Source of the DNA: Mobula birostris
Taxonomy: Eukaryota
NCBI RefSeq assembly: GCF_030028105.1
Contig: NC_092374.1
Location: forward strand, 175,422,057-175,486,056
DNA: 64,000 nucleotides
Direction of reading: 5' to 3'
The translations under genes were made by a program, and so were the position numbers. This document shows, piece by piece, positions 1-64,000 of the stretch. Position 1 is the first letter of the stretch; each line of letters starts with the position of its first letter. The notes beneath the pieces were generated by a model. That model was not told the DNA's origin, made no database searches, and was given only the letters and a program-made list of their open reading frames with translations.

Positions 1-1930
1 CTAGCAGAGGTAAGGCTCCGCGGTCAGGTCTCTGACACTAAGCCTGGTTCTGTGATTCAGAAGGGATGGAGAGGGGGAAGAAGAGGTGAGCAGTAATGAA
101 AAGGAAGCAGAGTTGCAGGAGGGATGGGAACCAGAGTGCCAGGGCAGATAGTGGAGTGGTTGCGGGAAAAGATGTTGTTGAGCCTACATACAAAGACAGG
201 AATTGAAAGGTTGAGCATGGGGGAGGGGAGGAATATTGTTCTGAGTGGCATCTATTTCAATGGAGGAGAATTGTAGGGGTGGCAGATGAGCTTAAATCAT
301 CTGAATTTTCATGTCAACACATGAAATTTTGACATCTTAGCTATTAGTGAGAGTTTGTTGCAAAAACAATAAACTGTGCAAATACAAAAAGAGAGAAAGG
401 AAAGCCTGACAGCTCAATGTTCTGGGATTTAGTTGAGTTAGATGTGATAGGGGGTGAGGTATTAAATGAGGAGGGGTAGCATTACTAGCCAGGGAAAATG
501 TCACAGCAAAACTCAATCAGGCCGGATAGGAAGGCTCCTCTACTGAGGCTGTATGGGTGGAACTGAGGACCATGTTAATAGAATTATCTGACAGACCACC
601 CAACAATCAGTCAATTTAGAGGAAGAAACTTGTAGTGAGATAGCGGACAGTTGCAAGTAAACTAAAGTTGTGAAATAGGTGATTTTAACTTTCCATATAT
701 TGACTGGGACTCCCATACTGTAAAAGGGCTGGATGGGATAGAGTTTATCAAATGTGTTTGAGAAACTTTGCTTAACCAGTTCACCCAGTTAAGGAGAGTG
801 CAATACTGGATCTACTATTAGGGAATGAGACAGGACAGGTAACAGAAGTTTGTGTAGGGGAACACTTTACATCCAGTGATATTAATGCCATTAGTTTCAA
901 AATAATTGTGGAGAAAGATAGGTCTGGTCCTGGGGCTGAGATTCTAAATAGGAAAAAGCCCTGTTCTGATGGCATCAGGAAGTACCTGGCAAGTGTGAAA
1001 TGGGATAGGTTGCTTTCAGGGAAAAGAATGCTTGGTAAGTGAGAGGCATTCAAAAGTGATCCTGGATGATAATATGGTAAACTGGGTGAAAAAAAATTGA
1101 GGATGACACCAAGATTGTGGGTGTAGTGGAAAGTGAGGAAGGCTGTCAAAGCATGCAGTGGGGTCTGGACCAGATGGAAAAATGACAGATGGAATTTAAT
1201 GCAGACAAATGTGAAGTATTGCACTTTGGGAGGACAGATCGGAATAGACTAACACAATGAATACTAGGACACTGAGGAGTATGGTAGGTCAGAGGGATCT
1301 GGGAACACAGATTTATAATTCCTTGAAAGTGGCATCATAGGTAGATAACTTTATGAAGAGCACTTCTCGCATATTGCCCTTCATAAATCAAAGTATGAGT
1401 ACAGAAAATGGGATGTTATGTTGAAGTTGTATAAGATATTGATGAGATCAAATTTGGAGAATTGTGTACCTACATGAAATATATCAATAATATTCAAAGA
1501 GTACAGAGAAAATTTAGATGGATGTATTTGGAACTTATGGACCTCTGCTACAAGAAAAGGTGGAATAAGTTAGGACTTTATTCCATGGAATGTAGATGAA
1601 TGAGATGAGATTTGATAGATGAATACCAAATTATATAAAAATGAAGGGTATTGGTAAGGTAAATACAAGCAGCATTTCCCCCACAGAGGTTTAGTGTGAC
1701 CGTAACCAGAAGTTACAGGTTATGGGGATCCTGAAGGGGAACTTCTTCACTCAGAGGGTGGTATGAATGTGGAATAAGCCGCCAGTGAAAGTAGTGAATG
1801 CAGGTTTGGTCGAAACATTTAAGAGAAGTTTCAAAAAGTACATGGATGGGAGGAGTATGGAGGGCTATGGTCCAGGTGCAGGCTTATGGGATTAGGGAAA
1901 ATAGTATGGCATGGTTAGTGTGATATGGGC
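1..1930 (+). mobile_element. Decayed CR1-clade LINE (endonuclease remnant, internal deletion, RT C-terminus, 3-prime end)
   Basis: DDTKI remnant gatgacaccaag near 1103, QMEFNADKCEVLHFG region, and a typical CR1 3-prime end. Confidence 0.8.
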
Positions 1931-1979
1931 TAGATGGACTAAAACTCTATGGAAGTCTCAATCCTGTAGCACTGATATT

Positions 1980-2395
1980 GATTTTTCTAACGTACAGTAA
2001 TCATTCCCATCAGTTTTCTATTTCCCCCTTTAACTTGTCTGTGGCAACCCTTCCCTTTCCAATCCCCTGCCCTCATGACCTGTCCATCACCTCTCTCTGG
2101 TTCCACTCACCCTTCCCTTTATTCCACTGTCCTCTCCTATCAGATTCTTTCTTCTTCAGACCTACTACTCTTTCATCTATCAGCTCCAAGTTTCTCACCC
2201 CTTTCTACCCTGACTCCACCCGGCCATCTTGCCCCTCACCTGGACTTACCTATTACCTGCCAGCTTGTGCTCCTCCCTTTCTACCTATTTTTTATGTCTT
2301 CTGTGCTCTTCCTTTCCATCCCTGACTAAGGGTCTCAGCCTGAATTGTCAATTGTTTATTTCCCTCCGCAGATGCTGCCTGAACTGTCAAGCTGT
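1980..2395 (+). mobile_element. Penelope-like element 3-prime fragment with degenerate hammerhead motif
   Basis: Pyrimidine-rich body ending in cctgactaagggtctcagcctgaattgtcaa...gatgctgcctga, shared with other copies in the window. Confidence 0.65.
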
Positions 2396-2399
2396 TCCC

Positions 2400-2690
2400 C
2401 CATTTATTTATTGAGATACAGCATAGAATAGCCCCTTCCAGCCCTTTGAGCCATGCCGTCCAGAAAATCTTCCGAGTTAATCCTTGTCTAATCAATGGGC
2501 CAATTTACAATGACCAATTAACCTACCAACTGGTACATCTTCGGAATGTGGGAGGAAACTTGAGCACCTGGAGGAAACCCATGCAGTCATGGGGAAAATT
2601 TACAAACTCCTTCTAGGTAGTGGTGGGATTTGAACCTGGGTCGCTGGTACTGTACAGTGTTGTGCTAGTCATTACACTAACATGCCACCC
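2400..2690 (-). mobile_element. tRNA-derived SINE (HE1/V-SINE-like)
   Basis: Core tgtgggaggaaac..gagcacctggaggaaacccatgcagtcatgggg and B-box-like ggatttgaacctggg. Family name is from knowledge, not a search. Confidence 0.7.
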
Positions 2691-2869
2691 CAGATTTTCA
2701 GTGTGTTGCTCCAGTTTTCCAGCATTACCTCTTCATTGACCAGGCTCTGACCCTGGACGAACTGACAGGCTCCATCCATTCCTTTGGGTCGAGTAAGACT
2801 CCTGGAAGTGACAGCTTACCGACTGGGTTGTATTCGGCTCTGTGGAACTGGATGGGCCCAGACCTACTG

Positions 2870-3890
2870 GAAGTGTACTTCTGTATGCTTCTAGCGGCAG
2901 CATGTCAGAATCCATGAGGAAGGGCATCATCATCTTTATCTACAAGCAGAAGGAGGAAAAGGAGGACATTAGGAATTGAAGGCCCATATCACTCCTTAAC
3001 GTCAACTACAAGATCCTGTCCAAGGCTATCGCCAACAGGGTCAGGTCTGCTCTGGGACAGGTGATCCACCTGAACCAAACCTGCGCTCTACCGGGCAGGA
3101 AGATCTCAGACAGCCTCGCGCTGCTGAGGGACACCATCGCCTACGTGCAGGACAGGGGGGTGGACGCCTGCCTGGTCAGCTTGGACCAGGAGAAAGCCTT
3201 CACCAGGATATCGCACACGTACATGGCGGACGTGCTCTCCAAAATGGGATTTGGGGAGGGAATCCGGAATTGGATCAGACTGCTCTACACAGACATCTGT
3301 AGTGCAGTTCAGGTCAACGGGTGGGAAACAGACAGCTTCCCCATCAGGTCTGGAGTCAGGCAGGGCTGTCCCCTCTCCCCTATCCTGTTTGTGTGCTGCA
3401 TTGAACTGTTTGCCGAAGCCATCAGGAAGGATGAGGACATAAGAGGGGTGATGCTGCCAGGCAGTGGAGGGACCCAATTGAAAACCTCCCCGTACATGGA
3501 CAATGTCACCATCTTCTGCTCTGATCCGAGGTCAGTTCGCAGATTGATTGGCATCTGCGACCAGTTTGAGCTGCCGTCAAGGGCCAGGGTCAACCGCACG
3601 AAGAGCGAAGCCATGCTCTTCGGCAACTGGCCCGACTGATCCAGTGTCCCCTTCACCATCAGGTCTGACCACATGAAGGTGTTGGGGATCTGGTTTGGAG
3701 GGGCTAAGGCATGCAATAAGAACTGGCAGGAGCGGACTGCCAAGGTGAAACAAAAACTGGGACCATGGGGAGGGCGCTCCCTGTCGATAACAGGCAAGAA
3801 CCTGGTCATCAGGTGTGAGGTGCTCTCAGGGCTACTATACTTGGCGCAGGTGTGGCCTGTCCCCCCACTCCTACAGCTCGGAAGTCACCT
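2870..3890 (+). mobile_element. Tx1-clade (L1-like) LINE, RT fragment
   Basis: ORF 3061-3639: LLRDTIAYVQDRGVDACLVSLDQEKAF...[13 protein letters not shown]...YMDN. Continues in 3673-3903. Truncated at both ends. Confidence 0.88.
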
Positions 3891-4219
3891 CACAAATAAA
3901 TAATTTTATTTTGAATAAAGTACATTTTGTTAAAAAAATAACCTGTTTGTTACTTTCTCAAAACATTTGTCAGGTAAGATCTTCCTTTAGTAGGCTGTGG
4001 ACCAAATGCTGACAAACGAGACTAGCTCAGGAAGGAATCATTGTCAGCTTGGATGAGCTGGGCCACAGGCCCTGTTTCTGTGTGGTATTACTCTGAAAAG
4101 CTGAGGAGTAGCACCTTGAAATACTTGAACAGGGTTGCAACTCTATGAGCATCTGCTTGACAACTAACAACACTGAACTACATTTAGGTACGATCATCAG
4201 TTTACTAATACTAATCTTA

Positions 4220-6190
4220 CATAGAAACATAGAAAATAGGTGCAGGAGTAGGCTATTCGGCCCTATAAGCTTGCACCGCCATTCAGTACGATCATGGCTG
4301 ATCATCCATCTCAGAACCCTGTACCTGCCTTCCCTCCATACCCCCTGATCCCTTTAGCCACAAGGGCCATATTTAACTTCCTCTTAAATATAGCCAATGA
4401 ACTGGCCTCAACTGTTTCCTGTGGCAGAGAATTCCACAGATTCACCACTCTCCGTGTGAAGAAGTTTTTCCTCATCTCGATCCTAAAAGGCTCCCCCTTT
4501 ATCCTCAAGCTGTGATCCCTTGCTCTGAACTTCCCCAACATTGGGAACAATCTTCCTACATCTAGCCTGTCCAACCCCTTTAGAATTTTATACGTTTCAA
4601 TAAGATCCCCCCTCAATCTTCTAAATTCCAGAGAGTATAAGCCTAACCGATCCAGTCTTTCATCATATGAAAGTCCTGCCATCCCAGGAATCAATCTGGT
4701 GAAGCTTCTTTGTACTCCCTCTATGGCAAGAATGTCTTTCCTCAGACTAGGGGACAAAACTGCACACAATACTCTAGGTGTGGTCTCACCAAGGCCTTGT
4801 ACAACTGCAGTAGTACCTCCCTGCTCCTGTACTCAAATCCTCTTGTTATGAATGCCAGCATACCATTCGCCTTTTTCACCGCCTGCTGTACCTGCATGCC
4901 CACTTTCAATGACTGGTGTACAATGACAGCCAGGTCTCGTTGCACCTCCCCTTTTCCTAATCGGCCACCATTCATATAATAATCTGTTTTCCTGTTCTTG
5001 CCACCAAAGTGGATAACCTCACATTTATTCACATTAAATTGCATCTGCCATGAATTTGCCCACTCACCTAACCTATCCAATTCACCCTGCATCCTCCTCA
5101 CAGCTAACACTGCCGCCCAGTTTCGTGTCATCCGCAAACTTGGAGATGCTGCATTTAATTCCCTCATCTAAGTCATTAATATATATTGTAAACAACTGGG
5201 GTCCCAGCACCGAGCCTTGCGGTACCCCACACATCACTGCCTGCCATTCTGAAAAGGTCCCGTTTATTCCCACTCTCTGCCTCCTGTCTGCCAACCAATT
5301 CTCTATCCACATCAATACCATACCCCCAATACCGTGTGCTTTAAGTTTGCACACTAATCTCCTGTGTGGGACCTTGTCAAAAGCTTTTTGAAAATCCAAA
5401 TATACCACATCCACTGGTTCTCCCCTATCCAATCTACTAGTTACATCCTCAAAAAATTCTATGAGATTCGTCAGACATGATTTTCCTTTCACAAATCCAT
5501 GCTGAGTTTGTCCAATCATTTCACCACTTTCCAAATGCGCTGTTATCACATCTTTGATAACTGACTCTAGCATTTTCCCTACTACCGGTCTATAATTCTC
5601 CGGTTTCTCTCTCCCTCCTTTTTTAAAAAGTGGGGTTACATTAGCCACCCTCCAGTCCTCAGGAACTAATCCAGAATCTAAAGAGTTTTGAAAAATTATC
5701 AGTAATGCATCCACTATTTCTTGTGCTACTTCCTTAAGCACTCTGGGATGCAGACCATCTGGCCCGGGGTATTTATCTGCCCTCAATCCCTTCAATTTAT
5801 CTAACACCACTTCCCTACTAACATGTATTTCCCTCAGTTCCTCCATCTCACTAGACCCTCGGTCCACTACTATTTCCGGAAGATTATTTATGTCCTCCTT
5901 AGTGAAGACAGAACCAAAGTAGTTATTCAATTGGTCTGCCATGTCCTTGTTCCCCATGATCAATTCACCTGTTTCTGACTGTAAAGGACCTACATTTGTC
6001 TTAACCAATCTTTTTCTTTTCACATATCTATAAAAGCTTTTACAGTCAGTTTTTATGTTCCCTGCCAGCTTTCTCTCATAATCTTTTTTCCCTTTCCTAA
6101 TTAAGCCCTTTGTCCTCCTCTGCTGGACTCTGAATTTCTCCCAGTCCTCAGGTGAGCCGCTTTTTCTGGCTAATTTGTATGTTTCTTCTT
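4220..6190 (-). mobile_element. 5-prime-truncated CR1 LINE, relatively young
   Basis: ORFs 5082-6023, 4742-5167 and 4311-4769 give the RT ([33 protein letters not shown]). (catagaaa)n tail at 4220. Confidence 0.95.
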
Positions 6191-6579
6191 TGTTACTTTG
6201 TTCATCTTACTACTGTTAGTATTGGCATTGTCTCTTCACATTTATATTCTTATTGAAAATTAAAAAGTTGGAAGTAGAGTTGATATTAAAATATGTATAT
6301 GTTACCACATACTACCTTGAGATTCATTTTCTTGGGGGCTTTTACAAGATAAAAAAAATAGAATTTTATGGAAAACTATACATAAACAAAGACTGGTGCA
6401 AAAGAAGACAAACTGTGCAAATAAACATAATACTGATAACATCAGTTATAAAGAGTCTGAAGGTGTGCCTGTATGTTATATAATTGGTTAGAGTAGTGGT
6501 GAATGAAATTACCTATGCCTGTTCAGGAGCCTAATGTTTGTAGGGTAATAATTATTCCTGAACCTGGTGGTGGGGGACC

Positions 6580-6770
6580 TAACAACACACACAAACTGCT
6601 GGAGGAACTCAGCAGGCCAGACAGCATCAATGGAAAAGAATAAACGGTCGATGTTTTAGGACAAGACCCTTCATCAAGACTGTTTACTCTTTTTCATAGA
6701 TGGTGCTTGGCCTGATGAGTTCCACTAGCATTTTGTGTGTGTTGCTTGGATTTCCAACATCTACAAATTT
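6580..6770. mobile_element. Short Penelope terminal-repeat hairpin remnant
   Basis: ctgctggaggaactcagcaggccag...ctggcctgatgagttccactagca inverted arms around a degenerate hammerhead. Confidence 0.65.
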
Positions 6771-6849
6771 CCTTTTGTTTGTGGTGTGGGACCTGGGGCT
6801 TCTATGGTCATGTTTGGTAATACCACAGTTATCATATGCCTGTTACAAA

Positions 6850-7830
6850 GACAAGAGATTGCAGATACTGGAATCTGGTGCAACACACAAAATGCTGGAG
6901 GATCTCAGCTGGTCAGGCAGCATCTGTGGAGGGAAATGAACAGAAAATATTTCTAGTCAAAATCCTTCAACTGGACTGAAAGAAAGAGTGGTATAGAGGT
7001 GAAGAGAAGGGTTGAATCCAGAGCTGGCAGACAAGAGATTTCTCCAGGTGACAATAGTATAAATAGATAGGGGAGGGAGTGAGAATGTTGTCAGAACCTG
7101 AGAGATGATAGGTGGAAATGAAGAAGTGATGAAGATAATGGAATCTGACAGGAGAAAAAGGGGAGCTGAAATACACAGAGGGAGGTAGGAGGCAAAACCA
7201 AAGGGAGGAGTGTGTGGGTGATGGAGATGGTGGGATAGGGAGAAGATTTAGAGTGATATGGGCTATGTGGATCATGAGGAGATTAAAAAGAGGCAGAGGG
7301 GAGGAGCTACCAGAAGACTGAGATTTCCACATTCATGAAATCAGGTTGGAGACTGCCCAGGCCGAATATGATGCCTTTCCTCTAATTTTCATTTACCATC
7401 AATTTGGAAGGAGTTGGAGGAGACTAAAGAAAGACAGGTGTGGAAATGGGAATTAAAACGTTTGGGAGCTGGGAGACCCAGATGCCAATGCCAGATGGCT
7501 TGCACCTGGTTTATGAAGTAATTACCCAGTCAGCTTCTGGTCTTACCAATGTAAAGGAGGCTGAACAGAAGTACCATGTGTAATAAACAAGGCTGGAGGA
7601 TTTGTATGCAAATATCTGCCTCGCCTGCAAAGTCTGTTTGTAGTTTTGTAGAGTAATGAGGGAGGAGGTGTGGAGACAGGTGTAACACTTCTTGTTGGTA
7701 CAGAGGGCGGTGCATGGGTGGGAGAAAGAAAAGGGATGGATGGGGAGAGCTGAATGGACCGGAGAATAACACCTTATGGAAAGGGAAATGGGGAGAGAAA
7801 ACTATGGTTGGTGATGGGATCATGTTTTGA
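6850..7830 (-). mobile_element. Penelope-like fragment
   Basis: Terminal caacacacaaaatgctggaggatctcagc, purine-rich body and decayed endonuclease-side sequence, similar to 24770-26470. Confidence 0.65.
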
Positions 7831-7879
7831 AGCATTTTGTGTTCCAGTTAGGTATTCTACAACACAGCAGTCTGAACAA

Positions 7880-8285
7880 TGAACAATTTCTGGTAACCAT
7901 TCCCCCTCTGGCATTTTTCCTTTTTGCCCAGATCTATCTGCCCATTATCACCCTATCTCTTTCCCTTTTCCCCTCCCTCTCCCTATCATCAACACACTCC
8001 TACCACCAGTTCCTTTCCTATCAGATTCCATCATTTTAACTCTTGTGTCACCTGCACCTTTCACCTCCCAGCTTCTGTCACTATTCCCACTTCATCTGCC
8101 TATGAATCCCCACTCACCTCAATCCACCTATCGTCTGCTAGCTCTTGTCCCACCTGCTTATGCTGGCCAACTTCCTACTTATCTTTCAGTGTTGATGAAG
8201 GGTGACTGCCGAAACATTTACTGTACGTTTCTCTCCGCAGATATTTCCTGATCTACCACGTTCCTCCAGCACCTGATATGTTGTT
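7880..8285 (+). mobile_element. Penelope-like 3-prime fragment abutting the MHC promoter
   Basis: Ends in cagtgttgatgaagggtgactgccgaaacatttactg (mutated hammerhead core) and ttcctccagca. Confidence 0.65.
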
Positions 8286-8288
8286 GTT

Positions 8289-8296
8289 ATTTGCAT
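8289..8296 (+). promoter_or_regulatory. Octamer motif ATTTGCAT (Oct1/Oct2 site)
   Basis: Perfect match, upstream of the Y-box array. Confidence 0.5.
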
Positions 8297-8341
8297 AATA
8301 TATTTGGCCACATATAGAATTAATAGTCTGTGTCTGGCTGT

Positions 8342-8500
8342 GATTGGTGGGTTTTACATCATTGTAATTGCCACTACTTTGCTAAGCAGAGGGTGATTGG
8401 TTTTTCTCTGGCCGGCTGTGATTGGTTTTCCTCTGCCTGACTCTGATTGGTATTCCTCTGGCCGGCTGTGATTGGCTTGTCTGCACCCAGTTGTGATTGG
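8342..8500 (+). promoter_or_regulatory. Array of inverted CCAAT (Y-box/NF-Y) motifs
   Basis: GATTGG at 8342, 8395, 8420, 8445, 8470 and 8495. The last five are exactly 25 bp apart within a degenerate tandem unit (tttt(c)ctctggccggctgtgattgg). Confidence 0.85.
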
Positions 8501-8518
8501 TTTGTTCTGCCGGCTCCC

Positions 8519-8526
8519 TATTTAAA
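8519..8526 (+). promoter_or_regulatory. TATA-like box TATTTAAA
   Basis: Lies 19 nt after the last Y box and 52 nt before the ATG. Confidence 0.65.
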
Positions 8527-8570
8527 GCATGAGTGCCGCTCTACTTCCGTAGTTTCACAAGTGTTTAACA

Positions 8571-8667
8571 ATGACAGACGGGGTTGTTTGGCTGCGCGTC
8601 CTGGGATTCAGGGGAACGGTTCTCCTCTGCATTGCGCTCTTCCTCAGCCAGCGGAAAGCCAGGGTCG
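8571..8667 (+). CDS. mhc2b: MHC class II beta exon 1, signal peptide (MTDGVVWLRVLGFRGTVLLCIALFLSQRKARV-G)
   Basis: ATG 45 nt after TATTTAAA, hydrophobic core TVLLCIALFL, donor G|GTAAGT at 8668. Phase 1 matches the exon 2 acceptor. Confidence 0.82.
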
Positions 8668-9999
8668 GTAAGTACTGGAGTGTATCGTCGCTCTGGAATT
8701 GTCCCAGCTCAGGGATGCCTGTCACCTCTGTAGCAAACAGAAATCGCCTACGTACTGAATGGGTCCGATAGTACGCGTAGAAGCAAAGGATTGTCGGCAT
8801 TTCGGGTCGCAGCGCTGCACGTTAACAGTCCCTCGGCGCTTTTTGCTCTAAAATCCAGTTCTTGAGTCTCCCTGTGAATGGTCCTGTCTCGACGCCCTGC
8901 TCATCATCCCCCGCCGGGTCTCGAGGTTCTCCAACGGTTCTCGTTCTCGTTCCACTGAGAAGTTAGGCAAAACGTATCTGGGTTGTGTGAGGAAAGACAG
9001 CAAATAATCCATGGAATGCTGCATTTGGCTCTATTTGTAAATTATATCCCTGTTATGACTAAATCGCCACGGTTCTCTAAAGAGCTCTAATCGCTCACGC
9101 ACGCTCTAGTTTATTTTAGACTAAAATAGCATTAGATTAAGACTGGTCTCCTTTGCTTTGATCCTTGAGAGAATATTGTAAATTTAACATCTCATTCTTT
9201 CAATTTCTGGAAATTTTTAGCGCAATGGGTCAGTACCTCTCTATTTTCTCAGTTATGAATGGGATTCTATTTGTTGTTCTAATCCAGGGATCATTTCCAA
9301 AGCAGGAAGCTAGAGAGTCCAGTGTGCAGTCATCTTCCAAAGCTTGATGTAGACCACTGGCTCTTGAGATTTGTTGTGTTCAATCTTGCATTTTCAGACT
9401 ACTGTATTTGAAATATAAATTCCAAAAAGAAAACGCATGGGTATCTGGGTGCCTTGAGTGCATGGTTTGTGCATGTTACTGTGTAGGTATGATAATTAGT
9501 CAAAAAACAATGTTATTTATTGTGCATTAGTGAAAATAAACCTGGGAGATTATACTTAATTTGTGGTGTCTTGGGGTAATGAGGTGACTCTGAACCAGAT
9601 GGTGATCACAGATGAGGCAAGTAGTTTTGTCTTGTGATCACAATACACAAACTTGTAGAATATAGAGACATGTCTTGCAAACTGGCTTTTGTGGAAGTGG
9701 AGATGATTGTAGTGTGTTGTCTACAATGAAGATTTTACAAGGCAACTTGTAGGCTGATTGAAATGGTTAAGCCATACAACATCCATCATGATTGGTAGAT
9801 TATATTCAAAATTGGATTGGTCATAGAAAATGACTGACTTGGTTTCAGTATTGACCAGTGAGAAGTACCTCGATATTTTAGGACAGTGTAAAACAGGCTG
9901 GTATACTTGAAGGAGGATGTGCCAGAAGGGGCAAAGTTGGTCCACTGGGAGTTCAGAGTGATAATCCATGTGTGGAGCTAAAAGGGGTGATTTTATTTT

Positions 10000-11400
10000 T
10001 TGCATCTGTATTTACTCAGGAGATGGACAGTTTATAGAAGTGAGGCAAAGCAGCATCAAATTAATGGTCCCTATACAGATTAGAGAAGGTGCTTGCAGTC
10101 CTGAGGCAAATTAAGGTGGTACAATCCCCCAGGGCCTGACAAGGTATTCCAATGGACCTGGGGGAGGCAAGAAATTGCTGGGGCTTAGCAGAGATATTTA
10201 AATTATCCTTGGCAACAGCTGAGGTACCAAAGGATTGGAGGATAGCCAGTGTTCTGTTCAAGAAAGGCTTTTTTTAAAAAAAACCTTGAAATTATAGACC
10301 AGAGATCCTGACGTCAGTAGTGGGAAAGCTATCAGAAGACATTCTGAGGGACAGGAAATACATGTATTTAGATAAACATTAAGGAAAGCTGGCATAGCTT
10401 TGTTGAAAGTTGTACTTTTATACTTTGTTGCCAAACAATTGGTACTACAATGTACAATCATCACAGTGATATTTGATTCTGTGCTTCCCACTCCCTTGAT
10501 TACAAATATTAAATATTAAAAATATTTAAAATAGTAAAAATTAGTAAATTATAAAAAAATTAAATTATAAATCATAAATAGAAAATAGAAAAATGGAAAG
10601 TAAGGTAGTGCAAAAAAACCAGGAGGCAGGTCCGGATATTTGGAGGGTATGGCCCAGATCCGTTCAGCAGTCTTATCACAGTTGGAAAGAAGCTGTTCCC
10701 AAATCTGGCCATATGAGTCTTCGAGCTCCTGAACCTTCTCCTGGAGGGAAGAGGGATGAAAAGTGTGTTGGTTGGGTGGGTTGTGTCCTTGATTATCCTG
10801 GCAGCACTGCTCCAACAGCGTGCGGTGTAAAGTGAGTCCAAGGATGGAAGATTGGTTTGTGTGATGTAGGCAAGGCAGCAGGTTTTGTCTACAGACTTTA
10901 GCAAGGCATTTGACAAGGTCCTGCATGGGAGGTTCAAGAAAATTCTTTTGCACAGGATTTAAGATGAGGTAGTGAATTTGATTAGGTAGGGTGGGAGAAG
11001 CCAGAGTGGTAGTAAATGGTTGCCTTTCTGACTGGAGGCCTGTCATAGGGATCGGTGGTGGGTCTGTTATTGTTTGTCATGTATATCACTGATTTGGATG
11101 ACAGTGTGCATGGAGTCCAGTGGACAGGGAGGAAGACTATCATGGCTTTCAGTAGGATGTGGATCAGGTTGGCAAATGGACTGGAAAAATGGCACATGAA
11201 ATTTAATGCAGGTGAGTGTGAGGTGTTGCACTTCAGTAGGACCAACCACAATAGGATTACAATGAATGGCAGAGTACTGAGTGGTAGAACAAAATGATTC
11301 GGGAATAGAGATCTGTAATTCATTGAAAGTGGTGTCACATGTACATGGGGTTGTAAAGAATGCTTTTGGCACGTTGACCTTCATGAAATAAGTTTTGAGT
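10000..11400 (+). mobile_element. Decayed CR1 RT, interrupted at about 10403-10867
   Basis: KSPGPD, DFSKAFDK, GLLLFVMYITDLD and MKFNAGECEVLHF remnants. Confidence 0.8.
10403..10867 (-). mobile_element. Rex1/Babar-type LINE 3-prime fragment
   Basis: HPTNTLFIPLPSRRRFRS...RFGNSFFPTVIRLLNG and a (tatactt)n tail. Close copy at 60803-61250. Confidence 0.8.
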
Positions 11401-11409
11401 ACAGGAGAA

Positions 11410-11555
11410 AATCTGCAGATGCTGGAATTTCAGGCAACACATAAAAATTGCTGGTGAACGCAGCAGGCCAGGCAGCATCTATAGGAAGAGGTACAGTCAA
11501 CGTTTTGGGCCGAGACCCTGTCTGGCCTGCTGTGTTCACCAGCAATTTTTATTTG
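11410..11555. mobile_element. Penelope-derived short hairpin element
   Basis: Arms gctggtgaacgcagcaggccag / ctggcctgctgtgttcaccagc. Confidence 0.7.
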
Positions 11556-11609
11556 AATACAGGAGATGGGATTTTAGGCTGAAGTTCTACAAGACATTGG
11601 TGAGGCCTA

Positions 11610-13500
11610 ATGGATCAGAATCGGGTTCAATATCATTCAAGTATGTCATGAATTTGTTATGCAGTAGCAGTACAATGCAATACATAATTTAAAAATTACA
11701 GTAAGTGTATATTAAATAAGTGAAATTAAATAACTAGTTTAGAGGAAAATAGTGGGGTAGTGTTCATGGGTTCAATGTCCATTCAGAAGTCTGATGGCAG
11801 TGAAGATGCTATTCCTGAATGGTTGAGTGTGTGCCTTCAGGCTCCTGTAGCACCACCCTGGTGGTAGCAATGAGAACAGGCCATGCTCTGGTTGATGATG
11901 CCTTTTTGAAACATTACTCCTTGATGTCCTGGATGCTGGGGAGGTTTAGGTCCTGATGGAGCTGACTGAGTTTATAACTTTTTGCTGCTTATTTTGATCA
12001 CGTGCATTCTTTCTACCCTGCCCACCCCTAATCTGATGGTGATGCAACCAGCTAGAATGCTCTCCACAGTACATCTGTAGAAATTTGAGTGTCTTTTGTG
12101 ATATGCCAGTTCTTCTCAACTCCTAATGAAATTGCTGCTGTTGTGCTGCCTTTGTAACTACAGCAATATGTTGGGCCCAGGCTAGCTCCTCATATGTCGA
12201 TACCCAAGAATTTGAAATTGCTCAATCTTTCCACTTCTGATCCTTCTGAAAATGGGCATGTTCTCTTGTCTTGCCCTTTCTAAAGTCTGCATTCAATTCT
12301 TTTTCCTTGCTATTGTGTGCAAGATTGTTGCTGCAACATCACTCAACCAGCTGATCTGTCTTCTGTATGCTTATTACCATCTGGAATTCTACTAACAATA
12401 GCTATCATCAGCAAATTTGTAGATGGTATTTGAGCTGTGCTTAGCCACACAGACATGGGTCATAGAGAAGAGCAGTTGGTTAAGCACACATCCTTGTCTG
12501 CCAGTATTGATTATCAAAGAGGTGGAGATGTTATTTCTGAGATGCATAAACTGGTCTTCTGAGGAAGTCAAGGATCTAGCTGCAGAAGGAGGTAGAGACC
12601 CAGGTTTTGGAGCTTTTTGAATAGAACTATAGGAATGCTTGTGTTAAACACTGAGCTGTAGTCAATAACAGCAACCTGATGCAAGTATTTGTATTGATCC
12701 AAGGTTGTGTGAAGAGCCAATGAGATCACAGCCACTGTAGACCTATTGTGGCTTTATGCGAGTTGCAGTGGGCCCAATTCCTTGGCCAGGAGTTGATTCT
12801 ATCCATAACCAACCTCTCAAGGCACTTCATCGTAGATGTGAGACTACTGGATGATGGTGATTAAGGCAGCTCACCCTGCTCTTGGGCAGTAGTAAGATGG
12901 TTGCCTTTTGAAGTGGATGGGAAGGAGAGATTGAAAATGTCTTTGAACATACTTGCCAGATGGTTGACATAAGTTTTCAGAGCCCTAACAGGCACACCAG
13001 CAAGGCCTGTTGCTTTGCAGGGTTTCACCCTCTTGAAAGACATTCTGACATCATCCTCCAAGCCATGCTGCAGGGATCATTGGCTGTAATTTTATTCTCC
13101 CTTTCAAAGTCTGCATAAAAGGCTTTAGCTCTTCTGGGAGTGAAGCATTACTGCCATTCATATTAGATTTCACTTTGCAGAAAGTAATGATTGAAAACCC
13201 TACCAGAGTTGATGTGCTTTAAAATCTACCTCCAACCTGGTTTGGAATTGTTCCTTTCATCTCGATGGCCCTCTAAGTCATACCTGTATTGTATAGTCCT
13301 GAGTCACCAGGCTTGAATATCACAGATCTAGCCTTCAGCAGACTATGAATCTCCTGGTTCATCCAGTGTTTGATTCAGTAATGTACAGTATGTTCTCCTA
13401 GGCACACACTCTTCGACACAAGTTTTGAAGAAGTTGGTGACAATTGTAGCATATTCATTCAGACCATAAGATAAATCCTTGCTCAGAGTCCACTGACTCA
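11610..13500 (-). mobile_element. Decayed Rex1/Babar LINE
   Basis: SFKRVKPCKATG...ALKTYVNHLASMFKDIFNLS (12861-13061) plus the 3-prime region. Confidence 0.75.
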
Positions 13501-16500
13501 AAGTATTTCTGTAAGTGCTTGTAAATCATGACCAAGATTCTTAGACAGGATTTGCAGGCATTTAGAGAAGTATAATCTATTAGAGACAGTCAGTATGGCT
13601 TTGAGTGGTAGGACAACTGCAAAAGCCTAATTGAAGCAGATTGTTGAAGGTGGAACAGTGAATGTGGCTTGTATGGATTTTAGTAAGCTGTTACTTTTCC
13701 TCATTCAGAAACAGGTATGTGGGATACAGGGAAATTTGGCTGTCAATACAGAATTAGCTTGCCCATGAAAGGTGAAGAATGGAGGATCTGTTGGACTCCT
13801 GCTTTGTGGATTTTTAAAAAAATGTGTATAAATGACTTGGATGATGAAGTGGAAGGGTGGGTTAATAGATTTGCAGATGACATAAAAGTTGGAGTTGTGG
13901 AAAGTGTAGAGGTTTGTTGTTAATTACAACAGGACATTGAAGTGGTGCAGAGCTGGGCTGCTGTGGCAGATGGAGTTCAACTTGGAGAACTGTGAAGAGA
14001 TGCACTTTGGGAGGTTGAATTTGAAGGCAGAATGTAGACATCATTCCTAAAATGTTTCAATCAATTCAATATTGATTTTGCATTTGAAGTTCCTGTATTG
14101 CCTCCAAATAGTAACCAAGATGTGGGGTTGAGATTGCAAAGGGAGCTGGAAAAAGTATGTAATAAGGTTAATGACACAATTGTAAGGGATTGGGGAAAAT
14201 CAGGTTGGCATCTGATTGCAAGAGGGGAAATTGCTGAATGTCTATGAGATGAATTTTTAGAGCAGCTTGTGCTTGAGCCTATTCAGGGAAAGGCTATCTT
14301 AGATTGGGTGTTGTGTAATAACCTGAATCTTGGGGAGCTTAGTGTAAAGGAATCTTTGGGAGGCAGTGATCATAATGATTGAATTTGTATTGTAACTTGA
14401 GAGAGAGAAGCATGACTCATGCATCTGTATCACAATGGAATAGAGGGAATTAGAGGCAGGTGAGAGGAGCTTGCCCAGTTGATTGGAGGATGATACTGGC
14501 AGGGATGATGGCAGAACAGATGGCTGAAGTTTCTAGGAATGGCTTACAAGGCACTGGATAGACATGTCCCCCAGAGCAAAAAGCTCAAATGGCAGAACTA
14601 GCCAACTGTGGCTGACAAGGGAAGTTAAGGATTGAATAAAAGCCAAGGAAAGGGTATATAAGGTAGCAAGTGCATGGGAAGTTGAATGATTGGAAACTTT
14701 TAAAATCCAACAAAAGGCAACTAAAAATGCAACAGGGGAAAAGATGAAATGAGGGCAGACTAACAATAATATAAAGCAGGACACAATTTTTTGTATAGAG
14801 TAAAAGGGAGGTGAGAGTTCACATTGGACCACTGGAAAATGATGCTGGTGAGGTAGTAATGGACAAAGAAATGGCAGATGAACTCAATGGGTACTTTGCA
14901 TCAGTCTTCACTGGATGACACTAGCAGTGTGCCAGAGGTTCATGAGGGTCATTGTTATTTCAAATAAAGGTGCTAGGCAAACTCAAGGTCTTGGGGTGGA
15001 TAAGTCACCTGGGCCAGATGGACTATATCCCAGAGTCCTGAGAGGTTGCTGAAGGGATAACAGATGAATTCGTCATGATCTTTCAAGAATCACTTGATTC
15101 TTGTGTGGCCTTAGAGGACAGGAAAATTGCAAGTTTCACTCCACTCTTTAAGTAAGGAAGACAAAATAAAGGAAATGAAAGGCCAGTTAGCCTAACCTCA
15201 GTGGTTGGGAAAGTATTGGAGTCTATTAAGGATGAAGTTTTAATGTTCTTGGAGACTAATGATAAAAGTCAGTCAGCATAGTTTCTGTGAAGGGAAATCT
15301 TGCCTGACAAATCTGGAATTCAAGGAAGTAACAAGCTGGGTGGACAAAGGAGAGGAAGTGGATGTCATTTGCTTGGATTTTCAAAGGTATTTGATAAGGT
15401 GCCACACATGAGGCTGCTTAAAATAAAATCCTATGGTGTTTCAGGAAAGGTAGTGGCTGATGGGCAGGAGGTAGTGAGTGGGAATAAAGGGGACTTTTTT
15501 TGGTTGGCTGCCAGTGACTAATGGTATACCTCAAGGGTCAGTATTTTGACCACAGCTGTTCACATTGTAGCAGTGTTCCTCAGGTCAATATTGGGATTGC
15601 TACTTTTTGCATTGTTTGTCAACCATTTGGGTAATGGAATTGATGGCCTTGTGGAAAAGTTTGTGGATGATACAAAGATAGGTGGAGGAGTAGGTAGTGC
15701 TGAGGAAACATTATGATTGCAACAGAACTTGGACAAATTGGAAAAATGGGCAAAAATGTCAGATGGAATAGGTCTGGGAAATGTATGATGTATTTTGGTA
15801 AAAAAACTACAGTGCAGACTACCTAAATGGGGAGAAGGTTCAAACATCAGGTGTTGAGGGACTTGGGAGTCTTTGTGCAAGACTCACAGCAGTTTAATTT
15901 ACAGGTTAAGTCTGTGGTAAAGAAGGCAAATGCAACATTAGCATTTATTTCAAGGGGAATGGAATATAAAAACAATGAGATAATGCTGAGCCTTTATTAG
16001 ACACTAGTCAGACTGCGCTAAGAGTATTGTCAACAGTTTTGGGCCCCATGTCTCGAAGGGTGTGCTCTCATTGGAGAGAGTCCAGAGGTCCACAAGGATG
16101 ATTCTGGGAACGAAGGGGTTAATATCAGAGGGGCATTTGGCAGCTTTAGGCCTGTACTCGAATTTAGAATGTGGGGTGATCTCATTGAAGCCTACTGAAG
16201 GTTTAAAGGACAAAGATGGATGTGGAGAGAATATTTTCTCTGGTGGGGGTGTCCAGAACTAGAGGGTATAGCCTCAAAATTGAGGGATGACCCTTTAGAA
16301 CAGGGGTATGGAGGATTTTTTTTAGCCAGAGTAGTAAATCTATGGAATGCTCTGCCACAGACTATGGTGGAGGCAAAGTCCATGCATGTATTTAAAGTGG
16401 AAATTGATAGTTTCCTGATCGGTCAGGGCATTGGAGGATATGGTGAGAAGGTGGGTGTATGAGGTTGAGTGGGATCTGCCATGATGAAATAGTGGACTGG

Positions 16501-16545
16501 ACTTGACAGACTGGGTGGCCTAATTCTGCTTCTGTCTTGTGGTAC
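13500..16545 (+). mobile_element. Decayed CR1 fragments (RT piece 13500-14040; endonuclease-to-3-prime-end copy 14090-16545)
   Basis: INDLDDEVEGWVNRFADDIK, GFSKVFDKVPH and RVVNLWNALPQ motifs. Confidence 0.85.
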
Positions 16546-17679
16546 CTCTTTCCTGGTAGTGGTAATGAGAAAATGGTATGTCCAGGGTGTTAGAGGTGTA
16601 TGGTATGTTTGGGTTTGTCCATTGGTGTTGAATAAGTTTACTAGAGCCACATTTGGAGTATGGTGGGCAACTCTGGTCACTGTATTCCAAGGATGTGGAG
16701 GCCTTGGAGAAGCTGAGCAAAAGGTACAACTGGATGTTGCCTGGATTAGAGTATTAGCTATAAAGAAGCAAACTTGAATTGTTTTCTCTGTACTATGGGA
16801 GGCAGTGGGTAGACCTAATAGATGTTCAAGGTACATTTATTGCATGTTTACTCTACTGTATACAACCTTGAGATTTGTCATCTTGCAGATAGGCACAAAA
16901 CAAACAATAGAATCATTTAAAAGCCAATAGAATGAAGACTGTCAAAGACCCAATGAGCAGAAAAATTCTGTAAACAATAAAAGTAAACAAGTAATACTCA
17001 GAGCATGAACTAGAGCTCCTTAAAGTGAATCCACAGCCACGAAGCCAGTTCACTGGTGTAAAGCCTGATGGCTGTAGGCCACAACTTCAGAAGCAAACAA
17101 ATCTCATGGAGCAGTGAGCTGAACACCGGTCCATCCCCCATCCCTGGGTTCAATACCCTGACCTGTTCAATCTGGACGGGCTCTTAAACTGGCCAAACTT
17201 CAGCTCAATCCTTTATCTTGGGCCTTGGCCTGGGCCCCACTGCCTCAATCTGACCCCAAGTCTGCTTCAGCAAAGGCCACTGCAACCGTACCCCCAGGAC
17301 TTCAATTCGCTAAATGCCCCAAGATGAAGCATAAACACCAGGTTGTACAGTTGGTTCAAAAGTAGCTTGCAAGGGGAAATGGCAGCCTGATAAAATATAT
17401 TTTGAAGCACAGGCAGATGTGTCTTGAGATTAGAGAATCATAAAGGACAATATTTGGTCAGGCATGATCTTGCTGACTTAAAGTATTGATCAGCCTGGTC
17501 TGGTTTGATCTTGAAGTGCTGCTTAAGATTAATTGAATGGCTGCTGCATTTGACCCTGTATCCTTTTTCCAAAAGATTACATTATTTGTTTTTCTCCAGT
17601 GCTTTCCATTTTTTCTTATGGAAAGACTGGCAGGTATCTTTGCAATTTCTGCTCCACCTTCCTCAGTGAAGGACACACC

Positions 17680-17930
17680 ATCTGGACTTGTTCACTTTGT
17701 ACTTGATCTCAGTTGTTGCCCCATTTCCCTGTCCTGTAGCAACTCGCTGAAATCTGCTTTCAAGGCCTCCACCCTTTCTCTACCTATGTCATTGGTACCA
17801 ATATGTACCATGACCTCTGGCTGCTTGCCCTCCCATTTCAGGATATTGTGGACATGCTCTGAAATATCATGAACCCTGGCACCTGGGAAGCAAACTACCA
17901 TCCTTGCTTCTTTGACCTGTGTTCAGCCCA
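17680..17930 (-). mobile_element. CR1 ORF1 esterase (SGNH) fragment
   Basis: VVCFPGARVHDISEHVHNILKWEGKQPEVMVHIGTNDIGR. Confidence 0.8.
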
Positions 17931-18039
17931 GTTCAAACTTGTATTATCAACTTGATATCACATTGTTTCTAATTTGTCCTTTTATTTGGGGATGCCAAGT
18001 ATTGCATAAATATACTTAGTGATATTATTTGGCATCTGG

Positions 18040-18600
18040 AAGTAGCTGTCATGAGCAATGTGCATCTCTAATTGCTTTAGGTGAGTCAGTGCCTTGAACT
18101 GGTGAGGGGGGTAGGGCTGTTAAGGTGGGAATTCCTTAGTGTGTGCATGTTGGGGCATCAGGAGAAGTCGCTCACTACTGGATACCCAGTCTCGGAGCTG
18201 CTCTTTAGCCATAGTATTTCAGTGGGTAGGTGGTCAATGCTATTTCCCAGAATGTTATTGGTGGTGGGGCAGGGGCTGGAGGTGACAGTAATATCACTAA
18301 ATGTCAAAGGGAGGTTAAACTTGCATTGGAGACCATGCCTGGCAGTTGTGCCAGGAATGTTGCCTGCTACATCAGTCCATTGAATATTGTCCAGATTTTC
18401 CTGCCTATAGGTGAGCCCTGCTTCATTTGGTGAGGAATTGTATTTAGATTTAAACCTTGTGACATTGTTATTGAACATCCCCTATATTCCTGACCTCACA
18501 ATGGAAGGAAGGTCACTGGTGAAGCAGCTGTAGCTGGCTGGTCCCAGGGCCCTGTCCTGAGGGACTCCTGTAAGATATCTTGGTACTGAGGTGTCTGACC
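18040..18600 (-). mobile_element. Highly decayed LINE RT C-terminal fragment
   Basis: DITVTSSPCPTTNNILGNSID resembles LINE RT thumb motifs. Clade uncertain. Confidence 0.45.
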
Positions 18601-19895
18601 TCTGTCAACCACAATTTGGTTGTCTGTGTGTGACCTTTGATCGGGGCTGGCAAGGGACATTGTGATGACCTAAGGTGGTTTCTCTCCACAGATGCTATCT
18701 GCCCTGTGGATTTTAACATTTGTAATTTTTGCATTGGTTGCTCTAACATCCTCTGTGGGAATGTACCTGGACTGAAAAATCTCCCTACTGAAGAATAGCT
18801 TCAGTATTTTAGATTGCCAACCTGTTTCTGGTTTACCTGAACCAGATCCTCCTGTCCCACTGGAGTATTTGTCCTGCTGTACTCCATTTCCTCCTTGCTG
18901 TTGGACTACTTTGCACAGAGGAGGCCATCCTGGGCTAGTTGTGGTATTTACTGTTTTTGGATTTGGTGGTTTACACAACTGATGTATACATGGAAGGCAA
19001 CATCAAATGCAAATGCAGTTGTCCTCCTGCTGTGTCTCTGACAGTGAGATGTTAATTGGCCATTATGTTCAAAATTTTGCACCTCAACTGTAAATATTAC
19101 AGGGTTCAACCAATGCTGACAGTTCCCATTTGCCCTGCAAGGAACATGCCTTGTATTGAGCCCTGCTGTTTAAACCAGGGGCCCAATCTGCCTCATTCCA
19201 GCACTGAGGGAAAAGCCAACACTTGGGCCATGATTTATTTCCACAACAAATGACCATGGCTCTGTAAAACAAGCTTCATTGAACTGCAGGCACCCAGCAG
19301 CAGAGTGCAAGTGGTGCTTAATGGCTGTAAAAGATTCAGACAGTAATCCTTGTAGATTCCAGCACAGATCTGGTGTACCTGCCAGAACTTGACTGAGGGC
19401 TAGGGGAGATGCTGCTCACAATGTCAGTAGTATTTAATACATCAATCCCACACAGATCTCAACCCACTTAATACTAAAAATCCCATCATGCCAAACTGAG
19501 CAAGGTTCTGTTAGGAAAAAAATTCTTCCAGACCACCATTTGCTCTGCCTCATGCTCATTGTTGTCTCTGAGCATTCCATATCATCTTACCCAGTCACCT
19601 CCTCTGCTTATCTTAGCTTGCAGTCCCTCCAATTAAATCTAGGCCTAGTTTCACTACACATCCCAATTGCCATCAAGCTCCACTACCTTGTGCACTAACA
19701 CTGTTCAGTCTCCCTCAGATGTTCAAGTAGCTTTATTATTAAAGTACATATACTATATGATGTGCTATCCTGAGGTTATATCAGGCATTTAGAGTATATG
19801 CAAAGAAACACAGTAGAATCAATGAAAAACAAAGATGAACAAACAACCAATGTGCAAAAGACGAACTGTGGAACTACAAAAATAAGCATTAAATA

Positions 19896-21400
19896 CAGAA
19901 TTTCCCCCACCATCCGAAGGTAGAACGTTCCTATGAAACAGTTCGTAAGCCGAAATGTCGTAAAGTGAAGAAGCAATTACCATTTATTTGTATGGGAAAA
20001 TTTTGTGAGCGTTTGCAGACCCAAAAATAACCTAAAATAACAGTAACATATAGTAAAAGCAGGAATGATATGGTAAATACACAGCCTATATAAAGTAGAA
20101 ATACTTCTCTACGACGATTGCCTGCACAGATCTCCGTAGCGAAAATCTCACGCAAGTGCTCTCGGCAGAAAATCTCACACAAGCGCTGTTGGCATAAACG
20201 TGCTCTCCAGTAACCTTTAAACTATGAGCTGCCGAATCTACCAACAACATGTAAAAATACACAGCCTATATAAAGTAGAAATAATGTATGTACAGTGTGG
20301 TATCACTTACCGGAATTGGGAAAACAGCGCTGAGCACACTGATGATGGTGTGTTAGGCTGAGTCGTCGCAGGCTGGGTGGTGCAGTGGCCCCCCACCCTC
20401 CAGGCCGCCAACTCGATACATTGCGGCGAAGAACGCAGCAGTAGCCAGGAGGCACACAGCACATCTTTAAGAAAAAAAGCCGAAATAAACATGCTAATTA
20501 ATTACGTGCCGCCTGACACGTAATTGTCGGCCAGATCAGTGCCGATTGCCATTGCATCGCCTTTGATCTGGGCTGACATTTACATGTTGGGTGGCACCTA
20601 ATTAATTAGCATGTTTATTTTGGCTTTTTTCTTAAAGATGTGCTGTGTGTCTCCCAACTTCTGCTGCATTCTCCGCAAATCGGTATCTGTACGTGGCCTG
20701 GGTGTTGGGGTGGTGGGACACTGGGATGTCATCTCGTCATCTGTTTCCATTAGAGCAGGCAGCTCATCTTCTCCTGTGACTACCTGCCTCGATATCAAAT
20801 TTCGTCGTCTGCTTTGGCTGATGTGGAAGCTTGCTTGACTGCTGAGCCTCGTGTATTTTTCTATCATACAGTTCTTTGTAAGCACTCAAACCATCTTGCA
20901 AATGCTGTATCCCTAAACCGATGTACCCTTTGAAAATTAAAGTTGTACTTTATCATTACCATTCGGTTTCGATTGTTATCCTTTCCTCTTCCAATTGCAT
21001 CAGCTCTTCATCTATCAGTTCTTGGTCATGGGATGCCAAAACCTCTTCAACAACATCTTCGTCAGCTTCACAAGCCAAACTCACGTTGTCCTTACTTCGT
21101 TCACCATGATCAAAATGCTTTATTGTGTCTAGTTTTACACTAAGTGTAACACCTTATGAGCTCTTTCAAGCTTTCCAATACCTCAGAACTCATCTTGCAA
21201 ACGGCTGCTCACAGGCATGTGTTAAAGCAATGCTGTTCCGAATCTGAGGGGACAGTGGCTGCTTGGGGCGCGCGCTGCCTTTTATCGTGCTCTAGATTTT
21301 TTTCATAACAGTGAAAACACCTGTTAGGCGAAAACGGTACTAATGTAGGTCTTTCATAACAGTTTCGTAAAGCAAACGTTCAAAAAGCGGGGGACACCTG
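19896..21400 (-). mobile_element. Tigger/pogo DNA transposon, internal-deletion derivative, TA TSD
   Basis: TA at 19894-19895 and 21401-21402. Imperfect TIRs (cagaatttccccc / gggggacacctg). Minus strand shows the transposase N-terminus KGVTLSVKLDTIKHFDHGERSKD fused to the acidic C-terminus EEVLASHDQELIDEELMQLEEE. Splits a Rex1 3-prime UTR. Confidence 0.8.
20421..20678. repeat. Long imperfect palindrome (about 115-bp arms, about 27-nt spacer) inside the Tigger element
   Basis: gcacacagcacatctttaagaaaaaaagccgaaataaacatgctaattaatta mirrored by taattaattagcatgtttattttggctttttcttaaagatgtgctgtgtgt. Confidence 0.9.
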
Positions 21401-22004
21401 TATCAGAGCATGTTGATAACTACTTGAAAGTGAGTCCATAGATTGTGGAATGAGTTCTGTTTGAGTGAGTGAAGTCAGACCCTCTGGTTCAAGGGTCTAA
21501 TGTGGGATCTAAGGCTCCAGTACCACCACCCTGATGGTAGCAGCAAGAAGGGAGCATGGCCTGCATGGAAACTGCTTTCATGCAGCAGTGCTTGTATGTA
21601 ATTTTCAAATTGTGCCTTTCCCCAAAACTTCCACGTCCCTCCCTTCCCTGCCTTGCAAACAGCTGACCCCCTAGTATTATCTCTGTCCAGGATCTTGACA
21701 GGCACTCCCTGAATTAGTTCCCACAACCCTTGCCCCCAATGTGGAAACAGCTGGAACAGTGACATAGGCACCAGTGGGCTGGGGTAGATTTGCTATTTAT
21801 GGCAACAACTGCCCCTCCTGCTCCCCCCCCCTCCAGTTGGCTCAGGCCTTTGGTTATGGGATGGGAGTGTCGGGGACCACTCGGGAGGTGCAGGTTGCAC
21901 AGGTCAGTGTGGGTGGGAAGAGATGACCTGCCATCCTCCGGGAGAGTGGCTCCTCTGAACCAGGGAAGTGGTGTCTGGTGTGGGAATAACTGTCTTTCTT
22001 CCAG

Positions 22005-22271
22005 GGGCGAACTCTGTTTACCACAGGCAGGGCTGTCTGTTTAACAGTAGTGCCACCGGAGATGGACCTTCTTCTATCAGGATTACTACAACAGAGAGCT
22101 GATTTTCCTACTATGACTTTGACCAGAAGAAGTTTGTGGCAGCAAAGCCATGGATGCGGGGGAATGGGGACAGGTGGAACAAGGCTGAAGCGGGCAGCGA
22201 CGTACCAGGGCGGGATCCGTGTGTGTGAGAACAACATCCCATTGTTGAAAAATGGGTGCTGCCCCGGAGAG
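22005..22271 (+). CDS. mhc2b: MHC class II beta exon 2, beta1 domain, disrupted by 4 single-base indels
   Basis: Acceptor tctttcttccag, donor G|GTAAGT at 22272. Repaired reading: GANSVYHRQGCLFNSSATG(E)WTFFYQDYYNRELI(S)YYDFDQKKFVAAKPWMRGNGDRWNKAEA(x)ATYQGGIRVCENNIPLLK(x)WVLPRR, with both Cys, the NSS glycosylation site, WN and CxxN. In-frame TGA at 22100-22102 and 22226-22228 as assembled. Confidence 0.9.
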
Positions 22272-23204
22272 GTAAGTGGTATTGTGGTGTGAGGAAGCAA
22301 ATGGTGGCTCCCTGGAACTGTTCCAATGCTGGGGAGGTCCCCAGTATCTAGGCCATCCTGGGTGGGAGATACGGTATGTACACTGCAGCCCTAATGGCAG
22401 CTGTTAACACTGAAACCATAGCCCCTCATCTCCTCCTTTTCTCTGCCCCCCACTCCACCCCCCCCCCCCAGGGTTTAATCTACCAGGCTCTAGTTTCTAA
22501 CCCTGCTTTAAAAAAAACTAGTGGGTGGCCTGGCATTCCAGATTTGGAGGCCTGAATCGTGAACCAAACTGCAGAGACTGGGGGTTCTGTGGGTCAGTTA
22601 CGGAGCACAGACAAGCCTTTGGCCCACTGTTTCAATGCTGACCAGTCCACATTTCTACTAACACCAAATGAGATGCCTGATACATTTGGTGTGTCAGTTT
22701 AAGGCAGGATATACCTGTAATGGGTAGTGCAACAGATGTTCACTAGGTTATTTCCCAGAATGGTGGCCTTCTCTGCCCAGAAGGATTGCTGGTTGTTCTG
22801 AATTCCTGGAATGGATTGCTATTTAAAGGGATTGAGTATGAAATTGGTGCAGAAGTAGAAAATAAGCCATTGTCTAACTGAATAATAGTTGGCACAGGGA
22901 TGAAAAGCCTTCTGTTTCATTCCCTGGCTTTGAACCTGCCCAAGTGTATTGTCCTTGTCTTTGTCTTTCTCCCCACCACACCCCCCCCCCACCATGTGGC
23001 CATTTCTTGACTGAAGTCAATTAGTTAGTAGCTTCCCAATTCATTCCTTCCTTTATTCATGATCCAGTGGTAACAGTTCCCTTTTATGATCTAGTCATGT
23101 CAGTCAAAAATGCATCATACAGTTTCTTTTCCCAGTTTTGGAACAGAAACAGACCTTTTTGACCTCATAACTGCAACAAACCAAATGCCAGAAGTAAACT
23201 AAAT

Positions 23205-23730
23205 GCAATGCTCTGCAGATGCTGGGGTCAAAGCAACACTCACAACATACTGGAGGAACTCAGCAGGTCGGGCAGCATCCGTGGAAACGATCAGTCAATG
23301 TTTCAAGCCGGAACTCTTCGTCAGGACTGAAGAGGGAAGGGGCAGAGGCCCAATAAAGAAGGTGGGGGGAGGGTGGGAAGGAGGAGGCTGGTAGGTTCCA
23401 GGTGAAAAACCAGTAAGGGGAAAGATAAAGGGGTGGGGGAGGGGAAGCAGGGAGGTGACAGTCAGGAAAGGTGAAGAAGGAATAGGGGAAAACACAATGG
23501 GTAGTAGAAGGAGGCAGAACCATGAGGGAAGTGATAGGCAGCTGGGGGAGGGGGCAGAGTGAAATAGGGGAAGGGAATTACCAGAAGTTGAAGAATTATG
23601 TTCATACCAAGGGGCTGGAGACTACCTAGACAGTATACCCCCTCTTCAGTCCTGACGAGGGGTTCCAACCTGAAACGTTGACTGATCGTTTCCACGGATG
23701 CTGCCTGACCTGAGTTCCTCCAGTGTGTTG
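23205..23730. mobile_element. Penelope-derived element with inverted terminal repeats (about 23250-23337 vs 23640-23722)
   Basis: ggaggaactcagcaggtcgggcagcatccgtggaaacgatcagtcaa...ggactgaagaggg is the reverse complement of cctcttcagtcc...ttgactgatcgtttccacggatgctgcctgacctgagttcctcc. Confidence 0.85.
23646..23685 (+). ncRNA. Minimal type I hammerhead ribozyme motif (Penelope-associated)
   Basis: TCAGTC-CTGACGA-GGGGTTCCAACCT-GAAAC-GTT-GACTGA: 6-bp stem I, CUGANGA core, stem II, GAAA, palindromic ACGU stem III and GUH triplet. Activity not shown. Confidence 0.7.
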
Positions 23731-24129
23731 AAAAGTAAACTAAATCTCTTCTGCCTGTACACAAGTACCATCTGTCATTCCTTGTATATTCACATTGAAG
23801 TTACAGCTGTACCTGCTTCTAACATTCTCTTGATAGTAAGTTCCAGGCAACTGCCCCTCTGCTTATAATTTTAAAAACTGTCCTGTACATCTATCAGGTC
23901 TCCCCTTGATTTCTGAGTGGGTTGGGAGGGAAAGAAATCGGTTTGTCCAATCCCCTTGCCCTCACTGATGTAAATGGCATCCTAATGAGTCTCTTCACAC
24001 TCCAATGCCCCCACAACTTTCCTGTAATGGGGTGACAGTACTCCTAATGCACTCTAACCTAAATTTTATACAATCGCACCATGACTTGCTGTTACCCAGT
24101 GCACTATTCAATAAAAGCATCCACATGCC

Positions 24130-26845
24130 TTGCTCAAACAAGAAAATCGCAGATGCTGGAAATTCAAGCAACACACACAAAATGCAGTGGAATGCAGCAG
24201 GCCAGGCAGCATCTATAGGAAGAAATACAGTCAACCTTTCGGGTCGAGACACTTTGTCAGGACGAATAGAAAAAAGAGATCGTAAGAGATTTGGGAGGGG
24301 GAGACCCAAAATGATAGAAGACAGGAGGGGGAGGGATGAAGCTAAGAGCTGGGAAGTTGATTGGCAAAAGGGAGAAGGGGAGTATCATAGGATGGAAGGC
24401 CTTGGAAGAAAAAGGGGGAGGGGAGCACCAGAGGAAGATGGGGAATAGGCAACAGTTATTGTGAGAGGGAAAGAGGAAAAATAAATAAGGGATTGGGTAA
24501 GAAGGGGAGGCAACACTTCACCTGTGAGTCTGTTGGTGTGATATACTGTGTCCGGTGTGGCCTTCTATATATTGGTGAGACCCGGCACAGACTGGGAGAC
24601 CATTTCGCTGAACACTTATGCTCTGTCCACCAGAGGAAGCAGGGTCTCCCAGTGGCCACACATTTTAATTACATGTCCCATTCCCATTCTGATATGTCAA
24701 TCCATGGCGCCCCTACTGTCGAGATGAAGCCACTCAGGTTGGAGGAACAACACCTTGTATTTCGGCAGCACACACAAAATGCTGGAGGAACGCAGCAGGC
24801 CAGGCAGCATCTATAGGAAGAGGTACAGTAGATGTTTTGGGCTGGGACCCTTAGTCAGAACTAACTGAAAGAAGAGATGGTAAGAGATTTGAAAGGGGGA
24901 GGGGGAGATCTGAAATGATAGGGGAAGAGCTGGAAATTTGATTGGCAAAAGGATACCAGGATGGAGAAGGGGGGAGGATCATGGGACTGGAAGCCTGGGG
25001 AGAAAGAAAACAGTGGGGGGTGGGGAGGGGCTAAGAGGAAACCAGAGGATGGAGAGCAGGCAAGGAGTTCTAGTGAGGGATAGGAGAAAAATGTATATGA
25101 AAAATATTAACTAAGGGATGGGGTGTGAGGGGGAGGAGGGTCATTAGCAGAAGTTTGAGAGGTCAATATTCATATCATCAGGTTGGAGGCTACGCAGACG
25201 GAATATAAGGTGTTCCTCCAACCTGTGTGTGGCTTCATCTTGACAGTAGAGGAGGCTGTGGCTAGACATATCAGAATGGGATGTGGAATTAATGTGTGGG
25301 CACTAGGAGATCCTGCTTTCTCTGGCAGACAGTGTAGGTGTTCAGCAAAATGATCTCCCATTCTGCGTCGGGTCTCGCCAATACATATAGAAGGCCACAT
25401 CGGGAGCACCGGAGGCAGTATATCACCCCAGCCGACTTACAGGTGAAGTGTCGCCTCACTTGGAAGGACTGTCTGGGGCCCTGAATGGTGGTGAGGGAGG
25501 AAGTGTAAGGGCATGTGTAGCACTTGTTCTGCTTACAAGGATAAGTGCCGGGAGGGAGATTGGTGGGAAGGGATGAATGGACAAGGGAGTCAAGTAGGGA
25601 GCGATCTGTGTGGAAAGTAGAGGTGTGTGGGGGGGGAGGGAAAGATGTGCTTGGTGGTGGGATCCCGTTGGAGGTGGCGGAAGTCACAGAGAATTGTATG
25701 TTGGATACAGAGGCTGGTGGGGTGGTAGGTGAGGACTAGGGGAACCCTATTCCTGGTGGGGTGGGGAGGATGGAGTGAGCAGATGTACGTGAAATGGGAG
25801 AGATGCATTTGAGAGCAGAGTTGATGGTGGAGAAAGGGAAGCCTCTTTGTTTTTATAAATAAAAAGAAAGAAATCTCCTTCATCCTGGAATGAAAAGCCT
25901 CATCCTGAGAGCAGATGCAGCAGAGATGGAGGAATTGTGAGAAGGGGACGGCATTTTTGCAAGAGACTGGGTGGGAAGAGGAACAGTCCAGGTAGCTGTG
26001 AGTCCGCAGGCTTATAGTAGTCATCAGTCGATAAGCTGTCTCCAGAGATGGAGACAGAAGGATCCAGAAAGGGGAGGGAGGTGTTGGAAATGGACCAGGT
26101 AAATTTGAGGGCAGGGTGAAAGTTAGAGGTAAAGTTAATGAAGTCAACGAGCTCAGCATGCGTGCAGGAAGCAGCACCAATGCAGTTGTCGATGTAGTGA
26201 AGGAAAAGTGGGGGATAGATACCAGAATAGGTTTGGAACATGGACTGTTCCACAAAGCCAACAAAAAGGCAGGCATAGCTGGGACCCATACGGGTGCCCA
26301 TGGCTGCACCTTTAGTCTGGAGGAAGTGGGAGGAGCCAAAGGAGAAATTGTTAAGAGTAAGGACTAATTCTGCTAGACAGAGCAGAGTGGTGGTAGAGGG
26401 GAACTGGTTGGGACTGGAATCCAAAAAGTGGAGAGCTTTGAGACCTTGTATCCTGTCTGGATAGCCTCCAACCTGATGGCATGAACATTGATATCAAACT
26501 TCCGTTAATGCCACCCTCCCCTTACCCCATCTCTTATTTTTCCTCTCGTTCCCTCTCTCAGTAACTCCTTGCCTGTTCTCTATCTTCCTCTGGTGCTCCC
26601 TTCCCCCTTGCTTTCTTCCAAGGCCTTCTGTCTTATGATACTCCCCCTTCTCCCTTTTGCCAATCAAGTTCCCAGCTCTTAGTTTCATCCTCCCCCCCCC
26701 CCCCCCCCCACCCAGTCTTCTATCATCTCGGGTCTCCCCCTCCCACTTTCAAATCTCTTAACTATCTTTTTTCCGTTAGTCTCAACCCGAAAATGTCGAC
26801 TGTACTTCCTATAGATGCTGCCTGGCCTGCTGCATTCCACTGGGG
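24130..26845. mobile_element. Composite Penelope-like element (GIY-YIG endonuclease and RT C-terminus) with internal inversions
   Basis: + strand HFTCESVGVIYCVRCGLLYIGETRHRLGDHFAEH (24493-24816). - strand KGAAMGTRMGPSYACLFVG..YIDN and HFTCKSAGVIYCLRCSRCGLLY (25140-26470). Outer ends are inverted repeats. Confidence 0.88.
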
Positions 26846-27750
26846 GGGGGGGGGGGGGGGGTGCTACTTTCAAGAAGCAATGGACTTGAACCTCAAGATC
26901 CCTCTGTCAATGCTGTTAAGGGGCCTACCATTTATAGTATACATCCCCTTGAGCATCTCAAAGTATAGCATCTCACCTCAGATTAAATTCCTCTGCTATT
27001 TCTGTCCATATCAATAACTGCTCTATTTCCTCTATCCTTTGAGAGACCTTGCACTGTCTCTAACTCCACTAAACATTGGGTCATCTGCAAACTCACTGAC
27101 CCACGATTCACATTTTCATCAGTTATTAATATACCTGTTGAAGTATTGTGTTCTGCAGGTACTGGTTATATGTAATCTACTAGTTAATATCCTACCTTTT
27201 GACTCTTGTACATGTTGGGATTAAATTTCACCTGTTCATGGAATTTAGGGATTTACTATTTCATGAAAGAAAATTGCCTTTGGTCGCTAGCTGTCAGTAC
27301 CCCCATTCTAAAACACTCGCTGAAGAATGGATGGGGAATCCTCTGGACATTCAGTAACAGCATCTGATGCTAGACTTCTGAACAGTTGGTTTCTGCCTCT
27401 GACTGCCACAACATTGGGCTACTGTTGGACAAGTTTTAGGCACAGTGGGGATCGTGGGCTCAATGCAGGAGTTTTGTAAATCGGGAAAGCATTGGGTTGT
27501 TGGCTGCTTCATAATGAGCTGCTTCTATGACAGTGGATAAATACTGTGCAGTTGTGGCAAAGCCTGAGATGATGTGCTGCCCCTATAATTAGTCAATTGG
27601 AATCTCCACCTTCTCTGGATTAATCTCCAGAATCAGTATCTTAATCAGTATTCAGCAGCTGGGTGATAGTGGAAGTTTTTGGTAAGTGGTGACCACTCAG
27701 GTGGTCTGAGGTTGCCATATTCCATATGTTTAACTTTATCTCTCCTCCAG

Positions 27751-28035
27751 TTGAACCCGAGATCACCATCCGACCTAAAGTCTCGCCCTCCCAGTCAGGG
27801 CAGTTGGCCCTGCTCACCTGTCATGTCACTGGGTTTTACCCTCCGGAGATTGAAGTCAAGTGGCTGAAGAACGGAGCCCCAGTCCCCGCTGGAGCCATCA
27901 ATACGGTCCTGTTGTCAGATGGTGATTGGACGTACCAGGTGGAGGAACTCCTGCAGTATGACCCAGTGACTGGGGATAAATACACCTGTCACGTGGAGCA
28001 CAGCAGCCTGACCGAGCCCATGACCATGGACTGGG
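27751..28035 (+). CDS. mhc2b: MHC class II beta exon 3, beta2 Ig C1 domain
   Basis: VEPEITIRP...LLTCHVTGFYPPEIEVKWLKNG...DGDWTYQ...YTCHVEHSSL...DW. Acceptor tctcctccag, donor G|GTAAGT, 285 nt, open frame. Confidence 0.97.
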
Positions 28036-28389
28036 GTAAGTGCAGAACAGCTGGAGCCAGTGCTCTGTGCAGCCTTTGTCTTTGCTTGTCTACTAATTTC
28101 TTCATTGTCTTTGTGCCTTGTCTGTTTTTAGTAAAAAGTACATCTCTTCCAAAGGAACTTTCCAAATATCTTTTTGGACAATGTCATTCACTAGGCCTGC
28201 TATGAATTCAAACATATCTTCCCTTTGCCCTAACGTAAATGTGCACAATATCTTTCCATCAGAGCTAAGTTTGCATCTATGGAAATAATAAATATTTACT
28301 TTCTCCTCCACTCTCTTTATTCCAGTTTATCTCCCCCCTAGCCTTTTCCAATAGTTCTGACAGACTTTGCCATAAATAATATATTTTAG

Positions 28390-28687
28390 TGATAGTGTGG
28401 AGTAGGCCCTTCCAACTCTTCAAACCACACTGCCTCAGTGGACCTCTTTCTCTCTCTCTTCCCCCCCCCCCCCCCAAACAAACCTGATTAACCCTAACCT
28501 AATCATGGCTCAATTTACAATGAGCAATTGACCTACTTGGTATATCTTTGGGCTGTGAGAGAAAGCTGGAATACTTGGTGATAATCCACTTATTCCAAGC
28601 AGACTGTGTACAGACTACTTACTGATGGCACTGAAATTGAACTTTGAACTCCAGAATGCCTTGCACTAACCACTATGCTATTACAGT
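28390..28687 (-). mobile_element. HE1/V-SINE-like SINE
   Basis: Same family as 2400-2690 (caatttacaatgagcaattgacctac, gaaattgaac). Confidence 0.65.
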
Positions 28688-28749
28688 ATTAATGCAGGAT
28701 AAGAAAATTCTGTTCCAATGTTTCTAATACCATTTCAAAAGCAGTTTTG

Positions 28750-28885
28750 ATCTTGGAGGAAATCTACAGATGCTGGAAATTGAAGCAACACAAAATGCTG
28801 GTGAATGCAGCAGGCCAGGGTCTTGGCCCAAAATGTCAACTGTACCTCTTCCTATAGATTCTGCCTGGCCTGCTGCGTTCACCAG
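28750..28885. mobile_element. Penelope-derived short hairpin element
   Basis: Arms gctggtgaatgcagcaggccagg / cctggcctgctgcgttcaccagc. Confidence 0.7.
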
Positions 28886-28924
28886 CAGTTTTTGTGTTGA
28901 TGTCAGGAATTAAGTACAGGATCC

Positions 28925-29200
28925 TCTAGACCCACCACCAGGTTCGGGAACATTATTTTCCCCTCAACCATCAGGTTCTTGAACCAGAGGGGATAACTTC
29001 TTCCCAATCACTGAACTGTTCTCACATCCTATGGACTCTTTAATGGCTTCTTCATCTTGTTCTCTATTTATTGCATATATATTTGTACAATTTGTCTTTT
29101 GCACATTTATCATTTTTGTTGTCTTTGTGAGCAATGTTTCATTGTATCTTTGTATTACTGTGAATGCCTGCAAGAAAATTAATCTGATATGTTGATGTGA
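28925..29200 (+). mobile_element. Rex1/Babar 3-prime fragment
   Basis: caccaccaggttcgggaac...ccctcaaccatcagg and the characteristic 3-prime UTR. Confidence 0.65.
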
Positions 29201-29249
29201 ATGTACTTTAATTTTACTTTGAACTTTGTGTTCCTATTCTGGACCACAA

Positions 29250-32150
29250 TGGACTTTCATTACACAATAGATACTTAACCAATTGGGAACCTGATTATTG
29301 TAATTACATCTGGAGAATTGGCCCTTGCCACATAACACACAGATGGAAGCAGCAATCCTGACCAAAAAAAAACTATCCTCCAAAACTGAGGTATGAATGG
29401 TCCCTCTGACCTAAGTGTCACTTCTAGTCACAGGAGTGGTTCTGAAGAACTGGAGGAGTGCTGTGCTGGCCCACTTGTGATAACAAGATTGACATCAATG
29501 CCTTCACCTGCACAGATTTTGACAATTGTTGCATAGAATGTTCAAGTTAAATGCCCATGGGATACAGGAAAGGAGAAGTTGGATTGAAATTGTGACAGGA
29601 AGTGAGTGGTAATGGTAGGTGAGTGTCTGACTAAGTGTTTACCAGTAGTGATTTGTAGGGTCGGTACCGTTCCTTGCTTTCTGTACCATGTCAATGTTTT
29701 GGTCCTAACTGAGCAAGTGGTTTACAAGTTCAAAGTAAAGGAGCTTTAAATTGCAAATGGGAAATGAAATGTTTAAGAAACCTAAAGTTGTTAGGAAAAA
29801 TTAACATCTAAGTACTGACTAAACTAACTGGTGTTATTGGCCTGAACAGAATCAATTAGTGAAATGTCTCCAGGAAACTGTCAATATAGAGGGTCATATT
29901 CAGGAAGATGCAATACTTAACCTTGGATGTAGTGAAGTGGCAGTCAGAGAGCACTTTGGCTTTAGTGATACTAATTCTGTTGGATGGTGATGGGCAAAGA
30001 TGGGATAAGTTCAGTTTAGAGTACTAAACTGAAGCATGGCTAATTGTGGGGGAACTAATGAATCTGGAGGTCAATTAGGAGAGCCTGTTTGAAGGGAAAA
30101 GAATGAATGGCGAGTGGGAGGCTTTTAAGAGCAATATATCAAATGTCCAGGTGCACCATCTTGTTCGTGTGAAGGAACCCTAGTCAAAAGTGAAGCTGTG
30201 GTCAAGAAATAGAAATGATACATTGGGTTTAGGAGGTAGGAGATGAGTGAATCCTTTGAATAAGGATATTCAAGGGAAATTGAGTAGTTATAACATTGAT
30301 CTGACTAGTGAGGTGAAGGAAAAGGGGTTCCTTGGTGATAAGGGTGGCTAGGGAGTGATTATGTCCCTTTAGAGATCAGCCAGCTGGCATATGTTTTGAG
30401 CTACAGAAAATGATTTTCAACAAATTACTGAGAGAACATAGCCACTCCATAGTAATGAGAAGTGGAGCTGCTTTGGGCAACATTCACATTACCAGGAGGT
30501 ATTTGAAGCCTTGCAGTGCATCATGGTGAATAAGTCCTAGCACCTGAAGTCTATCTTTGGACTTTGAGAAGCTAGAGATTCAATTGTAGAAGCCCTTGTG
30601 ATATTTTTAGCCACCAAAATTCCTGAATGCTAGAAGATGGCTTACGTTTTCTTTACAAAAGCTGGCAGGACAAAGCTAGGGAACTACAGCCCAGTCACTC
30701 TGACCTCAGTGAGGAAGTTACTGGAGGGAATTGAGTGATGGGACTTGCCAGTATTTGAATAGGTAGTCTGATTGGAGTATGCATGGCTTTTTCATGGAAG
30801 GTCATGGCTGATATTTGTTTTTGAAGAGGTAAACAAAAATTGGAAGGTAGTGTAATGGATTTGTTCATGTTGGCTTTAAGACCTTCAAGGTCCTGCATGC
30901 AGGGCTTTTCTGAAAGGTTAGATCTCATTAAATCCAGAGCTAGTTATGTGGGTTCAAAATTTGCTTGGAGGCAAGAAGTAGAGGGGGTAGTTGTAAATTT
31001 TGTGGAATTGAAACTGATTAGTTGTCATGATAACCAGTGTGTGGGTGGTGGAAGCTTGTAAATTTCATCCAAATCAAAGTTTGAGCAGTAAATTTGCGGA
31101 TGGTATGAAATTGGGTGTTGATAGTGAAGGTTATCGTAAGATTACAGAAGGATTATCAGTTAGGGAAGTCTGCTGAAGAGCGGTAAACAGATTTGATACA
31201 GAAATGAGGACAACATAGGGGTCAGGGTAAAGCTGTTAGTGCTCGCTGTAAGATGGGATTCAATTGTCTGTAAGGTGTTTGTACACTCCCCATGACAACA
31301 GAGGTTTCTTCCAGGTGCTCTAGTTTCTTACATTTTTTTAAAAAGTGTTTGGGATAGTGAGTTGTACCCTTGCTATGTTGGCATCAGATTTCGGTGATAC
31401 TTGCAGCTGTCCTAGCACAATCATCATTGATTTGACATAACATTTTGCTGTATGTTTTGATGTACGTGTGACAAAGCTAATCTCTGCATTTGGGAAAATC
31501 AGGCCAGTGTAGGGCTTCTATGAATGGTAGGGCACTAGAGGGTAATTGCAGGCCAAGATCCCTCTATTCAAATGCATTTCATTGTATGCTGCATCACGGG
31601 TAGGCGAGGTGATAAAGCCTTCAATAGTCAGGGTGTTAATGAGTTGGAATGTTAAATTGCTATTGTATGTTATCAGTGAGGCTGCACCTGGAGTACTGTG
31701 TGGTTTTGCTCATGCCCAGTTATAGAGCCTTGGTTAAATAGCAAGGGTGCAGAAAAGTGAGTATTGCCAGTACTGGATTGCCTGAGTGATCTCAGCTTTT
31801 TTTGATCATAGGAGAATGAGTGATCTTGTAGAAGTTTATATGGATGGTACATGGATGGTAACAATCTTTACCCCAAGTTGGTCTGAAACTAGGGGTATAG
31901 ATTTGGGGTGAGGACAAATGTTTAAAGGCACAGCTTTACATGGGGCAGTGAGTGGTGAATTTATGTAACAAGCTGCCAGAGGAAATGGCTGAGGCAGGTA
32001 GAATAGTATATCTTGAGAAGCCTATGGAAGAGCAGTTCTTGGAGGGATAGGGGCTGAATGCAGGAAATGGGTACAAAATGGGTGGACACTATAGTTAGAG
32101 TGGATGCTGAGCTGAAGGGCCTCTATCTGCGCTATATTGCTCTGACGCTT
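29250..32150 (+). mobile_element. Very decayed CR1 LINE remnants with an inserted SINE (about 31210-31480)
   Basis: Scattered CR1 motifs (gggaactacagcccagtcactctgacctcagt, tttgcggatggtatgaaatt, gaggctgcacctggagtactgtg). Confidence 0.6.
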
Positions 32151-32772
32151 TTATATTATATAAAAATAATTTGGAAACATTCAGCAAATAGCATCAATGT
32201 TTCTCATTTGGGGCTATACACCAGCACCAGGAAATAAGTTGCTGACTTTTCATTGTTGTCAGATGCTGATTAATGTGACAGTTAATGTGCTGCACAGTTA
32301 AACTAAGTATAATGTTCTGTGTGCAGAAAGTTGTGTAAAATGTAGCCCTTCCCCAGTCTACAGGGCCTGGTGTAACACTCATCCAGGCACAGACCCTATA
32401 CTGCACTACCCCTAAGATCCTGATAGATTTCACTCCTCGGGCAGAGCCTTCACTCAAGTCAGTGTCCAGCAGAACACAGTACCCTGGGAGCAACCAAATG
32501 TTTCCCCTGAACCAGCTCCTTACCACAAACTCCCACATCCCACAGGATTTCTGCATTGCGCTTCTGATGGCCCCGGAAAAGGTGTGTGGGGGAGGGGTTA
32601 ATTTCTCCACTTTCTGATTGAATATCTCCAGCTGTAGTATATGTGGACAGTGGCTGAGAGTTATTTCCCTGTTACAGATGGGGACTACTCCAGTGTCAGA
32701 TCTTGCTGGTTGCAGTGTCTTGGTCCCAGACATCTCCCCATCCTGCTCTAACAAATTGTTTCCCTTGGACAG

Positions 32773-32889
32773 AAGTGCAGATCACGCCAGAATCGGAGAG
32801 AACAAAGATCATTGTGGGAGCATTGGGATTTGTGCTTGGGCTGCTCATCCTACTGGCAGCAGTTATAATGAAGCTGAAGAATGCTAAAG
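32773..32889 (+). CDS. mhc2b: MHC class II beta exon 4, connecting peptide and transmembrane helix
   Basis: EVQITPESERTKIIVGALGFVLGLLILLAAVIMKLKNAK, with the class II beta GxxGFVLGL motif. Acceptor cag at 32770-32772, donor G|GTGAGC. Confidence 0.94.
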
Positions 32890-35800
32890 GTGAGCTGTCT
32901 GAGGTGGGCACTGTATGTTCTGCTTTGGGGTCTGGCTAACATGCATTCCTTTTATTCATCCACTCTACAAAGTCATAAATTGTCAAAACATAGTAGAACT
33001 ATTTTAGTGAATTATCTGCCTTTTCCCAGGATCAGCATGGATGTGATGGGCTGGAGGGTCTGTACCTGAATTTTTTTCTTCCTCCCCACACCCCCAATCC
33101 TCTGGGGCAGGGTGAAGCTTAGAGTGGGGGGTTGTGAATCTGGACCCTCCATCTCTGCTCCATCAATATCTGGATATTGGCTCCAGCTTCCTGTTTCCAT
33201 CCCAGACTGGTGCAAGTCCAGGATGGGCTAGGACTTTTCCCAAATCAGCAGTCATTCAATTATGTCTTGGCTGAGGACTGAGTATTCCACCCCCTGTGAA
33301 TACAACTGGTCTTTACTCCAGTAGTGAGGCAGAGATCAACCTGGGGCATGGTCAGTTGATACTGAGATTCTCTACATTGTGCTTCCAATGGGCCAGAAAG
33401 GAAATGGAAATTCCTTTAGCTAGAATTTCTGGTCAAATATTACCAGCTGTTGCATGTTTAATGCTTCAGAAGCATTAAACTGAGAAATGGATTAGAGATA
33501 AGTGGTGAGTGTTTGAGTGACCGTACTCAACTTGGGTTTTGAATGCCGAAGGTGCAGTGGCTATTCCTGCTTGAATTTTCTCAGTAGCTAAGTGTTAATC
33601 TCCAAAATCTAGTGCAGTACCTATTGCAAGAGTTGAGCAATATAAAAGTGGAGCATTGGACAGGATATGCTGACATTGGAGTAAGTAGGGAATGTTCAGT
33701 TCTTCCCTGGGATGAAGGGGTTAAGTGTGAAAAGGAAGAGCTGAATATCATTACTACCAAGTGATATTGGGACAAAATTGAGGGAATGCACAGTTTATGA
33801 AGAGGAGCTGCCCTTTCAGGAGAAGAATTTCTTTCAGAGCAATACTGCATGGATGTAGGTCCAGATATCAAGTTTGGAGAGGGTGAAAGGCAGGAGCAGG
33901 TCGCAGCAGCATAAGACCTGTGACCAGCAACCAATTGCCTTTTGGGCTGGTTAGTGAGAGCAAATTGAAGGAAGGTGGGGGCAAGCACAGCATGTATGTC
34001 TGAGAATACATAGAGTGGTGATCTCAAGGCTTCAGCTCTTTGAAGCTTTCATGAAGAGGCTTCAGTCAGAAAACAAAAAAGCTAAAGTTTTTCCCCTTCT
34101 CTTTATAACTGCTCAGCTAGGACAGTAAGGATGACAGGCAGGATAGTGAGATGCTCCTCTTGTGGGACATGGGAAGTCAGGGAGACCTCCAGTGTCTCTT
34201 GCAACTGCAAGAAGTGCATCCAGCTGCAGCTCCTAACATCCCACGTTAAGGAGTTGGACCCAGAACTGGACGAACTCCGGATCATTCAGGAGGCTGAAGG
34301 TGATGGGCCAAAGAAGTAGTTACACCCAAGGTGCAAAACACAGGAAACTGGGTCCCAGTCAGGAAGGGGAAAGGGGTTAAGGAACCAGTGCAGTGCTCCT
34401 GTGACCATCTACCTCAACAGGTATATCACTTTTGATACTGTTGGAGGGGATGAACTAACAGGCAAGTCAGTTGTTGGGTCTCTGGTACTGAGTCTGGCCT
34501 TTCCTCAAAGGAAAGTGTGAGAAGAACTCTGTGGTGATGGAGGATTCATTAGTTAGGGGATCAGACAGGTTCTATGTGGGTGAGAATGAGGTTCCCAGAT
34601 AGTATGTTGCCTCCCAGGTGCCAGGGTCTAGGACATCATGGATTGAGTCCTCAACATTAAGTGAGAAGTCGTGGTCATGTAGGTACCAATGACTGAGGTT
34701 CTGCACAGGGAGTTAGGTGCTAAGTTAAAGGGCAGGACCCCCAGGGTTGTGATTTCAGGATTGCTACCCATGCCACCTGCTTAGTGAGGTCAGAACCAGG
34801 AAGACCCTCCATAGTGAGGTTTAGATGGGGTGGAGTTTGTTGGGTGTGTTGACACAATGTGTAGATAAGCATCAAGAAGAGAAGCTGTACTTGATCTGAT
34901 ATTGGGAAATGAGCCTGGTCAGGTGTCAGGTCTCTCAGTGGGACAGCATTTTGGAGATGGTGATCACAATTCCATCTCCTTTACCATGGCACTGGAGAGG
35001 TATAGGAACAGACAAGTTGGGGAAATGTTTAATTGAAGTGAGGGGAAATATGAGGCTATCAGTCAGGAACTTGGAAACCTAAATTGGAAACAGATGTTCT
35101 CAGGGAAATGCATGGAAGAAATGTGGCAAGTGTTCAGGGTTCAGTATAGGTACATTCCAATGAGATGGAAAGATTGGTAGGGTACAGGAACCATGGTGTA
35201 CAAATGCTGTTGTACTTCTAGTCAAGAAGAACTTTGAAAGGTTCAAAAAAAAACTAGGTAATGATAGAGATCTAGAAGATTATAAGGCTAGCAGGAAGGA
35301 GCTTAAGAATGAAATTAGGAGAGCCAGAAGGGGCCATGAGAAGGCCTTGGCCAACACGATAAAGGAAAACTCCAAGGCATTCTACAAGTATGTGGAGAGC
35401 AAGAGGATAAGATGTGAGAGAATAGGACCAATCAAGTGTGACAGTGGAAAAATGTGTATGGAACAGGAGATAGCAGAGGTACTTAATGAATACTTTGCTT
35501 CAGTACTCACTACAAAAAAGGATCTTGGCAATTGAATGGATGACTTGCAGCAGACTGAAAAGCTTGAGTATATAGATATTAAGGAAGAGGATGTGCTGGA
35601 GCTTTTGGAAAGCATCAGGTTTGATAAGTAACCGGGACCAGATGAGATGTACCCCAGGCTGCTGTGTGAGGCAAGGGAGGAGATTGCTGAGCCTCTAGCA
35701 ATGATCTTTACATCATTAATGGGGATAGGAGAGGTTCCAGAGGATTGGAGGGTTGTGGATGTTGTTCTCTTATTGAAGAAAGGGAGTAGAGATAGCCCAG

Positions 35801-36218
35801 GAAATTATAAATCAGTGAGTCTTCAGTGGTTGGTCAGCTGATGGAGAAGATCCTGAGAGGCAGGATTTATGAACATTTGGAGAGGCATAATGATTAGGAA
35901 TAATCAAGGTTTTGTCAAATTTGCATTGAATTTTTTGAGGACGTGACTAAACACATTAAAGGTAGAGCTGTAGATGTAGTGTATATGGATTTTAGCAAGG
36001 CATTTGATAAGATACCCCATGCAAGACTTATTGAGACAGTAAGGAGGCATGGGATCCAAGGGGACTTTGCTTTGTGGATCCACAATTGGCTTGCCTTCAG
36101 AAAGCAAAGAGTGGTTGTAGATGGATCATATTCTGCATGGAGGTCAGTGACTAGTGTTGTGCCTCAGGGATCTGTTCTGAGACCCCTACTCTTTGATTTT
36201 TTTTTTTTAAATATAAAT

Positions 36219-39200
36219 TTTTGTATCCATGGGGATAAAACAGGTAAATTATTGGCTAACCAAATTAAAAATATTAGTGCTAAACAGCAGATTAAAGAAA
36301 TTTATAAACTTAACGGTACTAGGACAACTGATCATTTAGAAATAAATGATACTTTTAGAGAATATTATTCTAAACTTTAGCTCTGATCTTAAAGATATTA
36401 TAATGGATAACTTTTTAGACCAAATAAATATCCCTATGCTTTCTGATGACAGAAAACAGTTGGATCAGTATTTCTGATGAAGAAATAGCCGAAGCTGTAC
36501 GTTCATTGTACTCGGAAAGCTCCAGGTCCTGACGGATTTTCTGGAGGATTTTATAAGGCTTTTTCTTCCTTGCTTATACCCCATTTATGATCAGTTCTTT
36601 CAGATTCTTTTAAGTTAGGTAGGTTACTGCAATCCTTTTACGAAGCTTCTATTTCACTTTCAGAAGAATAAGAATCCAACTGAATGTTCTTCATATAGAC
36701 CAATTTCTTTACTTAATGTTGATGCTAAAATTTTAGCTAAAATTCTGGCCCGTTGAATGGAAAATCTTACCATCTGTCATTTCTGATGATCGGACTGGCT
36801 TTATTAAAAATTGATATTCTCATTTTATTCACCAATTATTAAATCTTCTAAAGAGATATCGGAATGTGTGATATCCTTAGATGCTAAGGAGGCTTTTGAT
36901 CGGGTAGAATGGCATTATTTAAAATTTTAGAAAAATTTAATTTTGGGTCCAACTTTATTCAATGGATTAAATTACTGGATTTATCTCCTTTTGCTTGGGT
37001 TCTTACTAACTCTTAGAATTCTAAACCATTTAAACTTCAATGTGGAACCAGACAAGGTTGCCCTTTGAGTCCTTTGCTCTTTGACCTGGCTTTAGAACCT
37101 TTAGCTATTGCTTTGAGAATCTAACGATATCACTGGTATTTTACGGAAGGGTACTATCCGCAAAGTTTCACTTTAGAAATGTAAAGCAATAAATTTGCAT
37201 AACGTCGAAACTTCATTACCTTCTGTGCTTTCTTTACTATCCTGCTTTAGTCAATTTTCTGGATATAAACCGAACCTACACAAGTGTGAACTTTTCCTTT
37301 TGAATAATTTGCCATTAACTGATAATAACCATCCTTTTAAAATTGTAAGAAACCAATTCACTTATTTGGGTGTAACAATTACTAAGAACTATAAACACAA
37401 AGTAAAAAAATTTCTTTAAATAAATTGTATAAAAAGAACATTATCAAATTGGTCACCCTTTTCATTATCATTGATTGGCCAAATTAATTCTATTAAAATG
37501 AATGTTTTACCTAAATTCATATACCTCTTTCAGGCATTACCAGTTTTTACTCCTAAATCCTTTTTTTGACACTCTGGACTATTTTATCTTCCTACATATG
37601 GGGAAAAATAAATGTCCTCGACTGAATAAAGTCCATCTCCAGAAAGTTAAAGAATGGAGGTTTAGCCTTACCAAATTTTACATTTTATTACGTGAATTGA
37701 TTATGGGGAGCAAGGACATGGCAGACCAATTGAATAATTACTTTGGTTCTGCCTTCACTAAAGAGGACATAAATAATCTTCTAGAAATAGTAGGGGACAG
37801 AGGGTCCAGTGAGATGGAGGAACTGAGCGAAATACATGTTAGTAGGGAAGTGGTGTTAGGTAAATTGAAGGGATTAAAGGTGGATAAATCCCCAGGGCCA
37901 GATGGTCTGCATCCCAGAATGCTTAAGGAAGTAGCCCAAGAAATAGTGGATGCATTAGTGATAATTTTTCAAAACTTTAGATTCTGGACTAGTTCCTGAG
38001 GATTGGAGGGTGGCTAATGTAACCCCACTTTTTTAAAAAAGGAGGGAGAGAAACTGGGGAATTAGACCAGTTAGCCTAACATCAGTGGTGGGGAAACTGC
38101 TAGAGTCAGTTATCAAAGATGTGATAACAGCACATTTGGAAAGTGGTGAAATCATCAGACAAAGTCAGCATGGATTTGTGAAAGAAAAATCATGTCTGAC
38201 GAATCTCATAGAATTTTTTGAGGATTTAACTAGTAGAGTGGATAGGGGAGAACCAGTGGATGTGGTATATTTGGATTTTCAAAAGGCTTTTGACAAGGGC
38301 CCACACAGGAGATTAGAGTGCAAACTTAAAGCACATGGTATTGGGGGTATGGTATTGATGTGTATAGAGAATTGGTTGGCAGACAGGAAGCAAAGTGGGA
38401 ATAAATGGGACCTTTTCAGAATGGCAGGCAGTGACTAGTGGGGTACTGCAAGGGCTCAGTGCTGGGACCCCAGTTGTTTATAATATATTAATGACTTGGA
38501 TGAGGGAATTAAATGCAGCATCTCCAAGTTTGCGGATGACACGAAGCTGGGTGGCAGTGTTAGCTGTCAGGAGGATGCTAAGAGGATGCAGGGTGACTTG
38601 GATAGGTTAGGTGAGTGGGCAAATTCATGGCAGATGCAATTTAATGTGGATAAATGTGAAGTTATCCACTTTGGCGGCAAAAACAGGAAAACAGATTATT
38701 ATTTGAATGGTGGCCGATTAGGAAAAGGGGAGGTGCAACAAGACCTGGGTGTCATTATACACCAGTCATTGAAAGTGGGTATGCAGGTCAGCAGGCGACG
38801 AAAAAGGCAAATGGTATGCTGGCATTTATAGCAAGGGGATACGAGTACAGGAGCAGGGAGGTACTACTGCAGTTGTACAAGGCCTTGGTGAGACCACACC
38901 TGGAATATTGTGTGCAGTTTTGGTCCCCTAATCTGAGGAAAGACATCCTTGCCATGGAGTACAAAGAAGGTTCACCAGATTGACTTTTGGGATGGCAGGG
39001 CTTTCATATGATGAAAGACTGGATGAACTAGGCTTATACTCGTTGGAATTTAGAAGATTGAGGGGGGATCTGATTGAAATGTATAAAATCCTAAAAGGAT
39101 TGGACAGGCTAGATGCAGGAAGATTGTTCCTGATGTTGGGGAGGTCCAGAATGAGGGGTCACAGTTTGAGGATGAAGGGGAAGCCTTTTAGGACCGAGAT

Positions 39201-40862
39201 GAGGAAAAACTACTTCACACAGTGGTGAATCTGTGGAATTCTCTGCCACAGGAAACAGTTGAGGCCAGTTCATTGGCTATATTTAAGAGGGAGTTAGATA
39301 TGGCCCTTGTGGCTAAAGGGATCAGGGGGTATGGAGGGAAGGCTGGTGCAGAGTTCTGAGTTGGATGATCAGCCATGATCATACTGAATGGTGTTGCATG
39401 CTCGAAGGGCTGAATGGCCTACTGCACCTATTTTCTATGTTTCTGTGTTTCTATTACTGGGCAGCTAATATACAGAATCTCACGTTTTGGTTATACTATA
39501 TTAACCATGAGGACTGTCCCAGGTGGGTTTCTTTAGAAACTAACTTGGTTAATAAATTTTCTATTATCTCCCTATTGGAATCTTCACTTTCTTTATCCTT
39601 GAGCAAGATAACTGAAAATGTGGAAGTCAAACATACTTTAAGGATTTGGATACAATTTGGAAAACACTGGTTTATTGAGATTCTCCCTTTCTAGTCCTTA
39701 AATTTTTTTTTTTAAGCCTTCTATGACTGTAGTCTTTAAACATTGGGAAGGATTGGGCATTACATGTTTTCAGGATCTGTTTGTAGGAGGATGTCTGTCT
39801 TTGTTTGAACAATTGTCAATTAAATACAGTTTACCCAAAACTTTTTTTTTGTACTTACAAATCAGATTTTCTGAGATCTCAATTATATACATTTCCCAAT
39901 AGATCTGATAAGAACATATTAGATGAAATTCTTAATATGAAACCATTCTATAGTGGTTCAATATCCAATATTTATGATGTTGGGAATGAGAAATGATTCT
40001 TTAGACAAGATTAAGAATCATTGGGAACAAGATTTACAGACCTCAATTTCTGAAGAAACTTGGAATGAAATTTTTAAATTGGTTAATACTTCATTACTAT
40101 GTGCTTGTCATTCCCTCCTACAATTTAAAGTGGTTCATAGGGCTTATATGACAAAGGATAAATTATCTTGTTTTTATAGAGATATATCTCCCTATTGTGA
40201 TAGATGTAACAATGGAGAAGCTTCACTTATTCATATGTTTTAGACTTGTCCAAGTCTTAGAAAGTATTGGAAGGAAAATTTAAACTTTTTCTGTACTCAA
40301 AGTAAATTTTAAGCTTAATCCTTTGACTGCCCTATTTGGTATTGTTGGAAGCAAAGATATCATTTTGAGGACATCTGATCTGAACATTCTGGCTTTTATC
40401 TCTCATGGCTAGAAGGGCACTTCTGTTTAAATGGAAGGATGCTGTTCTGCCTAATCATGCCCGGTGGTTATGGGATGTTATGGCATGCCTAAATTTAGAA
40501 AAGATTCATTTCTCCATTTCTGAATCTAACCAAGATTTTCAAAATCTGTGGGGGCTGTTTTTAAATTATTTTCATAATCTTTGATTTCTTGTTAAAGTAC
40601 AGAAGGTGGTTAGTAGTACATTTATTATCTGAAAATTTTCTTTGTCCCAAATAGCTTTGGCTTTGGTAGTGGGTGTAGATCTTTTTCTTTTCTTAAAATT
40701 GTTTATATTCCAATATGAACTAATCTATCCATATGAATATAGAGTAAGGAGTTCATTAATGTGATTTAATATACTATATTTGGTATTTTTGTTTTATAAT
40801 GTATTCTCTTGAACTCTTGATTTCTATATACAAGAATACAATCAATAAAAATATTGAAAAAG
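36219..40862 (+). mobile_element. 5-prime-truncated L1-clade LINE with TSD aatataaat, split by a CR1
   Basis: [66 protein letters not shown] at 40844-40849. TSD at 36210-36218 and 40863-40871. Confidence 0.9.
37692..39451 (+). mobile_element. 5-prime-truncated CR1 inserted in the L1, TSD tattac
   Basis: tattac at 37686-37691 and 39452-39457. The L1 frame LPNF..YYWAAN is restored on removal. Tail ttctatgtttctgtgtttc. Confidence 0.93.
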
Positions 40863-42099
40863 AATATAAATGACCTGGATGAGGAAGTGGAGGGATGGGT
40901 TAGTAAATTTGCTGATGACAAAGTTTGGGGATGTTATTGATAATGCGGAGGGCTGTCAGATTACGGCAGGACATTGATAGGATGCAAAACTGGGCTGAGA
41001 AGTGGCAGATGGAGTTCAACCCAGATAAGTGTGAGGTGATTCATTTTGGTAGGTCAAATATGATGGCAGAATATGGTATTAATGGTAAGAATTTTGGCAG
41101 TGTGGAGGGTCAATCCATAGGACACTCAAAGCTGCTAATGTTGCAGCTATATAGGACCCTGGTCAGACCCCACTTGGAGTTCTGTGCTCAATTCTAGTTA
41201 CCTCACTACAGGAAGGATGTGGAAACTGTAGAAAGTGTGCAGAGGAGGTTTACAAGGATGTTGCCTGAATTGGGAAGCATGCCTTATGAGAATGGGTTGA
41301 GTGAACTTGGCCTTTTCTCCTTGGAGCAACGGAGGATGAGAGGTGACCTGAGAGGTGTACAAGATACTGGAATGAGAGGCATAGATCATGTGGATAGTCA
41401 GAGGCTTTTTCTCAGGACTGAAATGACTAGCACGAGAAGGCATAATTTTAATGTGGTTGGAAGAAGGCACCGAGGAGATGTCAGGGGTAAATGTTTTTAT
41501 GCAGAGTGGTGAGTGCATGGAATGGGCTGCTGGTGACGGTGGTGGAGGCAGAAACGATGGGTCTGTTAAGAGACTCCTGGATGGGTATATGGAACTTAGA
41601 AAAATAGAGGGCTATGGGTAACCCTAGGTAGTTAAGGTAAGGACATATTCAGCACAGCTTTGTGGGCTGAAGGCCCTGTAAGGTGCTGCAAGTTTTCTGT
41701 TTCTATATTTCTATTATACAGTTTAATACATGGTCAGGAGTTGGTATAGAAGAGAGGACATATGATTTTTGGATCATTGGGCTCTATTTTGGGGAAGGTG
41801 GGCCCGATACAGAAGGGAAGGTTTGCACTTGAACTGGCTGGGGACTTATCCTAGTCAGAGGGTGTGTTAGTGCTGCATGTTGGGGTTTAGAGTTGTAGGG
41901 GATGGGAAGCAGTGCCAGAACAGTTGGTGGAGAGGCTGTGAAGGCAGATATTGGTAAGAGCTCTAAGTCAGTAATCAAAAGGTTGAGCATGGTGTGACTA
42001 CTGTCCTGAGCTGCCTATTTCAATACAAGAAATATTGTAGGAAAAGCAGATAATGCTGAAGATGAGGTAGCTGGTTTACAAACAGACAATGTGTACTGA

Positions 42100-44710
42100 G
42101 GAGAGGCTGAATGGGTAAAATTGCAGTCAACAAGATGAGTTGCAATGTAAAAGGCAGACAAAATCACATGGTGAATAAAAGACAATGTATTGTATCTGAA
42201 TATGTGCAGTGTATGGTATGGGTAGATGAACTTACAGCACACTTGCAAATTGGCAGGTATGATTTGGGTATCACTGAATCATGGCTGGAAGATTATTAAG
42301 GGTTCTGCAGTTTACTGTGTACTGAATGAAATTGAGGATGGGGTGAGGGGAATGAACTGAGGGTGGGTCAGAGGCTGGATAGGGGAGGAAGGTGTTGAAT
42401 CATTGTGAATAGAGCTAAAGATCTTTGTGTAAAAAGGCCCTGATGGGAGTTGTATATAGACCCCAAACCAGTAGTAAGGATGTGGCCTACAAGTTACAAT
42501 GAGGGATAGAAAATGCATGCCAAAAGGACAATGTTACAATAGTCATGGGGGACTTCAATATGCAGGTAGATTTGGGGGGGAAAGTCAGGTTGGTGCTGGA
42601 TTACAGGAGGGGAATTTCTAGAGTGCCTACAAGATGGCTTTTTAGAGCAGCTCGTGGTTGACCCCCCTAGAGCATCAGCTATTCTTGATTGTGTTGTGCA
42701 ATGAACCAGAAATCATTAGGGGAGCTTAAGGTAAAAGAACCTTCGGTGAAGTGTTCATAATATAATTGAATTCGCTCTGAAATTTGAAGCTAAAGTCAGA
42801 TGTATCAGTATTACAGTGGAGTAAAGGGAATTGCAGATGCATGAGGAGTTGGCCAGAATTGGTTGGAAAAGAACACTGACAGGGATGATGGTAGAGCAGT
42901 AATGACTGGAATTTCTGGAAGCAATTCAGAAGGCACAGGGTGTACACCCCAAAGAGGATGTATTCTAAAGGAAAGATGGCACAACTGTGGTTAGCAATAG
43001 AAGTTAGTCAACATAAGCCAGAGGGTATATGAGAGCAAAAATTGGTGGAAAGTCAGGATTGTGAAGCCTTTATTAAACCAACAGAAGGCAACTTCAAAGG
43101 TCACTGAAGGCAAAGATGGAAAATGAAAGTAAGTGAGCCAATAATGGAGGATACCAAGTTTCTTCATTTACATAGTGTAAAAAGTGAGGCTGGATATTGA
43201 ACTGCTGGGAAATGATGCTTGAGGTAGTAATGGAACAGCAAAATAGTGGACACACTGAATAAATATTTTGCATCAGTCTTCACTGTGGAAGACACTAGCA
43301 GTATGATGGAATTTCCAGGTGTCAGGGGTATTGAAGTATGTGAAGTTAGCATAACTAGAGAAGGTTCTTGGGGAAACTAAGGTCTGTAGGTGAGCAAGTC
43401 ACCTAGACCAGATGGTATGCACTCCAGAGGTTCTGAAAGAGGTGGCTGAAGGATTTGTGGAGGCATTTGTAATGATCTTTGAAGAATCACTTGATTCTGG
43501 AGTGGTTCTGGGAAACTGGAAAATTGCAAATGTCACTTTCCTCTGAGAAGGGAGAGGCAGGAGAAAGGAAACTAGTCTGACCCCCAGTGGTAGGGAAAAT
43601 GTTGGAGTTGATTAAGAATGAGGTTTCAGCATACTCGGAGGCAAGGGTACATGGTCCATAGTCAGCATGGTTTTCTGAATGGAAAATCTTCCCAGACAAG
43701 TCTGAAATTCTTTTGAAGAAATAACAAGCAGGATAGACAAGGGAGAATTAGTTGTGTACTTGGATTTTCTGAAGTCCTTTGACAAAATGCTATACATGAG
43801 GCTGCTTAACAAACTACAAGCCCATGGTACTACAGGAAAGATTCTAGCATAGATAATACAGTGGCTGATTGGCAGGATGCAGAGTGGGATTGAAGGGATT
43901 ACAGAAGGACTTGGACAGATTAGAAGAATGGACAAAGAAATGGTGGATGGAATAGTGTGTGGCAGTGCATGGTCATGCACATTGGTAGAAGAAACGATAG
44001 GGTTGATTATTTTCTAAATGGAGAGGATACAAAAAACTGAGGTGCAAAGGGACTTGGGTCCTTGTGCAGGATCCCCTAAAGGTTAATTTGCAGGTTGAGT
44101 CTGACAAGGAAAATACAACGTTGGCATTCATTTCAAGAGGACTAGAATATAAATGCAAGGATGTTATGTTGAGACTTTGTAAAGCACTGAGGCCTCACTT
44201 GGATTATTGTGAGCAGACTTTGGCCCCTTGTCTCAAAAGGTGTGCTGAAATTGGAGAGAGTTCAAAGGAGGTTCATTATGATGATCCAGGAGTGAATGGC
44301 TTGTCATATGAAGAGTGTCTGATGACTTGGGACTTTCACTGAGAAGAATGAGGGGTTGCCTCATTGAAACCTATGGAATGGTGAAAGACCTTGAAAGTGG
44401 ATATGGAGAGGATGTTTCCTCTGGTGGGTGAGTCTAAGACCAGAGGTCAGTCTCAGAATAGAGGGGTGTCTTTCTAGAACAGGTGAGGAATTTCTTTAGC
44501 CAGAGTGAATATGTAGAATTCTTTGCCATAGGCAGCTATGCAGGCCAAGTCTTTATGCATATTTAAAGCAAAGCTTGACAGATTCTTGATTGGTCGGGGC
44601 ATGAAGGGATATGGGGAGAAGGCAGGAGATTGGGGCTGAGGAAAATTAGATGGTGGCAGTTTCAATGATACAAATTGCCTAATTCTGCTCCTATATATTG
44701 TGGTCTTGGG
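42100..44710 (+). mobile_element. Decayed CR1 (endonuclease to 3-prime end, internal deletions)
   Basis: LQIGRYDLGITESWLED, LAFISRGLEYKCKDVMLRL..RPHLDYC. Confidence 0.85.
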
Positions 44711-45018
44711 CCCAATCAGTACAATTTCAGGGTGGTTATGCTGGGAATTCTTTTCTCCAGAACTGGAGGTGGAATAATTGAAAAATATTCAAGTGGTGAT
44801 TGCTGGGAGGTTAAGCTACAAGAAGCCAAAGGTTAATAGGAGGTGAAATGACTTGTGCCAAGATTAGATTGGCCATATTGAGCATTGGAGTGGATCTGAA
44901 TCCATTCCATCACACTCTGCAGCAGTTGCGAGTCCGTAAGATTAAGTTTCTTGATGAAACTGCCGAGTGCTATACTAGGCTTGACCCTGTCACTGACCAC
45001 ACCTACTTTCTCTTTCAG

Positions 45019-45048
45019 CTATTCTGGATTCCAGCAGTCACGGCCCAC
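45019..45048 (+). CDS. mhc2b: MHC class II beta exon 5, cytoplasmic tail microexon (AILDSSSHGP-R)
   Basis: 30 nt, acceptor ctttctctttcag, donor C|GTGAGT. Phase 1 at both ends joins exons 4 and 6 in frame. Resembles shark class II beta tails as recalled, not searched. Confidence 0.85.
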
Positions 45049-45164
45049 GTGAGTATCCCAAGGGAAGATTTGTAGTGACCCCGGTGGTGTGGGAAGGAAT
45101 GTGGTACTTATTGGTGAATAAAGCTTGTTTGAAGGAAGTGCCAAGATCAAGTGGAGCTTCTCAT

Positions 45165-45520
45165 GTGTCACATTTACAGCACTGGGGCCTTTCAGTCCAT
45201 TGAGCTACTGCCAGCCCATGGCAATTCCATGACCTCACTTCACTGTAATGCACTCTCTCCCACATCCATCACCTTCCCCTCATTCCCAAAATTCTCTAAG
45301 CTACAGCAGCCAGTTAACCCACACTGACCTGCACAATGTTAGGATTTTGGAGGGAAGTAGAGCTTGGGGGTGGGGGGGGGGGTTGTGTATCTGTTCTCCC
45401 CCCCCCCTCCCCCCCCCCCCCCCCATATGGTCACAGGGAGAATGCAAACTCCAGAGTGCTGGAGGTCAGGATTGAACCTGTCACTGGATTTGAGGCAGCA
45501 ACACTAAATGCTGCCTGTGG
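45165..45520 (-). mobile_element. HE1/V-SINE-like SINE in intron 5, with long G and C tracts
   Basis: cccatatggtcacagggagaatgcaaactcc and caggattgaacctg. Confidence 0.7.
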
Positions 45521-45707
45521 AGCTCCCTGTAGAGTGGACATGTCATGTAACCAGTGGGGATGGGGCAGGGAGTATAAAGATGGCACTGTCACTAGGGACC
45601 CTGTGTGCAGTACAGAGGTCAATGTAATATTAGGAGGAGCTTTGTAAAGGTGGGATATTCCCCATGCTCTTGTCTGGACACTGATATCTCTCCATCCTCT
45701 GTTCCAG

Positions 45708-45733
45708 GTCTGATGGGCCCACAAATCAGTTAA
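45708..45733 (+). CDS. mhc2b: MHC class II beta exon 6, end of tail (R-LMGPQIS*)
   Basis: Acceptor ctctccatcctctgttccag, then GT CTG ATG GGC CCA CAA ATC AGT TAA (stop 45731-45733). Confidence 0.85.
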
Positions 45734-46598
45734 CCCAGTCTCAAGCACAGTGCAGTTTCTACCCTCCGTGGTGGCTTGAACCTGCTGGCTGCCCCAGGAC
45801 TCCGGCCCAGTGGGTAGGAAGCTGCTCTGTTGGCTTTGAAAGCAGTTCCCTCTACGCAACAATATAAAGGTTCACTGAAAGCTCAACCCTGCTGAACACC
45901 CAGTGTGACTGTAGCTTGTATACTGCAGTTAATCTATTTCTCACTGGTTTGGGGATCATTCCCAAATGTCCTGTAATAATCCTTCCTGTCTTGCTATAAC
46001 ACCCTTCAATCTCTAACTGTAAATTGGCATCTTAAATATTACTGTTCTCCAGTTTAAATGATTTTATTGCAAACATTGATCTTCGTATCTACTGATGGCA
46101 TGGTTTAGATTAAACACTTTGCAATGCCAACTCTTGCTTGCTGTCATTGTTCCCCAGTATTTGTCACTCTGATTCTCCCAGATGTTCTCACCCACATGGC
46201 ATTTTAATTCCTCAGTAAATGTTACCCACTGGGCAGTGGACCTGCCATCCACAACACTCCAAGTATTTGGGGTCCATTGTGAAGTTTAATCTGTTTCATT
46301 CTGCAAACTCCTCCCTGCCTGGGGTAGAGTGGTTAAGTAGAAAGGATGGGCTTCCAATCTCCCTCAGTGAAGGAACAGCCATTGACTCAGACTTCAATGT
46401 TCTTCCTGATGGCACCAAATGATGCCAGTCCTGGGATTGGAGAAACTGGGGGAGAAGCAACTGGAAACTAGGTGTGGGTTGTCTAATGAGTCCAATTGAT
46501 TCCTTTCCCTACTGTCCTTTCCTCCAGCTGAGCCACCCTCCTCCAGGGCAGAGGCAAATCAGTGTGGAAAATCAAGGCAAATGATGTTGGAAATGTAA

Positions 46599-46604
46599 AA
46601 TAAA
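46599..46604 (+). terminator. Candidate polyadenylation signal AATAAA for the MHC IIB 3-prime UTR
   Basis: First AATAAA I found after the stop codon, about 870 nt downstream. The intervening sequence is not an obvious TE. Confidence 0.5.
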
Positions 46605-46991
46605 ATCAGCATTGGGAACTCATTATGGGTTGCTGCTGATTACAGTGATGGGGAATTTTAATAATCTGACTGAGTACAGAAGGGGAAGGTGCCCTCAACT
46701 GAAGGGAGGGCAGAATGGAACATCCCAATTGGTGGTTGGGTGGGGAGGGGTATATTGGGACTTCACCAGGGGTAGGAGAAAGCCCTTTGCTCCACAGGAG
46801 CAGTCTGGGAAGTATACAGTCCCACTGAGCTATACATCCTTGTCTGAGTGTCCTAGACAGGGAGCACACATTGTCCACTGCCACTCTGAATACCCTCCAG
46901 TGCCAGTGATGGGCACAGGAGCTGGTGTGCACCCTGGAAGATGAGGATTGTATATCTTAAATGCAGCTGTAATGTGGAATTGTATCTCATC

Positions 46992-47497
46992 CTACTCAGT
47001 GGGCACTTTATTGGGTAAACCTGTGTAGCTGCTTGTTAATACAAATATCTGTCATCCTATGATGTGGCATTAACTTGTGTTAATGATGTGAGCATGGTCA
47101 AGAGACCAAACTTCAGCAAGGGGAAGAAATGTGATCTAAATAATCTTGACCATAGGTTGGTTGATGGTGCTGGACAGTGCAGCTTGAGCATTTCGCAAGC
47201 TACTGATCTTTGAGATTTTTCATGCAAACTATTTTGAGTTTATGGAAAATAGTGCAAAAATTAAAAAAAAACAAAAAAACCTGTGGCAGTTTTGTGGGTG
47301 AAAATGCCCCGTTAATGAGGGAGGCCAGAGGAGAATGGCCAGACTAGTTCAAGCTGATGGGAAATGACTAACTCAACTACACATTACAGCAGGCATGCAG
47401 AAGAGCATCAATGAATGCACAACACATTGACCTTCAAAGTGGATGGGCTACAGCAGCAGACCAAGTTCCATTCCTGTAGCTTAAAGTGGCCCCTGAG
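46992..47497 (+). mobile_element. Tc1-like transposon, internally deleted
   Basis: TIR-like tactcagtgggcactttattgg / taaagtggcccctgag. Remnant GKKCDL...GQRRMARLVQAD...TLKWMGYSSR. Confidence 0.75.
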
Positions 47498-49239
47498 AGC
47501 CCTATAGCATTTGTCAGTTCCATCCTGGGAAACTGTCAATACAATCTTCACCTCTTGTAATATGATATATCTGTCAGGTATATTGTCAGTTTCTCTCACA
47601 AGAGGAACCAAAGCAAGTTTGTTCAACTTCTCAGCAAAAAAAAAAAAAAAAAATCTCCAAACCAGGCAACATCCTTTTGAACCTCTTCCACACCCTCTCT
47701 GGACATTGATGGTGTTTTTCAGCCAATTGAGTGATCTGGTGGTTTGCTGTCTGAGGGAGTTTGAGGTTTCAAGTAGTGTGGGGCCTGAAGGTCAAGAAGC
47801 CTGGAGATGGGGGTGTGAGCTGATGATCAACTCCATTTCTTGCTGACCTGACTGATTAAATCATCAAACAAGATTGAAATCAATGGAGATGAGAGCAGAA
47901 GGTGAGATGGTGTCCAGTGCCATCTGCCTGCATTTGACCCATCTCTTATGTGCTGCTCCTGGAGGAAGATGTCTGCATGTGAATGAGAGACCAGTCACCG
48001 CTTCTGGAGGAAGGGACCTGTGTTTGACTGGTCTTGCTTAATGCTACCAGAGTCCTGGGTTTTGGGAAAAGTTTAATCAAAAATGGTTTGTAGATTGGAC
48101 AATGTGTTTGATTTCTGGTTACTCTTTTATTTTTATTGTTTTTGTGATTGGTTGGGGTGGACGGGCTCTGCAGCCTGCAGTCAATGAGACATCACCAGAT
48201 TGATCTGAAATAAAACTAGTGTCCTTAGACTGTTTCAATGTGGTTTCATGTTTTATAATTTTTTTTTTGCTTTTCTGTGGTTTGTATGATTTGTTTTTGG
48301 GTATTTTGATGTTTTCTTGAATGGGTTGTATCATGGCTGTCTGTGGAAAGATGAAGCAGTACACAGTGCTGAAGGAACTCAGAAGACCAAGCAGCATCTA
48401 TGGAAAAGAGCACAGTTCTCATTTTAGGCTGAGACCCTTCATCAGGACTGGAACTGGAGGCCTACCCTGTGGAAAGATGAAATGTGGGGTTGTATACCAC
48501 ATGCATAATTTGATAATAAATGTACTTTGAAACATTCTCTCTTCCATGCAATGAATTCATTTGTATGCACTGTATGCAAGACAAGCTATTCACTACACCT
48601 CAGCAAACTGTGCAACGATAATAAGTCAGTTCCAGCAGTAATTACTCCTCTGATGCAGTGACTGGAACTTTACACAATGCTCCCAATGTTGCCTGCACAA
48701 AGTTTTATACAGCTGCAACTGCATCCTTGCCCTGACCAATGAAGGCAAGTATACTGTCCACCTCCTTTACCACTCTGTCAGCTTGTGTGGTCACACTGTC
48801 AGTGAGCTGAGCCCCTCCACCCCAAGACCCTAGTGTACAGCAAGGTTCTTAAGGGTTCTGCAGTTTACTGTGTACTGAATTAAAGTGTGAGGACAGAGGG
48901 TGAGGTAAATGAACTATGAGGGTGGGTCAGAGGCTGGATAGTAGGGGAGAACAAGGAAGCAGTATTAGGGACCAGTGCCAATCTGACAGATCAGGTTATT
49001 TCAGGGAATGGGAGGATTGGATTGGAATAGATGGGACTTCATTGCAGGATCTGCTAGTGTCTATTTGTGAAACACTGGGGAGGGTGTGGCTAGAAAATCC
49101 CCAATTACAAGCGGTAGAGAACAGACTGCATTCTTGTAAACCACAGAGTTATTAACATGCAATAACAAGCCAATTATATGGTGCGGTTAGTTTTGTCACC
49201 TGTTGCTGGGTAGGGTTTCTTTCTGAAGCCTCGATGAAG

Positions 49240-49740
49240 TTTATTGTCAAGTGCAGTGAAGTACAGGGCCAACAAAACAACTGCAGAGGCATTACCGCCA
49301 TGCAGGCACAACATAAATTATATATAAATTATAGCAGGCGGTGAAGAATAAAGTCTGTGCAAATCAAGACATTAGTGAGGGGAAAAAAATACCAGAGACA
49401 GTTTCCTGATAGTCAAAGAGGTGGGCCATAGACTTCCATTGCTGAGGTAGCAATAGGGTTGTGCAGTAGGTTCAAGAACCTGATGGTTGAAGGGAAATAG
49501 CTGTTTCTGACCTGGTGGTGTGAAACTGCAGGCTTCTGTGTCTCCTATCCAAAGGTAGCTGTGGCAAGAGGGCACAGAGTAAACAGTAGGGATTGGTGAT
49601 GGCAGGTGCTGCATTCTTGAGGCAATGCCTCCTGTAGATGTGAGTGCTGGGAGGGCTGTGTCCTCTACTCTCTGTAACCTCTTCCATTCAGCGGTGTTGC
49701 AATTGCCCCAACAGTCTGTGATGCAACAAGTTTTCTTCTT
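49240..49740 (-). mobile_element. Rex1/Babar 3-prime fragment
   Basis: YRRHCLKNAAPAIT..LLPQLPLDRRHRSLQFHTTRSE. Confidence 0.7.
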
Positions 49741-51044
49741 GGGATCTGACAGATAGTCAGGAAATTCACCATCTCTTCTCATTTTTTCCCACCCTCAGCT
49801 GTGGATGCAGCTTTGAGAAGAGGGGTAAAAGGGTGAGGGGATAGACAGCAGGAGAGGGGTAAATAACAACATTGGGGCAATGAGAGGAACAATAGTGCAG
49901 GATGTTGGAAATGGAAATTAAAGAAGAATGCGGGTAATACCCAGCATAGCAGGCAGCGGCTGTGAGGAGAGGAAACCTGAACTTGTTACAGTGGGTGATC
50001 TTGCATCACAGCTGGTCATCTACTGGAAAGGCTGGTTATTTGAAGGAATTCACAGAGGTTCATAGTGTCGCATAGCATAGAAACGGGCCCTTCAGCCCAT
50101 CATATTCATGCCAACTATCCAGGAACTGTTTGTACTAATCCCAATTGCTGCCACTCAGTCCAGAACCTTTTTGTCTTGGGGATGATGGAGGGGAGGGTAT
50201 GGTTGGCTTGGTGTGAAGTTGAATAATGAGGAAAAGATGGAGGAGTGGGAATGGGTGAGAATAGTACACCAGAGAATCAGGGCATTATGCATATCTTGTC
50301 AATTCTGACCATGAAACCAATCCTACTAACCCCATCTACATGCAGATGATCCATATCCCTTCATTCTCTCTGTCCATGTGCCTATCTAAATATCTCTTAA
50401 TGTAAAAGATGCAACTGCATTAAATTGTGAGGAAAGGATAGAGTGTGGGGTTGTAGGATTGATCTGATGGGGGAGGGCAGGAGACAGGGAATACTAATGG
50501 GAGAGAGAAGGAAAAAAAGGGTCAATGATTGTCCTAGGAATGGGGATGTCTCAGGAAACCGAAGAGTGGGAGTGGAGTGGATGGGACTTTGTTCCAGAGA
50601 TGCTGGTGTGTTTTTCAAGATTGGGAAGCAGAGGCTTCCTGTTCATATGGGACTGGGAGGGGCTGGCTGTAAAATCCTCAACTACAAGCAGCAGAGAAAC
50701 AGATTGCAGTCTCTTGAACTGCAGGGTCAACGTGGGATAAACATTCCAATTAAGTGGTATGGCTACAAGTTGTCACCTGTTGCCAGATAGGGTTTGTGTG
50801 CGAGGCTTCCCATCAAGTTTATTGACATGTGCACAAGTGCAGTGAACTACAATGAAATGGTTGTAGCAACATCACAGGGATGTGGACTCAGACAATGTCC
50901 AGAGCATAAATTATACTAGACAAACTCTATACTAGACAAATTACACTAGATAAACTCTGTGCAACATTACAGAGCCAACTTCTTGGTAGTGCATGAGGTG
51001 ATCAATAATGTCCTATTGCTAAGGTGGGGTTAGGATTGTGCAAT

Positions 51045-54000
51045 TTGATCATTAGATATAGGAGCAGAACTAGACCATGCGGCCCATCGAACATACTCCA
51101 CCATTTCATCATGGCTGACCCATTTCCCTCTCAGCCCCAATCTCCTGCCTTCTCCCTGTATCCAATATACCGCATGACTTAGTCTCCACAGCTACTTGTG
51201 GCAATGAATTCCACGGATTCACCACTCTCTGGCTAAAGAAGTTTCTTCTCATCTCTATTCATAAAGGATGCCCCTCTTTTCTGAGGCTGTGTCCTCTGGT
51301 CTTAGACTCCCCACCAGAGGAAAGACCCTCTCCACATTTACTCTATCAAGGCCTTTCAACATTTGAAAGGATTCAATGAGATCCCACTCCCCCCAATCCT
51401 CCTAAATTCCAGCGAGTATAGACCCAGAGCTATCAAACGTTCCTCGTAGGATAAACCTTTAATTTCTGGAATCATCCTTGTGAACCTCCTCTGAACCCTC
51501 TCCAATGCCAGCACATCTTTTCTTAGATAAGGAGCCCAAAACTGTTCACAATACTCAAGGTGAGGCCTCACCAGTGCCTTATAAAGCCTTAGAATTACAT
51601 CCTTGCTCTTGTATTCTAGACCTCTTGAAATGAATGCTAACATTATATTTGCCTTCCTCACCACCAACTTTATCTGCAAGTTAACCTTCAGGGTGTTCTG
51701 CACAAAGACTCCCAAGTCCCTTTGCATCTCAGATTTTTGGATATTCTTCCCGTTTAGAAAACAGTCTGCACATATATTTCTATTACCAAAGTGCATGACT
51801 ATGCAATTTCCAACATTATATTTCATTTGCCACTTCCTTCCCCATTCTGCTGATCTGTCTAAGTCCTTCTTCATCCTGCCTGTTTCCTCAACACTACCTG
51901 CTCCTCCACCAATCTTCTTATCATTTGCAAACTTGGCAACAAAGCCATCTATTCCATCATTTAAATCATTGATATACAGCATAAAAAGAAGCAGTCCCAA
52001 CACCGACCCCTGCAGAACACCACTGGTCACTGGCAGCCAACCAGAAAAGGATCTTTTTATTCCCACTCTCAATGTCCTACCAATCAGTCAATGCTCTAAA
52101 CGTGCCAGTAACTTTCCTGTAATACCATGGGCTCTTAGCTTGGCCTTCTGAAAGTCCAAATATACAACATCCACTACATTCACTTTACTTATCCTACTTG
52201 TAATCTCCTCAAAGAATTCTAAGAGGTTCTTCAGCCAAGATTTTCCCTTAAGGAAACCATGCTGACTTTGTCCTAAGTTGTCCTGTGTCACCACGTACTC
52301 CATAACCTCATGCTTAACAATTGAGTCCAACATCTTCCCAACCACTGAGGTCAGGCTAACTGGTCTATAATTTCCTTTCTGCTGCCTTCCTCCTTTCTTA
52401 AACAGTGATGTGACATTTGCAATTTTCCAGTCCTCTGGCACCCTGCCAGAATCCAATGATTTTTAAAAGATCATTACTAATGTCTCCACAATCTCTATCG
52501 CTACCTCTTTCAGATCCCTAGGGTGCAGTTCACCTGGGCCAGGTGACTTTTATACCCTTAGGTCTTTAAGCTTTTTGAGCAGCTTCTACCTTATAATAGT
52601 AACTGCACTCACTTCTCTTCCCTCACACCCGTCAACATATCGCACACTGTTAGTGTCTTCTACAGAGAAGACCGATGCTAAGTACTCATTTAGTTCATCT
52701 GCCATCTCCATATCTCCCATTATTATTTCTCCGGCCTCATTTTCTAGTGGTCCTGTATCCACTCACATCTCTCTTTTATTTTTTACATACTTGAAAAAGC
52801 TTTAACTGTCCACTTTGATATTATTTGTTAGCTTGCTTTCATATTTCATCTTTTCCTCCTAATTTTTAGTTGTTGTCTGTAGGTTTTTAAAAGCTTCCCA
52901 ATCCTGTCTTCCTGCTGATTTTTACATTGTTGTAGGCCATCTCTTTTGCTTTTACATTTGCTTTGACTTCCCTTGTCAGCCACAGTTATACTATTTTGCC
53001 ATTTCAGTTTTCCTTTGATTTTGGAATACATTTATCCTGCACCTTTCTCATTTTTCCCAGAAACTCACACCATTGCTGCTCTGTTCATTCCTGCCAGCAT
53101 ATCCTTCCAATTTATTTTGGCCAACTCCTCTCTCATACCACTGTAATTTCCTTTACTCCACTGAAATACTGCTACATCAGACTTTACTTTATCCCTATCA
53201 AATTTCAATTTAACCGATTTTCCCCTGGGATCAATAAAGTATGACTATGACTATACTATGACTAATTCAATCACATTGTGATCACTGCCTCCTTAGGGTT
53301 CTTTTACCTCAAGCTCTCTAATCACCTCTGGTTCATTACATGACACCCAATCCAGTATAGCTGATCTTCTAGTAGGCTCAATGCCAAACTGCTCTAAAAA
53401 GCCATCTCGTAAGCATTCAACAAATTCACTCTCTTGAGATCCATTACCAACCTGATTCTCCCAATCGACCTGCATGTTGAAATTTCCCATGACTATCATA
53501 ACATTGCCCTTTTGTCTCGCCTTTTCTATTTCCCATTGTAATCTGTGGTCCACATCCCAACTACTACTGGAAAGCCTGTATATAACTGCTATTAGGGTCC
53601 TTTTATGCTTGCAGTTTCTTAACTCAATCCACAAGGATTCAACATCTTCCGATCCTATGTCACATCTTTCTACTGATTTGATGCCATTCCTTACCAGCAG
53701 AGCCATGGCACCCCCTCTGCCTACCTTTCTATCCCTCTGATACAATGTGTAGCCTTGGACATTCAGCTCCCAACTACAACCATCCTTTAGCCACGATTCA
53801 GTGATGGCCACAACATCATACCTGACAATCTGTAATAGTGCAGCAAGATCATCCACCTTATTTCTTATACTCCATGCATTGAGATACAACACTTAGAGTG
53901 CTGTGTTTGCTACTCTTTCTGATTCTGCATCATGAATGCACTGACTCATATCCTACTGGCTGCAACTTTGTCCCATCATCTGCTTGCTCTTCCTGACAAT

Positions 54001-54060
54001 TTGTGGGCATGCTATCTTTTTTTGCCATCTTTCCTATCCTGAGTCCCTTCATCCTAGTTC
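51045..54060 (-). mobile_element. CR1 with nearly complete but frameshifted ORF2 (APE endonuclease and RT)
   Basis: ORF 53293-53892 YLNAWSIRNKVDDL..VAITESWL..GNFN; ORFs 52088-52456 and 51356-52072 give the RT. Confidence 0.93.
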
Positions 54061-54269
54061 TCACCACCCTGCCAAATAGTTTAAATCCTCCCCAAGAAAT
54101 CTAACAAACCTGTCCTCAAGAATATGGGTCACCCTTGGGTTCAAGGTGATGGGACCAGGGGAGAAGAAAGAGGAGCCTGTGCTATAATTAGGAGGGCTTC
54201 AGGGAATGAAAGGCAGTGGTTGGGAGGTGCTTAGATTAGGGAGGAGAGGGCATTGAGTACAGGTGTTAT

Positions 54270-54950
54270 GACATTCTGTGAGTTTGCACAGATTTGTCAT
54301 GCCATCTAAAAATTTGACAAACTACAATAGATGCACAGTAGAAAGAATCCTGAGGGGTTGCATCATGGCCTGTTAAGCAAACAATCACCAGTAGCCAAGA
54401 ACAGAAAAGCCTATAAAATTGTTGGACACAGTGCAGTCCATCACAGGAAATGTCCTCTCCACCACTGAGCAGGTTTACTAAGAACACTGCCACAAGAAAA
54501 CCACATCCATCACCAAGGACCCCCAGCATCAGGACATGCTCTCTTCTCACTGCTATGATCAGGAAGGAGGTGCAGGAGCCTCAAGTCCCATACCACCAGA
54601 TCAGGAAAAGTTATCCTTCAGCCATCAGGCTCCTGGACCAACGTGGACACCTTCACTTAGCACAGCACTGAACTGATCATCGAACACAACCTATAGACTC
54701 ACTTTCAAGGATTCTACAATTCATATTCTTTCTATTGCTTAATTATTTGTTCATTTACTATTATTATTTGTCTTTTCTGTATTTGCATAGTTTGTCTTGT
54801 TTTACACAATAGTTGCTTGTTAGTCTTTGTGCGTAGGTTTTCATTGATTCTGTTGTGCTTTGTTCTATGTGAAAGCCTGAAAGAAAATGAATCTCAGGGT
54901 ACATCAGGTGACATTGACGTATTTCTGGTAATACATTTGCTTAGAGCTTT
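54270..54950 (+). mobile_element. Rex1/Babar 3-prime fragment (duplicated with flank at about 63480-64000)
   Basis: RCTVESILxGCIMAW..HPGHALFSLL..SYxPSAIRLL remnants. Confidence 0.75.
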
Positions 54951-55199
54951 GAACTTTGAGAAGTGCTGGTGAGGTTGCATCTGGAGTACGTGTACAGGTT
55001 TTGGCAACCTTATTAGAGGAACAAAGTAGTGGAAATACCATTGAAATTTGAAGCAACTCTTTTCCATAGATGGTTCCAGCATTTTGTGTGTGTTGCTTGG
55101 ATTTCTAGCACCTTTAGGTTTTCTCTTATTTGTGACTGAAATCTGAAGGCCTGAGTTAAGGGTGAGATTGTTCAGGCTGGGAATTTCTTCCTTGTGCTG

Positions 55200-55680
55200 T
55201 TTTGCAGCAGGAGTTACAGTACAAAGGCACAACGTTATAAATCACAAAATAAATAGTGCAATAAAGAGAAGGACATAACATTCATGGACTCAGAAATCTG
55301 ATAGAGGGAAAAGATGCTATTTTTGAATCATTCTATGTGGGTCTAATGGTGGTAATGAGAAGAGGACAAGTTCTGGAATGTGAGGATCCATGACCATGGA
55401 TGCTGCCATCTTGAAGCAGTGCTTCTTGAAGATGTCCTCAAAGGTGGGGAAGGTTGTGCCCATGATGGATTTGGCTGAGTTGACGACCTTTTGCAGTGTC
55501 AGGTTCCGATGTAACCAGTCAGAATGCTCTCCACTGTACATCAATAGAAATTTACTGACACACCAAATCTCCTCAAATTCCTAATGAAGTAGAGCTGGCA
55601 TGTCTTCTTCATGATTGGTTCAATGTGCTGGGCCCAGACAGATTTTCTGATATGTTGACAAGCAGGAACTTGAAGCTGCT
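55200..55680 (-). mobile_element. Rex1/Babar fragment
   Basis: LQKVVNSAKSIMGTTFPTFEDIFKKHCFKMAASMVMDPH. Confidence 0.7.
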
Positions 55681-56409
55681 CAGATAGATGGGGCGAATGC
55701 ACACAGTTTTATCCAGGGTAGGGGAAAGAAAACAAAAAACTGGAGGACATAAGTTTAAACATATGTTTAACTCTGGGGTGACAGGTTACTGGGGTGTAGG
55801 ACGGTAAAGTTGGAGATATACCTGACTCATTGCTCCACCACCGTTGAGCCGCAGTTTAACAATCAAGGTGCTTCCTACACCACCTTCACACACACACCCC
55901 CACCCCAGAGGTTGTGAGAGCTGATGACAAGATTCTGAAGTGGAGCAATTCTGCACTCAGCAAGATCCCATGCACAGCAGTGTAATCATCACTGGAGCAC
56001 TGACTTCACTGACATTGGATGGGGCAGCCACTGGTCCAGGAACCAGTGGGACTGTCCTGCTCTCCCCAACAATGAACGTGGGATGTTTCTGGATGACCGT
56101 GAGATGACACATAGTCCCACAGCTACAGGAAGACAGTGCCCCCCCCCGGCATCCCTGCAGTGTGGAGCCAGCCTGGACTGAGAGACTGGGAACAACAGCC
56201 TGGAGATGGGGAGGGGGTTGGTTACTGTCATCACTCTGTGTCCCACTCCAATGCAAACGCACACACACATGCACGTACTCATACACTTAATCATAACCAC
56301 TGCACTCAGATACACAGGGTAAGAGGTAGACACACTAAGTTCAGGAGACCCTGACTGATAAGAGATATCAAGACTGTCATTAGGGAAAAGAAAAGAAAGA
56401 AAAGAAATG

Positions 56410-57160
56410 TAACAGGTTAAGCCATTGTATCTGAATTTCCAAAATCCGAAAACCTCTGAAATCTTAAATTTCTTTCACTGCTGACATGATATCACAAATG
56501 GAGAATTCCACAAGGCTCTGGGAAGGTTCCCAGACGATGTGCACCACAGACAGTGCTGAGAAGTGACCTCACATATGTAATGAACAGAAGTTAATGGAAA
56601 TTAGAAAAGCACTCCATTAAGTGAAAAATGAAGATCTCGGTCGTGTATTGCAAGAGTGGAATCGTCAGTGTCGGAGTGAACACATGCAGCTTAACAGTAT
56701 GCTGATCATGAAGCAAGCAAAGAGCTTGTTCATTACAATGAATTGAAAATTGAAAGGAATTGTGAATGTTCAGCAGGCTGGTTGCAGAAATTTAAGAAAA
56801 GGTGCAACTTTAATTTTTTTTAAAGATTTGTAGTGATAAAGTATCTATTGATCATGAAGCAGCAGAGAAATTCATTGATAGGATTGCTAAGGTTGTTGGT
56901 GATGAAAATCTGACATGTGATTGACTGCATTAGGCCATACTGTATGTGTGATGAACAAGTGTAAGACAAAGAGTGCTTACCAGTAGCACATAAATTCAGA
57001 GTCGGGATGATAGTGATGCCAAGCAACCACTGACTGTCTACCTGGGTAGCCAAGGTAGTGACAGCTTACCTTTCTGATGGCTCATGCACAAAATTATTAA
57101 AAGTATTATATAAAGCTACCTTCAGTGTATATGTAGAAGCTATAAATGCAATGTAAATGG
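56410..57160 (+). mobile_element. Tigger-like transposon fragment with CENP-B-type HTH
   Basis: DLGRVLQEWNRQCRSEHMQLNSMLIMKQAK...CSAGWLQKFKKR...DHEAAEKF. Confidence 0.75.
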
Positions 57161-58200
57161 ATTTTGTGTTTCGACTTGTAACTCTTCCCCAGGCTCAAAG
57201 CTTTGTCTGGAGGTCTGGGATAGATCATCAGATTGAGCAGTTTGTCATTCACTGTTTGAGATGTGAACATGTCCAAAAGCTGCCCAAGAGAAGCTCCTTT
57301 CCATCCCTGGGAATGGCCGGCATTACCCGAGCAGAGGACCCATGTGGGTTTTGCCAGACCGTTCATGGGCTCGAGTTTCTTGGTAGCAGTGAATGCAGCT
57401 ACAAAGCGCCCAGAAACGTTCACAATATCCTCCACTACAGCATTGTAGACTGTTGATGTGTTGATAAGCTTCTTCTCTGGGTCTGCTGTTCCACAGTACT
57501 TAGTGAAAATAGATCACAGTTTGTTGCAGAACAGTTTCAGTCATTCCTGAAAATGAATGTAATAAAACATATTACATCTGGACCATGCCGCAAATGGCTT
57601 GGTGGAGAGGTTTGTCCAGAGTCTGAAGAATGTCAGCTGAAGACACAACACTAATTCTGAACCAGAAGCTTGCCAATTTCTTGCTTCCACCTCACACAGT
57701 AGCACACTCCACAACCAACAACTCACCAGCTTGGATCTCCTCAAACCTAATCTCAGAAGGATTATGCAGGACAAACAGTTGAGGCAAATTGAGGGCTCCT
57801 TAAACAAGGAGGTTCGATGTTTCACTCCTGGTGAAGAACTATAGAGGTGGTCAAAATTGAGTACTAGGAAAGATTAAAGACAGAACTGGACCTCTCTCGT
57901 ATACTTTGGAGATTGCATCTGATATCATCTCGAGATGATACATTGATCGTTGAGTAGAGCAGAGTTAATTGTTAGGGAAGAAAGGTGACCAGAGTGTGAG
58001 AACCATTCCTGCAGTCCCAGAGACAACTCTTACAACCACCACGGAGAATGCCCGAGAAGCTGAGATTGCTTCAGAGCCATAAGTCTGTCATGCCAAGCAG
58101 AGTGACTCACTTGTCAGGAAAGATGTTATCCCACAAGAGTAAGTTATCCCTCAAGAGTAAGCCATCCTCCACAGTTAACATCTCTGTTTGTTGAAATAAT
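57160..58200 (+). mobile_element. Gypsy LTR-retrotransposon integrase fragment
   Basis: WSGIDHQIEQFVIHCLRCEHVQK (zinc-binding), PFHPWEWP...HVGFARPFMGSSFLVAVNAATKRPE and the C-terminal GPLSY region. Confidence 0.85.
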
Positions 58201-58375
58201 TTGTTACGGGTTATACTGTATGTAAATGTACGTGAATGTCATATGTTATTACACCAGTATGTCAAATATGTGTGCCTCTCTAAAAGTAAGAATGAACGTA
58301 CATACATTAAGTCCCACCCTGTATTTTTTATTAGTTTTATGCTTTGGAGTTACAAAACATTACATGACCCATTGG
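58201..58375 (+). repeat. Possible Gypsy LTR
   Basis: Begins TGTTACGG and ends ..ACA, directly after the integrase 3-prime region. No clear PPT seen. Confidence 0.35.
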
Positions 58376-58879
58376 ACACATTTCACGAAGCAAAAGATGG
58401 TTCTACTGACTACCAAGTGTGAGCAGTGGGGAACAGGCCACATCAGCACCAAGTACAGCAGCTCTGAGAGCACATTGCAACTAATAATAAAGTTCTTCCC
58501 AGTTAAAGACAGTGGATGCCATATCCATTGACTTAACTATTTGTTTGACCTTTCCCACCAGCTCCAGAAAAATCTTGTTACATGCCTCAACCTCTCCAAA
58601 TCAGATCTCCAACACCTTCAGGTCATCAAACCTGATGGAAATGGGAACCAAATGGAATCTAGTTCATATGGGACACTGGGAGATGGGCTGGCTGGAAAAT
58701 CCCCAACTACAAGTAGCAGGGAAATAGACCGCAGCCACTCCAACCACAGGTTTATAAACAAGCCAATCAAATGGCAATGTTACAGTTTGTAACCTGTTAC
58801 TGGGTAAGTTTTGTTTTTGAAGCTCCAGTGAGATCTGGGATGTTTTACACTGAGTTCAGATCTGCAGAGACATCTCGGC

Positions 58880-59200
58880 CTGAAACATCTAAGCAAATTA
58901 AGAGCTCCTCAAACAAGGAGGTTCAATGTTTCACTCCTGGTCAAGCAGTCCTGGTGAGGGACTACAGAAGTGATCAAAATTGGGTACTTGGAAAGACTAA
59001 AGACAGAACTGCACCACTCTCATATACTTTGGTGATTACATCTGATATCATCTGGAGATAACACATTGATCAGTTGAGGAGAGCAGAGTTAATTGTTAGA
59101 GAAAAAAGGTGATCATAATGTGAGAACCATTTCCTGCAGTCCCAGAGACAAATCTTACAACCACCACAGAGAATGCCCAAGAACCTGAAATTGTCCTGCA
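58880..59200 (+). mobile_element. Second copy of the Gypsy integrase C-terminal segment
   Basis: FTPGQAVLVRDYRSDQNWVLGKTKDRTAPLSYTL, paralogous to 57780-58080. Confidence 0.85.
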
Positions 59201-59489
59201 TAACCCTTTCCAAAGATGCTGCCTGGCCTGCTGAGCTCCTGCAGCATTTTGTGTGTGTTGCTCGGATCTGCAGAGGCACGGCCCCACTCCCTCTGTTGTT
59301 GATGCAGCTGGTGTGCCTGGGATAGGGATAAGTAGAGGAGTTGAAGGAAGGCAGAGAAGGGTAAATGTCCATTGCAGAACTGTGAGAGGGACAACACTGC
59401 AGATGCTGGATGTCTGAAATAAAGAAGAATGCTGGAAATACCCATCAGGTCAGGCAGTGGCTGTGGGGAGTAGACCTGAACTCATATTA

Positions 59490-60370
59490 CAATTGAATTG
59501 AATTGAATTCACTTTATTTCTTACATCCTTCACATACATGAGGAGTAAAAATCTTTACGTTACGCCTTCCCCTAAATGTGCAATGTGCAATCATAGTAAT
59601 TTTAAAATAATTTATAATAAATAGAACAGACAATGTAATATAGAGTACATTCAAGTCAGCATGAGTTCATCAGTCTGATGGCCTGGTGGAAGAAGCTGTC
59701 CCAGAGCCTGTTGGTTCTGGCTTTTATGCTGCGGTACCATTTCCCAGATGGTAGCAGCTAGAATAGATTGTGGTTGGGGTGACTCAGGTCCCCAATGATC
59801 CCAGCCCTTTTTACACACCTGCCCTTGTAAATGTTCTGAATCATGGAAAGTTTACAACTACAGATGCGCTGGGTTGTCCACACCACTCTCTGCAGAGTCC
59901 TGTGATTAAGGGAGGTACGGTTCCCATACCAGGCAGTGATGCAGCCAATCAGGATGCTCTCAATTGCGTCCCTGTAGAAATTCTTAGGATTTGGGGCCCA
60001 TACCAAACTTCCTCAAACGTCCGAGGTGAAAGAGGCGCTGTTGTGGCTCTTTCACTACACAGCTGGTGTGCACAGACCACGTGAGGTCCTCGGTGATGTG
60101 GATGCTGAGGAACTTGAAGTTGTTTACCTTCTCAACCCTAGATCCATTGGTGTCTATGGGGGTTAGCCTGTCTCCATTTCTCCCATAATCCACAAGCAGC
60201 TCCTTTGGTTTTGCGACATTGAGGGAGAGGTTGTTTTCTTGACACCGCTGTGTCAGAGAGATGACTTCTTCCCTGTCGGCCACCTCATTATTGTTTGAGA
60301 TAAGGCCAATCAATGTAGTGTCATCAGTAAATTTTATTAGCAGATTGGAGCTGTGGGTGGCAACACAGAT
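59490..60370 (-). mobile_element. Rex1/Babar LINE RT C-terminus to tail
   Basis: IKFTDDTTLIGLISNNNE..NNLSLNVAKPKELLVD..FKFLSIHITEDLTWS and a (tgaat)n tail. Confidence 0.9.
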
Positions 60371-60802
60371 CCTAAAGCACACCTGGCCAGTCCCAGCAAA
60401 AGTGGGAATCAAAGATTCAGAGGACATTTATTTTCAGAGTACGCACACAGATTACAACACTGAGATTCCACTTCCCATTGGCAGCCATGAAACATAGAAG
60501 CATCATGGAACCCATTCAAGAAAACATCAAACACCCAACGCGTGAAAAAAGAAAGAAGTTACGCATCGGAAAAAAGAGAGCAAACAGCACATAGGCTATC
60601 AACCATCAAAGTAATATTATTCAGTTTAGTTCATTTCCACGCTATATTCTACCAGTCAGTGCAGGCTGCAGGGCCATTCTTCACCAACCGCCCCACGCTT
60701 CATCGATCACCCATATCAAACTGTTCAAAAACAGCAAAAATAAGAAAACCAGAATCTAGGAACACATGCAATATGAACCTCATATTGCCCCAAGACTTTA
60801 TG

Positions 60803-61250
60803 CTTTATACTTTATACTTTATTGTCGCCAAACAATTGGTACTAGAACGTACAATCATCACAGCGATATTTGATTCTGCGCTTCCCACTTCCTGGATTAC
60901 AAATATTAAATATTAAAAATAGTAAAAGTAATTAAAATCAGTAAATTTTAAAATTTTTAATTATAAATCATAAATAGAAAATAGAAAAATGGAAAGTAAG
61001 GTAGTGCAAAAAAACCAAGAGGCAGGTCCAGATATTTGGAGGGTACGGCCCAGATCCGGGTCAGGATCCGTTCAGCAGTCTTATCACTGTTGGAAAGAAG
61101 CTGTTCCAAAATCTGGCCATACAAGTCTTCAAGCTCCTGAACCTTCTCCCGGAGGGAAGAGGGACGAAAAGTGTGTTGGCTGGGTGGGTGGTGACCTGGA
61201 TTATCCTGGCAGCACTGCTCTGACAGCGTGCGGTGTAAAGTGAACAAGTA
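60803..61250 (-). mobile_element. Rex1/Babar 3-prime fragment nested in another Rex1 3-prime UTR (about 60480-61740)
   Basis: HPANTLFVPLPSGRRFRSLKT..RFWNSFFPTVIRLLNG. Confidence 0.85.
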
Positions 61251-63479
61251 AACAAGTCTATACCCTCGCGAATCAATCCTGACAATATAGATCCCAGGTC
61301 TCCTCCACTTTCCTCTGACAGCATCTAGGGAGAGGGAGAGGAAGACTGTCAAATGCAGGTAAATGGCGCTGAACACCCGCCCATCCTCTACTCTCATCCT
61401 CATCAATTTCAACCTTGCTCGATGTCTCAGTCAGAGAGAAGCAATAGAGTCGATCATGCGTAATGCCGTCGATGCCTCAGTCGGAGAGAAGCAATGGAGT
61501 TGATCATGGGCTCGTACCCTGTCTCCAGGTTGCATGGCCTCCAGGCTGCCCACTCTGGTCCAAACCTCATCGAACTCCCCTCGAAGACAGCAACATGCCA
61601 GACCATTCAATCAGCTCCAAAACACGCCATCAAAATGTAAATCACAGGTTCCAATCGCACACAAGTAGAATCATATCTGAAGAAAGAAGATGTAAATGAA
61701 GTATTTTCATGAAGTGTCAGTAGGACATCGCCGTTGGTCACACTGTTCACTGGCACCATCTTGTCAACCAGTCATTGTCATAGTGACACACAGCACAGGA
61801 ACAGGCCCCTTGAACACCATGTCTGTGCTGACCGTGATGTTAATCCAACTAATTCCATCTATCTGTATATTTTCAGTATCCCTACATCCCCTCCTTGTCA
61901 ATGTGTCTGCCTCTCATACATTGCTATCCTATCTGCCTTCACCACCAATGCTGGAAGAACATTCAACTCAATCACTTCACTCAATCCAATTCAAGTTTAA
62001 TTGTCATTAAACCATACCTGAATACTCATGAATACAGCCAAACGAGACAGCATCACTATGCCCACCAGCTGACACCGTGGCTTTGAGGCTCAGTCCTCAC
62101 ATATACAAGCACATAGAGTTTTGTTAAAACACAACCAGACAAATATATAATTGTATAGTCCAGACAAGCAGTCCATTTAAAATCTTCAGTCGCTTCAACT
62201 GCGTTACACTGCCCTGGTAGAGCGTGATGGCTCGGGCGCCTCACCTTCGGCAGCAGAAAAGCAAATAACCCCACAGCTCGAGGCCTGAGTCCATTGACTG
62301 CCACTAAAAAATCTGCAGTCGGCCACAACAGAGCTTGTCTTCTGCCGACTGAATCTCTGGGAGGGCAGTACCCACTCCATTCTGGACACCATACCACACG
62401 CCCTAGTGAAGCACAACAGCTTCGTCCCCTCACGCCAAGTGGCTGCAAACAGGTGACACCGTGGCTTCAGGCCTAGTCTGCACTACAGCTTAGAACTAGG
62501 CCCCCTCCATCTGCCCCACTCACATCCAATATATCAGCAAATCAAACTTGTGGCATACCATATCAACAATGTCCAAAGGGGTCTTGCACTCACAAGAAAA
62601 GTGACCATGATGGTCACTCACTATTAGACTATAAGCTGCCGTCAAATCAGGCAGCAGCACGTTGTGCAGCTCTTTCATTATCTCCACCAGTGAGCATCTT
62701 GCTGATAGTGTAGACCTGCAGTACTTTGTGTTCTTTTTGTGTAGCAGGATCCTGCGATCATTGGACATATGTGTAGGTAGATCGATAGTGCTTTTTATTG
62801 GCTCCGTAGAAGCTGCTGTGACCAGTCGCTCTGCCATCTTGCTGGAAAAATATCTACCGATATTCAGGGCACTAACCACTGTCTGTGTAAAACCCATGCA
62901 CTGCAGTCTTGTTTAAACAACCTCCCCTCACACATTAAGCCTGCACTTCTAGTATTTAACACTTCCACACTGAGAAAGAGACTTTTATCTGCTATATTTT
63001 TGTCTCTCATAACCTTAAATACTTCCATCAGATCAATGCTCTGCCCCCGATGCTCCAGAGTTTGTCCAATCTCTCCATGTAGCTAATGTTCTCTAATCCA
63101 GCCAGCATCCAGGTGAACATTTTCTGTACCCTCTCTGAAACCTCCACGTCTTTCCTGTAATGGGGTGACCTGAAGGCAAGTATGCCGTCTGCCTTTTTTA
63201 CTGCCCCATCAACCGCTTGCATGCAGCTAGAGATTTGCATGTGAAAATCTCTACGTATATCAATAGTCCTAAATTTACTGGATACTGGATTCAACTGTGA
63301 GGAATCGGAGTCTGGGTTCGCAAGAGCAGAAACAACAGGGGATATCCAGGTGGAGGGACCAGGGAGAAAGAAAGAGGAGGAAGTGCTTTAGAGGGTTTCA
63401 GGGAATGAAAGGGAGAGTTAGGGAGGTGTTTAGATTGGAGAGTAGAGGGCATTGACTTACATTCTGCTGCAGTTGTACA

Positions 63480-64000
63480 AAGTGCAGACTGAATCTGGGT
63501 TTGCATAGATTTGGCATGGTATCTGAAACTTTGACAAACTATGATAGATGCACAGTGGAAAGTATCCTGACTGGTTGCATCATGGCCTGGTAAACAAACA
63601 CCAGTGGCCAAAAACAGAAAAGCCTGCAAAAAATGTTGGCCACAGTGTCGTCCATCACAGGAAATGTCCTCCCCACCACTGAGCCTATCTACAAAGAACA
63701 CTTCCACATGAAGCCATCATCCATCATCAAGAACCCCCAGCATCAGGACATGCTCTCTTCTCACTGCTGTGATCAGGAAGGAGATACAGGAGTCTCAAGT
63801 CCCATACCACCAGATCGGGAAAAGTTATTATCCTTCAACCATCAGGCTCCTGGACCAGCGTGGACATCTTCACTCAGCACAACACTGAAATGATCATTGA
63901 ACACAAACTGTGGACTCATTTTCAAGGATTCTACAACTAATAATATTCCTATTATTTATTAATTTATTTATTCATTTGTTATTATTATTAGTCTTTTCTG
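63480..64000 (+). mobile_element. Rex1/Babar 3-prime fragment, paralogue of 54270-54950
   Basis: Collinear similarity that includes about 100 bp of shared non-TE flank. Confidence 0.75.

What the first reader, a model, noticed from the sequence alone, without database searches (positions are those of the whole stretch)
8342..8526. MHC class II promoter built from a 25-bp tandem array of Y boxes
Directly seen: GATTGG starts at 8395, 8420, 8445, 8470 and 8495 (exact 25-bp period), plus one at 8342, followed by TATTTAAA. The units (tttttctctggccggctgtgattgg / ttttcctctgcctgactctgattgg / tattcctctggccggctgtgattgg / cttgtctgcacccagttgtgattgg) diverge in the spacer, but TGATTGG and unit length are invariant, which suggests selection on motif and spacing. 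Described class II promoters have a single Y box. A multi-NF-Y minisatellite could be a lineage-specific way to drive class II, and copy-number variation could tune expression between alleles. The functional part is inference.
Basis: partly seen in the sequence, partly recalled or inferred. Interest (0 to 1): 0.78.

Follow-up and report, generated by a model that had tools for sequence, protein, structure and literature searches.

The report
Tandem Y-box promoter of ray MHC-II beta
The promoter of a manta-ray MHC class II beta gene is a tandem array of 25-bp units, each with one CCAAT/Y-box motif, placed just before a TATA box, and the same design occurs in a sawfish and two sharks but not in a gar, so it looks like an old, selected and undescribed variant of the class II promoter.

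Summary
GATTGG starts at 8342, 8395, 8420, 8445, 8470 and 8495. TRF calls a 25-bp x 5.0 array at 8393-8515. TATTTAAA lies at 8519-8526.

The array sits directly upstream of the leader exon (ATG 8571, donor after 8667) of a six-exon class II beta gene. The closest protein is from Mobula hypostoma.

RNA contigs cover 8565-8668 at very high depth, show nothing over 8178-8555, and continue into the beta1 exon 13 kb downstream. A template-switch 5' end in a related species places the start about 20 nt before the ATG, near 8551.

The design recurs at class II beta genes elsewhere:
- Sawfish: 8 units.
- Zebra shark: 4 units.
- Whale shark gene 2: 3 units.
- Whale shark gene 1: a degenerate version.
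- Gar: a single Y box.

Within the manta and sawfish arrays TGATTGG has no substitutions, while spacers differ at 22-30% of positions (P about 1e-6). A 25-bp spacing falls in the 24-27 bp class preferred by human NF-Y on double CCAAT sites. NF-Y binding and any dosage effect of copy number are untested.

One caveat: in this assembly the beta1 exon has four frame-breaking indels.

Verdict: a real, conserved promoter and a new variant of a known kind.

The parts
8341..8347 (+). Outlying upstream Y-box motif (TGATTGG, an inverted CCAAT), 53 nt before the array
   Evidence: family D2 aligns its flank with the array units
8367..8371 (+). Degenerate unit core (ATTGC), 24 nt after the 8343 core and 29 nt before the next one
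8393..8515 (+). Tandem array of five 25-bp units, each with an invariant TGATTGG (cores at 8394, 8419, 8444, 8469, 8494). Spacers differ from the consensus at 30% of positions
8519..8526 (+). TATA box TATTTAAA, 23 nt after the start of the last ATTGG. The same octamer and the same linker are present in sawfish
8551..8551 (+). Inferred transcription start (A in tAGTTT), 32 nt after the first T of the TATA box and 20 nt before the ATG
   Evidence: Inference (template-switch 5' end AGTT... 22 nt before the ATG in a related species; no RNA depth up to 8555, contigs from 8565)
8571..8667 (+). Exon 1: leader peptide (32 codons plus 1 nt, phase 1), donor G|GTAAGT
   Evidence: 30 of 32 residues shared with the Mobula hypostoma leader; spliced contigs
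22005..22271 (+). Exon 2: beta1 (peptide-binding) domain, 267 nt, with four frame-breaking indels relative to other elasmobranch beta1 exons (DNA) and the M. hypostoma protein
27751..28035 (+). Exon 3: beta2 Ig C1 domain, intact
32773..32889 (+). Exon 4: connecting peptide and transmembrane region, intact
45019..45048 (+). Exon 5: cytoplasmic segment (AILDSSSHGP)
45708..45733 (+). Exon 6: last codons (LMGPQIS) and the stop codon

Best explanation
This is the proximal promoter of a classical-type MHC class II beta gene of a manta-type ray. Five perfect units, and up to seven traceable ones, each carry an inverted CCAAT box of the class II Y-box type (CTGATTGGTT-like). They are repeated every 25 bp and end 23 nt before a TATA box, which places transcription start near 8551, 20 nt before the ATG. 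The most likely mechanism is as follows. Each unit binds one NF-Y trimer. A 25-bp period lets neighbouring trimers sit side by side, so the array forms a 125-200 bp NF-Y platform. That platform keeps the promoter free of nucleosomes and recruits co-factors (RFX5/CIITA-type partners, Sp-type factors) and the TATA-directed initiation machinery. Unequal exchange changes the unit number (3 to 8 among the genes seen) while selection keeps the motif in every unit. Shown here: the location, transcription, splicing, conservation and motif-specific constraint. Inferred: NF-Y occupancy, co-factor recruitment and any dosage effect of copy number.
For: Anatomy of the array and TATA box.

Gene identity: the beta2 exon is 81-85% identical to ray class II beta proteins. 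The leader and all exons line up with Mobula hypostoma P0163.

Transcription: contigs at depth 1500-11000 cover 8565-8668. Depth is zero over 8178-8555. Loose ends at 8668 read the first bases of the beta1 exon. Two transcript contigs of a related species begin, right after the template-switch oligo, 22 nt before the ATG with AGTT, matching AGTT at 8551.

Conservation: sawfish has 8 cores at spacings 24, 25 x6 followed by the same linker and TATTTAAA. Zebra shark has 4 cores at exactly 25 bp, and whale shark gene 2 has 3 at exactly 25 bp. Between manta and sawfish, the array plus TATA box (78% over 136 bp) and exon 1 are the only conserved stretches within the 3.1 kb of manta and 3.5 kb of sawfish sequence compared around exon 1.

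Constraint: core mismatches are 0 of 35 against 27 of 90 spacer mismatches in manta (P 3.8e-6), and 0 of 56 against 32 of 144 in sawfish (P 7.7e-7).

Outgroup: gar has one Y box.

Literature: human NF-Y-bound double CCAAT sites peak at 24-27 and 36 bp and never lie closer than 19 bp. RFX5, Sp1/2, FOS, IRF3 and PBX3 land on such modules without their own motif (PMC4889920).
Against: No binding or reporter data exist for any of these arrays. The period of a tandem repeat is preserved by the repeat mechanism itself, so a constant 25 bp alone does not prove selection on spacing. Whale shark gene 1 has an irregular version (spacings 96, 31, 25, 52) and still appears intact. The copy in this window has a beta1 exon with four frame-breaking indels, and only 29% of that exon's sampled words occur in RNA runs of the same species. 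The very high exon 1 signal may therefore come partly from a paralogue or another allele. No X or S box was found near the array in the two rays, so a link to the CIITA pathway is not shown.
Confidence: 0.75

Rival explanations
1. Only the TATA-proximal Y box works. The other units are a neutral minisatellite that grew from it by slippage, and the conserved period simply reflects how tandem repeats propagate.
For: Copy number varies freely (3, 4, 5-7, 8). The zebra shark and whale shark gene 2 units are 98-100% identical, which indicates recent expansion. Whale shark gene 1 has irregular spacing.
Against: In the older, diverged manta and sawfish arrays the spacers have drifted by 22-30% while no TGATTGG has a single change (P about 1e-6). 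Homogenisation alone would not produce that pattern. Arrays are present at every elasmobranch class II beta promoter that could be read (4 species, 5 genes).
Confidence: 0.12
2. In this genome copy the promoter is a relic attached to a disabled class II beta pseudogene. The abundant exon 1 RNA comes from a functional paralogue with the same leader.
For: Four frame-breaking indels and in-frame stops in exon 2. Only 0.29 of the exon 2 words are held in RNA runs of the same species.
Against: Exon 1 contigs in run X3 are 99-100% identical to the window, and their loose ends read the window's own exon 2 start. An intron 1 contig identical to the window is also present (9298-9400). All other exons and all splice sites are intact. 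The four indels sum to zero in the most polymorphic exon, which could also be a consensus error of the assembly. Even if this reading is true, it does not change what the element is.
Confidence: 0.3
3. The repeated motif is read by a factor other than NF-Y (for example a TALE/PBX-type TGATTG reader or a lineage-specific protein), so the resemblance to the Y box is superficial.
For: The invariant block is 7 nt (TGATTGG), longer than the CCAAT pentamer. No binding data exist.
Against: Whale shark gene 2 units read CGATTGG, and some whale shark gene 1 and distal zebra shark cores have other flanks. The part common to all cores is ATTGG, that is CCAAT. The flanks fit the mammalian NF-Y preference (established knowledge). 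The spacing falls in the NF-Y double-site class (PMC4889920).
Confidence: 0.08
4. The array is part of a dispersed repeat or transposon that happens to lie before the gene.
For: The region is rich in LINE and SINE debris. A dispersed-repeat tail lies just upstream of the arrays in the two shark loci.
Against: No other copy exists in the 64-kb window. In 151 kb of other elasmobranch and gar loci, GATTGG triplets at 25 bp occur only at the class II beta promoters. The two other ATTGG runs found lie in LINE reading frames and are not tandem repeats.
Confidence: 0.04

Closest known systems
Mammalian MHC class II proximal promoter (S-X-X2-Y module, CIITA enhanceosome)
   Same: It lies just upstream of a class II gene. 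The Y box is an inverted CCAAT of the CTGATTGG type, on the same strand as the gene and within about 50-200 nt of the start.
   Different: There are three to eight Y boxes in a 25-bp tandem array instead of one. A strong TATA box is present. No recognisable X1/X2 or S box lies at fixed distance in manta or sawfish. The described class II promoters carry S, X and Y once each, conserved in sequence and position (PMC2192087, PMC6155461).
Double or multiple CCAAT promoters bound by NF-Y (human G2/M and other genes; the Mrps12/Sarsm array of four CCAAT boxes)
   Same: Several CCAAT boxes lie in the proximal promoter. The 25-bp spacing falls in the preferred 24-27 bp class, and in human cells such modules recruit RFX5, Sp1/2, FOS and IRF3 (PMC4889920; PMC1802594).
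   Different: Those boxes are separate sites in unique sequence, usually two to five. Here the sites are units of a true minisatellite with an exact period, species-specific spacers and changing copy number, and they sit at an immune gene.
ERV9/LTR12 U3 tandem repeats carrying CCAAT motifs bound by NF-Y
   Same: A tandem repeat in which each unit carries an NF-Y site and which acts as a promoter or enhancer. The repeat structure is recalled from memory. NF-Y binding at LTR12/ERV9 elements is mentioned in PMC4889920.
   Different: That repeat is a retroviral LTR dispersed in thousands of copies, with longer units and extra motifs. Here the array is single-copy in the window, tied to one gene family and conserved across species.
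Motif duplications in cetacean class II promoters (T-box duplication in dolphin DQA)
   Same: A duplicated regulatory motif inside a class II promoter (PMC6155461).
   Different: That is a single recent duplication of a different motif in a few species, not a Y-box array shared across an old vertebrate lineage.

Membership tests
MHC class II proximal promoter (SXY type) | Lies directly upstream of the transcription start of a class II alpha or beta gene | tested here: met
   Leader exon at 8571-8667 of a class II beta gene. RNA coverage starts after the array and is spliced to beta1.
MHC class II proximal promoter (SXY type) | Y box: an inverted CCAAT (CTGATTGG type) on the gene strand | tested here: met
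   Six TGATTGG motifs at 8341-8500. The same motif is present in four other elasmobranch promoters and in gar.
MHC class II proximal promoter (SXY type) | X1/X2 boxes at a fixed short distance upstream of the Y box | tested here: not met
   No match to the X1 core with up to 2 mismatches within 1.6 kb upstream of the ATG in manta, and none within 2 kb in sawfish. The two manta matches lie at -1650 and -1699, far from the array. No conserved block upstream of the array between the two rays. X-like motifs exist far upstream in whale shark gene 1 (-413, -545) and next to the single Y box in gar. The X consensus was recalled from memory, so a diverged X box could have been missed.
MHC class II proximal promoter (SXY type) | S/W box upstream of X | tested here: inconclusive
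   No conserved upstream block between manta and sawfish. No specific S-box search was made.
MHC class II proximal promoter (SXY type) | Dependence on CIITA and RFX | not testable with these tools
   Needs transfection, ChIP or knock-out.
Multi-CCAAT NF-Y promoter module | Two or more CCAAT boxes in the proximal promoter at 24-27 (or about 36) bp, never under 19 bp | tested here: met
   Spacings of 25, 25, 25, 25. The reference distances are from PMC4889920.
Multi-CCAAT NF-Y promoter module | Flanks fitting the NF-Y matrix (RRCCAATSR) | tested here: met
   Read on the CCAAT strand, the units are AACCAATCA, AGCCAATCA or TACCAATCA. The matrix is established knowledge and was not computed here.
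Multi-CCAAT NF-Y promoter module | Occupancy by the NF-Y trimer | not testable with these tools
   Needs EMSA, footprinting or ChIP.
Promoter minisatellite (VNTR) | Head-to-tail units with copy number differing between genes or species | tested here: met
   TRF arrays: 5.0 copies in manta, 6.6 (8 cores) in sawfish, 3.6 in zebra shark, 3.4 in whale shark gene 2.
Promoter minisatellite (VNTR) | Copy number polymorphic between individuals or haplotypes | not tested
   Only RNA-type runs were found, and they do not cover the array.

The most novel reading that the evidence does not exclude
In sharks and rays the class II beta promoter does not use the canonical single S-X-X2-Y enhanceosome. Instead it uses a close-packed row of NF-Y sites at a 25-bp period, kept for roughly 250-300 million years while the spacer sequence and unit number turn over. 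The row recruits RFX5/CIITA-type co-activators through NF-Y alone (X-box independent), and unit number acts as an evolvable dial for class II expression between genes and alleles.
Probability: 0.25. Interest if true: 0.82.

Novelty: new variant of a known kind. Interest (0 to 1): 0.66.

Why it matters
Class II promoters are the textbook case of a rigid, position-fixed enhanceosome (S, X, X2 and Y, once each). A whole old vertebrate lineage whose class II beta genes instead carry 3-8 Y boxes at an exact 25-bp period, followed by a TATA box and with no evident X box in rays, would show that this architecture is not universal among jawed vertebrates. It also offers a natural series (3, 4, 5, 8 units, one fixed period, free spacers) for asking three questions: how many NF-Y trimers can sit side by side, whether a multi-NF-Y platform can replace the X box in recruiting CIITA/RFX, and whether promoter copy number tunes MHC expression. 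In practice, the array plus TATA box marks the true first exon of elasmobranch class II beta genes. Public gene models miss it in places, with a spurious N-terminal extension in sawfish and an upstream ATG in whale shark.

Tried and rejected
**X-box search.** I searched for the X1 core (GCAACAGATG, up to 2 mismatches, both strands, 2 kb upstream). Nothing lay near the arrays in manta or sawfish, and only distant matches appeared in whale shark gene 1 and zebra shark. A blastn comparison of manta and sawfish flanks found no conserved block other than the array, TATA box and exon 1.

**Dispersed-repeat idea.** This is rejected for the sampled DNA. Two extra runs of ATTGG at about 25 bp (L004 32423, L005 minus strand 1128) lie in LINE reverse-transcriptase frames and are not tandem repeats.

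**Intron 1 pair.** The GATTGG pair at 9790 and 9815 shows no unit similarity.

**Promoter DNA that could not be fetched.** Mobula hypostoma, Hypanus sabinus and Mustelus asterias: file too large. The Rhinoraja 273-aa gene: range too long. Latimeria: not on record.

**Class II alpha.** No alpha-chain exon lies in any fetched locus, so alpha promoters were not examined.

**Sequencing runs.** The searches gave only RNA-type contigs, so copy number between individuals could not be compared. The exon 2 word share (0.29) cannot separate a pseudogene from an assembly error or from allelic polymorphism.

**Literature.** Searches for a description of shark or ray class II promoters found none. The species behind SRR13269339 was not identified.

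Full report
**1. Observation**

GATTGG starts at 8342, 8395, 8420, 8445, 8470 and 8495, and TGATTGG one base earlier at each. The four quoted units match the sequence.

Tandem Repeats Finder reports a 25-bp array of 5.0 copies at 8393-8515 with 72% matches. The repeat finder gives start-to-start spacings of 25, 25, 25. TATTTAAA occupies 8519-8526.

Three GATTGG at exact 25-bp spacing occur three times in the window, all inside this array, and never in 100 dinucleotide-preserving shuffles. A degenerate core (ATTGC, 8367) lies between the outlying motif at 8342 and the array, so up to seven units can be traced.

**2. The gene behind it**

An ATG at 8571 opens a 97-nt leader exon that ends at a G|GTAAGT donor after 8667, in phase 1. 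A beta2-type Ig C1 exon lies at 27751-28035.

A search of 1.8 billion representative proteins with that exon gave ray class II beta chains at 81-85% identity. A second search returned full-length class II beta chains of many sharks and rays.

The closest is Mobula hypostoma P0163. Its leader matches the window's at 30 of 32 residues, and its C-terminal exons match those of the window. Earlier notes of this scan call the genome giant manta ray.

The gene has six exons: 8571-8667, 22005-22271, 27751-28035, 32773-32889, 45019-48 and 45708-33. All splice sites are canonical.

**3. Transcription**

Contigs of four public runs were laid on 7800-9400.
- Depth is zero from 8178 to 8555.
- Depth is 1500-11000 over 8565-8668.
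- At 8668 the contigs continue with letters that are the first bases of exon 2, 13.3 kb downstream, so these are spliced RNAs.
- Run X3 (organism B; 16 of its 25 laid contigs at 99% or more) reads the window's own exon 2 start.
- Runs X1, X2 and X4 (organism A, a few per cent diverged) read the P0163-type start.
- Low-depth unspliced contigs cover intron 1.

Contigs cannot give an exact 5' end. However, two transcript contigs of a related elasmobranch (L001, L002) begin with the end of a template-switch oligo followed by AGTT..., 22 nt before the ATG. The oligo was recognised from memory. The window has AGTT at 8551, 20 nt before its ATG and 32 nt after the first T of the TATA box. The promoter reading therefore fits on position, on transcription and on TATA-to-start geometry.

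**4. Comparison with other species**

- Sawfish (Pristis pectinata, L004): eight ATTGG cores at spacings 24, 25, 25, 25, 25, 25, 25. They are followed by the same 18-nt linker (14 of 18 identical) and the same TATTTAAA, 55 nt before the leader ATG.
- Zebra shark (Stegostoma, L006): four cores at exactly 25 bp and then TATTTAAA. An older module of three cores at 25 bp with TATATAA lies about 375 bp further upstream.
- Whale shark gene 2 (L007): three cores at exactly 25 bp and then TATTTAAA.
- Whale shark gene 1 (L005): five ATTGG at spacings 96, 31, 25, 52 and then TATATAAA.
- Spotted gar (L008): one ATTGG in the 500 nt before the ATG, preceded at 16 nt by an X-like motif, and no TATA box.

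Across the eight fetched loci (about 160 kb), GATTGG triplets at 25 bp occur only at these promoters.

**5. Constraint**

Within the manta array the 7-nt core has 0 mismatches in 35 positions, while the spacers have 27 in 90 (P = 3.8e-6 if the rates were equal). In sawfish the counts are 0 of 56 against 32 of 144 (P = 7.7e-7).

The manta and sawfish consensus units agree at 18 of 20 non-core positions, so the ray array is inherited. The shark units share only 10-11 of 20 with the ray unit and with each other.

Between manta and sawfish, blastn over the 3.1 kb of manta and 3.5 kb of sawfish sequence compared around exon 1 finds only the array plus TATA box (78% over 136 bp, E = 3e-27) and exon 1 with the first bases of intron 1. 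Internal units show no one-to-one orthology, and sawfish units resemble each other more, which indicates some homogenisation. The zebra shark and whale shark gene 2 units are 98-100% identical, so those arrays expanded recently.

The picture is a promoter minisatellite that turns over in spacer sequence and unit number. It keeps the CCAAT core in every unit and keeps the 25-bp period.

A caution applies to the period. A tandem repeat keeps its period by the way it propagates. The constant 25 bp is therefore weaker evidence of selection than the invariant core.

**6. Mechanism**

The core and flanks read as good NF-Y sites. On the CCAAT strand the units are AACCAATCA or AGCCAATCA, against the mammalian preference RRCCAATSR (established knowledge). 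They also resemble the class II Y box.

In human ChIP-seq data, NF-Y-bound regions with two CCAAT boxes show distance peaks at 24-27 and 36 bp, and no pairs lie closer than 19 bp. Those double modules are the landing sites of RFX5, Sp1/2, FOS, IRF3 and PBX3 in the absence of their own motifs (PMC4889920). A 25-bp period is therefore a spacing at which NF-Y trimers are known to sit side by side.

Five to eight units span 125-200 bp, about one nucleosome's length, directly before the TATA box. I infer a multi-NF-Y platform that keeps the promoter open and recruits co-activators. This was not tested.

**7. Is it an SXY promoter?**

The location and the Y motif are met. The X1/X2 boxes were looked for and not found near the arrays in the two rays. 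X-like motifs lie far upstream in whale shark gene 1 and next to the single Y box in gar.

I therefore do not file this as a canonical SXY module. It works like a Y-box/NF-Y promoter and belongs with multi-CCAAT modules, in the form of a minisatellite.

**8. Caveat on this copy**

DNA alignment of exon 2 with sawfish, whale shark and a ray mRNA shows four indels (-1, +1, -2/+1, -1) that break the frame and create stops, although the exon length stays a multiple of three. Another first-reader note had flagged this (s1-145780).

Only 0.29 of the exon's sampled words are held in RNA runs of the same species. That share fits a pseudogene with an expressed paralogue. It also fits allelic polymorphism of beta1, or consensus errors in a heterozygous polymorphic exon. 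The promoter reading does not depend on which holds, but the claim that this copy makes a working protein does.

**9. Novelty**

Full-text searches found no description of shark or ray class II promoters or of Y-box arrays in class II genes. The described class II promoters carry S, X and Y once each (PMC2192087, PMC6155461).

Multi-CCAAT promoters and NF-Y-binding tandem repeats are known, so this is a new variant of a known kind. It is made more interesting by its conservation across rays and galeomorph sharks, a split of roughly 250-300 million years (from general knowledge).

**10. Limits**

Promoter DNA of Mobula hypostoma, stingray, skate and other shark orders could not be fetched. No chimaera (holocephalan) protein or locus was sought. 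Class II alpha promoters were not seen. Variation between individuals could not be examined.

Noticed in passing
window 22005-22271: The beta1 exon has four frame-breaking indels (net zero) relative to sawfish, whale shark and a ray mRNA, while every other exon and splice site of the gene is intact. Only 0.29 of its sampled words are found in RNA runs of the same species. It could be a pseudogene, an assembly consensus error in a polymorphic exon, or an unusual allele.
   Followed up: partly
L003 12755-13342 (mirrored at about 2100-1550 on the other strand): In the skate Rhinoraja longicauda, a 45-bp x 13.5 tandem repeat is built from the last codons of the beta2 exon plus its splice donor (HSSLAEPKAMDWGKV-type units). 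It lies inside a large inverted duplication of the class II beta locus whose centre lies near the beta1 exon.
   Followed up: partly
L006 1476-1540: Zebra shark carries a second, older promoter-like module (three ATTGG at 25 bp plus TATATAA) about 375 bp upstream of the active-looking array, separated from it by a dispersed-repeat insertion. Its units resemble those of whale shark gene 1.
   Followed up: partly
L004 3001-3651 and 27891; L007 2001 and 2053: Public gene models seem to mis-place the start. The sawfish model adds about 190 residues from an exon 25 kb upstream, although a TATA box lies 55 nt before the true leader ATG. The whale shark gene 2 model starts at an ATG only 14 nt after the TATA box, probably upstream of the transcription start.
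   Followed up: partly
L004 27634-27818: TRF scores a 75-bp (three-unit) higher-order period slightly above the 25-bp period in the sawfish array, with alternating GGCTCC and GGTTCC units.
   Followed up: no
window 8529-8552: A short ATG-initiated frame (ATG AGT GCC ... TAG) lies between the TATA box and the inferred start. It is probably not transcribed.
   Followed up: no
window 9790 and 9815: Two GATTGG lie 25 bp apart in intron 1 with no similarity to the array units. This is most likely chance.
   Followed up: yes
window 6904-6926, 23259-23281, 59213-59235; L005 about 2660-2710; L006 about 1595-1650: A dispersed-repeat tail (CAGATGCTGCCAGACCTGCTGAG-like) shared by manta and sharks lies immediately upstream of the promoter arrays in both shark loci. 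Three copies are scattered in the window.
   Followed up: partly
window 3061-6023, 35943-39228, 51356-53892: Several LINE reverse-transcriptase and endonuclease fragments fill the flanks and introns, which explains the 37-kb span of a 273-codon gene.
   Followed up: no
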